Source: Podarcis cretensis (taxonomy: Eukaryota). Taken from it: a stretch of DNA of 64,000 nt. The position numbers and the translations under genes were made by a program. The stretch's first letter is position 1, and the number at the start of each line of letters is the position of its first letter. The stretch lies in contig OX638152.1 in NCBI GenBank assembly GCA_951804945.1, forward strand, positions 97,588,001 to 97,652,000, read 5' to 3'. A model generated the notes under the pieces. That model ran no database searches and was not told the DNA's origin. It saw nothing but the letters and a program-made list of their open reading frames with translations. This document shows positions 1 to 64,000 of the stretch, piece by piece.

Positions 1-1575
1 ATGCTTGACAGCATATGTGCTTCCTGTGTTTTAAATATCAGGAAACACTCTGCTTTTGAATCTGTAATGACTGTTCCTTGAAAAACCATGCAACTGTTGC
101 TGTGAACAGAGTGTCTAAGGAAATGCCATGAAATAGCTGCCAATTCTGTAGCAAGAGACACTTTTTTTCCTTGCAGAGGAAGAAAGTCTTTCTAAATACA
201 GTCCTCTTTCTGTTTCTGGAGTTCTGTAGAACTTTGAGAATGCCTCCACTGTTCTGCTGAAATGCTAACAAGGTACCACTTTGTTACATATGGAATAGGA
301 GAAGCTTCTAGCTTGCTAAATCTTAAAAAATTCATAAAGAAAATATTCATGCAGCTAGTGTGTTATGTGTATAGCGTTTCATCTTTCGGGGGAAATTTAC
401 TAGCAGAATAGCTTCAGCTTTTTATATGTGAGATGTGTGGCAGAACTAATACTATTCACAGGCTTCTGCACTTGAAGTATTGTACTGCTATGTATTCCCC
501 ATTTTCCGTATCCAAAATGGATATGGTGGTCAACATAAGTTTGCATCCCGTGGTGGTTATGTGCTGCTGTAATGCATATCCCATCAAATGAAAATTGGCT
601 GCCCTACCTTGTCCATTCCCACCACCACCTACCATGGTCGCTTGAATGCTCCAAAAATTGTATGTATTCAAACTCCAAATGGAGAATTTTTTATATTACG
701 GGAGCATGCCATATTTTCCTTTGATAGGTCAACGCTAAAAGTAAATAAATGAACTATTGGGTTGTATTTTTTCTAAACCTGTGAGATCAAGCTGATGTTG
801 AAGTTCAAGTAGAAAGTCACCTTTATAATGAACAAATTTCTTATCCATACTCAAGTCTTTGAAATTTGAAATTATTGCAAAAAATTCTACTGTCGTAAGA
901 AAGGATGCTTTTTATGCTTAATAGTCATGATGGAGAATGTGATTTCTGAGGATTCTAGGGCTTGAACACTTGTGATTAGAAGTGTTGGTAGAATTGCTTA
1001 AACTGTTCTTGGCAAACCAGTTAGCCATTTTTCTGCCTGTTATAGTAATTGTAATGTGCTCTGCTAGGTGCTGTATGGTTTTTAATTATATTTTATTACT
1101 TCTTTCATTTCTTTTACTGTAGTTTATTATATTTCAGTTTGCATTCCATCAAATTCAGATTGCAAATCAATAAAATGTAATATAAGAAATAAAAGAAGCA
1201 GTCAAATACAATTGTAATCAATGTAAACATGCTGCAGACTACCAGAATGAAGTTTGTGGAGCTCTAGTGGTCCATGGACCACAGTTAGAAAATTTGTGCT
1301 CTTAACCCTCTTCTCCAAGCTTGCAGTACTGGCAAATGCTTCTCTAGTAGATGTCATTGTCCCCTGCCCAAACTGAAGTGTGTGTCTTTGTGGGGGGAGA
1401 GGTGATAGATGCACTCCCTGTCTTGGTTTTTCTTGGAATTTTCAGTGTGTCCTGTTCATGAATGCATGGAGCAATTGATAACTACAGAGGCATATCTGAA
1501 TTCTATTTAGAATCAATGCAAAAACAGAGAGAGCATACAGTCCCTAAACCTCACGCTCTCCAGTCCAGGTAATCA

Positions 1576-2399
1576 TTTATTTATTTTTTTATAATAATTT
1601 TTATTAGTTTTCCAATTTTAAAACAAAACAACCACAACAACATAAAAACATCGACAAATACAAACAAACACACAAATATAAGTTCTTAACCTCATTTTCA
1701 TAAGCCTCCTTTCTTGGACTTCCCCATACCTCACCCTTTTTACATCCTTATTTTACAATTTTTCAGCAACCATTTTAGCCAATTAAATTTAAATTTGTTA
1801 TCTTTCTCAATTTCACCTTAAATCATCAAACATTTTCGGCTGTAATTCTGCATCTTCCTTCCCCTTGACATTTTAACACTCATCAATATTGTAACAGTTC
1901 TTAAGATAAGCTTTGAATTTCTTCCAATCTTCCTCCACCGTCTCTTTCTCTTGGTCGCGGATTCTGCCAGTCATTTCTGCCAATCCCATAAAGTCAATCA
2001 CTTTCGTCTGCCATTCTTCCAGTGTGGGGAGTTCTTGTGTCTTCCAATACTTTGCTAGAAGGATCCTTGCTGCTGTAGTGGCGTACATAAAAAAAGTCCT
2101 ATCCTTCCTTGACACCAATTGGCCGACCATGCCCAAGAGAAATGCCTCTGGTTTCTTATGAAAAGTACATTTAAGTACCTTCTTAATTTCATTATAGATC
2201 ATTTCCCAAAAGGCTTTAATCTTTGGGCAGGTCCACCAAAGGTGAAAGAAGGTACCTTCAGTCTCATTACATTTCCAACATTTATTATTGGGCAGATGAT
2301 AAATCTTCGCAAGTTTGACTGGGGTCATGTACCACCTGTAAATCATTTTCATAATATTTTCTCTTAGGGCATTACATGCCGTGAATTTAATACCGGTGG
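1576..2399 (-). mobile_element. 5'-truncated L1/Tx1-clade LINE: 3' end of ORF2 (Cys/His zinc-binding region), 3'UTR and A-rich tail
   Basis: ORF 1873..2352 CWKCNETEGTFFHLWWTCPKIKAFW; perfect 17-bp TSD tccagtccaggtaatca at 1559-1575 and 2400-2416. Confidence 0.9.
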
Positions 2400-2633
2400 T
2401 CCAGTCCAGGTAATCAGGTCATTTTATAGGTAATTGTTTGAATCTTCCATAAGACCTTCCTTCTGTGTAAGGACTGGATTATCCCTTTTTCTGAATGCCC
2501 ATCCAAGGTAAGCGTAAGGCAAACCTCCACTCCAGAGACAGCACCCTTTTCCTAAAGGAAGCGCCTCTCTTTTTGTTAAAAAGTTTTCTGTTTTCGTTTT
2601 GTTAATGATGTTTCTCTTTCTCCTTTTCTAAAG

Positions 2634-3230
2634 GTTCCAGATGTCATCAGCAGCATAAGACAGGTTTGCAAAGCAGCCCTGAAAGAGGACGCCAAGCCTA
2701 ACAAAGACAGCGAAGATGCCTTCTACAACTCTCAAAAATTTGAGGTCCTGTACTGTGGCAAAGTGATGGTGGCACACAAAAAGGCGCCTTCCAGCCTGAT
2801 TGACGACTGCATCGAGAAGTTCAACCTGCACGAGCGTCAGCGCCTGAAACTCTTGAGCGAGCAGAGGAATGCGGAATCTATCACGGATCTTATGGAGTGC
2901 GATGGAGAACTGCCCTCTTCTCCCTTGGACAGTCCCTTTGAGGAGGTGGACGGCCTAAATGGTGGTAGCCCCGGGATGTTCATAGTTGGAAGCCAGCCCA
3001 ACCTGGCCAGCTTGGCCAGCTCCCGCATCTCTTTCCCCGAGCGCATTTTGGAGGATTCAGGGTTTGATGAGCAGCAGGAGTTCCGATCCCGGTGCAGCAG
3101 TGTTACAGGTGTCATGCAAAGGAAGGTTCATGACAATAGTTTGAAAACACAATCCCGGAGACGTCACGCAAGTGCCCCCAGCCACGTCCAGCCTTCTGAC
3201 TCCGAAAAGAACAGGACAATGCTGTTTCAG
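2634..3230 (+). CDS. TBC1D4: TBC1D4 exon 2 (597 nt, phase 0/0): [10 protein letters not shown]...KNRTMLFQ; contains S318- and S341-type sites
   Basis: Acceptor ttttctaaag|GTT, donor CAG|gtatgc; in frame with ORF 2763..3341. Confidence 0.95.
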
Positions 3231-6200
3231 GTATGCTCTGTGTATAATCCAGAATATTCGCAGCCGGGAGGGTGGAGTGAATGGGAATGGATTGAGGTAG
3301 ACAAATTTACATACTGCTGTATCTTTACTTCATATCTTTAAGTTGGAGTCCTTTTGTACAAACATGCTTGGAATCTGATCACTGACAAACAACACAAGCT
3401 AGCAGGGGAAGATCCTTACACAGATCACTTATTAGTCCAAACAGACTCCCAGTCAACGCATCAAAGTTGGAGATGTACCAGCGATAGCTGCTCTAAATTT
3501 CTTGCCAGCTGCAGCTTGAACTTGCTCTCAGACAATAAGCTCTCTTATCAAAAGAAGAATAGTTTGGATTTGATATCCCGCCTTTCACTCCCTTTAAGGA
3601 GTCTCAAAGCGGCTAACATTCTCCTTTCCCTTCTTCCCCCACAACAAACACTCTGTGAGGTGAGTGGGGCTGAGAGACTTCAAAGAAGTGTGACTGGCCC
3701 AAAGTCACCCAGCAGCTGCAGGTGGAGGAGTGGAGACGCCAACCCGGTTCCCCAGATTAGAAGACTACTGCTCTTAACCACTACACCACAGTGGCTCTCA
3801 TCAGTAAAACAAAATGAATCTTAACATCAGTGTTTAGTGGTACAACCATGGTTTTCAGTCATAAGGCGAACAGAATAAGAGGCTGAAATTGTGCAATAGG
3901 TTGAAAGACAAGGTTCCCAACTTCTGATGAGTGGTCAGTGCTGTGTTAAGAGTTCTTCTGCTTTCATTTTATGTTATTTGTCTCCCTGTGCACTTGTCTC
4001 CATTCTGCAGCAGAACAGTGAATATTACCATGGTTTCTCAAGTCAGACATCATGCCAAACTACGGTTTGCTAACCTACTTCAGAACGTATTTTTCTCAGT
4101 CTGATTTGCTGGCCAGTAATCAACCATAGTTTATAGCTTGGACATTGCACCAAGCCATAGTTAAGCTACTTCAATTGTGCATTTGAACAGAGCTGAAAGG
4201 GAATGCAAGATAATGTACCATAGTAATCGAATACCTATTTTTGTGTGTGTGTGCATATGTATATATATATATATAGCATTCCCAAAGCAAATCCTGAATA
4301 AGCAAATAACTATTTCTTGATTCCTATCTGCCTTAGAATTTACAGTGGTGCCCCGCAAGACGAATGCCTCGCAAGACGGAAAACCCGCTAGACAAAAGGG
4401 TTTTCCGTTTTGGAGGCGCTTTGCAAAACGAATTTCCCTATGGGCTTGCTTCGCAAGACGAAATGTCTTGCGAGTTCCTGCAGGTTCCCCCCCCCTTTTT
4501 TCCCCTTTTCCTAAGCCGCTGAGCCGCTTAGCTGATCCGCTGACAAGCCGCTTATCAGCTGATCCGCTAAAAGCCGCTAAACCGCTAATAGCGCTAATCC
4601 GCTAAGCTGTCAATGGGCTTGCTTCGCAAGACGAAAAAACCGCTATACGAAGAGCCTCACAGAACGGATTAATTTCGTCTTGCGAGGCACCACTGTATAC
4701 CTAAAATAACCTGAAAAAGCAGGAGGCAAGATAAGGCTGTCATGCCAGTTCTAAGCATTGCTACACTGCATTGGGGAGAGTTCAGTCACCCAATAGCTTC
4801 CCCAAGCGCTCATTGTTGAAAGCACAGTTAGCTATGCATAGTTTTAATTTCCTAATAATACAACATTATCTTTTACAGTTAGTGGGGATCTGTGGTGATG
4901 CCACACCTCTGTATACCTTTCCTGAAGAGGCCTTAAAGGCTGTGCCACCACTCCTAAGTTTAGCAGGCAGGGTAAAACTATTCTTTTTCCACAGGTCTAT
5001 TAAATTTTCTGCTGACCAGGTAGATTACCGTTTAGGTTTTGTTGTTACCAGTATCTGATACAGGATCTTTGCAGAAGCTAAACAGGTCTGGATCTGTTTA
5101 GTGCATGGATGGGAGACTGTCAGGGAACTTGAATGACACAGCTTTGAGTTCCATGATAGAACTTAAGGCGGTACCTATTAAACAAACACAGCTTTGTTTA
5201 CAGTATAGCCCTGTTCATATTTACTCAGAAACAAATTTCCAATGTGACTTCCTCCCCAGTTTATGTTTTGGGCTGTAGCCTTTAATTGTGCTTTTAGTGA
5301 AACAATATTTTTACATATCTATATCTATATATCTGCACGTGTACAAACACAGAGATATTAAACAGCCCTGGCAACTATTTTTGGCAGGCAGATCTGTTAA
5401 GAGATTTTAAAATTAAAAATTACACTTAACGTTGCAGACTGTAGTCTACAAAAACACGTGCCATCAGTTCACAATCTTCAGATGCTGCAAGGCTCCTTGT
5501 TTTTATTACGAAACAGTGCAGTGCCTTACAGAAGTGAACCCGGTTGAGTTAAATGGAACTTTTCCCTAACAAGTGTGTATAGGACTATGGCCAACATGAA
5601 TGCTATTCCAGAATTTGCAGGCAATAGTTTATATCAGGGGTCGGCAAAGCTTTTGTGGTTTGGGCCAGTTCACGGTCCCGCAGTGGGCTGGAGTGTGTAT
5701 GCGCACACACACATGCACAAATGCTATTTCTGGTCTCCTTCCAGCGCAGAGGAGGCATACACAGCTTCCCATTGGCTACAGGAGCTTCCTGCAACCAATG
5801 GGAAGCCAGCCAGCATCGCAGAAGGCGGTCCCTGCTTTGCTCCGCACCGGTTTAGCACGGGAGCCGAACGAGCTGGCGGCGGGGGTCCATGGACCGGTTA
5901 AATGACCCCCCTGGGCCGCTTGTGTCCCATGGGCCTTAGGTTGCCGACCCCTGCTTTATATGCTTACTATGAATACCCCATTGATTCTCACTCGTTAGAT
6001 TGTCAGGAACTTGGGCTTTTATACCTGAAACTCAATTTTACTACAGCTAACCAGGAGACCCAGGACAGGGTTGGGCATTCACATGCATGAGAGAGAGAGA
6101 GAGCGGAGACTGTAGTCATCCACGCTGATCCATGCTGCTCAAAGCCATTTCAGCCCTTCCTTTACTGCTTCTGTTCCTCCCCTAGATATTTTTTAATCTT

Positions 6201-9200
6201 TCCTTACAAATAACTTGCTCCTTCATTTTATTCTCAGGCCTCTCCCCTCTCCCTTTTGTTACCTTTTTACTAAGGATTCATCTACAGTGGTCAGTTAAAA
6301 CATTATAAATGCATTATAAACCTCTGACATCAGAGGGTGCTATAGAGCACTGATCCATCGCCAATGTAAAATTGCATTGAGAGTTATATTACTTTTTTTT
6401 AAGCGTTTTTACAGGTCAGTGTAGATCTAGCCTCGGTCTGGGGCTAGCATTGCCATAAAGGTAAAGGTAAAGGGACCCCTGACCATTAGGTCCAGTCGTG
6501 GCCGACTCTGGGGTTGCGGCGCTCATCTCGCTTTATTCGCCAAGGGAGCCAGTGTACAGCTTCCGGGTCATGTGGCCAGCAGGACTAAGCCGCTTCTGGT
6601 GAACCAGGGCGGAGCACGGAAACGCCGTTTACCTTCCCGCGGGAGCGGTACCTATTGATCTACCTGCACTTTGATGTGCTTTCGAACTGCTAGGTTGGCA
6701 GGAGCAGGGACCGAGCAACGGGAGCTCACCCCGTCGCGGGGATTCGAACCGCCGACCTTCTGATTTGCAAGTCCTAGGCTCTGTGGTTTAACCCACAGCG
6801 CCACCAGCGTCCCTTAGCATTGCCATAGGCTGCTGCAAATCAGAGAGTTGTCTGTAACATATGCTGTATAGGTTCTCCTGGCCCAGTATGCAGATTATAA
6901 ATGGTAAAAAAAAAGTAATAATATGTTCAGCAAATGGAGCGAGAGGAGAAAACTTCACAAAATGAAATATAAATTTTGATAGGAAAATGTGATGGTTGGT
7001 AGGTTTTGACCTGTGAAGCCAAGTTTGTAGTTTGGAGCACTGAGGAAGCAATGGCTCTAAATAATGGAGCAGTATCTCTAAATTATGTTTTTGTTTGGTT
7101 GACCACCACCTTAAAAGCATACCAAAGCTAATTATATACTGAAAAAGATACTGTACATGTACATGTTCAACTGATAAAATAGCCAGCAATTTGATGTACA
7201 GAACTGCTGCGGGTGGCACTGTGGGTTAAACCACAGAGCCTAGGACTTGCCGATCAGAAGGTCAGTGGTTCGAATCCCCGTGACGGGGTGAGCTCCTGTT
7301 GCTCAGTCCCTGCTCCTGCCAACATAGCAGTTCAAAAGCACGTCAAAGTGCAAGTAGTTAAATAGGTACCGTTCCGGCGGGAAGGTAAACAGCGTTTCCG
7401 TGCGCTGCTCTGGTTCACCAGAAGCGGCTTAGTCATGCTGGCCACATGACCCGGAAGCTGTATGCCGGCTCCCTTTGCCAATAAAGCGAGATGAGCGCCG
7501 CAACCCCAGAGTCGGCCACGACTGAACCTAATGGTCAGGGGTCCCTTTACCTTTACTGCTTATAAAATTCCTTGTGACTTGTCCTGTTCACACTTACTTT
7601 CTGCTTTTGGTGTTTGTTAAATCTGTAAACTTGTGAGATTAGCTTCTGGATGACTGGTTAAGATGATCGTCAAGATCCCTTAAATTGAAAATATTTGCAG
7701 GCAAGGTTATTCCTCAGCATTTAGAGCAAATTCATCAATGTGTATTCTTAAACTGCATGCTGATGCTGTTCCTGGTTCCTCTTGACTATTTTTCTGTATC
7801 TTATAATTCCCATTATTCATCTTCTGTCACCTAGTTTTATTCTGAATATTTCCAGTTGCCTTGACTTTTTGGAACATTTGAGAGGCTTCTTGTTACTGAG
7901 ACTTCAAGCCTGTGTCTTCTGTGGGAGCTTGCATGACTGACTACTCATCCCATAGATAAAATGGAATCCTGAATAAAACAAAAGCAAAGCACTAGTGAGA
8001 CTGAGTATATTATATGCCTGTTCCTCTTTCTCTATTCCAACTGCTTTCAGGTGGCTTAGCAGAACTGTCACCCTGTCCTCAATCATTACTGTTGGTATAA
8101 CATCAGTTTTTGATACTCTTCCCTTTGATAAACAGGCACGAGTAAAAATTTCTGGCGCCTCAAGTCTCAGGAATAGCTATTTGTCCATGATGTTCTGAGT
8201 GCCTTAACATGTTGTTGTTGTTGTTTTCTCTCTTTTCAAGGTTGGTCGATTTGAAATTAACCTCATCAGTCCAGATACGAAATCGGTTGTGTTTGAGAAG
8301 AACTTTAAAGATATCTCCTCATGTTCTCAGGTGGGTATCCAAGCTAGGTTAATAGCATTTGGATAAAACAGGCTGGGCATCTTCAGAATAAAAACAGGTT
8401 TGGAAAATTAAGTGTAAGCAGAAGGACTGAGGTGGGAGGAACTATTTGTTAACATCTGCTTAGTTGTTCCTGCTTTTTACTGTAGAATTAAGGGAATTCC
8501 AAAGAATTATCCTGCAGTATCAACAACAGAGACATCTGTTAAGTTTCATGCTGTTTGCTGCTGATTTCTCATTTCCACTCCTCCTTGTTGTAATAATTTT
8601 TTCTTAGAACATTTAGAACAACAATTTGAAATTAATAATAAAATAAAATTGAATGATCAGTGGGTACTTTTGACATGACGCTTTGCCTACTTATTGAAAG
8701 AGAAGTTTCAGTTCATTCTCTTTATTAAGGTAATTGCAGGTGAAAATCTTAACTGTTCTTCACATCTAAAATTAAAAGTATCAAAGAGATAAATGATGAA
8801 ATAGCGCGCTGGGATATTTCTTGATCATTCCCCTGCCCCCCAAAATGGGGTCTCGTCGTGACAGCTAATCCTGTTACATGTGCAAAACAGATGGACCTGA
8901 CCAGTGAATGTGCATTGTGATAGAGATAGTGAGATACATGCTTCTGTGGGCTTTGTGTATGGAAGGCAGTTTCTGCTTGCAATTCTCAGTTGCTCGGTTG
9001 CAGCCACTATTTTCCAGCAAGACCTGCAGGCAAATACCTTCATCACGTCATCATCTTTCGAGGTGGTTACTGCATTCTTAGTTTTCTCATCACCGGTTTT
9101 AGAGTTCTCAAGCATGCATTCTCTTGGACTAAAATAGCAACGTCACTTCCAACCGGCTGTTTTCTAGTGACTGACACTTTTGCAGGAAGGTTGCATGCAT

Positions 9201-12200
9201 TGAACTTGTACAAGCAGATCACAAATATCAAAACATATTAGTATGGCGTTGCTTGTCAGAAGCAGCTGTGAGAGTTTCCCTGTACTGAGAACAATAAAAG
9301 AAACTCACCTGTTGTTCTTGGGATGTTGAAAAACCTTCCCAGGGAAGAACTAAGAGGAGAGAACCTAACTGACAGTCACACCAGTTTTAAGTTTTAGGGT
9401 TTTCCCCCTTACACACAGTTGTCTCACTTACTGTATTGTGGTAAGGAGCAACCCTGTGGTTACTTTCACTCCCTTAGTGCTGGTGAAGGAAAGAGAATCG
9501 TCTGCTTGCTTTTGATTCAGTATGAATTTCTGCTCCATTTCTGTTGATGTCTGAAGTCCTTGCACTTCTCTTCTGCAAGGACTTTATGATATAACTAAGA
9601 GGGATCCACAAGATGGTGTTGGACTACAACTCCCAACTGCTCTGGTCAGCATGACCGGTGATAATGTATGGGGAGAGCTATAGACCAGCAGCACATGGAG
9701 GGTTGTAAACTGCTGGCAAAAACCTTTACATGTTTACTCAGCCATAACCCCCACTGAGTTCAGTAGGACTTAACTCACAGATAGGCATGCATAGGATTGC
9801 AGAATGAATACCTTCCTCCTTTAAACTGTTTAGTGTGGTCAGTGCTGTTCTTGGCTTCTTAAAATCACTTTATTTTTCATGTTTTCCATTTTCCTACAAA
9901 ACTACTTCAAACATAATCATCATTATTTTATTATTTATGCCCTGCCCATCTGACTGGGTTTCCCCAGGCACTCTGGGCGGCTTACAGCATATATAATACA
10001 CAGTAAAACATCAAATATTAAAAACTTCCTGATACAGAGCTGCCTTCAGATGTCTTCTAAAAGTTATGTACAGTGGTACCTCGGGTTAAATACGCTTCAA
10101 GTTACATATGCTTCAGGTTACAGACTCCACTAACCCAGAAATAGTACCTTGGGTTAAGAACTTTGCTTCAGGATGAGAACAGAAATCGTGTTGCGGCGGC
10201 AGCGGGAGGCCCCATTAGCTAAAGTGGTGCTTCAGGTTAAGAACAGTTTCAGGTTAAGAACGGACCTCCAGAACGAATTAAGTACGTAACCAGAGGTACC
10301 ACTGTAGTTCTTTATCTCCTTGACATCTGATGGGAGAGCGTTCCACAGGGCGGGCGCTACTACCAAGAAGGCCCTCTGCCTGGTTTCCTGTAACCTCACT
10401 TCTCGCAGGGAGGAAGGCCAGAAGGCCCTTGGAGCTGGACCTCAGTGTCCTAGCTGAACAATGGGGGTGGAGACACTCCTTCAGGTATGCAGGGCCAAGG
10501 CCGTTTAGAGCAGGCATCCTCAACCTTTGGCCCTCCAGATGTTTTGGACTACAATTCCCATCACCCTTGACCCCTGGTCCTGTTAGCTAGGGATCATGGG
10601 AGTTGTAGGCCAAAACATCTGGAGGGCCGCAAGTTGGGAGTGCCTGCTGTAGAGCTTTAAAGTACCAACACTGGACCATAAAGAAGGCTGATCGCCGAAG
10701 AATTGATGCTTTTGAATTATGGTGCTGGAGGAGACTCTTGAGAGTCCCATGGACTGCAAGAAGATCAAACATATCCATTCTTAAGGAAATCAGCCCTGAG
10801 TGCTCACTGGAAGGACAGATTCTGAAGCTGAGGCTCCAATATTTTGGCCACCTCATGAGAAGAGAAGACTCCCTGGAAAAGACCCTGATGTTGGGAAAGA
10901 TGGAGGGCACAAGGAGAAGGGGACGACAGAGGATGAGATAGTTGGACAGTTTTTTCTCGAAGCTGTCCAAACTACGGGAGCAAGTGGAAGACAGGAGTGC
11001 CTGGCGTGCTCTGGTCCATGGGGTGATGAAGGGTCGGACACAACTAAATGACTAAACAACAACCAACACTTTGAATTGTGCTCAGAAACATACTGGGAGC
11101 CAGTGTACCAAGACCAGTGTTATGTGGTCTCGGCGGGCCCCCCCCAGTCACCAGTCTAGCTGCCACATTCTGGATTAATTGTAGCTTCTGAGCCACCTTC
11201 AAAGGTAGCCCCGGGTAGAGCGTGTTGCAGTCTCGGCCGGCATACCAGATGAGCATACAAATTTTATACATGTACCAGTGTACACAAATAAACACTGCAT
11301 GTGACCCATTTCAACTCAGGCTGAGGCTGCCGCCATTTTCATTTTGTATGCTGGGGCCTAGAAGTCAGGAGCTATGCCAAGTAGAGACTTAACTATTTCG
11401 TATCTTCTCATGCTCCCCTCAGAAAGAAAGGACACAAATCATTTTGGGTTCCTTCTTGATTCACAGGGCTTTGGGGGAGTGTCATAAATGTATACTGAGA
11501 GGAGGAATAGGCAGCGGAAGCATAAACAAAAGTCAGAAAAATGATCCTGACTCTTCTGTGTAGTAATTCAAAATAGTGATCTGTTTGCTTTGTTTCGTTT
11601 TTGGAGATGTGTGTTGGAGCAAGGAGCATCACATATTCAGAAATGTTTGTATATATTTATACGCTCTCTTTAAAACCACAAAAGGATCATGGTTTTTCTA
11701 TCTATATGATTGGGAAGCACTATACAGGAAAAGTAGGTTTAGTTACTCCTGATTTTTTAAAAAAATGCTAGAGTCCTAATGATCAGTAGTTGATGAGCAT
11801 CAAATAATTTTTTACTGTATGTTCAGCTTTTCGTTTTATTTCTCTCCAGGGCATAAGACACATAGATCACTTTGGTTTTATTTGTCGGGAATCTGCGGAA
11901 CCTGGGATCAATCAGTATGTTTGCTATGTGTTCCAGTGTGCAAGCGAATCTCTGGTAAGTCACTACTGTGTACTGTATTCTTCCGTTCATCTAGTGATTT
12001 GTATCTCAAGAGCTATAAAACTTCAAAAATGTGGTAAGATATTTGTGTTCCCTTTTTTTTTTTTTTTGGACACAGGCCAAATCCATAGCGTGATCTCCTT
12101 GTGACTCTTAGTTCTGGACAGTGGGGGGAAAAGCAGCACACGCTTCTAGTCTTTGTTTTCCTTCCCACATCCTATGGCAGTAATTTCATGTGCCAGGGCA

Positions 12201-15200
12201 CATTCGGCAAATATTTCATACCCATTTTGAGCAGGGTAATGAAGTGCGGCACATCTCCCTTTTCTCGTCACCAAGATATGGGCAGCGACATCATCACAAG
12301 GCCAGGAGGAAAGAGACCCTGGGATTCAAGAGTCTATGATGATGCTGCAGTAGCAGGGGAAATCCCAGGAAAAACCCAACAGTACCCACCCAAAGTACTA
12401 TAATCCTAAAAGATTATCATAGCTGCCTCCCCCCACGACCAACACCCATAGTTGCAAAAAGGGTATCGCTTGTTCTGATGCCTGATTGACATTACCTCCT
12501 ACATTCCTCACAAATAACTTAATACACTAGTTTATGCATGCACAACTGCCTTCGGAGCTTCTATACCGGCAGGACAGAATTTTATTCTGTAATTTCAGGT
12601 GGTGAGAATGGCTCCAATTGTAACTAAAAGCTGTTTTGACAGAAGAGTCAAAACAGAAATCTGTTCCTAGGCTCCTGTGCCATATAAGGCTTTGAGTTAA
12701 GATCTAAATGATAAAGATGATGTGATCTTTGGAAAGAGAAAATTGCACAGCCACCAAATACTCTGCTAAGCAACAAACCATAGACGAGGGCCTCGCTTTC
12801 CTTGCCTGGCAAATATTTTTCACAAGAAAGCTGTGGAACCGTGTCCAAATGCAAAAAAGAAGAAGTTCAAAGCAAACTAGAAGCTACTGTAAAAAGCGAA
12901 TCTTGTTCCAGATTTTTCCAGACTCGAGGTCTGGCTTTCTTAAACGGCACAACATAAAATATAGGAAGGGAAAGGAGATACTGAAAAACTTCTTTGCGGG
13001 GCATGAAAATGGATTTGAATCTCTATACCACTTGAGGGGAAGCCTTGTAACCTCTGACCCTTTTCCTGACAGAGAATGTAAAGTTTGCCCCCCTCTAACG
13101 TGGGAGAGTGTGGGAATTTCGCTTGCCTCTATTTGCGATTGTGTCGGGCGGCGGGGGGAGCACGGCCCAGACTGCCGTCTGGAAACAATAAAGGCTGGCG
13201 AGCTGTTCAGTTGGTTACTAATAAGTTGGTAGCTTGTCTTCAGCCCCTTTTAGTCCCACTGCATAAAGGCCCAGTTCTCTAAATTAAATTCTATCCAGGA
13301 GTAGGATTTAATAACTTCATTATGCTTATTGGAAAAGTTAAGTTTCCGATCCCTATTATCAAACAATTCAGCTGTGTTAAAAAAAAAACAAACAAGAAAA
13401 ACGACACTTGTTTTTAAAAAAACAACAGCAACCCAAATGTGAAACAGAGCCTGCAAAAGCAGTCTAATTTTAACAACCCATTTAAATGAAAATAGGACAC
13501 AGGACACTGGCAGATTCTTCCACAGACGCTGTAGTGAAATGAAAGGGTTCTTAGCCATTGTGTAACTCGCGTTCATTTCTGAAGGAGCATCACCTCAGTT
13601 TGCTGTGCTTTTTTATTTCTAATGGTAACTCAGTGGTTTGCTAACTAGATTGAAAATCTAGTGTCTGGTTTAAATATGTATGTCTGTATTTTTATGTAAC
13701 TGGTATTAAAATGCACACATAAGATTCATTGGATTTTAATCTTCCCTTTTCAGGTGGATGAAGTAATGCTCACTCTGAAACAAGCGTTCAGCACGGCTGC
13801 AGCCCTCCAGAGTGCCAAGACTCAGATTAAGCTCTGTGAGGCCTGCCCAATGCACTCTCTGCACAAGCTCTGCGAAAGGATTGAAGGTAGTTGTGAGCCC
13901 TTGCTTGCTTTCTGAATCTGGAGCATTGTGCTTTGCACACAAAGGTGCCACGGGGCTTTGTTTTGCAGTAAGTCAAGCTTGTTTGCTTAGGGTGCCATGC
14001 TAAGTCTTCCAGTGTCCATAAACACCTGGTTAAGGCTGTAATTTATGTTAGATTGCCTTGCGTATACCATAACTGTGAGGGAATATAACTTAACTACCTG
14101 GACCCTGAGATCATCTTCTGAGGCCCTTCCTGTGCCTCCTCGGTGCCAGAGAGTGGCAACACGAGAACGGGGCCTTCTCTGCAGTGGCTCCCCATCTGTG
14201 GAATGCTCTCCCCAGGGAAGTTCACCTGGCGCCTTCATTACACACCTTTAGGTGCCAGGCACAAACCTTCCTTTTTAACCAGGCCTTTGGATGATCTGAT
14301 TTACATCCAATGCTCTTTTAAAATGTGTTTTTTTGCGGGGGCCACTATTGGGTTGTTGTTTTTATTTTTATTATGTATTTTGTGGTTTTATGTCTTGATT
14401 TTATTCTGTGAACCACCCTGGGACTTCCGGGTATAGGGCAGTTTATAAATTCAAACAACAACAACAACAACAACTTTTCTTGTGGATATTTGGTTCTGTA
14501 TCAAGAAGGCCCACCCACCTATTATAGGCCCCTTTCCTGTTATAAGGTTATAGGATTCCTGACACAGCCATAAATAGGACATGTGCCAGATTGTCGCCTT
14601 TTAAAGGAAAGGAAGAGGGGATACCTTGAACTATTTGAACCCTATCCAGAAGAAGAGCTCTGCAAAATCAGACCAAGGTCTAGCGAATCCGTTCAGTAAT
14701 TGTGTTTCCATTGGTGGCTAGAGAGGTTATTTTGCAAAACCCACACAACAGTTAATGAAGACAACAGCTTGCTCCCTACAGACCACCCAGTGGTGCCTCA
14801 GAAGTCAAACGGAATCCGTTCCGGAAGTCCGTTCAACTTCCAAAACGTTTGGAAACCAAGGCATGGCTTCTGATTGGAACGTTCGCAAACCGGAACACTC
14901 ACTTCCGGGTTTGCGGCATTTGGGAGCCAAAACGTTGGACTCACAAGGCATTCGGGATCCAAGGTCCAATTGTGTTTGGTATTCTACCCTGGCTGGTCAT
15001 TCCACCTGAACAGTGCTATTTTCCTATATATTTGTAAAGGCTCATCCATACTTCCTTTTGTGCTGTATTTCTAGGCATGGTTCTAGTATTGTTGTTTTTG
15101 TCTTGGTGCTTTCCCCAGGAAAACCCTCATTTTAACACTGAGAGAAAAAATGCCCCGGTGCATCCATAACAGCAAAACTGGGCACCTTCCTCAGCCCCAC

Positions 15201-17086
15201 CTGCAACAAAACCTGTCTCTCCCGTATCGGTCTCTACAGTGCTGTAACTCCAATGGTTTGACCACCCCCAAAGGCGCATTTATATATGGTCTCCTGAACA
15301 GGCGGGTGCCAGCATACATACCACCGAATCAGGGCAAATGGCAGCCAGTGGGCAACCCTATCGCCGTTTACTCTGATTCAGCGGCGAAACACGGGTTTCC
15401 CCGAGGGAAGCACAACATGGACCCTGTGCCTGGAAAGTGCAGAGCAAAAGGAAGTCTAAATGAGCCCTAACTCATCCTGGGCAACATTTTCCATCAAAAG
15501 GATGACTCACACATTTTAAGAACGCGACGTGGAAACCTTATTCAGAATAGAGGCCGTTGGAAGCTAGTCACTATACTGACAGCATGACAAGGCTACCCAC
15601 ATGGTACTCCCCCCTCCCCCCAGCCCAAAATAAAGCTTACTTTCTTCTATGCTGGCATGTGTTTATAGCAGAAGTACATATTTAGTTGTCAGCTCCCTCT
15701 GGTGGGCAGAGAAGAGTGCCAAGTCTGCGCAAGTGCAGCCCGTGACTTAAGCTGATGTTTTCTTGAAGAAAAGAAAGAGCTTTGTCTGGGGCAGGGGGCG
15801 GGTTGGCAGGTTCTGGAAGGGTGTATGTAGGACCTATAATCACCTCTCTCGAGAATGACTGACTGATTGAACGCTCAAACTGAAATCCTGCGGGAGGCCT
15901 GGGTTTTGAAATGGGAACGTCTTTCCTTGGCCTTAAGAGAGAGGAGGGGGGGAAACCCCACTGCTGAGTTAGGATTCTGCCCTTGAGCAAGAAAAATGCA
16001 CACAAACAACAACAACAACAACAACAACAACTTTGCATTGATTTAGCTACGCCAGCAGCTTAAAGAAGATTTCTATCACATGTGGTGGGTGGGTATTTAT
16101 TTATTTAAAAAAAGAACTGCTATATCTTGGGAGACTGTGCTTCGGTCAATAGAGGCATTCCAGGTGAAAGAAGGTGCCAGACCTGGTGGTATGCTCATTA
16201 AATTTTGTTAAATATTGGGTACCAGTGAAGGGAAAAGCCCACTTCATAGTGCCAAGAGGCTCTCGGAGCAGCCGAGAAAAAGTTTCTCAAACAAAATCTC
16301 TATTAAAATGTGGCACACAAACAGAAATCACATGGTGCTCGTATGAAGGAGGCAGTTCTGGCTGCCATCCTAATATTGTCTCTGGTGTCATATCAACTCC
16401 CTCTCGAATCCTCTGAGGCAAGGCAGTGCATCTGAGAAGATGGATCTCACTTGGCACATGGCAGAGGCCATCTTCTCTTGCATCTATAAAGGAGGGCCCC
16501 CATAAGATCTTTAAGTCCAGTGCCCAAAACCACATAATCACATCACTGATGGTGGTTCTATTTACCCGCTTGCTTGTTTGAGACCCGCCTCTCCCTTTCC
16601 ATAAATTAAGAATGCAATAAGACTGAATTTGTAAAAGCTGTGGAGCAGAAACTTTTGTTTTTAGCATAAAATCTGGGTTTTCTTGACATTGTCATGACTT
16701 AATATACTGCACATTATTCAGTGTTAATGTTCTACAACAAGTATGGTGAGATGGTTTGTCAAATAAATATAACTTACCTCATCAATGTCTGCCTGCCTCT
16801 CTGTTGTTTTTTAAGGTCTTTATCCACCAAGAGCTAAACTTGTGATTCAGAAACATCTGTCCTCTCTCAGTGACAATGAGCAAGCTGACATCTTTGAGCG
16901 TGTGCAGGTAATAAACCAAACCAGTTGACATTCATTCTCTGGAACGGGACTACAGGATCCAGTTGTTAGCTCAGAGACACCAAGAATCAAAAGTACATTC
17001 ACAAATGTACTCCGAAGGCTATTGTTAAACAGCTGTAAGCTGCCCAGAATGACTGGGAAAACCCAGCCAGATGGGCGGGGTATAAA

Positions 17087-17133
<47 letters not shown>

Positions 17134-20100
17134 TGTAATGAAATTAATTTATTTTGATACTTTATTTCTAGAAGAATGAATTGTCTATTGTTCTATAAAA
17201 ATCAAGTTGAACCAGAATTGCAGATATCAAATTTCCAAAAATATATTGCTTATTTCCCACCTAACAGAAAATGAAGCCCGTTACTGACCAGGAAGACAAT
17301 GAGCTGGTGATCTTACACTTGCGACAACTGTGTGAAGCTAAACAAAAGGCTCACGTGCATATTGGAGAGGCCCCAATGGTAAGACTCTTTATCCTGTTTT
17401 GTCGTTTAGTGATGGCGGAAGACATCTTAGAATATGAACCCAAGTGCTTCTGTTGGATGGTTTCCCATCTTAGCTCCTTCTCCGGGGCTGCAGCATACAT
17501 CTGAGCATACATTTAGCTTAGTCCCAATGAAATCCCTCTGAGTTAATGTATAGTCAGGCTAGTAAACTATGGCACTTTGTGGCAGTGGTTTCCAAAGGGC
17601 AATTATGTGTTGTGCCAATCAGTTTCATTGGGTGACCCCAAGCTCTAGCCTTGTGAGAGAGGTGGGAAACTCTAGCCTTGGGGTGGGAGTTGCAAGTTGA
17701 TTTCGTTTTCAGAATAAGGAAGACAGTGAATGATAAGTACCATAGTGTAGAAATTACTGAGCGACCATCTTGAGCATCACAAGAATAGCTTCCTTTAATG
17801 ATAAACCGCCTCTTGATTGAAATATTGTTAAGGCAGCAGTTAAGTTAAAAACTACTATGAAACAAAACTTGGTTATAAAACCCAGCAAAAGTTAACTATG
17901 CCAGAGCAGTTAAACCAGGCTTCCTCAACCTTGGTCCTCCAGATGTTTTGAGACTACTGTTCCCAGCATCCCTGACCACTGGTCCTTCTAGCTAGGGATC
18001 ATGGGAGTTGTAGGCCAAAAACATATGGAGGGCCGAGGTTGAGGAAGCCTGAGTTAAACTAAAGCCCTAGTCAGTATTCTTTGCTCCTGTGTTGACAGAA
18101 GTCCCACCCACAACTTCCCCCCCAAATGGTTTTAATGTGAATGCATGTAGCAAGGGAGCCATGAGCCTTCATATTCATGCATGGAGACTTCCTGGAATCT
18201 GAAACCCTGGCTTTGCTTTCAGCGAATGAATGGCCAATGGGACCTTCTGATTTGCTTTGGGGATGCAGTACACAAAAAAAGGGGTCACTACTCCCCTGTG
18301 GCCAAGCCACAATCCAAATTGATTATAGCAACAACACCAAGAAGTCAGCGATGAATTTTGCAGCCCTGATGTTGCATCTAGTTTGACCTGGTTTCCTTAA
18401 AGTGAGATGGGCGCACAACCCCAGAGTCTGTCAAGACTGGCCCGTACGGGCAGGGGTACCTTTACCTTTACCTATATCTGTGGGTCAGTTTGGCAGGGTT
18501 GTCTTCTGTAGGCTTTGGGTTGTCTTCTGTAGGCAACATTGATGACAAAGCTTGCCTTTTTGTTTCAGCAGAATGCCTCCAACACCACAGTTCCAGAGAA
18601 CGCAGCTAGTGGTGGCAGATTCAAACTTGACATTCTGAAAAACAAGGCTAAGAAATCTTTGACCAGCTCTCTGGAAAACATTTTCTCAAGGGTAAGTTGC
18701 TCAGGAGCGAGGCCTCCTGGGATGTAATTGTCCATAAGATCATTGTAACCTTTTAGATATTTGATTACCTTCTTCGGTGACAAATTCTACCTTCTTGGGC
18801 CTATTCTTTTTTGCACCCCTCTCTTGAAAACTGAAATTTGTGTTGAATTGTACAGATCACCAATAAATCATTAAGTTGTCCTTGCAACAACTACTACAGA
18901 AATAAGAATTAATTTCAGTATGGCAAATGGTGGTCTGTTGGGAGTGCTGGTATTTTGCCTGTTGTGAATGTATTGTGCTTCTCTATTTATTTATATCACA
19001 AAATTTATACATTACTTGGTAGCTTTTTTTAAAAAAAAAAGTGGTTTACAAAAAGATAAAACTAATAGACCAGATTTTTTTTTACAATACATTAAAACTT
19101 GCAAGAAGTTTAAACGCTAAAACAGATTAAAATTCACACCAGCTTTTCTAAGCATCTGGGTAGACTTGACTAAACTTCCAAGTTATAAAAAGGTTGATAA
19201 AATAATTGGCTTGGCACAAGTTAATACCAGTTAAAACTTGGTTAAAATCATGTGATCTGCAGAGCTCTGGAGCCAACTTTCTGAGCTGACGCCATCTTAA
19301 CCAGAAGTCACTAGAGATTTGACTTGACTAAAGAGGAATGTTTTTAGTGGATTCAGAAAAGAGTTCAGTGAAGCTGCCTGCTTGATATCAATAGGCAGGG
19401 AGTTCAAAAGTGTAGGTGCCACCACACTAAAGGATTGGGTTCTAACAAATGTGGAATGGGTGTTACGGGGCACTTGTAGCAGTGCTAATTCTGCCAGTTG
19501 AAGCAATCGAGTAGGGCACATAAGGGGTAAGGCAATCTCATAGGTACACAAGTCCAAAGTTGTTAATGGCTTTAAATGCTAACTTTAAATACTAACTGGG
19601 CCTTGAACTTGGCCTGGTAGCCAATTGAACATGGGTATTCTATGCAAGGGACGCGGGTGGCGCTGTGGGTAAAACCTCAGTGCCTAGGGCTTGCCGATCG
19701 CATGGTCGGCGGTTCGAATCCCCGCGGTGGGGTGAGCTCCCGTTGCTCGGTCCCTGCTCCTGCCCACCTAGCAGTTCGAAAGCACCCTTAAGTGCAAGTA
19801 GATAAATAGGGACCGCTTTATAGCGGGAAGGTAAACGGTGTTTCCGTGTGCTGCGCTGGTGCTGGCTCGCCAGAGCAGCTTCGTCACGCTGGCCACGTGA
19901 CCCGGAAGGGTCTCCGGACAGCGCTGGCCTCCGGCCTCTTAAGTGAGATGGGCGCACAACCCTAGAGTCGGACACGACTGGCCCGTACGGGCAGGGGTAC
20001 CTTTACCTTTACCTTTTTATTCTATGCAAAGGGACGCGGGTGGCGCTGTGGTCTAAACCACAGAGCCTAGGGAAAGTCATCAGTTCGAATCCCCATGAAG

Positions 20101-21919
20101 GGGTGAGCTCCTATTGCTCTGTCCCTGCTCCTGCCCACCTAGCATTTCAAAAGCACATCAAGTAGAAGTAGATAAATAGGTACCACTCTGGTGGGAAGGT
20201 AAATGGTGTTTCCGTGCGCTGCACTGGTTTGCCAGAAGCAGCTTAGTCATGCTGGCCACATGACCCGGAAAAACTGTCTGCGGACAAACGCCGGCTCCCT
20301 TGGCCTATAGAGCAAGATGAGCGCGCAACCCCAGAGTCGTCCATGACTGGACCTAACAGTCAGGGGGTACCTTTACCTTTATTCTATGCAAACAAGGGCT
20401 CACTCCTGTCAGCAGTCAGCACCATGCGCTAACTAACTGAGTTATACAGAGGCAGCACTCTGCTTTAACTGCCTCTTCTGGATCAAGCACAAGGAAGTCC
20501 CTCATAGAGCACGTATTGAGTGTGTCATTTAACATCTGCATGTTTTGATATTATTATCAAATAGGTATTAAGAATTTTTAGGAGGTTTAGTGGCATAAGT
20601 TGTATAATGCATGGCTTGAAGCTGCATATTTTAACATGAGTAGCTTGGACAGTAAATCACTTTGTATGTAGGTCAGATTTGAAAGTTAAAATTAACTTGG
20701 CACAGTGCCTTCTGGAATTCCGTTGTTTCCGAACGTGGTTGCTGATGGGTCACATAGTCTTAGAGCCTTGCATTCAGATTCCCTCTCTTGCTTACTTAAT
20801 TAGGCACCTTGGGAGAAGATAGCATGGTATTGAAAGCAACAAACATGAGGACACCTCAAGAGCAGAAATTGGGGGTGCGTTTTGTTTGGTGAAGGACAGT
20901 CTCACTCAAACTAGAACTTTTGATTGATTGATGGCAAGCATGTATGTTGCAGTTCAGTAAATATAACATGGAAATCAAACCGAAAGGCAGGGTTGACCCT
21001 GAATTTTAGATTTGTTGTTTAATAAGCAATATATGGCCCTGGGCAGCAACTAGCTTTGCAGAAGTGCCATTTTGTGAGGAGATTAAAAGTGGTAGAAGAT
21101 GAACAACAGGCCAAGCCTACCATGCAACGAGACACCCAAAATGTATTTAGTTTCAAAAATAAACAAAAGTTGAGGCTTCCACAGTTGCAAGCTCATATCT
21201 CAAGTGCTGAGATATGAGAGGTAAGGGGTTGTCTGGCAAAAATTGTTTCCAGTTGACTGAATAAATACAACCTATTAAACTCCAGGTTTCATAAGTATAG
21301 CATATTTCTCCTGTCTTCAAAGCATGCCATACTCTGTTTAGGGTAGCTTATGAAGTCAGCACATTTTTTTGAACATTGAAAGGAAATCTTGATGCTTTCC
21401 TGAAGCAAAATCCTGAGCCTCTTAAGAATTTCATTTATATCTCCTGCTGTTTTGCTGCCAGATAAATATTTGCTTCCCTTAACAAGAGTTCTGTTCAACA
21501 GGCCTTAGTAGGTATAGCACCAATGCTCAGTTACCTTGCAAGGTTAATGACAAATGGAGGCGTCATCATTAAGGGCCACTTCTGATATGTCTAACAATCA
21601 AACTCAATTTTGGGATGAAAGCACAATGGCATCCAAGTTCGCACACATGGCTGTGGAGGGTGGGATTTGCATGTGTCCCACACGTTCCTACCATTCCTAC
21701 CCAGATGTTCCTGATTGCCTACTGAAGTTCACACAGCCCTCTGTACTAAGCCCCATGGCTTGAATCCTGTGCTTCACTCCCATTCACAGTTGCTTTTGAG
21801 GCAACAGGATCCCGCTGGCAAAAAGAGAGAAGGCAGCTTCATTAATTACTCTTCCTGCACCTTCTATGCTGTTTTGGGTGCAGTGTTAGAAACTCAGATC
21901 TATTAACTAGGCACCAAAT

Positions 21920-21969
<50 letters not shown>

Positions 21970-24900
21970 TAATTTGTTATTTATACCCCACCCATCTGGC
22001 AGGGTTTCCCCAGCCACTCTGGGCAGCTTCCAACAAATATTAAAATTCAATGGTCTGTTAAATATTAAAAGCTTCCCTAAACAGGGCTGCCTTCAGATGT
22101 CTTCTAAAAGTCTGGTAGTTGTTTTTGTCTTTGAAATCTGGTGGGAGGGTGTTCCACGGGGCGGGTGCCACTATCGAGAAGGCCCTCTGCCTAGTTCCCT
22201 GTAACTTGGCTTCTCGCAGCGAGGGAACTGCCAGAAGGCCCTCGGCACGGGACCTCAGTGTCTGGGCTGAACAATGGGGGTGGGGACACTCCTTCAGGTA
22301 TACTGGGCAAAGGTGGTTAAGGGCTTTAAAGGTCAGCACCAACACTTTGAATTGTGCTCGGAAATGTACTGGGAGCCAATGCAGATCTTTCAAGACCGGC
22401 GTTATGTGGTCTCGGCAGCTGCTCCCAGTCACCAGTCTAGCTGCCGCATTCTGGATTAGTTGTAGTTTCTGGGTCACCTTCAAAGGTAGCCCCATATAGA
22501 GCGCGTTGCAGAGTCCAAGTGAGAGATAACTAGAGCATGTACCACTCTGGTGAGACAGTCCGTGGGCACGTAGGGTCTTAGCCTGCGTACCAGATGGAGC
22601 TGGTAAACAGCTGCCCTGGACACAGAATTGACCTGTGCCTCCATGTGCAGCTGTGAGTACAGAATGACTCCCAGGCTGCACACCTGGTCCTTCATTGGCA
22701 CAGTTACCCCATGGAGGACGAGGGAGTCCTCCACACCTGCTCCTTAAGGCAGGCTTGCAGTCACCAAAATGGAATGTCTATTTGCCATTTGGAGGCAAAG
22801 CGGCTCTGAAGTCTTAGCTTTCAAATGATTGACTTGACTGTGATTAATTCTCATTTAAACATCTGGCAAGTACAGATTACAACCTTGTGTTCTGAGTACT
22901 TAAAGAAGAAAAGTCACTTGATCCAGGGACAGTCCACATATATATATATATATTGGCTATTTCCAATCTCTTTTTCTTAATGGTGACTGCTGCTGCTGCT
23001 CAGGCTGCACAGAAATAGCATTTTGATTCCTGAAATTTATTCCAATTGTACAGATAAAATATAACTGATAGAATTCTATCAGATGGGGTATTAGTATGTG
23101 AAAGCAGTCCAGATCCAATGATCCCCAGGTGCTGGAGATACCGGGCACCATCCTGGTGCAAGTGGTTAAAAGCCAGGTGCAAAATGCGCCTGGTGCCCAG
23201 CTAATTTCGAACACTGTCTGGATGGCTCCCTATCCCTGTGACATAGAATTTCAGGGGTTTAGTGACAGGAAAGGGGGAGTCAATGAGAATTGCCTTCCTA
23301 TCTGTTCCCCAGCGGGAGAATCCCATGAACAGATTTCTGCTTATGGGATCAGAGGATTCAGGACTGTATCCTTTTTTGACACATGAATGTAAGTTGCGCA
23401 TGTAATGCGCATGTAAGTTGCACAGGATTTCAGTTTTCAAGTAAGTGTTCCAATTTGGGGTTGGTTCACAGCACGTTCCAACTTGGATTTCTTTATCAAG
23501 GATATTTCTTCAGCATGGAATTAAATGGCTTGCCTTTCAGCACTTGACAGCTATATTGGTACAGATAGTGCTAGAAGCACATTCAAGCACCACAGCACAT
23601 TCAAGCACTCTGTACTATCCTTGCCAGCTTCCTCAAAGGAACTACAAAATGGGGAAGTTCCCAAATTCAGAGGGGTCCACAGGCTGCTTCTGGCCTCATC
23701 AGGCTGTCGTTGAGCCGTTAACGCTCCAGGCGAAATCCTTTTGTGAATTGTTTTCCTGGCTTTGCTCCCTTGTAGCCGAAAGTAAGCTGCTGTTTGTGAA
23801 TTGCAGAGAGTGGAGAATGGGATCTTAACAGGTGGGATGCTTTGCTGTTATTCCGTAGGGAGCTAACCGAATGCGCGGCCGGTTGGGGAGCATGGACAGC
23901 TTTGAAAGGTGCAACAACCTCACGTCTGACAAAGTAAGTAACGGGCTTCGCGCGCGTGGGGGGTGGGGAAAAAAAGTGCAAAATTATGCTGGATATAGGA
24001 GTTTATTTGGGTTTTCCTTTAAAAAAAAAACTTGTGAGAAGCTCACTTTCTGATAAAATTATGGTTTGCTGGTGTCAGGGGCTCAGGAGCAGAGGCACAG
24101 GGGAGAGAGGAAATGGAGAGCGAAGGGGAAGAATCTGAGGGCAGCGTAGGGGAGTATGAGAGTGGCCCGAGAGATTCCATAAGCTTCTCCAGCGAATCAG
24201 AAGATTCCCAGAGGGGGGCGCCGACGGCCAGGGCAAGGGGGGTCCCAGGGGGGACACACCAGAAGCAAGGGGCCAGCGGGGACTCCCAAAGCAGCAGTGG
24301 GAGATCAGGACCGGCTCCTCCACCAGAGCATAGTGGGGGGGAAGAATCTCATGTATCAGGACCAGCTTCTCCTCCAGCAGGGAGAGAAGATGAATCAGGG
24401 CTGGCCACGCCTCCATCGCAGAGTGAGGGAACGGAGGGGGGGTCAGGTCCAGCTAGCCTCTCCGAAGGGGGAAGCAGTGACAGGAGCAGTGTAACGGTTA
24501 GGAGGAAGGTTGCTGGCTGGGCGCGCGCGCCAAGTTCAAATGTACAGGCGCGGGGCACAGCAGGTAACCCGGATTGGGAACCAGGTCCTAAAGCCCGCCG
24601 GAGGCAGGGGGAAGACTCAGGGGACTCAGCGTCAGAAGAGTCTAGAAAGGGCAAGACCCCAGCGGACAGGCGGACCCAGAGGAGGAAAGAGCAAAGGAAG
24701 AGGTGGAGCAAGGCTAGAGTCTTAAACTGGTGTCTGGGGGGTGGAGATTCAGACGGAGCTTCAGCGGTCTAGGGTTTAAGACGTAGGGCTGCACGCCGCG
24801 GCTTTGAAATCGAAACTGCGTTTCAATAAAGACTTTTGTATATAACAATGGACTGGCGTTGGTCCTTTGTGAGCTGGGACCTCGGGCAGCCCTGACAGCT

Positions 24901-26452
24901 GGCTATTTACTTTTACAGGCAAAACAAAACAATAAGTAGCCTAATAGTGCTTGAAAACTGCCCTTTACCTTGTAAGCTTATGGCTGGTTAGAGTCACTGC
25001 CTGGCAAACCAGCAGGGGAGAAGGTCTAAATTGGAAGAGACATTTGTGGTAACTAGACGGCTTGGGGGAAAAACAAGGAGCAGTGATGCAGGGCCGATAT
25101 TTTATTTCTTGGTGGAAAAACATTCCGTTTCATAAATTCATTAGTCAAAAACAATGGGTGCCAACTGCAAATACATATTAGGAAAGGCTAAGTTTTTAAG
25201 CTTAAAAACTTTAAAAAAAACTTAAAAACTTTTGTTGTTGTTTAGTCGTTTAGTCGTGTCCGACTCTTCGTGACCCCATGGACCAGAGCACGCCAGGCAC
25301 TCCTGTCTTCCACTGCCTCCCGCAGTTTGGTCAAACTCATGTGGATAGTGTTCTTGAAGCTACCAGCATGAGTTTGACCAAACTGCAGGAGACAGCGGAA
25401 GACAGAAGTGCATGGCGTGCTCTGGTCCAGGGGGTCACGAAGAGTCGGGCACGACTAAACAACAACAAAACTTTTTAAGCTTTGTTTAGTAAATATAAGT
25501 AAAACAGAAGTCTGAATTGGGTCATTCTCTAGGGCGCAGAGGTGGGGGACCGGCCCACCTTCCATGGGGCAAAAATATTTGGGCTTGAAATGCAAGGCCA
25601 GTGGAGGGGGTGGCCTGGAGAGAGGGCTCCCTTTGGCCCCTGGGCCTCAGGTTCCACACCACTAATGTAAGAGGATCTTTAGTTAGCTGAATTGGTTAGA
25701 GCGTGGTGCTGATAACGCCACGGTTGTGGGTTCAAGCCTCCTGCATATTCCTGCATTGCTGGGCGTTGCACTAGATGACTCTCAAGAACCTTTCCATCAA
25801 TTCTAAAATCCTACTTGCTTTTATGAGGGTAAACAGAATAACTCATTGCCAATTGAAATGAAACCTACTTAGGGGAAGTAAGCATGTAAAGCAGAAAAAA
25901 AACCTGAAAGCCCTTGTTTATCCCAGTTGATAAAGGTAAAGGTACCCCTGCCCGTACGGGCCAGTCTTGACAGACTCTGGGGTTGTGCGCCCATCTCACT
26001 TAAGAGGCCAGGGGCCAGCGCTGTCCGGAGACACTTCCGGGTCACGTGGCCAGCGTGACATCGCTGCTCTGGCCAGAGCCAGAGCCAGAGCCGCACACGG
26101 AAACGCCGTTTACCTTCCCGCTGGTAAGCGGTCCCTATTTATCTACTTGCACCCGGACGTGCTTTCGAACTGCTAGGTTGGCAGGCGCTGGGACCGAGCA
26201 GCGGGAGCGCACCCCGCCGCAGGGATTCGAACCGCCGACCTTTCGATCGGCAAGTCCTAGGCGCTGAGGCTTTAACCCACAGCGCCACCTGCGTCCCCTA
26301 TCCCAGTTGATACATGTCTCTTAAACAATGACATTTTAAATCTGTCATCCTTTGCCGTTAGCCTGCCTGTGCAGCATGTGTAAACAGCTCCTTGTACATT
26401 TTCCATTTATTTCCTCTTTTACATAGCAATTCCACACACACACACACACACA

Positions 26453-26504
<52 letters not shown>

Positions 26505-29500
26505 TCTCCTCCGAGAGATGTGGAAACAGAGCGGTTCTTTTGACTTCTAATTTTCCTGTTGCTCTTAATGCAACTTTTTATTAGCTGATCCCTCTTCCAG
26601 GAAAGAGCTCTGACAGGACAGGAAATCTGTACATGATAGGCCGAGAAAAGAAGCCAGTTTTGATTGGAACCCAGGCTTGAAAATGTAGTAACAGTGCCAG
26701 TAAACTATTCAGATTCTTTTTGCGGTTTTATTCGCGAGAGGTCATGGCAATTCCAGGGGCAAAGGATGTTTGGCATAGTTTCTAATTAGCATACAATGGG
26801 TTTGCTTTCGGTTTTTTTCCGCCCATGAGGAGGAGGCTCAGTTTCATCTCGTCTCTTGTTAACTTGCTGGGATTACTCTGACATTCACTGACTAGCTATA
26901 GGGTGTAAAAGGGGCAACCCCATTCCTGACTGTGGCTGACTTCTTCCAGGAATGCTCTTCTGGGGAATCTCCTTCTACAACGCCCCCCGCTTCTCCCATA
27001 TCCTCAGCTTGGCAGCCATTCCCCGAAGAGGATTCCGATTCTCCCCAGTTCAGGAGACGAGCTCATACCTTTAGCCACCCACCATCCAGCGCCAAAAAGA
27101 GGATTACTTTCCAAGACGGAAGGTCTCAAAGTGTCAAGTCTCCTCTCCTGAGACAGAACTCTGTGGAGCATAGCAGGTGAGTTTTGAGCCAAGCAACTGC
27201 ACAGGAATCTTGTAGGCTTGTCTGGATATCTTTTATTTCCCCATTATCTTTTTTTGATGGAACAAGGATAAGAATATTGGAGTAGTTGCCCGGGTTTTTC
27301 ATTCTATCTCAGGCAACCGGAGAGTAACAGTTTACAGCATATATCTTCAGTATATTTTACTCAGCAGTAAGTTCTAGTGAGTGGTGAGACTTCTTCCTGT
27401 TGAGGGCTTTGCATCCTACAAATAGAGATTGAGTTGTTGTTGCTGTTGTTAATAAAAACACTTTCATTTGACAGCTGTAAAGTATCTGAAGCAATTAGGT
27501 GCTTGTAATGATGGTGTTCTACATTATATAAATCAAAAAGCAGCTATAGCCAGCCAATACAAATATGGGTATATAAAGATCTGCTCTTTGGACATGGCTC
27601 ACTCTTCTGCACAAACCTCTTGAAATGAACGGAAGATGCACAAAAGCGATTGGACCCACTGATTCGTGGACTTTATTTATGTAGATCTTTAAGGCCTTTC
27701 GTGCTTTGTATAAAGTAAAGTAACAGTTTTGTTTAAAAGATCTGCCTTGTTTTTTCCAGAGTGGTTCAATTCTTGTGCTTTGGTGCAGTACAGATCCCTT
27801 TCTCTTTCCACCATTCAGGGATTTACAATACAATGGTTTATTTCAGACTAACATTTTTAGGGTGCTTTTCTTTCCCAAAATAACTCTCAAAGCACCGTAG
27901 AAAAAATATACTTTGAATTATCTTGGATAAAAATATTATTATGTAAGAAGAAGCAAACACTGAACAATGAGGATTTTAAGCAATGCAAAAGCAAAGTCAG
28001 CAACAGAACTGTTCTGGCACCTCTCAGCCAGGAGAGGGGAGCAGAGACATAGCTCACCTAATCTCAAAAGGACATAGAATAAGTGTAGTCTTTTGATACT
28101 GGAGGAAGAGGAATTTCCAACAACTGCACTTCTAAAAATGGTGGGACAAAGGGAGGATAATATGGGAGCAGGTGGTTCTTTAACTTCATTCCCAACCTGT
28201 TTAGGGAGTTATAATTTATTACCAGAACTTTTGGATCAGGCTTCAAAACAAGCTGGAAGTATCAAATAATTTCTGAGTGACATGTTCGCAAAAAAGGCAC
28301 CCCCTTTTATTCTCTCTGGCCACTGCCTTCTTCAATGGCTGCAGCTTTTGAACACTTGGCCAAAGCAGTCCACACACAGTGCATTGCTGCCGTTGAACAT
28401 GGATGTGGCCAAGGCATGTAAGACAACAGCCAGAGCCTCAGTACATTTTGACTAGAAGGCAGTGTCACCATCCAGATATTGAATAATTCCTATGCAACAG
28501 CTGCAGTGTTTAAGATGTGGTCCAGTACTTCGAAGTAAGTCTCATTGAACATGGAAAGGATTGCACCTTAAGAATCCTTAAATGCCTTCAAAACTAGTAA
28601 CACAATAAGTTCAGTTAATTTAGGCGGTTTTGTTCGTAATCCTAAGCAGAACTTCTCCTTGAAACTGCAGAACACCGTACCTTCATAGAACAATGTGCAG
28701 AGGTGAATTGCGGTCTTCATGAGCCTCCATTGCAGACAGTGGCCATGCAATTTCAAGGAATCACAATACACTATGTTCTGACACCCACTCTGTCAGGCCT
28801 GCTGAGGAGATACATGGTGGTGCCATTTTAACTCTTAGGAGGGTAGGATGAAGGCTTGGATTCCAAATACTCCCATAACCCCCCCTGAACCATGCAGCCT
28901 TAATACCAAGTCACTTTTTAAATTAATTGAGATGAGAAGATTAATGCAAAGAATGAGCTGGGTTCAGGACACCCCTAGCTGAGATTTTCCCCCTAACATC
29001 TAGGGTAGAGAAAGCAAGCATTTTCCAAGTGTTTAATGCACCAAGCCTTTTTGTACTGTATTTCTCTGTTGAAATGACTGAGACAACCATTTATTCATTT
29101 ATTTCTAATTGTACAGTCAGCCCCACAGCCAGACCAGTTGTAACAGCAGCCCTTGCAGTTGAGATCCTTTTTTCTAGAGATAGGTAATCCATTTTTCCCA
29201 GTTAGTGCTAATTAACACGATCGCCAAGTTGAGCTTCCCTTTATCCAGTGTTTGTGACCGGATCCACAATGGATTGCAGAGTGATTGAAGCCAGTCAAGT
29301 TGTTTCATCCCTAAAAGACTGGTATCAATCTTGCCCTGTTAAGCAGGTTGCTGCAGTTCTGTGTAGTAACCACTTTCCAAACTTTCCAATGAATTCCCTC
29401 TAGTAGTAAGTCTGGTTGCCGGCAGGAGTATCTGTTGCTAATCCTCCTTTCTGTGTCCATGGTTAGTTGACACCTCTCAACACCCTCTTCTGGCAGTTTG

Positions 29501-32500
29501 TAGCTTGTCAGCAAAGTGACCTTGTCTTTTGCCGATAAATTTCGTGTTAGGCTGCTCCCCCCACCCTCAGACCCTAATCATTACGATGCTGCGGTGAAAC
29601 AGGAAACTTGAACAATAATTGTGTTAGACTTGCTGACAACATTTCTTTGCCCACTGCTGCAGAGCTGTTGTCTTTTTTCTTGCTCAGCAAGTTTTCTAGT
29701 CAAAACAGCAACTCTTCAACAGTTTGATCGTAAGTTGCTTTTGTGCATGTGTGTAGACTCAAAAACGATCGCCCCAGAAATATTTGATGGCGGAGGCTTG
29801 TAATGATTCACCTTCTAACAGCCTGAAATAATTCTGAGGATACTTAAGTTTTTCCACCAACTCTAGAACACGTTTATTTTGATCGACTCCATCATTTTGG
29901 AGTCTATCACTGTAAAATAACTGCATGCTTTTGTATCTCCCCCCCCCCCCCGGTAGCATCTTTCTGCCCACTCCAAATAATCTTCTGGTGAAATGTTGTG
30001 TTTTTTCTTGTTGAAAGCAAGCCTGTACCTGAAACAAGATGCCAGTGTAGCACTTTGCAGGTACATTGCAGAAGGGGAAATCGTAAGTCAATATGAGTTG
30101 ATAGAAGCCTGATCATAAGCAAATTAGTAACTGTGAATCTATTATCGTATTGGCCCGAATATAAGCTACACCCGAATATAAGCCACACCTTTAAAATTCA
30201 AGGCGGGGGGGGGGACAATACCCGAATATAAGCCGCTCCCTTAAAATTCTGCAGACACTCCTGGGAGAAGAACTGGTGGAGGAGGATTGGAAGAAATTCA
30301 AGGACTATCTACAAAAATATTGCAAATTGTATGAATGTTAAGAAAGATGTAAGATTAGCAAAAACATGGCTCCAACAAACTAGTTATAAAGAACATAAAT
30401 TTAAATTTAATTGGAAGATGAAAAGATAAATTGTGGATAAGTAATATTTTATGATTAAGCTTCAATAAGAGTATGTTAAATCCCAAAATTTGAGATATTA
30501 AATATTGGAAATTTATATTATATGAATCAAACTAAGTTAATAATTTGCTGGTAAAATTTATGAGTTTAGAAAGCAGGAACAAGGGTCGTGAGGAAGTCCA
30601 AAGATGAATGTGAAATGTGGATACTGGAAAAGACTGTGTTACTATCTATGTATTGTATTGTTAAACTAAAATTTAATAAATATTATAAAAAATAAATAAA
30701 TCTGCAGACACACCCGTAAATGACAAATGTAGAAGAAAATCTGTGGCACCATAAATGCAAATAAAAAATCAATACTGCACTGTAAAATACGGGGAAAGCG
30801 ACGAATGACATTAGAATTAATTGCACAACAGTCTCAAACTCGCAAATCAGCAATAAAACATTTTTTTTTGTTCCATTTTACCATATGTCTGTTTCAGCAG
30901 CGATATGGTAAAAGCCGGGTTTTGTAAGGTTGTGAATTTAAGCCGCACTTTAACTTTTCACAGTTGGAATTTGGGGGGTGGGGAAGTGCAGCTTATATTC
31001 AGGCCAATACGGTAAGTTTGAATAAGAGAAAATAAAAAACGGGCAGTTGTGCTAGGGACATAGGGAGCCCCTTTATGCTGCCTTAGCCTAGAGATGCTGA
31101 TTGTTAGACCTGCAACCTTTTGCATGCAGGGCAGGCGACCTAAAACTGAGAAACTTTCCCTTTCCTGTTTTGTGTTAATAGTTGAGATGCTGTAGGCTGA
31201 AGTACTGGATAAGCAGTTGCCACCACAAATGGCAGACCTGCATCCAGCAGCTCCCACGCCCCCTTGTAACACGTAGCAGAACTTCCTTCTTCTCCGAATG
31301 TTCTAATGTCAGGCAATGGGTAAATTCTATGTGATATTATAGGAGGAGAAGGATGAGTTAAGGTGTGGTGCTGGTGTTTTTTATCAGGATCTTGTCTTCA
31401 GTGCCACCTAACCTTCCTGTTGGAATTACTGCTTGCGTGGTTTTTCTTAGTTCCCAGTAGGTCACAAGACTTGCAACTTCTTAAGTTTTAATGAAAGCTG
31501 AACCTTTAGGGTCTAGTACAGTGGTAAGGTAAAGGTAAAGGGACCCCTGACCATTAGGTCCAGTCGTGGACGACTCTGGGGTTGTGGTGCTCATCTCGCT
31601 TTACTGGCCGAGGGAGCCGGCGTACAGCTTCCGGGTCATGTGGCCAGCATGACTAAGCCGCTTCTGGCGAACCAGAGCAGCGCACGGAAATGCCATTTAC
31701 CTTCCCAATGGAGCGGTACCTCTTTATCTACTTGCACTTTGACGTGCTTTTGAACTGCTAGGTTGGCAGGAGCAGGGACCGAACAACGGGAGCTCACCCA
31801 GTCGCGGGCATTCGAACCGCCGACCTTCTGATTAGCAAGTCCTAGGCTCTGTGGTTTAACCCACAGCGCCACCCACGTCCCTACAGTGGTACCTTAATTC
31901 GTTCCGGAGGTCTGTTCTTAACCTGAAACTCTTCTTAACCTGAAGCACCACTTTAGCTCATGAGGCCTCCTGCTGCTGCTATGCCGCCAGAGCATGATTT
32001 CTGTTCTCATCCTGAAGCAAAGTTCTTAACCTGAGGTACTATTTCTGGGTTAGCGGAGTCTGTAACCTGAAGCGTCTGTAACCTGAAGCGTATGTAACCC
32101 GAGGTACCACTGTATATCCCTGAAAGGGGAAGGAGGGGGTAGTTTACCTTGACTAGATGTGCAGGTTGAGGGAATGTGAAGCCAAGTACATGACTCAGTT
32201 TTTTGGTTTCTTTAAATGACCCCCAACTCAACTTCAGCAAAATTTCGTGGTGCATTAAACTTAAAGTGCATCAAATTTTCACACTGTTACAGTAATAATG
32301 GCAATTACAATTCAGGTCTTGACTGAACCTCTTACATGGTGAGTATGGAGTGTGGGAACGCTTTAAAATGTTGTACTGAAACTCATTTGCTACGCTTTTT
32401 CTTATCGCCTGCTGTCAGGCTTACAATTGCCCGACGCACTCGCAGTGAGAGTGAATCATCTGCGCCGTCGAGCCTCCCTTCTTCCTTCTCTGCCCCATCT

Positions 32501-35500
32501 TTCCTGAAAAGCTTTTACCAGAGCTCAGGAAAACCATCTCCTCAGTCTGAAAATGAGCTCCCCCAGAGGTGAGAACACTGGTTTTTTGCCTGGCCTGCAA
32601 TTTTGCACTTCCTATGCAGCCGGCTTGCGATAAGGAATTTTTGCCACTTGCTTCTAAGTGAGATACTTCACTTGTTTCGTGGAAAACCTGTGAACAGAGC
32701 GTTCTTTGGAAATGCCTGCTGAGGGTTACAGCACAGAGATCTTGCATAACTACTACACTGTTTTCTGACTAATGCCAAAATAATGTGGAAAAAAAAAGAT
32801 CAACATTGCCAAATCCAGTAAGTGAAAAATCATAAGGTTTCTAAATATACTGATTGTTGTTTTTCCCCAGATGGGATTTTTTTTATAAAAAAACCTGCAT
32901 AAATCTGTATATGACTTTAAATTATTCCTCTGGACAATCTCTGCATGTCTCCCTAGTGTAGTCTAGTACAAGACTTGGATGTGGAAACACTTTTATTGCT
33001 CGAATAAAACAGATTTTCTGTCATCCTCAGCACCCCATCCATAGAAATGGGAACAATCTTGTTCTACAACACAGAATGGTTGTAAAGTTCGTTTGAGGAG
33101 ATGATAACAAGCAGGGCATTTCACACTACACACTTTGAAGTGTCTCAGATTTTAAAAAATAAACGACCTTTATTGCTGAGTTAGCAATGTAAAGAAAATA
33201 ACCCAGGAACTTTAAAAAAAGGAGAGAGAAAAATGGCAATGTTGATGATATTAGTTGGTATTATACTAATTAGCTGCTTAATTGTGTGCTGTATGGCAGG
33301 GGCAATGTGAAGGCTGCCCGTGTGTGACTAACATTGGCATGCTTTTGTTGTTTTTAATGCTTTAAATGAGGAATATAATTTGCACTGGGCTGCTAGTGCC
33401 TGCTATCAGGGAGGCTTGTTATAGGCTGTGTGAACTGACCTCCCTTTGGCCAACCTGGATATTTGCATTTTGAAAGCACCCAGTCACTGGTACGATTCAA
33501 CTGCTGCAGCTATGTTTAGATTCCAGTACACAAAGACACATACTATACAGCAAGTGTGAATTTCCCTCCACTTTCTGAGCATGGTGATGAAGGTTTTGTG
33601 AAGCCCCAGTGCATGAGGAAAGCATCAAAAAGTAACAGTGGTACATCTCTTTGGTGATGCCCTTGAATGGCTTCACAATTGTGATTTTGCACCACTTTTG
33701 CTGCTTGCGAAAGTGTAGGCAGTCTGCGGACCCTGATGTGGAGGATATTGTGCTCCGGCCTACTTCTAATGTCTCTGTTTGGATTTTATTTTCACTGAAC
33801 CAAAGCAATGTTCTATTTAACTGGAGGTCTACAGGCCCAGCAGAGTGTCCACTGGCCCCAGCCTGTGGCCTTCTGTCTCAGGTACCGTTCTTTGCCAAAC
33901 TGGCTTGTGAGTATGCAAGAAACTTTGGACCTGGACCCAAAGAATCGAGGAGGCTGGTGGTGCACACTGATTCACACGGAATTAATTGGCTTAGCAGGAT
34001 TTTCAGCGAAGAACAGCGATAACTGTAGTTGAGAAATATCACGGGGATGTGTCTTTCCTGCTAAACCCAAATGTCACCCTGCAAACCATCTTATTAGAGT
34101 GACAGTGTTTGTCTGATGCAACCAAAAATTATTATTTAACCATATTATAACTTAAAATGTGATTAAATCTGGAGTACATCTAGCCAGCATCTCTTTCACG
34201 CCAAGCTCATTTGCTTTCAAACTATCTCAAGATTTTTCAGCTGTGGCGACTTCAATAACAAACTGTTGCTCGTATCTCTTTACTTTGCAAGTTTAAAACC
34301 GCAATGAGCTTTGAAAACAATAAGTGGGTGTTAGCATTCTGGTTGATACAGATTTTAATAGGAGCAGGAGTGTTGTTCCTGATTTTAAGCAGTTAAAGCA
34401 CTGTCGATGGCTGAAGGAGGCAGCAGAACTATGAAAACTACCTTTCTAATGGAAGTGCTTAAATGCCACAGGCAAAAGAAAAGCATTCTTTTCTGTGTGA
34501 GGAATGCCTTTTATAAGATAACACATATCGTGCATGTGTCTTTCTTTAAAATTTACTGTAGGCAACTACAGCGGTGCCTCGCAAGACGAAATTAATCCGT
34601 TCCACGAGTCTCTTCGTCTAGCGGTTTTTTCGTCTTGCGAAGCAAGCCCATTGACAGCTTAGCGGATTAGCGCTATTAGCGGCTTTTAGCGGCTTTTAGC
34701 GGCTTTTAGCAGCTTATCGGCTTAGCGGATCAGCTGATAAGCGGCTTAGCGGCTTAGAAAAAGGGGGGAAGGAAAAAAAACCCTCAGGAACTCGCAAGAC
34801 ATTTTCGTCTTGCGAAGCAAGCCCATAGGGAAATTCGTTTTGCGAAGCGCCTCCAAAACGGAAAACCCTTTCGTCTAGCGGGTTTTCCGTCTTGCGAGGC
34901 GTTCGTCTTGCGGGGCACCACTGTATATGCAGATTTAATTGATCAACTGTATCTGCTAAATTAGTGGACTAAGGCTTCTTTAATCTGGCTATAGCCCTAC
35001 TTTTAATAGGTTCTCTTTTTATCTGTGTTATCCTATAACTATCAGCTAAAATCCGCCTACCTGACGGAGGAAACCTTTTACCGTTCTCAGCCTGATCTTT
35101 GCCTCTTTTTACTAAATATTTCTGTGGGGAGGAACATCTTGGCCTCATCTTCCTAGCTTAGTCGGCAGAGCACGAGACTCTTACTCTAGGGTCATGGGTT
35201 CGAGTGCCAAGTTGAGCAAAAAATTCTTGCATTGCAGGGGGTTAGACTAGATAACTCTTGTGGTCTCTTCCAGCTCCACATTTCTGTTATTCTATGGCCT
35301 CTTATTGCTCCTAGCATGCATAACAGGTTATCACTGTTAGTGGCTGACTTTTTAAAAAAATTAATATAAATTTTATTAGTATTTTCCACACAACAACAAC
35401 ACGAAAGATATCGAAAAATAACAATACACAAAACACAAAAACCGTTAGTGACAGACTTAAGTCATGAGCACTCCAATTCATTGACTGGCCATCTTATTTA

Positions 35501-35567
35501 CAAGTTACATATGTAATTGTAAAGCTGTTGAGTTTCTTAATATTTCAGACATTTCATCAGTAGCAAA

Positions 35568-35600
<33 letters not shown>

Positions 35601-35605
35601 GTATG

Positions 35606-35649
<44 letters not shown>

Positions 35650-38252
35650 ATCTAGGGCTTAGGTTTTTCTTCTTGCACTTTTAGGGCAACCAGGAAAATT
35701 GGATGTGTGGTCTTGTGTAATTCAGAGTAATACAGAGAGAGATAAGCAACATCATAGTCAACCCAGGATTAAAACTGATAGGAATCTTTCAGCCTTAGGA
35801 CACATTAGTGAAAGGTGTAAGCATCTGAGCCGCTCTTTTCTATTCATGGGGTGGGTGTGTTTTCATTTTCAGCTAACATCAGTGAGTACATACACAGGCT
35901 GAGGCGTGAATTTCCCTTTTAGTTTTCTGCTTTCCTTCAAAGGAAAGGAGAAGTTGAACTGAAAGCAAAGCTGGGAGACAATGCAGATTTTTCATATGCT
36001 GCAGCCCTAAAGATTTACTTTTGGGTGAGTTACGGCTTGCGGGTTAAAATTCAAAAACGCTCCATTTGTGAACAAAATAAGGGAAATTATCTTTGAAAGA
36101 CGGTTGTGGAACTGTGCTACCAAGAAATCTAGGGCTTGTTGCTCTTGTCACTTAGGAAATCCCCTGCATTTATTTGGAGAAGCTCAATGCTTATGCTGAT
36201 GAAGGAATAGAAAAGGGCTTTTGTAATTACAGTGTGGTTTTGGAACCAGATCGTTCTAAAAGAACCTCTTTTTCCTGTCAACATTTGCAAAAGTAGAGGC
36301 AAACTTCACAGGATCTCACAGCTGGCTAATAGGAGACTGGGTTCATGGCCAACCAGGTAGTTTTAAGTGTTTTGCTAATTTCTTTCTGATGTTTCACAAC
36401 TTAGCAGCAGCTTAAGAGTGAAAATACAAAGTGAGAAACTGAACTTTGGTTTTCTTTGCAGTTTTGATTTGGTTCCTTTTATCCTGCTTTGTCTCTCAGA
36501 AGGTGCATTAAAACTTAGCTTTAGTATGGGTTAATGGAAGCCCTTTTTATTTGTGTGGGAACTGTGGTGTGTGCTTGTGAGAGCAATCTCTAAAAGGACT
36601 CGGTGGGAGCTTCAATGTAGGGGCTTTTTAAATTAAAATGTAGGGAAACAATAAGCACATTTCTCTTTCAGAAGGCAGTCTTACTTGCATTTGTTGTTTA
36701 GTCATTTAGTCGTGTCCGACTCTTCATGACCACCTGGACCAGAGCACGCCAGGCACTCCTGTCTTCCACTGCCTCCCGCAGTTTGGTCAGACTCATGTTT
36801 GTAGCTTCGAGAACACTGTCCAACCATCTAATCCTCTGTCATCCCCTTCTCCTTCTGCCCTCCATCTTTCCCAACATCAAGGTCTTTTCCAGGGAGTCTT
36901 CTCTTCTCATGAGGTGTCCAAAGTATTGGAGCCTCAGCTTCACGACCTGTCCTTCCAGTGAGCACTCAGGGCTGAATTCCTTCAGAATGGATAGGTTTGA
37001 TCTTCTTGCGGTCCATGGGACTCTCAAGAGTCTCCTCCAGCACCAGAATTCAAAAGCATCAATTCTTCGGCGATCAGCCTTCTTGATGGTCCAGCTCTCA
37101 TATATTTGCTTCACTCTAAAGCTGCTGTTACACTTTACAAGCAAAAGTTAGTAGTACTACTCCCCCCCCCCCAGAAACTGATCTTGCTAAGCTCTAGGGG
37201 ATTTTGCCATTTCTTGTTGAAACCATTTTTTTTAAAAACCTAGCGAAGACTTGCATTTGCTACCTGCTCAGAAAACTAGGTTACTTGGGATCAGAAAAAT
37301 TAAAGGGCTACGGGAAGACATATTGCACAGGATTCATTGATCTGAGCTCAGTTTTTGCACAACTAAAGTAGGGAGCATCTATGGCTATCCCGTTTAGAAT
37401 TTAACATTTTAGTGATGAGTGTGGGGGCCACAAAAGAAGTCGAAATAGTTCTTTCTTGGTGCATTATTTATATAAAAGGTATCTCACGCCCACTTGCTAT
37501 GTATTTAAAATATTTCAGATTGTCAAATAAGGGCATTCTACATACTTTTGATTCGTCACAATAATGCAATGCATTTTGAGAGAGTTTAGAGGGTTTTCTC
37601 CGAAAATCCATGTGTTTCTCCTTTTTATGGCTCTAGTTTCTTCCTCTTTTGTAGTTCAGTCTTTGTAATTCTGTGTTTGACTATATTCACTCTTCATTAG
37701 TCTAGAATACATCAGTCTGATTTTTAACTCTATCACAGCAGCCAAACTCTTTTAATTATATCTGCATTGCTTTTATGTACTGATCTTGTACTGTTAGCTT
37801 TAACTATTAAGTAGAATATTAATGTAATGTTACATTAGTGGAGGTTAAAAAAATAGTTGCACATTCTGTTTAGCTTAGAAATGTGGCACATTAAAGATCC
37901 TTTTTGAGGTGCTGGCAGAAAATACTCTTTGGTTCTTAGCTAATGCTTACATAAGAGAGCAAAGGTCTTTAGACATCTTTCTTTCTTTCGTTTAATATGA
38001 TGGGACTTGCTTTTATTCAGTTTCATTCTTTGTCATGGTGTTTTACTACTTGTTATGCTGTACAAAATCATCTCCTGAAACTCTTTCTTGTCTACGAATT
38101 TCAGGTTCTAGAATATTTCAGTCATGATTCTTTAAAGCACACACAAAGGCCCAGGAATTAAGAATTTAACAATTGGCGGCTGTTCTGGTCAACTTCACGA
38201 TGAAGAAAAACTGCTTTCTAACCCATTCACTGGACTTATAATGTATCTATTT

Positions 38253-38284
<32 letters not shown>

Positions 38285-39132
38285 TTTTTTTGCTTCAGTT
38301 GCTAGGTCTGTATGTCCTCAAATAATAATAATAATAATTCATTATTTATACCCCACCCATCTGGCTGGGTTTCCCCAGCCACTCTGGGCAGCTTCCAACA
38401 GAATATTAAAATACAATAGTCTATTAAACATTAAAAGCTTCCCTGTTTCAGATGTCTTCTAAAAGTCTGTTAGTTGTTTCTCTTTTTGAGTCCAATATTC
38501 AAGTGTTGGTGATTCCTTTTCATTAAAAAAATCCTCAGTGTGGCTAAGCAGAATGACAGCAAAATTCAACAAAATAAAACCATTCATATCAGCAGTTAAA
38601 ATATGTTGAAAACTCCACAGAAGAAATGCCAGGGAGATGAACAGCTTGGCAGGTCAAATTCCAGTAGGAAACAGAAGGTCTTTGTGCAATAATGTGAAGG
38701 TCTTCAAGGAAAGCCCCCTTCTGCAGTGAGTTCCAAAGCCAGGACTTGGCCCCAGAGAAAGCCCTGTCTCATGTTCCAATCAGTTGGAACTTGGATGTTG
38801 GCAGCATGCAGAAAGAAGACGTTAATGAGCAGGCAAGTTTGTAGGGGAGAAGATGCTCCTTCAGATATCCTGGACCAAAGCCCATATAGGCAGTGCTTTT
38901 TCCCCTAGAACAATAGATGCCAATACTCACCATGAAGTTATTACATTTAGTGCTACACTTTTTAACAACAGCAAAAAGAGGTGCCAGTACTGCATGCTCT
39001 TAAGTACCCCCTGAAAAAAAGCCCACACCGCATATAATGCTTTAGAAAAGGCAGTGAGCAGTCTAAATTAGGCTCAGAAACAAACTGGAACCTGTGAAAT
39101 TGATCCACTTAGGAAATTGGTCTGTATGTCCT

Positions 39133-39178
<46 letters not shown>

Positions 39179-42100
39179 TTTATTTATACCCCGCCCTCCC
39201 CGGCCAGAGCTGGGCTCAGGGCAGCTAACACCAGTAAAATTACAGTAAAAACATAATAGGGGGAAAAACCAATTTAAAATACAGGTTAAAATGCAATTTA
39301 AAATGCAGCCTCATTTTAAAGTAGCTGATAAATCAAGACCATAAGGGGAGGGAAACGTAAGGGTCAGACCGAGTCCAAACCAAAGGCCAGGCGGAACAGC
39401 TCTGTCTAGCAGGCCTTTCGGAAAGATGTCAAGTCCCGCAGGGCCCTTGTCTTTTGTGACAGAGCGTTCCACCACGTCAGGGCCAGTGCTGAAAAGGCCC
39501 TGGCCGTAGTTGAAACCAATCTAACCTCCTTGAGGCTTGGGACCTTGAAAGTGTTATTATTTTTGGAACTTAAGGTCCTCCGCAGGGCATACCAGGAGAG
39601 GCGGTCCCATAAGTACAAGAGCCCTAGGCCGCATAGGGCTTTAAAGGTCAAAACCAGCACCTTAAACCTGACCCTGTACTCCACCGGGAGCCAGTGCAGT
39701 TGGTAAAGCACTGGATGAATGTGATCCCGCGGCAAGGACCCCGTAAGGAGCCTTGCCACAGCATTCTGCATCCGCTGGAGTTTCCGGGTCAGCTTCAAGG
39801 GCAGTCCCGCATAGAGCGAGTTACATCGTCGCATGGATCACTGTGGCCAGATCAGGGCGAGAAAAGTAAGGGACCAACTGCTTAATACAGTGGAGATGGA
39901 AAAATGCTACCTTTGCTGTGGCTGCAACCTGCGCCTCCATGTGCATTGATGCTATAAAAATTATTTTTAAAGTTTCTCTTCAAAGGAGTTGGACAAAGAA
40001 ACCATTCTTGATCATGCAGCCTTGTTGTGCGTTTCCCTTTTTGTCCATTTTGTGGTGGTACAAATTTGGGTGCAAATAAAATAGAAAGAAGTTATGGCAG
40101 GGGCTTCTCCACTTCTGAGAGATAACAGTGTCATCTTTACCACACATTATCTACGAAAACTTTTGACATCGCAGCTGCAAACAGAACAAACTCTGATCCT
40201 TCAGAAGAAGTAAAATTTTGATACTTCATTTGCTTTCATGCACATACAAGCCTCATGGAATGTGGGTGCAGTTTGAAAAAGAGAGACTTAATACGCTTGT
40301 TTGGACCTTCACATCAAGTTCCTTGTGTTGTTTAGCCTTATCTATCCAGTAAGCCTAAGGCAATTGTTAATCTTCAGGTAACCTAGAAGTTGAGATCAAT
40401 AGCATTTTTAGCTTAGATTACAGATATATGGACATGAGGGAAAAACACAGACACAGGGTCTATTCCCAATTTTGATAATGAGGGTTCTGTTAAATACAGT
40501 TTTCCTTCTTGTAATAAATATGCAATGTGCAATATAGTTTGCCGCAACTCTAAATACAGTGGTGCCCCGCACGACGAATGCCTCACAAGAAGGAAAACCC
40601 GCTAGACGAAAGGGTTTTCCGTTTTGGAGGCGCTTCGCAAAACGAATTTCCCTATGGGCTTGCTTCGCAAGACGAAAATGTCTTGCGAGTTCCTGCGGGG
40701 TTTTTTCCCTCCCCCCCCTTTTTCTAAGCAGCTAAGCCGCTTATCAGCTGATCCGCTAAGCTGATAAGCCGCTAAAAGCCACTAATAGTGCTAATCTGCT
40801 AAACTGTCAATGGGCTTGCTTCGCAAGACGAAAAAACCGCTATACGAAGAGACTGACGGAACGGGTTAATTTCGTCTTGCGAGGCACCACTGTATTCGTA
40901 GATTCCAAAATTGTATGGGACTTACAAAAAACTTGTTGGAGATTTGTGGATAAACTTCCAGGTTTCTGGTTGTAGAAACAGGACAGTGTCTAGGACAAAA
41001 ATACGGCGAGAACTTGGGCCCAGATGAGGCCGGTGTCCTTAATGAAAAGATCTGGGAAGCCTCGCTCTATGGCGATTACATTGGAATGATGTAATCCTTT
41101 GTGTGTTCAAGGCTGTTCCGCTGGCTTTGCATGGCCATGCCTAGGCTTCTGTCAGTCTTCCTTGATGCTGACTTGGGCTGTTGTCTTTTCCTCCTGATCC
41201 TGCAGTGATGGGGAAAGAAGAAAAAGGACCTCCTCTGTATGCAGCAATGACTCTCTAAATGCTGGCGGAATTACTCTTACCCCCCGCCGGATTTCCTGGA
41301 GGCAGAGAATCTTCCTAAGGGTGGCATCGCCCATGAAGAAATCCCCCTCAGCAATGCAATTTCAAGGTCAGTTTTCATTTGAGGCGGCAGTCTATGTAAC
41401 GACAATTCGATTTCATTTCTCTGTTTAAGAGTGGCAGCTTCCAGTCCTCTCTTAAAAGAAGTGGGCAAGTTCTGCAAGACCCAAGTTTGAATATTTGATA
41501 TGCTTGTTAGGTGCATGTTTCGTTTTAAGGTTCCAAATGGATGTTTTTTTTCAGGTAGTTGGCCTTTTTGTGGCAGTATGCCATCGAAGTCTGAGTCAAG
41601 TCTATGATTGACTATCCCTGTATCTTTCAACATGTTGTTCTAAGAGTAACCACTTCAGTTGTCTCCAGAAACACATGGCCACATCTCCTCCTATCTGTTT
41701 CCGAATCATGTTTCCTTCTGACCTCCCTGGTAACATTTGGTTAACAACTATATTATGCAACGTATCTTTGTCGCCAACACTGCCTTGACCTCAAGTTACA
41801 GCTAAGGAAGTTGTATGGGGTGGTGCAAGAGAAGATGTCTGGTGGCAACAGGCTAATGAACATAAGAAGAGTCCTGCAGGATCTGATCCAATGTTCATGT
41901 AGTCCAGGGTTTCCCAAACTTGGGTCTCCAGCTGTTGTTGGACTACAGTTCCCATCACCCTGACCACTGGTCTTGCTAGCTAGGGATGATGGGAGTTGTA
42001 GTCCAAAAATAGCTGGAGGGAATTCCTGATCTAGCCCAATATCGTCCTTATGCACAGGTGCATCTGGAAAGGTGCATCTGAAGTAAATTCATGTCAGGCA

Positions 42101-45100
42101 TGGCCAAACTTGGCCCTCCAGATGTGTTGGGACTACAGTTCCCAACATCCCTGACCACTGGTCCTGTTAGCTAGGGATGATGGGAGCTGTAGTCCCAAAA
42201 CATCTGGAGGTCCAAGTTTGGCCATGCCTGCATTATGTAATTGCTTCTCAGCAGCTGGCAATCAGAGTTAATATTGTTACATGTAGCCCTGTCCTCCATG
42301 AATTTGCCAGTCTGCATTAAGACCATCGAGGCAAATGATCATATCCCTTCCTTTTACCTCTTCTGAATCTCCTGCCAGCCAGTTAAACTGGATGAAAGGA
42401 AGGGACAAAAGGGAGGGACAGAAACTTCTCTCTCCTCTTTCTTCACCCCGTGCTTGTCAACCACCTTGCATCATTTGGGCCTGTATCATACCACCTTTCA
42501 GATGCTATGGACCATCTTTCCTTGGTTTTAAAAGAATATGTTAGAGATACTTTGTGTCCTGTTTAATACAAATTCCTAGCATAGGAAAAGGCAGATGTTG
42601 GGTGTGTGCCAGATCACCAGATCTGTCTCAGGTAATGAAGGCCAACTGGGCAAAGCCAGATCAACTCTTGGTTAAGAATGGCAAAGTTTCACCCCTGGAG
42701 GAAACTTTCTGCTAATTGCAAGTTCGCTGCAGTACTGCTTTCAATGCCTAAGTTGGATAACATCCACTTATCATATTGACAGGCTCTGCTGCTAGGAGAG
42801 TGCTCTAGTAACAGTTCTGGATGCTAAATCAAAAGGAACACTAATTACATCTGGCAATTAGCAGTTAGGAAGTATTTATTCAAGGGAGGCCATAGGCCAG
42901 AAAGAAAGGGTTCAAACATTTAAACTTTTGTCTTTCCCTAAAGCCAGTCTGCAGCTCATAAGGGAATATACAGCCTTGGCACTTTACTCTCGAGAACAAA
43001 GCTTGCAGAATTATGTATGTCTGCTTGCACTTTCTGACTCGATTGTTATATTCAGCAGAACCACAGAAGATGAACTTGATTTCCAAAATTACACGCAATA
43101 GGTGACACTGTTATAGAATGGCTTGTCTGTCTGTCTAGCAGGGCAAACTGTGGATGCAAAGAATCTTAAAACAAATTTGCTGACTGGTGTGTGAAGAAGC
43201 AGTATTGGATGAGATAATAATCCCAGAGTTAGGCTGTATCAGGGTGACATTATAAAAGTTCCATCTTGCTTTCTTATGAGGGTATAGTTGGGCTTGTAGC
43301 AACATGTCCTTAGGTCCATGGGCTTCAGTTAGGGTAAAGGGAAAGGGACCCCTGACCATTAGGTCCAGTCGTGGCCGATTCTGGGGCTGCGGCGCTCATC
43401 TCGCTTGGCTGAGGGAGCCGGCGTACATCTTCCGGGTCATGTGGCCATCATGACTAAGCCACTTCTGGCGAACCAGAGCAGCGCACAGAAACGCTGTTTA
43501 CCTTCCCACCAGAGCGTTACCTATTTATCTACTTGCACTTTGACATGCTTTCAAACTGCTAGGTTGGCAGGAGCAGGGACTGAGCAACGGGAGCTCACCC
43601 CGTTGTGGGGATTCGAACCGCCAACCTTCTGACTGGCAAGTCCTAGGCTCTGTGGTTTAACCCACAGCACCACCCGCGTCCCTTCAGTTAGGGTAGTATA
43701 TATGTTATTGAGTGCTGGAGCACAGACTAAAAATACTACGTACTACTGTTATTATTTATAGAGTGTCATCAATGTGCATGGCAGTTCTGCAGAATAAGCA
43801 AAAAAACCAAAACCCCAGTAACCCAGGTCTCTCTCCTAAGAGGAGAGACAAGGGAGATGGGTGAATGTGAGCATATACAGTAATATAATAAATAAAACCC
43901 TAATGATGGATGTTCATGCATATTTCTGCCACCATACTAGAACTCTCAAATAGTATTTAATAACTCCATGTCTAATGCAGCAATATTTTGCAGATGGAGG
44001 TGATGTAAATGAATTGTTGCCGCTGTCTCCCCTTGCACGATCTTTTGATGAAGACCCCCTTGTTTCCTTATTGCAAAACGATGATCTTCAAGATAAGACT
44101 GGGGAGAAAAAGAACTCTGAAGAGCTTCAGAGTCTGTGGAGAAAAGCCATCCATCAGCAAATACTGCTACTTCGAATGGAAAAGGAAAACCAGAAATTGG
44201 AAGGTTAGTGAAGGTTATAAGATAAAGAATGGTTGCTCTGCCTTCCGGGCTTGGACGTCCCAGGAATTAGTTAACGAATTCCCTGCGGATTTGAAGTAGC
44301 TAATGAAATGGTGTTGTGCGACTGCCATATTTCATGGGCTTACATTTTGTCCTTCAGTATAAAGGTTTTTTTGGTATGTGTCACAAAATTAAGAAAAAAC
44401 TGTTTAAGCAAATGAGAAGCCCATCCTGGATGGCTTTTGGGTCTGGCTGGACCTGCGATCCCTGTTGCAGTTCAGCACCTTATAACTATGTTTATTTTCC
44501 TTTATCTGTAAGATGATAGGCAGTTCCTGCTTCCAGTTTTGCCTCCAGCTTCACAGCCCTCACCCACTCAGTCACTCACATATCTTCAGCTCTAATGATG
44601 TGGCTTTGGGATAAGCAGGCCCTTAAATGGGACACTCAACTTTTCAAACAATACCACAGATTTTGGATTTTGTTTGTTTATTTATTTTTAGCTTATTTGA
44701 ACTGTCTGGGAGGTGCATATGGGCATTTGCATCATACACCATTTAGCAGAGATGCTTGTGAAGAAATTGTAGACAGAAGTGCCTTGTAATCCCTTTTTCA
44801 TAGCTTTGTGGGTTTAAAAAAGCATAAAGCAAACACCTCTTTCTCTTTCTTCCATAATAACGTTGAATTATGAAGTGGTGAAAATGAGAAAACAAACTGT
44901 GGCAGTGGGAATTCTGCTTGAGTGGAAGTTTCTAATCAGTCTGTTTCAGCTGGCTGATTTGCATCAGCTTCAAATTCTTTGCTATATCACACAGCATTTA
45001 ACGTTGCATCGTCCGATGGCTGAGACAACGTATAAACCTGCCTCCCTTCTTCCTCACCTTCCCATGCACAGAGAGTTAAGTTGATAAAGCTCCTGCCTTT

Positions 45101-48100
45101 GTGCAATTTATTCCTGCCCGTACACCCTCTTTGCTTACTCATCATCAGATGAAATTTGTTGACAAAATACTAATAAAAATACTTCCTATTCTTCTTAATG
45201 CTGTCGAGGAAGCTTGAATTATATTTTCTTTTATAGAAGGTAAGATGCACGTAAGCAAAATGTTTTCTTCCCCTCCTTATATGTAACTCACTATTGGAAG
45301 CACTGCAGTAGTAGAATAGCACTAAATCTTTCGCAGTTTGAGTGATGGAATTGTAGCTTTACTTCTTGCATGTGCTGCTTCCATCTATTCAACCGCCATG
45401 TTCTTTGCAACTCCACCAAATCTAGTGATTAGCTTTAGGACAGGATAATCACATTGTGAACCATACAGTGGAATTCAGATCATCTGCAGAAGGAGCTTGT
45501 GTACCAGGCTGGCTCAGGGGAGACAGCTGAGCGCATGTTCTCACCTTCCCACAGGTTTTAAGAAAGTCTTCTGCTATTTATTCTTGAGTCTTACCGAACT
45601 TTCTACATCTTTAGTTTAAGAACTGGTTGTACAAGGCTGTAAGTGTGCAGAGCTTTTGCACAGTAAGAGAACACTACTATGGGTAACTGCCCCCAAACAT
45701 GCCTTCCTAAACCTCGGGATGGTTGACAGGACATAACCTGATATGTGGCCTACATGGCATTAACTGCTGGTCTGTGGTCCATCATCTGAAATGGTCTGTG
45801 CCTTGTGTTCTCTCTTGCAGCAAGCAGAGATGAGCTCCAGTCCAGAAAGGTTAAGCTGGACTATGAGGAAGTTGGTACTTGTCAGAAAGACGCTATCAAT
45901 ATCTGGGATAAGAAGCTGTTGAATTGCAGAGCCAAAATCAGATGCGATATGGAAGATATCCATGCAACTCTGAAAGATGGTAATTTTGAGTGCTTTTTTT
46001 TTTTTTTTTTTTTTGAGACCTTGCATTTTTCATCTGTTTGAACACCACCATAGGCAGGGAATGAGCCTGATGCAAAGCAACGACATTTTTCTGGTGATTT
46101 TCCCTCGCTTCTGTTGCCTTGCATTTCCAGTTGAAAACTGGGAAATTATAGTCACTTTGAGTTTTGGAAAAGGAGTGGCTGACAAATAAAGATTTCTGGG
46201 CTGTACAGTAACTAGAGAAAGGGAGTGCTCCGCTTGAATTTGGGTGGAAAAGTAAACCGAAGCTCAGAAAATAGGTCTGAAAATCAGCGGCGTAGCATGG
46301 GTTGTCAGCACCCGGGGCAAGGCAAGTAATTTGCGCCCCCTAACCCAGGGCAAGGCAAGTAATTTGTGCCCCCTAACCTGGGGCAAGGCAAGTAATTTGC
46401 GCCCCTAACCCCTAACCTGCCGCCGCTGCCAGCTTCTTCTTGCTGCTGCCTGGGCTGGGGTATTTACGGTAAGGTAGCCACGGTGGCGGTGGTGGGTCTG
46501 TGTCAGGTGATCTGAGGCGAGTTGCCGCTGGCGCTGCCGCCCAAACGACGCCGCTTGCCCGGAGGAGGAGGAGGGCAGAGAGGCGAGGAAAATGCAACAT
46601 GGCCCAGCAGCTGCAGCAGTAGCGGCGGCGGGGCTGTGAGGAGGGGCTGCCTGGCGCGGCCTCCACGGCCCCGATGCGCAGGGACCACGGCAAGCGCTGA
46701 GAGCCGCTGCCTGCCGGACGCCTTCAGCCCGGACGTGCGCACAGCTCGTCGGTTCCACAAGACATGGGACTCTGCTACAGCCTGCGCCCGAGGCTCTTCG
46801 GCGGCTCCAGAGGCGGCGAGCGCACCCCCCCCAGATGTTGCGCCCGGTGCGGCCGGCCCCCCCTGCACCCCCCACGCTACGCCACTGCTGAAAATTCTGA
46901 GGCTCCTGGAGAATGTCACTGGGCCAGCAAACGGATCCCATTTTTTTGCCCCATTACGAGGCTGCAATAAATGAGATGTTGAAAGTGTTCATGTGGAACA
47001 GAGTGTGTAGAAGTTCAAAATAATGACCCTAATGGTTATAAATTAGAAATGGGTAATCTTTATATTTGTAGTGAACTCTATTAAACCACCCCACAATCCC
47101 CTGAATAATTTTGTTTTATATCTTCGTGTCTTCAGGTGTTCCCAAAAGTCGCCGGGGAGAAATATGGCAGTTTCTTGCCGTGCAGCATCGCGTAAGGCAC
47201 CGGCTACCAAATAAACAGCAACCCCCTGATATCTCTTACAAAGAACTCCTGAAACAGTTGACAGCTCAGCAACATGCGATCCTTGTAGACCTAGGTAACT
47301 TTTTTTCCATAGTCAGGACTTTAGGTCATGAACAGGTTGGAGGTGGAGGTGTGTGGGGGGGCGGGGGAGGGGACTTGTTCCAAGTTAATCTGGTTCTGCA
47401 GATTGTATAAATTGTACAAGTACCAGGGTAACGCCTCTTTATTTTGTATAAATTCATTTTTGTTTTGCTAGCCACTGGGTAAAGAACGATGTGAGCACTG
47501 AAGACTTGCTTTTTCTCTATTGAAGTCTTATTCAGCCACCCGCTCTGGTTTCTGGAACGTTAGGTGGCACTATCTGTAAACATGCATATTTTAGCCACGA
47601 GGCTTAGAAATCTGACGTTCAACAAAGAAAAGAGGTTTTTTGGGAACCTGAATTTTGTGCCTAGTGTTCAGTTCTGTACTTCTTCTGTGCCACCCAAATC
47701 TTGCAGCCTGCTTACATTTATTGTTTTATGGCTGCCAGTTGTTATGCCTGGAAAATGCCCCCAGTAATAAGCACCCCATTTTTCATTTGCTTAGGATGGT
47801 TGATTTTCACACTTCTCGTGATCATGGGCTCAGGAGTAGCAGCACAGTGTAAGGAACCAAGAGAGAGAGAGAGGCTTCCTAGTCCTGCCAAGAGACGAAA
47901 GAGAAGTTTAACATTCTGTTGCTATTGGATAATGGGGTGGTAGTCAATGAAGGTTTACTCAGAGTAGACCCATTGAAAATAACAAACATGATTAAGTTAG
48001 GTCCATTGATTTCAATGGGTTTGCTCTGAGTGAAACTTAGTTCTACCCAGACACTGAGGTCCAGCTCTGAGGGCCTTCTGGCGGTTCCCTCACTGTGAGA

Positions 48101-48294
48101 AGCCAAGTTACAGGGAACCAGGCAGAGGGCCTTCTCGCTAGTGGCACCCGCCCTGTGGAACGCCCTCCCACCAGATGTCAAAGAGAACAACAACTACCAG
48201 ACTTTTAGAAGACATCTGAAGGCAGTCCTGTTTAGGGAAGCTTTTAATGTTTGATGCATTACTGTGTTTTGATATTTTGTTGGGGGCTGCCCAA

Positions 48295-48343
<49 letters not shown>

Positions 48344-48523
48344 GACTAATGCCCACGGTTAGGAAGTGTATATAACAAGGGTTATATCTGTGTATGTGTG
48401 TATAAGCAATCACTTTGGGAGCTAGTCATGGCTTGCTTCCCAAATGATAACATACACTGGTAATAGAACTTCTGATGATTTTTATTCTGACTGAGTGTCC
48501 TGTGAGTTCTTCATTCCAGATGA

Positions 48524-48559
<36 letters not shown>

Positions 48560-51500
48560 CCAGGGAGGACCTTCCCAACACATCCTTACTTCTCTGCTCA
48601 ATTAGGAGCAGGGCAACTCTCCCTCTTCAATCTTCTGAAAGCTTATTCCTTGCTGGACAAGGAGGTGGGCTACTGCCAAGGTATCAGCTTTGTAGCTGGG
48701 GTGCTGCTCCTCCACATGAGTGAAGAACAAGCCTTTGAAATGCTCAAATTCCTCATGTACGACCTCGGCTTCCGGAAGCAGTACAGGCCGGACATGATGT
48801 CACTACAGGTAAGGCAGAAATAGGCTTCTGCTTGGGAGAAAGATGTTACACTGGGAGTTGGGGGCAGCACTGCAGAAGGCTCATGAACTAAATGTGGCCT
48901 GCCACCTGGTTCCCTTTGGTTTCTGATCTCTCGTCGTACTCAGAACAACCTCTCTTACCACCGTTTCCTGTATTGTCCCTTAAAAGTTCCCATTGGCTTG
49001 TTGGGCATCTCCCTTCCCTATGTTTTTCTCAACCACCTCAGCAGTTTACACTGAAGTGAAGGACATAAGGCAGGAGTTGATAATGCAGGTGAGCTGCGCA
49101 CAGGTCAGCTGCAAGCAAGCTGCCAGCCAGCTCTGTGGAGGCTCCTTTTATTGACACAATATGCAAACCCAGGCAGATAGATTTTGGGCTGTGACCTTTA
49201 CACATCTTCCGGTCTCGAGATCGTGGGGTGGTACAAAGTTATTTTGGAGCCTGTTTCCACCGTGTCATTTTCCCCTTGCACAATGTATGACGAAGGAGAC
49301 AAAGGTTTCAGACAGGACATGGCAGACTACTGAGATCGCAAAAGGTTAGACAGAGGGCAAGATGTTCAAACAGCTATGACTATCTGTGAGGGGGAGTGTG
49401 CCCCGCACCCCAAGGTAACGCGTGCAGGCAGCTGAGGCTGCCTGCGGGCGGGGAGATTGCTCCATACCCAGCGATCATTCCTACATACACTACTATTCAC
49501 CGCATACTCTGCTGGCAAATATTCTGCTGCTCCATGACTTTATTAGGTACCTTCAGTGGAAGCGATGAATGAGAGGAACACGGTGTTAGAAGCTAGCTCG
49601 CTTTTTGGCCGGGTTTCATCCTCGCTCAACTTGTTGCAGCGGCAAAGTGAGAGGCCTGCAGTTAGAAACTTGGATCCCAGGAAGCAGCTTATAAAGTCAA
49701 GAAGCATGCATAGAGCCGAGCTGCTGATGTAGCAAACTATTCCCTCCCTCAGAAATAGTGTCTTTCTTTAAGTGTAAACCTCTGTTGGCAAAGTAATAAG
49801 ACGTGGCAGCTGATCAATATCTCCCTGCTTTTCATTTCTCAATTTTGAGGGAGAGCTGTGCAGATCCCTCCCTCCTCTGGTTGGAATTCCTAAGACAAAT
49901 TCCAGAGTGCTAGTTCACAGGAGAGTACTCTGTTTCAACATAGTTTATCAGTTAGAGTAAGGGACAAACAACACATTATTTGGGAGATCTGTGATCATTT
50001 TCTAGCTTAGAAAAACCAACCTGAAATACAACCTTGGGTGCTGCGAATCTGAAAAGCTGCCTGCATTAGTGACTGTGACCACTTCTTATGGCAGTGAATT
50101 CTAGCTATGCGCATATACACATGTGGCCACACCTTCTGGACAGACCAAGCATCATGTGAACAGCAGCCACAGGGAGAGGGGACCCAAACAGCCTCAGGGT
50201 TTCCTCCTGAGGAAACTGTGATAGCAGGTACGAATTGCACAAGAAGTCAGAGAAATTCTTAATCTGAGCCAGTGTGGTGTAGTGGTTCAGAGCGGTGCAC
50301 TCGTAATCTGGTGAACCGGGTTTGCGTCTCCACTCCTCCACATGCAGCTGCTGGGTGACCTTGGGCCAGTCAAACTTCTCTGATGTCTCTCGGCCCCACT
50401 CACCTCACAGAGTGTTTGTTGTGGGGAAGGAAGGGAAAGGAGAATGTTAGCCGCTTTGAGACTCCTTCGGGTAGTGATAAAGCGGGATATCAAATCCAAA
50501 CTACTCCTCCTCCTCCTCCTCCTCCTCCTCCTCCTCCTCCTCCTCCTCCTCCTCCTCCTCTTCTTCTTCTTCTTCTTCACTCTCCCATATTTTAATACAG
50601 ATCCAGATGTACCAGCTGTCGAGGCTACTGCATGATTATCACAGAGACCTCTACAACCACCTTGAAGAGAACGAGATCAGCCCCAGCCTTTATGCTGCCC
50701 CCTGGTTTCTGACTTTATTTGCTTCGCAGTTTCCATTGGGATTTGTAGCCAGAGTGTTCGGTAGGAAGCTTTTCTATGTATTGGTTGGGCAGATCAATAA
50801 TAGGCCCCTCCAAATTGGTGGTTTCATTGGGGGGGGTGGTTCCTATTCCGCAACATGCCTTTGACATAATCATAGTGCCTTTAGTGACAGATTTATACCA
50901 GACCAGCCACATTTTATTCTGCTTTACGCTGGCTAACATACATTGGCTTATTTGACATCAGCTTCTCATGTGTAAGAACAGTTCCCTAATTTGTGTGTGT
51001 ATGTAACAAAACATCATTTTGAGTAGTTTGGGCACTCCTTCTGCACTAGAACAATTGTTTAAGACTTCTTTTTTCCTGAAACTAATCCTTCTGCAGGAAT
51101 TTTTTAAAAGTGTATTGCAGGAACACAATTTACATTTCATTAGATCTTGGGCTATGGTGATGGTTCACTGATGCTAACCAAGCCATGTGTTGTGCTTGGA
51201 TTTTACTTGAGAAGACACGACACATTTTCTTGACTTGGAATACTAAAGCATTTGTGATGTATATGTTAATTATAAAACATGTTTTTAACAGATAAGTGTA
51301 AGAACACAAAAAAATGACTTTTTTATCCCCTTGAATCTTCAACATAAATATGTATAGAAAACAACGTTTTAAATGGGAAACACAATCTAATCTATGTTTT
51401 GTTCTCTGCCCTAGACATTATATTTCTTCAGGGAACAGAAGTCATATTTAAAGTAGCACTAAGTTTGCTAAGCAGCCAAGAGGAACACATCATGATGTGC

Positions 51501-54500
51501 GAGGCTTTTGAAAGCATCGTCGAGTTTCTGAAAAACACTCTACCAGACATGACAAAGCTCCAAATGGAAAAGATTATGACGCAGGTAATAGTCTGTTCCA
51601 CCCCCACACAAACAGTATAATGCATTGATAATGCATCACTTGGCCATTCAGTTATATGATAGTGCCTAAAGAACTGAGCTGTGAACCAAAAGGCCCTGGC
51701 TTGAACCTCGCTTCTCCCATAAATTCACCAGGTGGCTTGAGGGAAGCCGCTGTCTAGGATACAGGGAATAATATCTGGCCTTCCTTACAGGGTTTTTTTG
51801 TAAGGATTACTGAGCTGATGTACAGGAAGCACTCTGTAAAGTTCACTCTTGTTCTAATGAGAAATATTAGGTTGTAATCCCGACGCTGTGAGTCATATTC
51901 CTCATACCCTGGCTCTTTCAGTTTCCACCTCAAGCCAGCAGACTGGGTGCTTGCTGTGAACCATTTCATGTACATGCTGTTAGTGCCTTTGACACCATCC
52001 TGGGAGTGCAAAGCTCTGGTGTGAAGCCATCTTTAAGGAGTTGGCTGGTTAGCTTATATCTGGGCGAATGGAGGAGACTGAAAACTCTGTTCTGTGAAGG
52101 ACTAACTGAAGAGAGCACTCTCTGTGGGTCAGTGCTATAACTTTATTTTGGAGTTTCAAGATATTGCCATATTCGAGGTATTTTTTAAATGAATGTTTAA
52201 AGAACATTTTAACTGAACAGGGTAAAAGAAAAGGTATACTACATCATTATAGAAGTGAGCAATTCCAATTACATATATGCCTATCTAATGTATAGGCATT
52301 ATTATTATCATACATGTATATTTTTAGCCTGCTGTATTTTGTATAAATGTTTTACAAATGGCAAAGGTTAACAGCAAAATACATTTTAAACAAATGCATA
52401 CTTGCAGCATCCTCCAAATGTCATCGGAATATATCACAAATGTGTGTGCGTTTTAAAAAATGTACATGTGCAATTACAAATGTGTGTGTGGTTGGTTGCT
52501 TGGGTGGGTGTTTGGACAACTCTGGGGTTGCGGCGCTCATCTCGCTCTATAGGCCGAGGGAGCCAGCGTTTGTCCGCAGATAGCTGACAGCTTCCGGGTC
52601 ATGTGGCCAGCATGACTAAGCCGCTTCTGGCGAACCAGAGCAGCGCATGGAAACACTGTTTACCTTCCCACCAGTGCAGCACCTATTTATCTACTTGCAC
52701 TTTGAGGTGCTTTCAAACTGCTAGGTGGGCAGGAGCTGGGACCAAGAAACAGGAGCTCACCCTGTCGCGGGGATTCAAACCGCCGACCTTCTGTTCGGCA
52801 AGCCCTAGGCTCTGTGGTTTAACCCACAGTGCCACCCTAGTCCCTGTACTTAGCTGCTAATCCTTGAAACTTCTTTGAGTTAGCATGTTGGCAAAAGGTC
52901 AAGAAAATTCCCCAGCTATCTTACTGACATTAGTCTCTGCCTCTGGTAAGATTCATCTATTTATTGGCCTGTCCAGAAAGTGTGTTAATGTAGCCACATC
53001 AACCCAAGTTGCACAGGTTCCACCAAACGTCAGTTTGGAACATGCATGCTGCTGATTCCTCAAGATTGCCATCTTTCAGGCTCATTATCCAGAAGCAGCT
53101 TCTAGTCTTGAGAGTCATCCCTTCTGGGGGAGAAGTGTGAACACCTCCTTGACTCATGTAACCAGTTGGATGAGGCATCCTCGTAGGCATGCTTTGTTTA
53201 TAGTTCATATGGTCCTATTTGCCTGAATTAAACACGGTGGGACCTCTCATAAGGAAACTGGTTTTCTTTTCTTTTTTACACACATTACAAATTACACACA
53301 TATACAAAGAATTTACAATCTCATACTACAAAAAGAAAATTAAAGAAAAAACAATAAAGAAAAGAAGTCATTACAGAAAAAAGAAAGAAGAAAAAGCAGA
53401 TTTATGTGCATAAAAAAACTTAATCTTCCTAATTAATGCTTAAATAAGCACTTAAATAAAAAAGACTTCTGACAAAACAAGTCTTCCAATCATTCTCATT
53501 GTACTGTTTATACCGTCGTTTTTCCCGCACAGTTTTATATTCTTTAATATTGTTCCCATCTACTCCACAAACGGTATTCATTGTGTTTACAAGTATCACT
53601 CAAGTTCTGCTAATATGGTGTGCTTGGTACAATATGATCTCGTATAATCCTTAAATATTCTCCAAATCTTTTCTCTTCTGTCGGTAGGTCTTTGAGATGG
53701 ATATTTCCAAACAGCTGCACGCCTATGAGGTGGAGTACCACGTTCTGCAAGATGAACTGCAAGAGAACTCAAATCTCTGCGATGATGGGGAAGCTCCCGA
53801 GAAACTCGAAAGGGCAAACAATCAGCTGAAGAGGCAGAATATGGACCTCCTGGAGAAACTACAGGTAAACTACCAAGGAACAAGCTGCATGTTGTGACTT
53901 TATTGCATGTTGTGACTTTATTGCAGAACCAGTGTGGCACATGGGGTTGGCCTAGGAAACCTAATAGGTCCGTTCAGGCTCTCTGATTCTCTAAATGTTT
54001 AGCAGAAGACCCAGGTCTGGGCTAAACTAAAGGAGAAACATCAGGAGCGGGTACTTGACGCCCTCCTATATTCCAGCCTCTCTTCCTCAGAGGAAAACTC
54101 CCAGTCCTTTGTTTGGTGGCTGCGGAAGAGGATTATGGAGGAAGAGTGAGCCGCTCCTGCCAACAGTTCTCTTCAAATTCCATCCTCTCCCGTTTTTTTT
54201 TACACATTTGTCAAACATCTAGATCTGATGGTGAAAGCTTTGTTTGGTCTTCAGGTTCATTGAGGTAGGATAGGAAAACACACCAGGTTGTATCCATCCA
54301 TGCCAGAGTAGAAGGGCCATAGCCCAGTGGGAGAGCATTTCCTTTGTGTGCAGAAGGTCCCAGGTGCATCCCCAGGGAGGGCTGAGAGGAACTTATTTCT
54401 GCCTGAAACCCTGGAGAAATGCTTCCAGTCAGTGTAGACAATATGGAGCTGGGTAGACACTGTGATAGTAGAGAGGCGGGTGGCGCTGTGGGTTAAACCA

Positions 54501-55325
54501 CAGAGCCTAGGACTTGCCGATCAGAAGGTTGGTGGTTCGAATCCCCGTTGTTTGGTCCCTGCTCCTGCCAACCTAACAGTTCAAAAGCACAAAGTGCAAG
54601 TAGATAAACAGGTACCACTCCAGCGGGAAGGTAAACGGCGTTTCCGTGTGCTGCTCTGGTTCGCCAGAAGCGGCTTAGTCATGCTGGACATATGACCAGA
54701 AGCTGTATGCCGGCTCCCTCGGCCAATAAAGCGAGATGAGCGCCGCAACCCCAGAGTCAGTCACGACTGGACCTAATGGTCAGGGGTCCCTTTACCTTTA
54801 GACACTGTGGTTCCCCCGCACACAGTTTTGGAATGGCTGTTGCCAAAGTGCAGTAGACTATGACTAGAAGTTAAGATCCACAATAAAATAGCTTTGTGCA
54901 ACTAGTTCTTTTCAGTAAGCTGGAAATTAGATATGCCTGTATCACAAGAACTACAGCGAGCAAACAGGAAATGCTTTATCCCCAATGCACCTGAAGGGAA
55001 CAGTGAGCAATTTGTATAACGTATTTGCAAGCAATTTATGCAGGTAGTTGCTATGTGTTTCTGCTCTCAAGGACACTCGTTTTAAAAAATCCTTTTCCTA
55101 CTTTCCGATTAGGCAGCCCATGCTAAAATCCAGAGTGTGGAATCGAACCTGGAAGACGTCTTAGAAAGGGAGAGCAAGATGAAGAGCTTAATTCAGTCTC
55201 TGGAAGAAGAGAAGGCGCTCTATAGAAAGACTATTGAGAAAATCTGTAAATACTTGCCAGAAGAGGTGCTGCCTGACTGTGAACAGCTGCTAAAGGAAGC
55301 AAACTGTAACCCAAGCAAAATTTAG
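2634..55325 (+). CDS. TBC1D4: TBC1D4/AS160 spliced CDS (exons 2-11 and 13-21 by human numbering; 5' partial, exon 1 outside window); PTB domains, Akt-site region, calmodulin-binding segment, TBC Rab-GAP domain, C-terminal coiled coil
   Basis: 19 exons joined by hand give one open frame of 3354 nt with GT-AG sites. Diagnostic peptides: [52 protein letters not shown] (Arg finger), GYCQG (Gln finger). Confidence 0.97.
3552..3799 (-). mobile_element. Squam3-type tRNA-derived SINE
   Basis: Reverse complement of the copy at 50266; (CTT)-type tail. Confidence 0.8.
4343..4695 (+). mobile_element. Tc1/mariner (Tigger/pogo-like) MITE, family A
   Basis: TIR CAGTGGTGCC(C/T)CGCAAGACG; TA TSD; sister copies at 34569 and 40557. 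Confidence 0.85.
5635..5953. mobile_element. hAT-type MITE
   Basis: TIR CAGGGGTCGGCAA/TTGCCGACCCCTG; 8-bp TSD gtttatat/ctttatat. Confidence 0.8.
6458..6814 (-). mobile_element. Sauria SINE (Squam1)
   Basis: (ACCTTT)n tail; 13-bp TSD tagcattgccata. Confidence 0.9.
7209..7554 (+). mobile_element. Sauria SINE (Squam1)
   Basis: tRNA-like head with B-box GGTTCGAATCC; ACCTTT tail; TSD actgct. Confidence 0.88.
8241..8330 (+). CDS. TBC1D4: TBC1D4 exon 3 (90 nt): [30 protein letters not shown]
   Basis: tcttttcaag|GTT ... CAG|gtgggt; PTB2 sequence. Confidence 0.95.
10071..10304. mobile_element. Tc1/mariner MITE, family B
   Basis: TIR CAGTGGTACCTC; TA TSD; sisters at 31884 and 60596. Confidence 0.85.
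10511..10646. mobile_element. hAT-type MITE (~136 bp)
   Basis: CAGGCA...TGCCTG ends; degenerate 8-bp TSD gtttagag/ctgtagag. Confidence 0.75.
10673..11061 (+). mobile_element. Bov-B (RTE) LINE 3' fragment
   Basis: [12 protein letters not shown]...[22 protein letters not shown]; (CAA)n tail; TSD accaacact. Confidence 0.9.
11850..11954 (+). CDS. TBC1D4: TBC1D4 exon 4 (105 nt): [35 protein letters not shown]
   Basis: tctctccag|GGC ... CTG|gtaagt. Confidence 0.95.
13754..13886 (+). CDS. TBC1D4: TBC1D4 exon 5 (133 nt): [12 protein letters not shown]...HKLCERIE
   Basis: ccttttcag|GTG ... GAAG|gtagtt. Confidence 0.95.
14095..14473 (+). mobile_element. L2-clade LINE 3' end with (CAA)n tail
   Basis: TLRSSSEAL and 'gggccttctc...ctgtggaatgctctccc' L2 3' motifs. 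Confidence 0.65.
14788..14971. mobile_element. Degenerate Tigger-like MITE related to 58104-58764
   Basis: cagtggtgcc... and shared 'ttccggaagtccgttc...aaccaaggc' blocks. Confidence 0.55.
15690..15708 (-). promoter_or_regulatory. Candidate CTCF site (CCACCAGAGGGAGC)
   Basis: Close match to the CTCF core consensus; motif only. Confidence 0.5.
16816..16907 (+). CDS. TBC1D4: TBC1D4 exon 6 (92 nt): [31 protein letters not shown]
   Basis: ttttttaag|GT ... CAG|gtaata. Confidence 0.95.
17035..17132 (+). repeat. L2 3' tail remnant with (ATT)n microsatellite
   Basis: cccagccagatgggcggggtataaa followed by ~15 ATT units. Confidence 0.7.
17268..17378 (+). CDS. TBC1D4: TBC1D4 exon 7 (111 nt): [37 protein letters not shown]
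   Basis: cctaacag|AAA ... ATG|gtaaga. Confidence 0.94.
17916..18051. mobile_element. hAT-type MITE
   Basis: TIR CAGGCTTCCTCAACCT; perfect 8-bp TSD agttaaac. Confidence 0.9.
18572..18691 (+). CDS. TBC1D4: TBC1D4 exon 8 (120 nt; 123 nt if the upstream AG is used, starting at 18569): [40 protein letters not shown]
   Basis: tttcagcag|AAT ... AGG|gtaagt. Confidence 0.92.
19648..20017 (+). mobile_element. Sauria SINE, 'gcccgtacgggc' subfamily
   Basis: Full head and tail; TSD tattctatgcaa. Confidence 0.9.
20031..20379 (+). mobile_element. Sauria SINE, 'ggacctaa' subfamily
   Basis: Full head and tail; TSD tattctatgcaaa; both SINEs sit in an older L2-like remnant (~18985-20510). Confidence 0.88.
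21925..22740 (-). mobile_element. L2-clade LINE 3' fragment with (AAT)n tail
   Basis: ORF 22058..22681 [29 protein letters not shown]...HWLPV...[15 protein letters not shown]. Confidence 0.88.
23859..23933 (+). CDS. TBC1D4: TBC1D4 exon 9 (75 nt): [25 protein letters not shown] (S588-type Akt site)
   Basis: ttccgtag|GGA ... AAA|gtaagt. Confidence 0.95.
24073..24897 (+). mobile_element. Solo LTR (825 bp; Gypsy/BEL/ERV class undetermined)
   Basis: TG...CA ends; 8-bp inverted termini TGTCAGGG/CCCTGACA; perfect 5-bp TSD gctgg (24068-72, 24898-902); TTTAA at ~24775 and AATAAA at 24825. Confidence 0.85.
24113..24772 (+). CDS. LTR-internal ORF, 219 aa: acidic Ser/Gly/Glu N-terminus, SGPAxPP repeats, basic C-terminus; function unknown
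   Basis: Uninterrupted ORF with gaaATGG Kozak context, lying wholly inside the LTR. Confidence 0.4.
   Translation: MESEGEESEGSVGEYESGPRDSISFSSESEDSQRGAPTARARGVPGGTHQKQGASGDSQSSSGRSGPAPPPEHSGGEESHVSGPASPPAGREDESGLATPPSQSEGTEGGSGPASLSEGGSSDRSSVTVRRKVAGWARAPSSNVQARGTAGNPDWEPGPKARRRQGEDSGDSASEESRKGKTPADRRTQRRKEQRKRWSKARVLNWCLGGGDSDGASAV
25233..25468. mobile_element. Two Bov-B 3' ends joined head-to-head (inverted)
   Basis: Minus-strand 3' end 25233-25341 abuts plus-strand 3' end 25342-25468; (CAA)n tails point outward. Confidence 0.85.
25681..25805 (+). mobile_element. SINE with tRNA-Ile-like head and CR1-like tail
   Basis: gttagctgaattggttagagcgtggtgctgataacgcc resembles tRNA-Ile; tail tgcattgc...actagatgactc. 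Confidence 0.65.
25933..26298 (-). mobile_element. Sauria SINE, 'gcccgtacgggc' subfamily
   Basis: 14-bp TSD tatcccagttgata. Confidence 0.9.
26433..26503. repeat. Compound (CA)n(TTA)n microsatellite
   Basis: Direct reading. Confidence 0.9.
26950..27176 (+). CDS. TBC1D4: TBC1D4 exon 10 (227 nt), with [12 protein letters not shown] (T642-type Akt/14-3-3 site) and LRQNS
   Basis: ttcttccag|GAA ... AG|gtgagt. Confidence 0.95.
30145..31012. mobile_element. Pogo/Tigger-like non-autonomous element interrupted by an L1 fragment
   Basis: TIR cgtattggcc(c/t)gaatataagc at both ends; TA TSD. Confidence 0.75.
30259..30700 (+). mobile_element. L1/Tx1-clade 3' fragment (ORF2 end [20 protein letters not shown], 3'UTR, A-rich tail)
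   Basis: Similar to the end of ORF 1873..2352; 11-bp TSD tctgcagacac. Confidence 0.85.
31527..31881 (-). mobile_element. Sauria SINE inserted at a MITE terminus
   Basis: TSD tacagtggta (31517-26, 31882-91). Confidence 0.9.
31884..32112. mobile_element. Tc1/mariner MITE, family B
   Basis: CAGTGGTACC...GGTACCACTG; TA TSD. Confidence 0.82.
32419..32568 (+). CDS. TBC1D4: TBC1D4 exon 11 (150 nt, phase 2/2, frame-preserving cassette; orthologue of the long/muscle-isoform exon): [50 protein letters not shown]
   Basis: gctgtcag|G ... AG|gtgaga; [13 protein letters not shown] matches the recalled mammalian long-isoform insert. Confidence 0.88.
34569..34923 (-). mobile_element. Tc1/mariner MITE, family A (inverted relative to 4343 and 40557)
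   Basis: TIRs and TA TSD. Confidence 0.85.
35152..35296 (+). mobile_element. SINE with tRNA-Lys(CTT)-like head and CR1-like tail
   Basis: ctagcttagtcggcagagcacgagactcttactctagggtcatgggttcgag; tail tgcattgcagggggttagactagat...ttctatg. Confidence 0.7.
35568..35650. repeat. (TCTG)n(TCTA)n tetranucleotide microsatellite
   Basis: Direct reading. Confidence 0.9.
36691..37100 (-). mobile_element. Bov-B (RTE) LINE 3' fragment
   Basis: ORF 36839..37144 [35 protein letters not shown]. Confidence 0.9.
38322..38480 (-). mobile_element. L2-clade 3' tail fragment
   Basis: Near-identical to the 3' end of the 21925 copy. Confidence 0.75.
39137..39945 (-). mobile_element. L2-clade LINE 3' fragment (second family) with (AAT)n tail
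   Basis: ORF 39406..39834 [29 protein letters not shown]...HWLPV. Confidence 0.85.
40557..40892 (+). mobile_element. Tc1/mariner MITE, family A
   Basis: TIRs and TA TSD. Confidence 0.85.
41206..41366 (+). CDS. TBC1D4: TBC1D4 exon 13 (161 nt): [14 protein letters not shown]...[25 protein letters not shown] (S751-type site)
   Basis: tcctgcag|T ... CAAG|gtcagt. Confidence 0.95.
41905..42230. mobile_element. Two adjacent hAT-type MITEs (41905-42028 and 42095-42230)
   Basis: Shared core ggactacagttccca...gggagttgtagtcc; CAGG...CCTG ends; degenerate 8-bp TSDs. Confidence 0.75.
43337..43682 (-). mobile_element. Sauria SINE
   Basis: TSD cttcagttagggta. Confidence 0.88.
43994..44203 (+). CDS. TBC1D4: TBC1D4 exon 14 (210 nt), includes [22 protein letters not shown] (calmodulin-binding segment)
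   Basis: attttgcag|AT ... GAAG|gttagt. Confidence 0.94.
45821..45979 (+). CDS. TBC1D4: TBC1D4 exon 15 (159 nt): [18 protein letters not shown]...IHATLKD
   Basis: tctcttgcag|CA ... GATG|gtaatt. Confidence 0.95.
46285..46887 (+). mobile_element. hAT-type non-autonomous element (603 bp) with GC-rich cargo including a GNAL XL-exon fragment
   Basis: TIR CAG(C/T)GGCGTAGC; perfect 8-bp TSD ctgaaaat (46277-84, 46888-95); three 33-bp subterminal repeats. Confidence 0.88.
46764..46805 (+). pseudogene. GNAL: Captured fragment of the GNAL extra-long (XL-Golf) first coding exon: [14 protein letters not shown]
   Basis: 13 of 14 residues match the recalled human XL-Golf N-terminus [14 protein letters not shown], starting exactly at the Met. 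Confidence 0.75.
47136..47294 (+). CDS. TBC1D4: TBC1D4 exon 16 (159 nt): [14 protein letters not shown]...QHAILVDL (start of TBC domain)
   Basis: gtcttcag|GT ... CTAG|gtaact. Confidence 0.96.
48045..48343 (+). mobile_element. L2-clade 3' end with (ATT)n tail
   Basis: Same family as the 21925 copy, opposite strand. Confidence 0.8.
48526..48556. repeat. (CT)n microsatellite forming the polypyrimidine tract of exon 17
   Basis: Ends 7 nt before the exon start. Confidence 0.85.
48564..48808 (+). CDS. TBC1D4: TBC1D4 exon 17 (245 nt): [11 protein letters not shown]...GYCQGISF...RPDMMSLQ (catalytic Arg and Gln fingers)
   Basis: ctgcaccag|GG ... CAG|gtaagg. Confidence 0.96.
50266..50578 (+). mobile_element. 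Squam3-type SINE with expanded (CTC)n(TTC)n tail
   Basis: Head gagccagtgtggtgtagtggtt; tail 50504-50578. Confidence 0.88.
50601..50760 (+). CDS. TBC1D4: TBC1D4 exon 18 (160 nt): [17 protein letters not shown]...LGFVARVF
   Basis: ttaatacag|ATC ... TTCG|gtagga. Confidence 0.95.
51415..51584 (+). CDS. TBC1D4: TBC1D4 exon 19 (170 nt): [19 protein letters not shown]...MEKIMTQ
   Basis: ctgccctag|AC ... CAG|gtaata. Confidence 0.95.
52518..52844 (-). mobile_element. Sauria SINE (tail missing)
   Basis: Similarity to the other copies. Confidence 0.8.
53688..53864 (+). CDS. TBC1D4: TBC1D4 exon 20 (177 nt): [24 protein letters not shown]...DLLEKLQ
   Basis: tcggtag|GTC ... CAG|gtaaac. Confidence 0.95.
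54313..54464 (+). mobile_element. Degenerate Squam2-type tRNA-derived SINE
   Basis: gggccatagcccagtgggagagca...gcagaaggtcccagg. Confidence 0.55.
54475..54798 (+). mobile_element. Sauria SINE
   Basis: ACCTTT tail; TSD tagacactgtg. Confidence 0.85.
55113..55325 (+). CDS. TBC1D4: TBC1D4 exon 21 coding part: [13 protein letters not shown]...[10 protein letters not shown]
   Basis: ccgattag|GCA; TAG at 55323-55325. Confidence 0.92.
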   Translation, partial: AAHAKIQSVESNLEDVLERESKMKSLIQSLEEEKALYRKTIEKICKYLPEEVLPDCEQLLKEANCNPSKI

Positions 55326-57615
55326 AAATAAGCCATAAGTGAAGCGTTGCAGGCAACACGGTTTCGAACAATAAAGAAAAGGGAAAATGACAAACATAGA
55401 AGGTATCTGCATAATCACACACGGGTACTGGGATTCTTCTAGCATCGGAGAGGCCTTTTAAAATCTTGATATGCAAATCCCAGGTTAAATGTTTTTAATA
55501 ATGGGTGTACATAAATAGCAATGCAAAAAATGGAAAGCAAAAGAAGATTGGATCTAAAGAAGACAATTAGATGTATATTTAGGATTGGTGTAAAGGGAAA
55601 GAGATGAAAGTCCACCCTTTTGGACCGCTGGTAACTTAAATGTCAACTTCAATATGTTCTCTGGATCTAGTGAAAGGAACATGTTGTTGTCTTTATATAC
55701 ATTGATCAATACTTGAAAAGAAAACAAGAATGTAATTGTTCCCCTCCAAAGAACAGCATGTTTTCCATTTTAGTTGGGGATTTCTTTTGTGTTTCGTGTA
55801 AGGTTTTTTTCTGTGTGTGTGTGTGTGTGTCTCTGGCCATTTTTGTGGAGGACATCCCTGTAAGGTCTTATGTGCCTGCAGTTCATTCTGCTGACTTCCA
55901 CATACGTCCAAGAATAACCCTGACCGGCTGTCATTTTGCGGCTCAGCTGTTGAGTTCAATGGTGCCATGTTTCTCCTGCATGTAGAGAAGTGGCCATGCC
56001 TTATTCTCCCCAACGGAGGCAGGAAAAGCGAAGGTCGGAAGCCGTTCCTCTTCCCCCGTTCACTGTGGTGTGAAATTAAGAGCCGAAACAGGCTCTTGGA
56101 AATCTCGCATGATGTATCTTTCTGGAGATACACCGTGATGAATAGCCGGTTGGCTGTGAAATGTGTGAACGCTCCCTGAAATAAACTACTCCCTTCATGT
56201 ACAGAACTAGCACGTGTTTCCAAGGTAGCTTTTCCCTCTGACGCACTAGCTCTGTAGGTGTAGGAATTATTTTATGGGGGGAAAGAATCGAAGTTTTCAT
56301 TTCTCACCCATTTTCTCACATGATGCACACCAACAGATACGTTACATGGAGTTCCTGCCTGCCTGCCTGCTGGCACATAAGATAACCTTTGATTTGAATG
56401 CTGCTTCATGCAGTTTAATATGTGATGAATACATGGTTTCAACGAGCCAGAGAAACCTTGTAAGAGTCCCCAGCCTCTCTCTGTGCAAAGAGCCAATGAC
56501 CCGTCCAGATTTTTTCCTTTATTGGGATATGGGCACTGACAAACCTTCAGGATTCTCTATGTAGACTATTACGATGCCTCAAAAATGCCCTTGCCTCAGA
56601 GAAGCAGGGAATTCGTCGTCCAAATCTAGTGGTTACTACATTTCAGCTTACAATATCTGTTCTGTAGCGTACCTTTTCTCGTTTGGTTTAGAAGCAGGAT
56701 TCAATACCAATAGACACAGTTCAATGCTTTTCCCGGGCTTTTTCCATTCTTTTATCAGTCTCTGCTTTTGCACAGCGCTGAAGATCTGTTGTTTCTGGAA
56801 GCCATTTCTGTCTTGTAGACACGACCCTGAAGTCAGTCTTTGATCTGAGGGAGCTATGAAAATAGCAGTTAATCATGCGCAGGAAATTTGCATTTGTGGG
56901 AACATGCTTGAATCAAATTATCGTAACATCCAGTGGGGATTTATTTGTTATATTTTTCCAGGTATTTTTTTTTTTATATAAAAAAATAATAAGAAGCCAA
57001 GTGCCAAATTCAGCTAAGTGTCTTACTCATAGGTGTGGGGTGAGCCGGAGAGAGTGCCAATGTTTCCTTTGTAAAATGCATAATGCAAGCGACAAGCAAG
57101 TCCGAGGGACAACAAAGTTGGTTTGCCGATTTAAAATGGCAGTATCAGTCTTGTCTTGTTAGTTGATAACCATGGTGTGATCATCATGGGGCACAGTCTA
57201 GCAGGAGTGGAGGAAACAAATAGGTGACATTGTAGGAAATTCCACTGTGGAAGACAGATTTCTAAGAGATTGTGCCTAGCATTATTTTCTTGCAGCTGTT
57301 GCCTCTTACCCAAATGAATAAACTCACATGGAATCCGGTGAAATCATACTAATAATTGCATTTTCCCAGATGGAAGAGGGAAAGTAATTCTTTCTTTTTT
57401 GCAATTTCACTTGAAGCAATATTGTGCATACAGAACCCGTCCCATAGAACCGTTGAACTGTGTACTGCATTGATCAACTTGTTAAGGCGCACATTGCAAT
57501 TTTTTTCAGAACTTTTTTTTTTTTTTAGAGGCAGAGAAAGTTTCACCCTAAGTTGGACTTATTCACATGTATCATTTGGAGAATTTCCAATAAATGTCAT
57601 TGCTGCATTTGCTCT
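55326..57615 (+). other. TBC1D4: Probable TBC1D4 3'UTR (~2.3 kb)
   Basis: Stretch after the stop with no recognisable transposon; AATAAA at 55370, 57317 and 57589; Pumilio-type TGTACATA at 55506. Confidence 0.65.
57589..57594 (+). terminator. Likely main polyadenylation signal AATAAA
   Basis: Followed by GT/T-rich sequence (tctggttgttttc); transposon-rich DNA resumes from ~58.1 kb. Confidence 0.55.
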
Positions 57616-58103
57616 GGTTGTTTTCATTCGCGATACAGATCTTTTGCATGTGAAGAGTGGAATTCTTGTTCCTCTTGTGTATCAGCAAAACTCATACTTG
57701 GGGGGGGGGGGTCACCCAATTAAATTAACTGGCAGTAAGCTCAGGACTAGCAAAAGAGAGCATCTATTCAAACTGCTTTTTAACGGAAAAGGTTATGGAA
57801 TTAGCTGCCCAAAGGGAGTGGCTTAGATTTGACACATCCATGAAGGAAATTGGTGGCTAAATTTGTTAGCTAAATATGAAGCCTCCATATTGAAACACAG
57901 TGGACCTCTCTGTAGCAGTGGCTATAAACAAGCCAACCTCCTGGCTGGTTTATGAACATCCTCAGGACACCTGACCGCCTGGCTGCTCTGGGAAATTGAA
58001 TGCTGACCTGGATAGACCCTCGACCTCAAAATCAAATATATGCTGGAAATTTAAGGAGAAAGAAGGTACTTTTTACCATATGTGGTGGTCTTGTAAGTGT
58101 GTA

Positions 58104-58764
58104 CAGTGGTACCTTGGTTCTCAAACTTAACCCATTCTGGAAGTCCGTTCCAAAACCAAAGCGTTCCAAAACCAAGGCGCGCTTTCCGATAGAAAGTTAT
58201 GCAAAACGGATTAATCTGTTCCAGACTTTTAAAAACAACCCCGAAAACAGCAATTTAACATGAATTTTACTTTCTAACAAGGCCATTGATCCATAAATTG
58301 AAAGCAATAATCAATGTACTGTACTATAAAATAAAATAAATAAGACAGCATTCTAGATGATAAAAATTAAAATTATTTTTTTTTCTTACCTGCACTGATG
58401 ATAGTCATTGTTTGGATGGGGGGCTTTTATCCATTTCCGCAGTCACACAATCAATCAGTAACTGAACTGGGTTCCACATAGTCACAAAAACAAATTAACT
58501 GAAAGGTCTCAAAAACAAAAAATAAATAGCAAAAACAAAAGCGCCAAACTTAATCTGTTCCGGAAGTCCATTTGACTTCCGAAATGTTCAGAAACTAAGA
58601 AACTTCTGATTGGTGCAGGAGCCCCGGAAACAATAGCTGATAGCCGCATCGGATGTTCGGCTTCTGAAAAACGTTTGAAAACTGGAACACTTAGTTCTGG
58701 ATTTTTGGCGTTTGAGAACCAAGGCATTTGAGTACCAAGATGTTTGAGAACCAAGGTACCAGTG
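58104..58764. mobile_element. Tigger/pogo-like non-autonomous element (661 bp)
   Basis: TIR CA(G/C)TGGTACCTTGGTTCTCAAAC; TA TSD. Confidence 0.82.
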
Positions 58765-58779
58765 TAAAAGCTTTCTGCG

Positions 58780-59330
58780 AAATTATAATGAATTGAAGAA
58801 AATGCTTAAAATAACTTTTACTAAAAAAAAACCCAGAAGCTTTTCTTTTAGGCTAATTGGTACAGAGTTACCAAAATATGTTTGAAAAAGAAACCGTTTA
58901 TGTATGCTACGACCGCAACCAGGATGATTTATGCTCAGGAATGGAAAGAAGATTCAGTACTAGCCAAGTAGTCGTTGCAGACTGTGCCAAATGGCAAAAC
59001 GTACAGAAGCAATAAGGAACCAAGAGACCGTGGGACAGGGGGAGCTTTATAAAAGACTAGGGAAAATTTGTGGATTATCTGAAATGTTACTGTACACATA
59101 TAAGTTCATTAGAAGGATTAACTTAAACCAACCAGTTGTATTTAATGTTAAAAGATAACTAGGAAGCAGTTAATAATGGGAGTAGTGAAGCAGATGCTGT
59201 GTTATAAATTTAAAAATATAAGAAACCCCAAAAGGAGTGGGGGGGAGTTCAAAATACATATATTAGTTGGAAAATATTGGATTGTATTTATGTCAAACTG
59301 TTTCTGAAAATTTTTTTTTTGGGGGGTGTT
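58780..59330 (+). mobile_element. Degenerate L1/Tx1-clade 3' fragment
   Basis: Remnants PEAFLLG and MYATTA. Confidence 0.65.
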
Positions 59331-60327
59331 AAAAAATAGGTGGACTGTTGACTTAATCCAGGGGAGATGCCTTTATGTTCTTAATGTGAACCAAATATTG
59401 CACTGAAAAATAAAAACCATGCCTTAGTTAGTAAACTATAATAATACAAAAGAACAAAAGAACAAACAGCAGGAAATGCTGACAGCAGGGTCTCTGGAAG
59501 GAGAAATGTACTATGAAGATGCACTGGGCACCAGCAAAAGTTTCAAAACATTCATCTAGACAATTGTCTTCTGCATTAAGATAAATTATGAGCTGTTAGG
59601 AGTCTCTAGGAGTAAAAAGAAGTTTAAATTTTTTAACTGAATCTTGTAGAAAAAACAAAAGAAAGTACGGTAAGTCAATACTCAACATTAACTAGGTTAG
59701 ACTAGAGACTGTGTTATGAAAGCTACACTTTAAAAATAAAATAAAATACAGTAAAATATTTTTAAAATAAGATAAATAATGGTTATTGCTTTGTGTACTC
59801 CACAACATGAAGAAATGATGTCCAGAAAATCAGCATTATTAAGCACACAGATATTCTTTGGAACAAGCTTTCATTGATCTCACCTATGTACATGGTTCCA
59901 TTGTTTTAGACAGTTGGATGGAATTTTCTCCAAATCTAACCTTATCTGTAATTATTACTGCTATTATTATTTTTTGCATTTATTCATTGCTCATGACAGG
60001 AATGTCTCAAAGCAACATACCATTATAGGTTTCAGCCTCAAATCTCTGCCAAAAATCTCTTCTTGGGAATAATTTGTTCAGTCAGGACCTCTTGGGTTTC
60101 TCTGATTGACATTTCTGAAAGGATCAACTGCTGTACACCACATAAGAAGACTGGCTGCTTGTGGGGGAAATGATAGCTTAGATGATAACTTGATTGTAAG
60201 TACCTGAAAAACTGTCCAAAACTGAGTGCAAAAAATGAATATCTGCAGATATTTCTCTGAAAATCTGCCTTTGGTATGGAGCTCCTGGCACACAGGGGTT
60301 TAAAACAATTTCTTCTTCGCTCTGTAT

Positions 60328-60346
60328 TAGCCGCTAGATGGCCCTG
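60328..60346 (+). promoter_or_regulatory. Candidate CTCF site (CCGCTAGATGGC)
   Basis: Close match to the CTCF core consensus; motif only. Confidence 0.45.
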
Positions 60347-60595
60347 TACCTTTCATATACCCTAGTGAAATTTCCTAGACATTTCCCTTCTCACTGGAAG
60401 TGTTGATACATATTCAGCAGCATTGTGATTACTGAACCAATACGGAGTCAATATTAGGGCACTAAAACTTCATTGCTTAAGTGTGTTACGTTAGTCACAG
60501 AAACACTTAGTGCCCCCCCCCAACAAATCTATATGTTTTAACTTTCTATTCTTTGAGGTTCTTAGTATTAAGAAAATGTGGTGCTATATTAACTA

Positions 60596-60836
60596 CAGTG
60601 GTACCTCGGGTTAAGTACTTAATTCGTTCCGGAGGTCCATTCTTAACCTGAAACTGTTCTTAACCTGAAGCACCACTTTAGCTAATAGGGCCTCCTGCTG
60701 CTGCCGCACCGCCGGAGCACAATTTCTGTTCTCATCCTGAAGCAAATTCTTAACCCGAGGTACTATTTCTGGGTTAGCAGAGTCTGTAACCTGAAGCGTA
60801 TGTAACCTGAAGCGTATGTAACCCGAGGTATCACTG
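60596..60836. mobile_element. Tc1/mariner MITE, family B
   Basis: TIRs and TA TSD. Confidence 0.85.
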
Positions 60837-61111
60837 TAATATGTTTTACATGCAGCGTTTTGTGTGTGACCAACGTAACACCACAGCAGTGCAACTTAAC
60901 TTAGCATAGATGTGTTGCCATATGTGCCATTCAAACACCTTTCTTTCTCTGATAGTTTCATACTTATTAAGGGAGCTATCTACGCACAAGAAACAGGCAT
61001 AAAGCAAGTAAGTTAAGCCAGAGTAAAGTTACACCAGACCCAGCTGGTTCATTGGGGGCTGGGTGACTGCTGCTGCTGCTCTGCCAGAGCCTGGCAGTAG
61101 TGGAGCATAGA

Positions 61112-61478
61112 AAAGGTAAAGGACCCCTGGATAGTTAACTCCAGTCAAAGGCGACTATGGGGTTGCGGCGCTCATCTCACTTCCAGGCCGAGGGAGCCGG
61201 CATTTGTCTGCAGACAGCTTTCTGTGTCGTGTGGCCAGCAGGACTAAACCGCTTCTGGTGCAACAGAATACCGTGACGGAAACCAGAGTGGATGAAAACA
61301 CCATTTACCTTCCTGCTGCAGTGGTACCTATTTATCTACTACACTGGCATGCTTTCGAACTGCTAGGCTGGCAGGAGCTGGGACAGAGCAATGGGAGCTC
61401 ACTAGTGGGGATTTGAACGGCTGACCTCCTGATCAGCAAGCCCAAGAGGCTCAGTGGTTTAGACCACAGCGCCACCAG
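61112..61478 (-). mobile_element. Older, diverged Sauria SINE
   Basis: aaaggtaaagg tail and diverged body. Confidence 0.75.
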
Positions 61479-61499
61479 CTCCTTCCTGGCAGTCATAGA

Positions 61500-61860
61500 G
61501 CATACAGTAACCATGGCAACTGTGACAATAATGATGAACAGCGTGCTCATAATCTCTCTTGCTGTATCCCAAAGTGTGGCTGCTGTTTTCCCCACCCCCG
61601 GAAAGAAATCGCGGCAATTTTAAGCCCCTTCCTTTGTGCGTTTCAGAGTTGGAATGCAATCGTAAAAGTTAACACAGCCCTTCATAGGGTTCCTCTTTCT
61701 GCAAAGCCGGAGCTTCATAATGGAGATTTAGTGGGCTGTAAACAGGATGTTGAGCGGTACCCTCCGTCAAAAATTAATGATGGCAACGGAGATTAAACCG
61801 TTCTTCCGTGAAGTTGGAGCGCATAATGCTGGGAGAGGTTTTCAAGCAAGCTTAAAATAG
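61500..61860. promoter_or_regulatory. Candidate conserved non-coding enhancer
   Basis: RFX X-box GTAACCATGGCAAC (61507-20), SOX-like CCTTTGT (61631), posterior-HOX TCGTAAAA (61660), FOX TGTAAACA (61737). Confidence 0.4.
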
Positions 61861-62354
61861 GCTGTTCTCTCCCCCCCCCCCCGCAGGGGTAGCCCCAAGA
61901 GCTCGCTGCTGTCTCCTCCATTCCCCACAGAAAGCTTCACTCCACAAAAGGGAGCAATTCCTAAGCCCTGTAGAAAACCAAGACAATGTTTTTGAGTCAT
62001 TCCAAGTGGGAGCTCTTTTATGTAGCCATCATCTCGTGTATATGAGTTACAGCAGCCTCTATGGCTTGGGACTGGCCCATCTCTATGGTCTTGCCCTAAT
62101 GGAGGTTAGCGATTTCATAAAAGGACGGGATGGTTCGTAGTGGCTGACTCTGGCTCCCTTCCCTCTTCAACAGTGCACCTGCCCAGGTGGGGTCTGGGTA
62201 CATGGCATGAGAGAGCATGAGATTTAAATGTGTGTGTGGGGGGGGACTTAGACTTTCGAGCTGGACTTTGCTGGAAAACCGGGCCCTGAAAAGGGATTGG
62301 ATTGGGTTGGAAGATTGCACAAATTGCTTTCAGGAATCTATACCAACAACGACG

Positions 62355-63425
62355 ACAAACCTGAAGCTTTTCTTTTAGGAATTATAGAGACAGAAGTCCC
62401 CCAAAAGATGATTGAGTTATTTATGTACGTTACAACTGCAGCTAGGATTCTCTACACACACAAAATGGAAAGAAGCAGAAATAGCCACTGAAGAAGAATC
62501 AATAAGCAAAGCGATGGATCACGCAGAACTGACAAAGTTAAGAGATTTTACTTTCTTGGGCTTCATGATCACTGCAGATGGTGACAGCAGTCACGAAATT
62601 AAAAGACGCCTGCTTCTTGGGAGAAAAGCAATGACAAACCTAGACAGCATCTTAAAAAGCAGAGACATCACTTTGCCAACAAAGGTCCGTATTCTTAAAG
62701 CTATGGTTTTCCCAGTAGTGATGTATGGAAGTGAGAGCTGGACCATGAAGAAGGCTGATCGCCGAAGAATTGATGCTTTTGAATTATGGTACTGGAGGAG
62801 ACTCTTGAGAGTCCCATGGACTGCAAGAAGATCAAACCTATCCATTCTTAAGGAAATCAGCCCTGAGTGCTCACTGGAAGGACAGATCCTGAAGCTGAGG
62901 CTCCAATACTTTGGCCACCTCATGAGAAGAGAAGACTCCCTGGAAAAGACCCTAATGTTGGGAAAGATGGAGGGCACAAGGAGAAGGGGACGACAGAGGA
63001 CGAGATGGTCGGACAGTGTTCTCGAAGCTACAAACATGGGTTTGACCAAACTGCGGGAGGCAGTGGAAGACAGGAGCACCTGGCGTGCTCTGGTCCAGGG
63101 GGTCATGAAGAGTCGGACACGACTAAATGACTAAACAACAACAAAAAAGAAGAAGAGAACCTAATGACGAAGGTTTTTTTGGAAGAACCCTTTCCGGATT
63201 ATTTAAAGAAATATTATTGTATGACGAACACCCTAGCAGGATTTGAACTATGAGCAACAGAAGGGATTAAAGATTAGAATAGTTTTGTTAAGGTTTAAGA
63301 GAGAGAAGATGGTGACGCAGAAAAAAACAGAAACATCATGGAAAAGGGGATGGGAAGTCTTAAAAAAGAAGATGATTTTATTATGTATTGAAATACATGT
63401 GTGAATTTTGGACAACTTAATAAAA
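62355..63425 (+). mobile_element. L1/Tx1-clade 3' fragment interrupted by Bov-B
   Basis: KPEAFLLG...MYVTTAARIL before the Bov-B; DYLKKY after it. Confidence 0.7.
62541..63143 (+). mobile_element. Bov-B (RTE) LINE 3' fragment, open frame
   Basis: DFTFLGFMITADGDSSHEIKRRLLLGRKAMTNLDSILKSRDITLPTKV...; (CAA)n tail. Confidence 0.92.
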
Positions 63426-64000
63426 ACAACTTTACACCCACAAACTCCAAGTCATCTGAAGCTTTTCTGTAGGCCTGCCTGCCATTAAATATAGGTGTGT
63501 GGTACCCAGGTAGAAGGTTGGGGTACCCAGTGCATGGAATGTAAATCTTTTGCCCACTTTTGATGTCTTTTTGATGCCAGATGAAGAACATCTGCAGGCA
63601 TTCCAGCATGTTCTATAGCTGGCCAGTTGGATTTCATCACCAATATTTCATCACACTTTGTGCAGCGAAGAAACAAAGCTCAGCTGCTGGGCTCACCAAG
63701 GGCAAAAATTGGATTTCGCCTTCATGCTATATAGTACTTCCAAGTGAACCCCTTTACATTATCCCAAAAAAGTAAGAGGTAAAAATTCACTCCTATGGAG
63801 AAAAGTAAATTCACTACAAACCCCACCTCTAAAGAAACTGATGTGACTTACAAGCCTTTGCTGCACACAGAATCTGGCTGTGGTTCCTTTTTCTTGCTCT
63901 TCCTTTTTCTTTCTTTTTTTCGGCTACCTGTAGAGATTTTTACGATAACTACCCAGCGCTGGAAAATCTCCCCTTAATTTTGCTCTCCATAGGCATTAGC

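Follow-up and report, generated by a model that had tools for sequence, protein, structure and literature searches.

The window, a stretch of 64,000 nucleotides from Podarcis cretensis (contig OX638152.1), contains a solo LTR flanked by GCTGG on both sides, with TG..CA termini and perfect 8-bp inverted ends (Table 1), so that the clean LTR hallmarks described in the original prediction hold. Its orientation was taken from the PPT and PBS of the full-length parents L031 and L032. The ATG at 24113 (LTR base 41, context GAAATGG) opens a frame of 219 aa with its stop at 24770-24772; the ORF is intact as predicted, its product has the four repeats and basic C-terminus reported, and the Arg-rich motif is real, the Arg-rich end of the ORF being conserved in the family. 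The same frame is already open from LTR base 2, giving 232 codons. Both sequence boxes noted after the stop are present (TTTAA at 24775, AATAAA at 24825), but TTTAA is not conserved among subfamilies and lies behind the self-primer, and it was rejected as a TATA box.

Table 1. Features of the solo LTR in the window (window coordinates).
Feature	Position	Strand	Remarks
Left target-site duplication	24068..24072	+	GCTGG
Solo LTR	24073..24897	+	825 bp; subfamily A, Tf1/sushi-type Ty3/gypsy chromovirus
Predicted U3	24073..24750	+	from self-primer position and Tf1 mechanism (in the part of PMC4600332 available)
Stop-free run	24074..24772	+	232 codons plus stop; corresponds to 3' end of pol in full-length parents
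ATG-ORF	24113..24772	+	219 aa; ATG is an internal, non-conserved Met codon
Arg-rich stretch, then VLNWC	24668..24733	+	L-x-W common to the distant H/L lineage
CTTAAA, TATA-like box	24721..24726	+	30 nt 5' of predicted start; overlaps L-N codons
Self-primer	24751..24761	+	11 nt, AGACGGAGCTT; complementary to PBS of full-length parents; predicted 5' end of R
Polyadenylation signal	24825..24830	+	AATAAA
Right target-site duplication	24898..24902	+	GCTGG

A possible first coding exon (23871-23939), with a GTAAGT donor (23934) 140 nt 5' of the solo LTR, lies on the same strand as exons of a RabGAP-TBC domain further downstream (48524-48820 and 50481-50861, + strand), and the LTR may lie in an intron of a TBC-domain gene. 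Retention of the intron after this exon could read into the LTR ORF and use the LTR poly(A) signal. Four short peptide motifs of EVI5-type proteins, looked for as a clue to the host gene, were absent.

A long ORF could be a by-product of the purine-rich, T-poor composition of the LTR within a young family: the T-poverty against which the original prediction cautioned is real (86 T among 700 bases), and copies within a subfamily are 94-99% alike. Among 5000 dinucleotide shuffles of LTR bases 1-700, however, an ATG-ORF of at least 219 aa arose in 4 and a stop-free run of at least 232 codons in 36; such ORFs are therefore infrequent in composition-matched shuffles, the comparison that had been proposed, and T-poverty alone rarely accounts for this one. 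No Pfam family matches the 219-aa ORF, and a single ESM Atlas match at 0.75 was uninformative.

The family search, run on a genome of 1.5 Gb with 19 large contigs, produced 3166 first-look candidates; those that were scored, 40 in number, were 97-100% identical. L031 and L032 carry gag, GGGAAAC at the gag/pol overlap, PR-RT-RH-IN, a Tf2-type SH3, a degenerate chromodomain and a PPT; no env was found in either, and intact elements show only gag and pol as long frames. Pfam searches with P0001, L093 and L032 returned the pol order PR-RT-RH-IN and a gag with capsid and CCHC knuckle, and the best PDB match was the Ty3-G Gag-Pol (E 1e-132). The TG..CA LTRs, the PPT, the short target-site duplication (5 bp in 44 of 49 subfamily-A LTRs classed as solo), the lack of env and the domain order are those of Ty3/gypsy elements (Metaviridae). 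The class of the full-length parents, which the original prediction had left to be identified, is on these features that of a young, abundant Ty3/gypsy chromovirus of Tf1/sushi type without env, and not a retrovirus.

The pol frame of these parents continues into the LTR. In subfamily B (L173-L179), seven of the nine full elements fetched have a stop-free pol frame of 1563 codons that opens upstream of the protease and extends 631 nt into the 3' LTR, the others having 1562 and 1877 codons. All five elements fetched for subfamily E have a stop-free frame of 1556 codons, a length also found by hand count in 59 of the 150 rows listed, which include 5' and solo LTRs. Read backwards from U3, the frame stays open as far as the chromodomain in 13/13 E, 10/20 A and 10/25 B 3' LTRs. 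Of the 3' junctions sampled in A and B, roughly every second one is out of frame (11/20 are in frame in A). The frameshifting indels at A junctions are scattered and differ from copy to copy; 20 of 21 change 1-2 nt within homopolymer runs, for the most part the PPT's G runs. We tentatively read the out-of-frame junctions as decay or assembly slips in G runs. L093 also has a frame into the tail (1312 codons), but it owes this to an internal deletion and was left out of the count of intact elements. The UniRef Pol proteins P0001 (1498 aa), P0008 and P0012 of Podarcis muralis have the same C-terminal tail but a Thr in place of the Met encoded by the ATG; the tail's named relatives come from P. 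muralis and P. lilfordi. The ORF of the window very probably represents the last 232 codons of pol, read through the PPT into the U3 of the 3' LTR. A lizard retroelement protein encoded in the LTR, as originally proposed, does exist in the sense that the ORF is real, family-wide and selected, but it is in frame with pol and does not stand alone; the idea of a separate accessory or regulatory gene fails because the pol frames of sister subfamilies, stop-free over 1563 and 1556 codons, have this tail as their end. L181 holds gag and pol in a single 1877-codon frame, and tandem elements with one common LTR (PPT before, PBS after) occur at L178-L179, L116 and L141.

The ATG of the ORF is dispensable. 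The position is ACG in 15 of 83 scored subfamily-A LTRs and GCG or GCA in all three of subfamily F, and the 22 LTRs of subfamily E have no Met in the first 30 codons. MMTV sag, nef and foamy virus bel are coding sequences in the U3 of the 3' LTR, duplicated in both LTRs; they are separate genes with their own start and a spliced mRNA, whereas the lizard ORF is fused to pol and lacks a conserved start, in an element without env.

The tail might nevertheless also, or mainly, be made as a separate Rev/Rex-like or regulatory protein from a spliced subgenomic RNA, with its donor (GTAAG) at the U5/PBS border, an acceptor just behind the chromodomain, and translation beginning either at the U3 ATG or at a Met of the acidic spacer that is in frame. 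GTAAG does follow the 5' LTR in subfamilies A, B, C, E and F, a pyrimidine tract with CAG followed by in-frame ATGs is found at LFTPT in 6/6 elements scanned (by a crude ad hoc score), and an ATG with G at +4 is retained in most A, B, C and D LTRs. However, this acceptor has the top score in none of the elements scanned, in E, F and C2 the first ATGs are out of frame, E, F and the P. muralis proteins lack the ATG, and the distant H/L and K lineages (below) have another PBS border. The joint from U5 to the acceptor was likewise absent among 10 joints listed from four RNA-guessed contig runs of another organism, and among 15 of 30 joints in a second set; the contigs do include sequence related to the family, but this is weak evidence in that contigs show no starts, strand or level. 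We consider a spliced product of this kind improbable. The tract and CAG behind the chromodomain (L032:5973-5995 and equivalents) form a possible splice pair with GTAAG.

Selection was assessed in one natural copy per subfamily (n=8, at most 37% apart), where F and G rest on one intact copy each and B, D and E were found through a protein search, which favours open frames. For the pol frame the median pairwise omega is 0.38 (0.29-0.51), whereas the two remaining sense frames have medians of 1.91 and 1.17, and a codon model gives 0.365 for the tail (lnL -3043.6 versus -3090.3 at omega=1). Coding indels are multiples of three in 6/6 cases, those after the stop are single-base in 4/4, and the tail has no stops where 16.8 would be expected, over at least 440 substitutions. 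ORF retention, indel frame and dN/dS, the checks proposed at the outset, all point to purifying selection on the tail as protein. Composition could hardly keep the frame without a stop across such representatives when 3-11 stops are present in the other sense frames. The frame dependence of omega and the nature of the indels refute the by-product reading, to which we give virtually no credence. One antisense frame is also stop-free in the window's subfamily, with no stops in the A, B, D and F representatives and an omega of 0.43, and could be the selected one; its third positions, however, coincide with those of the sense frame, 4/8 representatives have 1-2 stops in it, and its omega is higher than that of pol. 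We rejected it as a shadow frame, and selection for an antisense product is very unlikely indeed.

How much of the tail is functional is a separate matter. Its omega (0.37-0.45) is far above that of RT/RH/IN (0.04-0.19) and similar to that of the acidic spacer (0.42-0.81), so that much of it may be linker. It could be translated with Pol as a mostly tolerated linker, with selection merely keeping the frame open until a stop close to the end of the RNA, which would for instance spare the RNA a long 3' UTR and nonsense-mediated decay, and also preserving composition and overlapping promoter signals. Consistent with this are the omega of 0.57 in the middle of the tail, large in-frame deletions (51 and 69 nt), low complexity and predicted disorder, and a stop at a fixed 21-24 nt behind the self-primer start in subfamilies A-G and the H/L lineage. 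Yet codons 1-45 have an omega of 0.19 and the basic part one of 0.40, the Arg-rich end recurs in three lineages and L-x-W in two, and L312 and L313 retain the Leu through a CTT codon, which removes the TATA-like TTA. Constraint at the DNA level is added in the last 20 codons, where promoter and self-primer coincide with coding sequence. We regard a mere linker as a possible but rather unlikely account.

The predicted transcript makes the arrangement clearer. A tRNA-type TGG is absent from the PBS; its 11 nt are instead complementary to an LTR site about 147 nt from the LTR end. This self-primer matches the PBS at 10-11 of 11 positions in 35 of 38 LTRs followed by GTAAG, the three misses having no PBS-like sequence and being likely solo-LTR flanks, and five primer/PBS variants covary. 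Self-priming is described for Tf1/Tj1 and the Tf1/Sushi group in the portions of PMC4600332 and PMC6317226 available, and the pairing indicates, at the sequence level, that the lizard family self-primes in the same way. From the self-primer, transcription is predicted to start at 24751. CTTAAA, 30 nt before this point, is a box found in 7/8 subfamily representatives whose promoter function is inferred; on this prediction U3 (24073-24750) would be nearly all coding, with the stop inside R. As the predicted start lies behind almost the whole ORF, a solo LTR could not express the ORF from its own promoter. The LTR of the window appears to be a recombination remnant with its ORF upstream of its own predicted promoter, and expression from a solo copy would need an outside (host) promoter. 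Solo LTRs would thus spread the sequence, as originally suggested, but hardly the protein.

Self-priming and domain order mark the family as Tf1/Sushi-type. It shares with Tf1, Tj1, Sushi-ichi and the V-clade, as covered in the available parts of PMC6317226 and PMC4600332, gag, a pol of PR-RT-RH-IN with Tf2-type SH3, a chromodomain-like region, an LTR-complementary PBS, a 5-bp target-site duplication and the lack of env. It differs in a chromodomain that scores below the Pfam cut-off (Chromo, E 7.6e-4 to 0.067), and its U3 is T-poor whereas that of fish Sushi is T-rich (in the section of PMC3601003 available). The chromodomain is 31% identical to a canonical one (P0043), with the aromatic Y/W/Y positions replaced; degenerate as it is, it is still conserved (omega 0.10-0.16). 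Behind it lies a conserved segment (L204:5755-5960 and equivalents; LFTPT, SYWWD) with an omega of ~0.2-0.3 and no Pfam match, and the H/L lineage has FW..F and F.GF repeats in this place.

We propose that the genomic RNA would start at the self-primer (24751) and that Gag-Pol would be made by a -1 slip at GGGAAAC, a putative frameshift site as in PEG10. The tail would be translated only from the U3 copy at the RNA 3' end and would stay on the integrase as a long, acidic, disordered C-terminus ending in a basic helix; this Arg-rich end would anchor the integration complex on chromatin or mediate its nuclear import. An AlphaFold2 model from a 5-row alignment was uninformative (mean pLDDT 35, with SH3 and chromodomain unfolded too); the Arg-rich stretch is the sole helix predicted in the LTR-coded part of this low-confidence model. 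Arg-rich motifs mediate RNA binding and nuclear import in Rev, Rex and Tat. A tether or import role is suggested by the plant CRM precedent and the HMGN-like RRSARL of the K lineage (both below), and by arginine-anchor tethering, described for viral proteins in the part of PMC9040877 available, and by the loss of chromodomain aromatics in the window's clade. Against it, the Arg-rich stretch of the window (subfamily A) has no match to the HMGN motif, and the H/L lineage has a tail but at most a slight bias to contig ends. We judge this role to be evenly poised between true and false; the explanation as a whole, a pol 3'-end ORF encoding a probably disordered integrase tail with such an Arg-rich end, seems likely from the sequences compared.

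Other chromoviruses also have Pol ends coded in the LTR. When 1.84 billion proteins were searched with a profile, just 4 of the 150 matches listed covered the LTR-coded part; the search also gave distant Pol ends of similar layout (P0054, P0055, and P0060 from Vipera latastei), whose relatives in the P. cretensis genome confirmed the layout at DNA level. In the H/L lineage, LTRs of 405-435 bp have 100-109 LTR-coded codons (omega 0.29), the last of which form an Arg-rich stretch and LLCW; a self-primer, again of 11 nt, precedes the stop by 24 nt. In the K lineage (L303, L304), 117 LTR-coded codons end in RRSARLKA (L303:6791-7145, minus-strand count), identical at 7/8 positions to the HMGN nucleosome-binding consensus (acidic-patch motif RRSARLSA in the part of PMC13347269 available), and the chromodomain looks canonical, keeping W and GY; L302 is out of frame at the PPT. 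Among 20 such loci, L305, L310, L317 and L318 could not be scored because they are broken or rearranged, and the frame of L311 is disrupted. The window's clade, H/L and K are well separated in an RT-RH-IN tree of sequences gathered here only, from which nine rows without core motifs were dropped. An LTR-coded Pol end is common to three deep chromovirus lineages. Other SH3+chromo proteins have a median of 43.5 residues after the chromodomain (78 tallied among matches listed), and at least 150 in 8/78, several apparently unrelated read-throughs or fusions; the lizard family has ~390, of which 210-234 are LTR-coded.

The closest known parallel is in plants. In CRM group A (CRM, Beetle), the pol frame passes the PPT into the 3' LTR, and the LTR-coded part is the integrase C-terminus, held to be a targeting domain in the available parts of PMC3059260 and PMC3605345. 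The lizard family has the same frame past the PPT, but in an animal host, with self-priming where CRM has a tRNA-Met PBS, with a chromodomain remnant 5' of the PPT where the available CRM text places the CR motif downstream of it, and with some subfamilies biased to chromosome ends or telomeric repeats where CRM is centromeric. By sequence it resembles group A in layout and is not a member.

To our knowledge, within the literature searched, a selected LTR-coded pol layout has so far been known from plant centromeric retrotransposons alone. No vertebrate LTR-coded Pol tails are described in that literature, whose scope excludes Repbase, subscription papers and supplements, where the frame may be noted; the available portions of PMC11011659, PMC3601003 (one section) and 10.64898/2026.09.17.752431 contain nothing on such tails. 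The family would be a vertebrate Ty3/gypsy lineage with up to 85% of its LTR as selected protein-coding pol, and its U3 would combine the roles of enhancer and coding sequence. The ORF is present, together with a poly(A) signal, in thousands of solo LTRs, where host promoters could capture it, and in annotation such LTR ORFs should be taken as pol ends and not as accessory genes.

The distribution of insertions differs between subfamilies. Against an expectation of 2.5%, 33/147 A, 74/144 B, 4/40 C and 18/55 placed E copies lie within 1 Mb of a contig end (31 more E copies are on unplaced contigs), as do 8/83 of H and 1/95 of L; these are counts of top-scored candidates and not a census, with contig ends taken as chromosome ends. 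The bias is seen at both contig ends, and telomeric arrays were present at 2/8 contig ends read. In subfamily E, which is very young (99.4% alike, with many stop-free pol frames), 8 of 22 host-flanked LTRs, from loci not picked by position, sit in (TTAGGG)n, and in stretches chosen at ends or clusters the junctions are nearly always GTTAG/CTAAC, in both orientations and in interstitial arrays too. Copies with this target-site duplication in telomeric or interstitial (TTAGGG)n (L186, L187, L191, L196, L197, L201, L223-L238) are located at chromosome ends, at C3:121.8-121.9 Mb and C9:78.85 Mb, and on unplaced contigs. Telomeric E LTRs comprise 21 haplotypes among 35 (overlapping loci kept), and E copies may have been amplified by telomere recombination.

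Young subfamilies with different tails, dispersed, subtelomeric or inside telomeric repeats, coexist in one genome and form a natural comparative series for integrase site choice. Possession of a tail is not enough to determine telomere targeting, since H/L have one and show at most a slight bias to contig ends. A bolder proposal, which we offer as speculative and rather doubtful, is that the squamate U3 is a coding module for a variable integrase tether, convergent with the CR motif of plant CRM, which in the window's clade took over from a chromodomain without its aromatic cage, and that tail divergence steers subfamilies to subtelomeres (A, B) or to (TTAGGG)n (E). If so, E would be a vertebrate LTR retrotransposon targeting telomeres. 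The young subfamilies are also a candidate source of telomere and interstitial-telomere variation in lizards.

Telomere-inserting retrotransposons are known from several groups (SART/TRAS, MoTeR1, Zepp1, GilM/T, Athena and the anole Tx1-1_ACar, in the part of PMC10088271 available), and E likewise has copies inside telomeric repeat arrays. E differs from these in being an integrase-using LTR element, found in both orientations and also at non-telomeric sites. The literature searched, with Repbase and subscription journals outside its scope, describes no LTR element in vertebrate telomeric repeats. The telomere inserters listed are LINE or Penelope-like and not LTR elements. Several insertions of A, B and C (L024, L026, L175, L147, L149, L153) lie in one short repeated motif of another dispersed repeat, which suggests a local site preference.

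What the first reader, a model, noticed from the sequence alone, without database searches (positions are those of the whole stretch)
46285..46887. Candidate Pack-hAT: a non-autonomous DNA transposon carrying the start of the GNAL XL exon, inside a TBC1D4 intron
Seen: 12-bp TIRs, a perfect 8-bp TSD (the hAT signature), subterminal repeats, no transposase and a very GC/CpG-rich interior in an otherwise AT-rich intron. At 46764 the interior reads ATG GGA CTC TGC TAC AGC CTG CGC CCG AGG CTC TTC GGC GGC = [14 protein letters not shown], then runs into the right-hand transposon end at ~46820. Recalled: the extra-long Galpha-olf isoform begins [14 protein letters not shown]. Inference: the element captured the CpG-island 5'UTR and start of GNAL-XL and moved it here. 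Such capture is well known for plant Pack-MULEs and much less documented in reptiles. The intact TSD and retained CpGs point to a recent insertion, so the family may be dispersing promoter/5'UTR fragments through the genome.
Basis: partly seen in the sequence, partly recalled or inferred. Interest (0 to 1): 0.85.

Follow-up and report, generated by a model that had tools for sequence, protein, structure and literature searches.

The report
High-copy hAT transposon, gene-like insert
The 603-base non-autonomous hAT transposon in a TBC1D4 intron is real, but its GC-rich "captured" interior is shared by many copies in several related lizard genomes, so it belongs to an old amplified family rather than being a fresh gene capture, and its proposed origin from GNAL could not be tested here.

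Summary
Window 46285-46887 is a 603-bp element with 17-nt terminal inverted repeats (15/17), a perfect 8-bp target-site duplication (CTGAAAAT), a 33-bp x3 subterminal array, no transposase, and an interior that is 69% GC. That interior carries an ATG reading [14 protein letters not shown]. The element lies in a TBC1D4 intron, about 250 bp upstream of a TBC-domain exon.

Public contigs of three related organisms show the whole element, interior and ATG segment included, as a very abundant repeat:
- About 8,000-21,000 contigs were laid per run.
- Interior word depth is 10^3-10^4 times that of the unique flank.
- More than 100 contigs per run break exactly at 46285 and 46887 into unrelated flanks.

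This copy is not recent. It has lost at least 15 CpGs relative to the family majority, and the right junction is bridged in a second species.

So any capture happened once, long ago, and was followed by mass amplification.

The GNAL-XL identity rests on recall only; no tool reached a GNAL sequence. One Podarcis muralis gene model (MDFI-domain protein) starts in an antisense copy of the interior.

First readers noted other Pack-type hAT elements elsewhere in this genome; those notes are unchecked.

The parts
46277..46284 (.). Left copy of the 8-bp target-site duplication, CTGAAAAT. It fits the nTnnnnAn target pattern known for Ac-type hAT elements.
   Evidence: The pattern itself is from established knowledge of the hAT superfamily.
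46285..46301 (+). Left terminal inverted repeat (core 12 nt CAGCGGCGTAGC).
   Evidence: In one search, 121-171 contigs per DNA run break here into unrelated flanks.
46310..46417 (+). Subterminal array: a 33-bp unit x3.1, each unit containing ATTTGCGCCCCCTAACCC, ending in telomere-like (CCCCTAA)2.3. It is the likely transposase-binding region. The first unit also belongs to the roughly 125-bp short form of the family.
   Evidence: The joint 46346->46828 is seen in 20-26 contigs per run.
46418..46815 (+). GC/CpG-rich interior specific to the long subfamily. It is gene-5'-end-like and a candidate old capture of a host CpG island. It is itself high-copy.
   Evidence: In one search, summed word depth is 3e4-1e6 against 12-70 in the unique flank, and 22-99 distinct contigs per run carry the listed majority variants at interior positions.
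46764..46805 (+). ATG plus 14 codons, [14 protein letters not shown]. The family majority reads ...FGD. It has an N-terminal MGxxxS lipidation-type pattern. This is the segment recalled as the start of XL-G-alpha-olf. The ORF runs on to 46970, through the right end into the intron.
   Evidence: The GNAL identity is recalled, not tested.
46549..46710 (-). Antisense stretch whose translation matches residues 9-63 of a Podarcis muralis MDFI-domain gene model (P0004) at 85%. A GT lies directly after 46549 on the minus strand. This suggests that a copy elsewhere serves as the first coding exon of that model.
46816..46887 (+). Right terminal region shared with other subfamilies, with the right TIR at 46871-46887.
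   Evidence: In one search, other members break at 46816 and 46828 ('before'), and 91-116 contigs per DNA run break at 46887 into unrelated flanks.
46888..46895 (.). Right copy of the target-site duplication, CTGAAAAT.
47135..47296 (+). Context: the next TBC1D4 exon (start of the RabGAP-TBC domain), on the same strand, about 250 bp downstream of the element. The bounds are approximate.
   Evidence: 3qyb TBC1D4 110 bits against TBC1D1 82 bits

Best explanation
This is one copy of an abundant, MITE-like, non-autonomous hAT family of lacertid lizards. It is moved in trans by a hAT transposase encoded elsewhere.

Shown:
- The ends are precise, the TSD is 8 bp, and there is no coding capacity.
- The family has a short form of about 125 bp (both ends only) and longer forms.
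- This copy belongs to a long subfamily whose roughly 400-bp GC/CpG-rich interior, including the ATG...MGLCYSLRP segment and its junctions with both ends, recurs in many copies in at least three related genomes.
- This copy has decayed at CpGs, and the right junction of the occupied site is seen in a second species.

Inferred:
- The interior was acquired once by an ancestral element and then amplified by ordinary cut-and-paste transposition. The likely routes are template switching or gap repair, or use of a second transposon end next to a host CpG-island promoter and first exon.
- The donor was the XL first exon of GNAL. My odds for this step alone are about 0.5, because it rests on recall.
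- The copies scatter CpG-island-like 5' gene ends, which can be picked up as alternative first exons, as in the P. muralis MDFI-domain gene model.

The copy in TBC1D4 is most likely a neutral intronic passenger.
For: - Anatomy: TIR, TSD, subterminal array; no transposase domain.
- Scale of the family: 21,169, 8,036 and 19,976 contigs of runs X1, X5 and X7 (three organisms, three studies) lie on the element at >=80% identity.
- Interior depth: the bin holding the ATG (46746-46792) has summed word depth 175,859, 129,047 and 571,798. The unique flanks have about 70, 13-20 and 16-100.
- Variant letters: family-majority letters at interior positions are carried by 22-99 distinct contigs per run.
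- Shared junctions: separate contigs in all three organisms span from the ATG region into the right terminal region (records 5, 6, 7, 22, 32). Record 1 spans from the repeat array into the interior. The composite structure, not only its pieces, is therefore repeated.
- True ends: 91-171 contigs per run break exactly at 46285 and 46887 into unrelated sequence.
- Short form: the joint 46346->46828 is in 20-26 contigs per run.
- Age: 15 of 20 majority-versus-window differences are CpG>TpG/CpA in this copy. Record 24 of organism B bridges the right junction (46835-47300). Record 17 reaches 27 nt into the left end.
- Exon use: P0004.
- Precedent: multicopy Pack-hAT elements exist in frog and alligator and favour GC-rich DNA (PMC8277862).
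Against: - Summed contig depth is not a copy number (the tool's own caveat). The copy count of 10^2-10^4 is only an order of magnitude.
- Most contigs laid on the interior are short (about 100-180 nt). No second complete TIR-to-TIR long copy, and no second TSD, was read.
- No parental locus without TIRs was shown.
- The GNAL identity is recalled only. The family-majority reading (...FGDSGGG) is slightly further from the recalled human peptide at residue 14 and closer at residue 16.
- No autonomous partner with these TIRs is known to me or noted in the scan.
- The interior could therefore be old transposon sequence rather than host sequence.
Confidence: 0.75

Rival explanations
1. One reading: a young Pack-hAT that itself captured the GNAL-XL CpG island and start codon and recently moved it here. 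On this view the genome holds one parental locus and at most a few TIR-flanked copies.
For: The TSD is perfect and CpG observed/expected is still 0.72-0.80. The ATG context and peptide look like a gene start.
Against: - The interior is high-copy in three organisms.
- This copy differs from the family majority at about 20 of about 480 interior positions, and 15 of these are CpG decay.
- The right junction is present in a species whose flanks differ by about 2%.
- A perfect 8-bp TSD is expected to survive at 1-2% neutral divergence.
Confidence: 0.04
2. The interior is the family's own sequence, for instance a remnant of the 5' region of an autonomous hAT or some other non-genic source. On this view the likeness to the start of XL-G-alpha-olf is misremembered or coincidental, so the element is an ordinary internally heterogeneous MITE with no gene capture.
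For: - The interior behaves as family sequence.
- No search found a G-alpha protein, and the peptide is in no searched paper.
- Internal-deletion derivatives that keep a transposase start codon are common in hAT families (established knowledge of Ac/Ds; PMC3260210, listed, not read).
Against: - The searches could hardly have found GNAL. The length filter was 37-119 aa. In one search a 14-residue match lies near or above the E<=0.001 listing limit among 1.8e9 proteins.
- If the recalled peptide is right, 12-13 identities in 14 residues cannot be chance.
- 69% GC with CpG o/e 0.8 and a strong start context look more like a vertebrate CpG-island first exon than a transposase 5' end. That comparison is a judgement, not a test.
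- Ends are 10-100 times deeper than the interior, and other members carry other interiors at the same breakpoints. This fits an acquired insert.
Confidence: 0.3
3. The interior was captured from a different host gene, for example the 5' exon of the MDFI-domain gene whose Podarcis muralis model (P0004) begins with its antisense translation.
For: P0004 residues 9-63 match window 46710-46549 on the minus strand at 85%.
Against: - Only residues 172-249 of P0004 are an MDFI domain. The N-terminal 170 residues match no Pfam family, which would fit an over-extended ORF through a 5' UTR; that reading is my inference.
- The roughly 85% protein identity is within the range seen between ordinary family copies (6-18% nucleotide differences, table 8).
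Confidence: 0.08

Closest known systems
Multicopy Pack-TIR / Pack-hAT elements of animals (Tan et al. 2021, Nat Commun, PMC8277862). One example is Pack-hAT-N8_XT in Xenopus tropicalis, which carries 291 bp of the CAPSL 5' UTR.
   Same: A non-autonomous hAT with TIRs and 8-bp TSDs around a short, GC-rich insert that resembles a gene 5' end. It is dispersed by repeated transposition.
   Different: - That paper found only 4 multicopy cases in 100 animal genomes. The case it details had three transposition events and five copies, and lizards are not mentioned in its text. Here the insert-bearing form is present in many more copies and in several species.
- Its defining criterion, a parental copy free of TIRs, is not shown here.
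Ds-type non-autonomous elements of the Ac/Ds (hAT) family and vertebrate hAT-N MITEs.
   Same: Short TIRs, subterminal repeats, an 8-bp TSD of the nTnnnnAn type, heterogeneous interiors, and mobilisation in trans.
   Different: No autonomous partner was identified. The interior looks like a host CpG-island first exon rather than a deleted transposase gene.
Helitron families of bats that captured the NUBPL promoter and first exon and amplified it to very many copies
   Same: A single capture of a promoter and first-exon fragment followed by mass amplification. The copies can donate first exons or promoters to host genes.
   Different: A different transposon class and mechanism: rolling-circle read-through against hAT cut-and-paste. 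The host is also different.
Pack-MULEs of plants.
   Same: Acquisition of GC-rich 5' gene fragments between TIRs, and chimeric transcripts.
   Different: A different superfamily (Mutator, 9-bp TSD, long TIRs). Usually low copy number per capture.

Membership tests
hAT superfamily, non-autonomous element | 8-bp target-site duplication | tested here: met
   CTGAAAAT on both sides, 8/8
hAT superfamily, non-autonomous element | Short terminal inverted repeats (about 10-25 bp) at the exact ends | tested here: met
   17 nt at 15/17; outer 12 nt at 11/12. Hundreds of contigs break exactly at these ends.
hAT superfamily, non-autonomous element | Target-site pattern nTnnnnAn (Ac-type hAT; the pattern is recalled from the literature) | tested here: met
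   CTGAAAAT has T at position 2 and A at position 7. This is one site only, so the support is weak.
hAT superfamily, non-autonomous element | An autonomous relative with the same ends that encodes a hAT transposase (BED finger, DDE, hAT dimerisation domain) | not tested
   None is in the window. None was noted by the scan for this genome. No vertebrate genome or repeat library is searchable with these tools.
MITE | Small (<800 bp), no coding capacity, high copy number, copies in unrelated flanks | tested here: met
   603 bp, with a short form of about 125 bp. No Pfam domain. 8,000-21,000 contigs laid per run, with unrelated flanks at both ends.
Pack-TIR (Pack-hAT), criteria of PMC8277862 | Transposon sequence with TIRs on both sides of an internal segment, plus a TSD | tested here: met
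Pack-TIR (Pack-hAT), criteria of PMC8277862 | The internal segment is not transposon sequence | tested here: inconclusive
   The ends are 10-100 times deeper than the interior, and other members carry other interiors at the same breakpoints (46346/46347, 46816, 46828). But the interior is itself a repeat, and no repeat library could be consulted.
Pack-TIR (Pack-hAT), criteria of PMC8277862 | A parental copy elsewhere that is not flanked by the transposon | not testable with these tools
   The only candidate is a 2,897-nt contig of run X15 (organism I). Its last 431 nt match 46385-46817 with 17 differing letters and 4 gaps (about 95% alike), and it then continues for 2,466 nt unlike the right end (record 10). 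Its sequence cannot be retrieved, and its left part still contains the transposon's repeat unit.
Derived from GNAL XL exon 1 | Peptide and nucleotide similarity to the lizard GNAL XL first exon and 5' UTR | not testable with these tools
   - The ORF searches found no G-alpha, but their limits preclude a verdict.
- The peptide is absent from the paper library.
- The existence of the XL isoform, with its own exon 1, is documented (PMC12408007).
- The N-terminal sequence is recalled only.

The most novel reading that the evidence does not exclude
A lacertid hAT MITE subfamily captured, once, the CpG-island 5' UTR and the first 14-18 codons of the GNAL extra-long exon. It then amplified this fragment to hundreds or thousands of copies across several lizard species, seeding the genome with CpG-island-like promoter and first-exon modules. 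Host genes occasionally adopt these modules, as in the Podarcis muralis MDFI-domain gene model. This would be by far the largest Pack-TIR amplification described in an animal. First-reader notes of other 5'-exon-carrying hAT elements in the same genome (unchecked) suggest that the hAT lineage does this repeatedly.
Probability: 0.4. Interest if true: 0.7.

Novelty: new member of a known kind. Interest (0 to 1): 0.42.

Why it matters
If the interior proves to be host-derived, this family would show that cut-and-paste transposons in a vertebrate can mass-amplify a promoter and first-exon fragment. That scale is so far associated with bat Helitrons and plant Pack-MULEs. The survey of 100 animal genomes found only four multicopy Pack-TIRs.

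It would also give a concrete system, lacertid genomes with many dated copies, for asking how often dispersed CpG-island fragments become alternative promoters or first exons.

If the interior is simply old transposon sequence, the finding is an ordinary intronic MITE. It also shows that a short peptide match inside a repeat needs a copy-number check before it is read as gene capture.

Tried and rejected
1. The search for homologous proteins with the 68-aa ORF: one candidate, none at E<=10. Only proteins of 37-119 aa were visible, so this says nothing about a roughly 450-aa G-alpha.
2. phmmer of the first 30 residues against 1.84e9 representatives: three hits, each with many matched stretches or none. 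I inspected P0001, which is a tandem-repeat artefact. A 14-residue match would sit near the listing threshold, so this is no verdict on GNAL.
3. Full-text searches for the peptide: nothing relevant. The single hit is 'MGL-Cys' chemistry.
5. Exact 24-mer scan of JGI metagenome contigs: 0 hits.
6. Rfam on 45800-47400: only a sub-threshold lncRNA match in the left flank.
7. blastn of the element against the window: no second copy in these 64 kb.
8. Empty-site test: no joint 46284->46888 among the joints listed by read laying (15 further joints were not shown). Organism B has the site occupied. Organism D could not be judged.
9. I considered padding the ORF into a longer query or alignment to get past the length filter. 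I rejected this as unsound, and translation through stops is not accepted.
Exons were searched one by one, by reference.
11. Scan notes gave no autonomous hAT partner.
Full report
**What is at the coordinates.**
- The element spans 46285-46887 (603 bp).
- It is flanked by a perfect 8-bp direct repeat, CTGAAAAT, at 46277-46284 and 46888-46895.
- Its ends are inverted repeats of 17 nt (15/17). The outer 12 nt are CAGCGGCGTAGC and CAGTGGCGTAGC.
- That 12-mer occurs only at these two places in the 64-kb window. 0.14 matches are expected by chance.
- Inside the left end lies a 33-bp unit repeated 3.1 times (46310-46411). It runs into a short telomere-like (CCCCTAA)n at 46402-46417.
- The rest (46418-46815) is 69% GC with CpG observed/expected 0.80. 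The 2-kb flanks have about 41-44% GC and CpG o/e 0.27-0.29.
- None of the five ORFs of the element that I scanned has a Pfam domain.
- The ORF at 46764 reads [14 protein letters not shown] and continues through the right end to a stop at 46970.
- Its ATG has G at -3 and G at +4.

**Context.**
- Stop-free stretches on the + strand at 47105-47407, 50481-50861 and 51348-51617 match the solved RabGAP domain of TBC1D4 (3qyb).
- Two of the three match it clearly better than TBC1D1. The scores are 110 against 82 bits and 91 against 61 bits. The third is a tie.
- Other exon-like stretches of the same gene lie along the + strand from about 2.6 kb to 55.3 kb.
- The element therefore sits in a TBC1D4 intron, in the gene's orientation, about 250 bp upstream of the exon that starts near 47135.
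- Exons were searched singly, by reference.

**The decisive result: the interior is not single-copy.**
- I asked which public runs hold window 45900-47300. I then laid the contigs of four runs on it at >=80% identity.
- X1 is organism A. It is the same species as the window, or the source sample itself, because a 1,071-nt contig matches 342 nt of flank without a difference.
- X5 and X7 are organisms B and D, from two other studies.
- In all three, the unique flanks have word depths of about 70, 13-20 and 16-100.
- Every bin of the element has summed depths of 3x10^4 to 6x10^6.
- The numbers of contigs laid are 21,169, 8,036 and 19,976.
- The bin that holds the ATG (46746-46792) reads 175,859, 129,047 and 571,798.
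- The tool warns that summed depth is not a copy number. I therefore take only the order of magnitude: hundreds to thousands of copies for the interior, and ten to a hundred times more for the two ends.
- Independently of depth, the listed family-majority letters at interior positions are each carried by 22-99 distinct contigs per run.
- The composite structure itself is repeated. Different contigs in all three organisms run from the ATG region across 46816/46828 into the right terminal region (records 5, 6, 7, 22, 32). Record 1 runs from the repeat array into the interior.

**Ends and family structure.**
- At 46285, 121-171 contigs per DNA run stop matching and continue for about 250 nt into mutually unrelated sequence (consensus agreement 0.32). 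The same holds for 91-116 contigs at 46887.
- This is what many insertions of one transposon with these exact termini should give.
- The commonest deletion form joins 46346 to 46828 with a few letters between (20-26 contigs per run). It is a MITE of about 125 bp made of the two ends only.
- Another form joins 46457 to 46763 and keeps the ATG segment.
- Further members carry other sequence at the same breakpoints, shown by loose ends at 46346/46347, 46816 and 46828.
- The family is therefore modular: constant ends and variable interiors. The window copy belongs to one long subfamily.

**Age of this copy.**
- At 20 listed positions the majority of family contigs read another letter than the window. 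In 15 of these the family letter restores a CpG that the window copy has as TpG or CpA.
- This copy has thus lost roughly a quarter of its CpGs. It differs at only about 5 of about 480 other positions.
- In organism B a 1,192-nt contig covers 46835-47300, which puts 53 nt of the right end together with 413 nt of flank.
- A 327-nt contig covers 46023-46311. That is only 27 nt into the left end, just under the tool's 31-nt bridging rule.
- The flanks of organism B differ from the window by about 2% (6/289 and 8/466).
- The site was therefore occupied before these two species split. No empty-site joint was listed.
A perfect 8-bp TSD is unremarkable at this divergence.

**Is the interior a captured piece of GNAL?**
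- I could not test this.
- The XL isoform of G-alpha-olf, with its own exon 1, exists (PMC12408007). Its N-terminal sequence appears in no paper of the library.
- The word-indexed protein search sees only proteins of 37-119 aa for this query, and it found nothing.
- The exhaustive phmmer search lists only E<=0.001 among 1.8x10^9 proteins, near or above what a 14-residue match can reach. It returned only spurious multi-stretch hits; the one I inspected is a repeat artefact.
That is not independent evidence.
- If the recollection is right, 13/14 identities (12/14 for the family-majority reading, which has D at residue 14) cannot be chance. The direction would then have to be gene to transposon, since the exon is shared with mammals and the family is a lizard repeat.
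- In favour of a host origin:
  - the CpG-island-like composition;
  - the strong start context;
  - the MGxxxS lipidation-type N-terminus;
  - an interior 10-100 times rarer than the ends;
  - the report that multicopy Pack-TIRs favour GC-rich DNA (PMC8277862).
- Against:
  - no TIR-free parental locus was seen;
  - no repeat library could be consulted.
- I put the GNAL origin at about 0.5. I put any host-gene origin at about 0.6.

**A candidate source or truncated copy.**
- Five small, probably RNA-derived runs of organism I, from three studies, hold about 18% of the words.
- In X15 a single 2,897-nt contig (depth 51.5) matches 46385-46817 with 17 differing letters and 4 gaps over about 431 nt (about 95% alike). 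It carries the family-majority letters at nearly all variable positions.
- It then continues for 2,466 nt that do not resemble the right end (record 10).
- The break at 46817 coincides with the boundary where other subfamilies join the common right end. That is what a donor locus would show.
- Its other end, however, still contains 28 nt of the transposon's 33-bp unit.
- It could be the donor with a transposon end beside it (an 'end-bypass' origin). It could also be a truncated copy inside a transcript. The sequence cannot be retrieved with the tools left.

**Use by host genes.**
- The 178-aa antisense ORF found one protein among 5.8x10^9. This is P0004, UniRef A0A670JYM4, 'MyoD family inhibitor domain containing' of Podarcis muralis.
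- Its residues 9-63 match window 46710-46549 on the minus strand at 85%.
- Only residues 172-249 are an MDFI domain.
- On the minus strand a GT follows directly after 46549.
- The simplest reading is that a copy of this element, in antisense, supplies the first exon of that gene model. This fits a bidirectional CpG-island-like promoter, but it is an inference from a predicted protein.
- The hit also places the family in Podarcis.

**Comparison with what is known.**
- The element meets the tested criteria of a non-autonomous hAT and of a MITE.
- Of the criteria for a Pack-TIR in the sense of Tan et al. 2021, it meets the structural one. The parental-copy criterion was not testable, so I do not file it as a proven Pack-hAT.
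- That survey found 370 Pack-TIRs in 100 animal genomes. Of these, 208 were hAT and only four were multicopy (three in frog, one in alligator). Lizards are not mentioned in its text.
- Earlier first-reader notes on this genome list further 'Pack-type hAT' elements with 5' gene fragments (SPR exon 1, SLAIN2, a CpG-island-like first exon). They also list a young hAT MITE that carries TTAGGG repeats.
- Those notes are unchecked. The telomere-like motif in the subterminal units here fits the last of them.

**Verdict.**
- The element is an ordinary member of an abundant hAT MITE family, not a fresh capture.
- The interesting residue is that a whole subfamily carries a segment resembling a gene 5' end. 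Its host origin, GNAL or otherwise, is plausible but untested.

Noticed in passing
window 46402-46417 and each 33-bp unit at 46310-46411: The transposon's subterminal units end in CCCTAA-type telomere-like motifs, (CCCCTAA)2.3. With tens of thousands of ends per genome, this family would scatter short interstitial telomere-like repeats. This matches first-reader notes s1-832908 and s1-836673 about a hAT MITE carrying TTAGGG repeats.
   Followed up: partly
run X15 (organism I), contig record 10; window 46385-46817: A 2,897-nt contig from a probable RNA run matches the interior at about 95% and then continues for 2,466 nt unlike the right transposon end. It is either a candidate donor locus or transcript, or a truncated copy. 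Four further runs of the same organism hold a similar share of the words.
   Followed up: partly
P0004 (UniRef A0A670JYM4, Podarcis muralis); window 46549-46710, minus strand: In an annotated MDFI-domain protein, the first 63 or so residues are the antisense translation of this element's interior. The next 100 or so residues match no Pfam family. It is probably a gene model that starts in a transposon copy.
   Followed up: partly
window 50504-50560: A long trinucleotide repeat (GGA/TCC type) reads as runs of S, R, L or P in different frames. It lies directly upstream of the TBC1D4 exon that starts near 50590.
   Followed up: no
window 10590-11051, 36702-37148 and 62412-63131: Three fragments of one LINE-like repeat have closely similar ORF remnants (...[14 protein letters not shown]... 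on one strand...[14 protein letters not shown]... on the other). By recall it looks like a BovB/RTE-type element, which is common in squamates. It was not classified with a tool.
   Followed up: no
window 47208-47295: A 4,254-nt contig of run X15 matches the TBC-domain exon at only about 80% (17/88 differences). It is probably a transcript of the TBC1D4 orthologue of a more distant species, or of the paralogue TBC1D1 (record 16).
   Followed up: no
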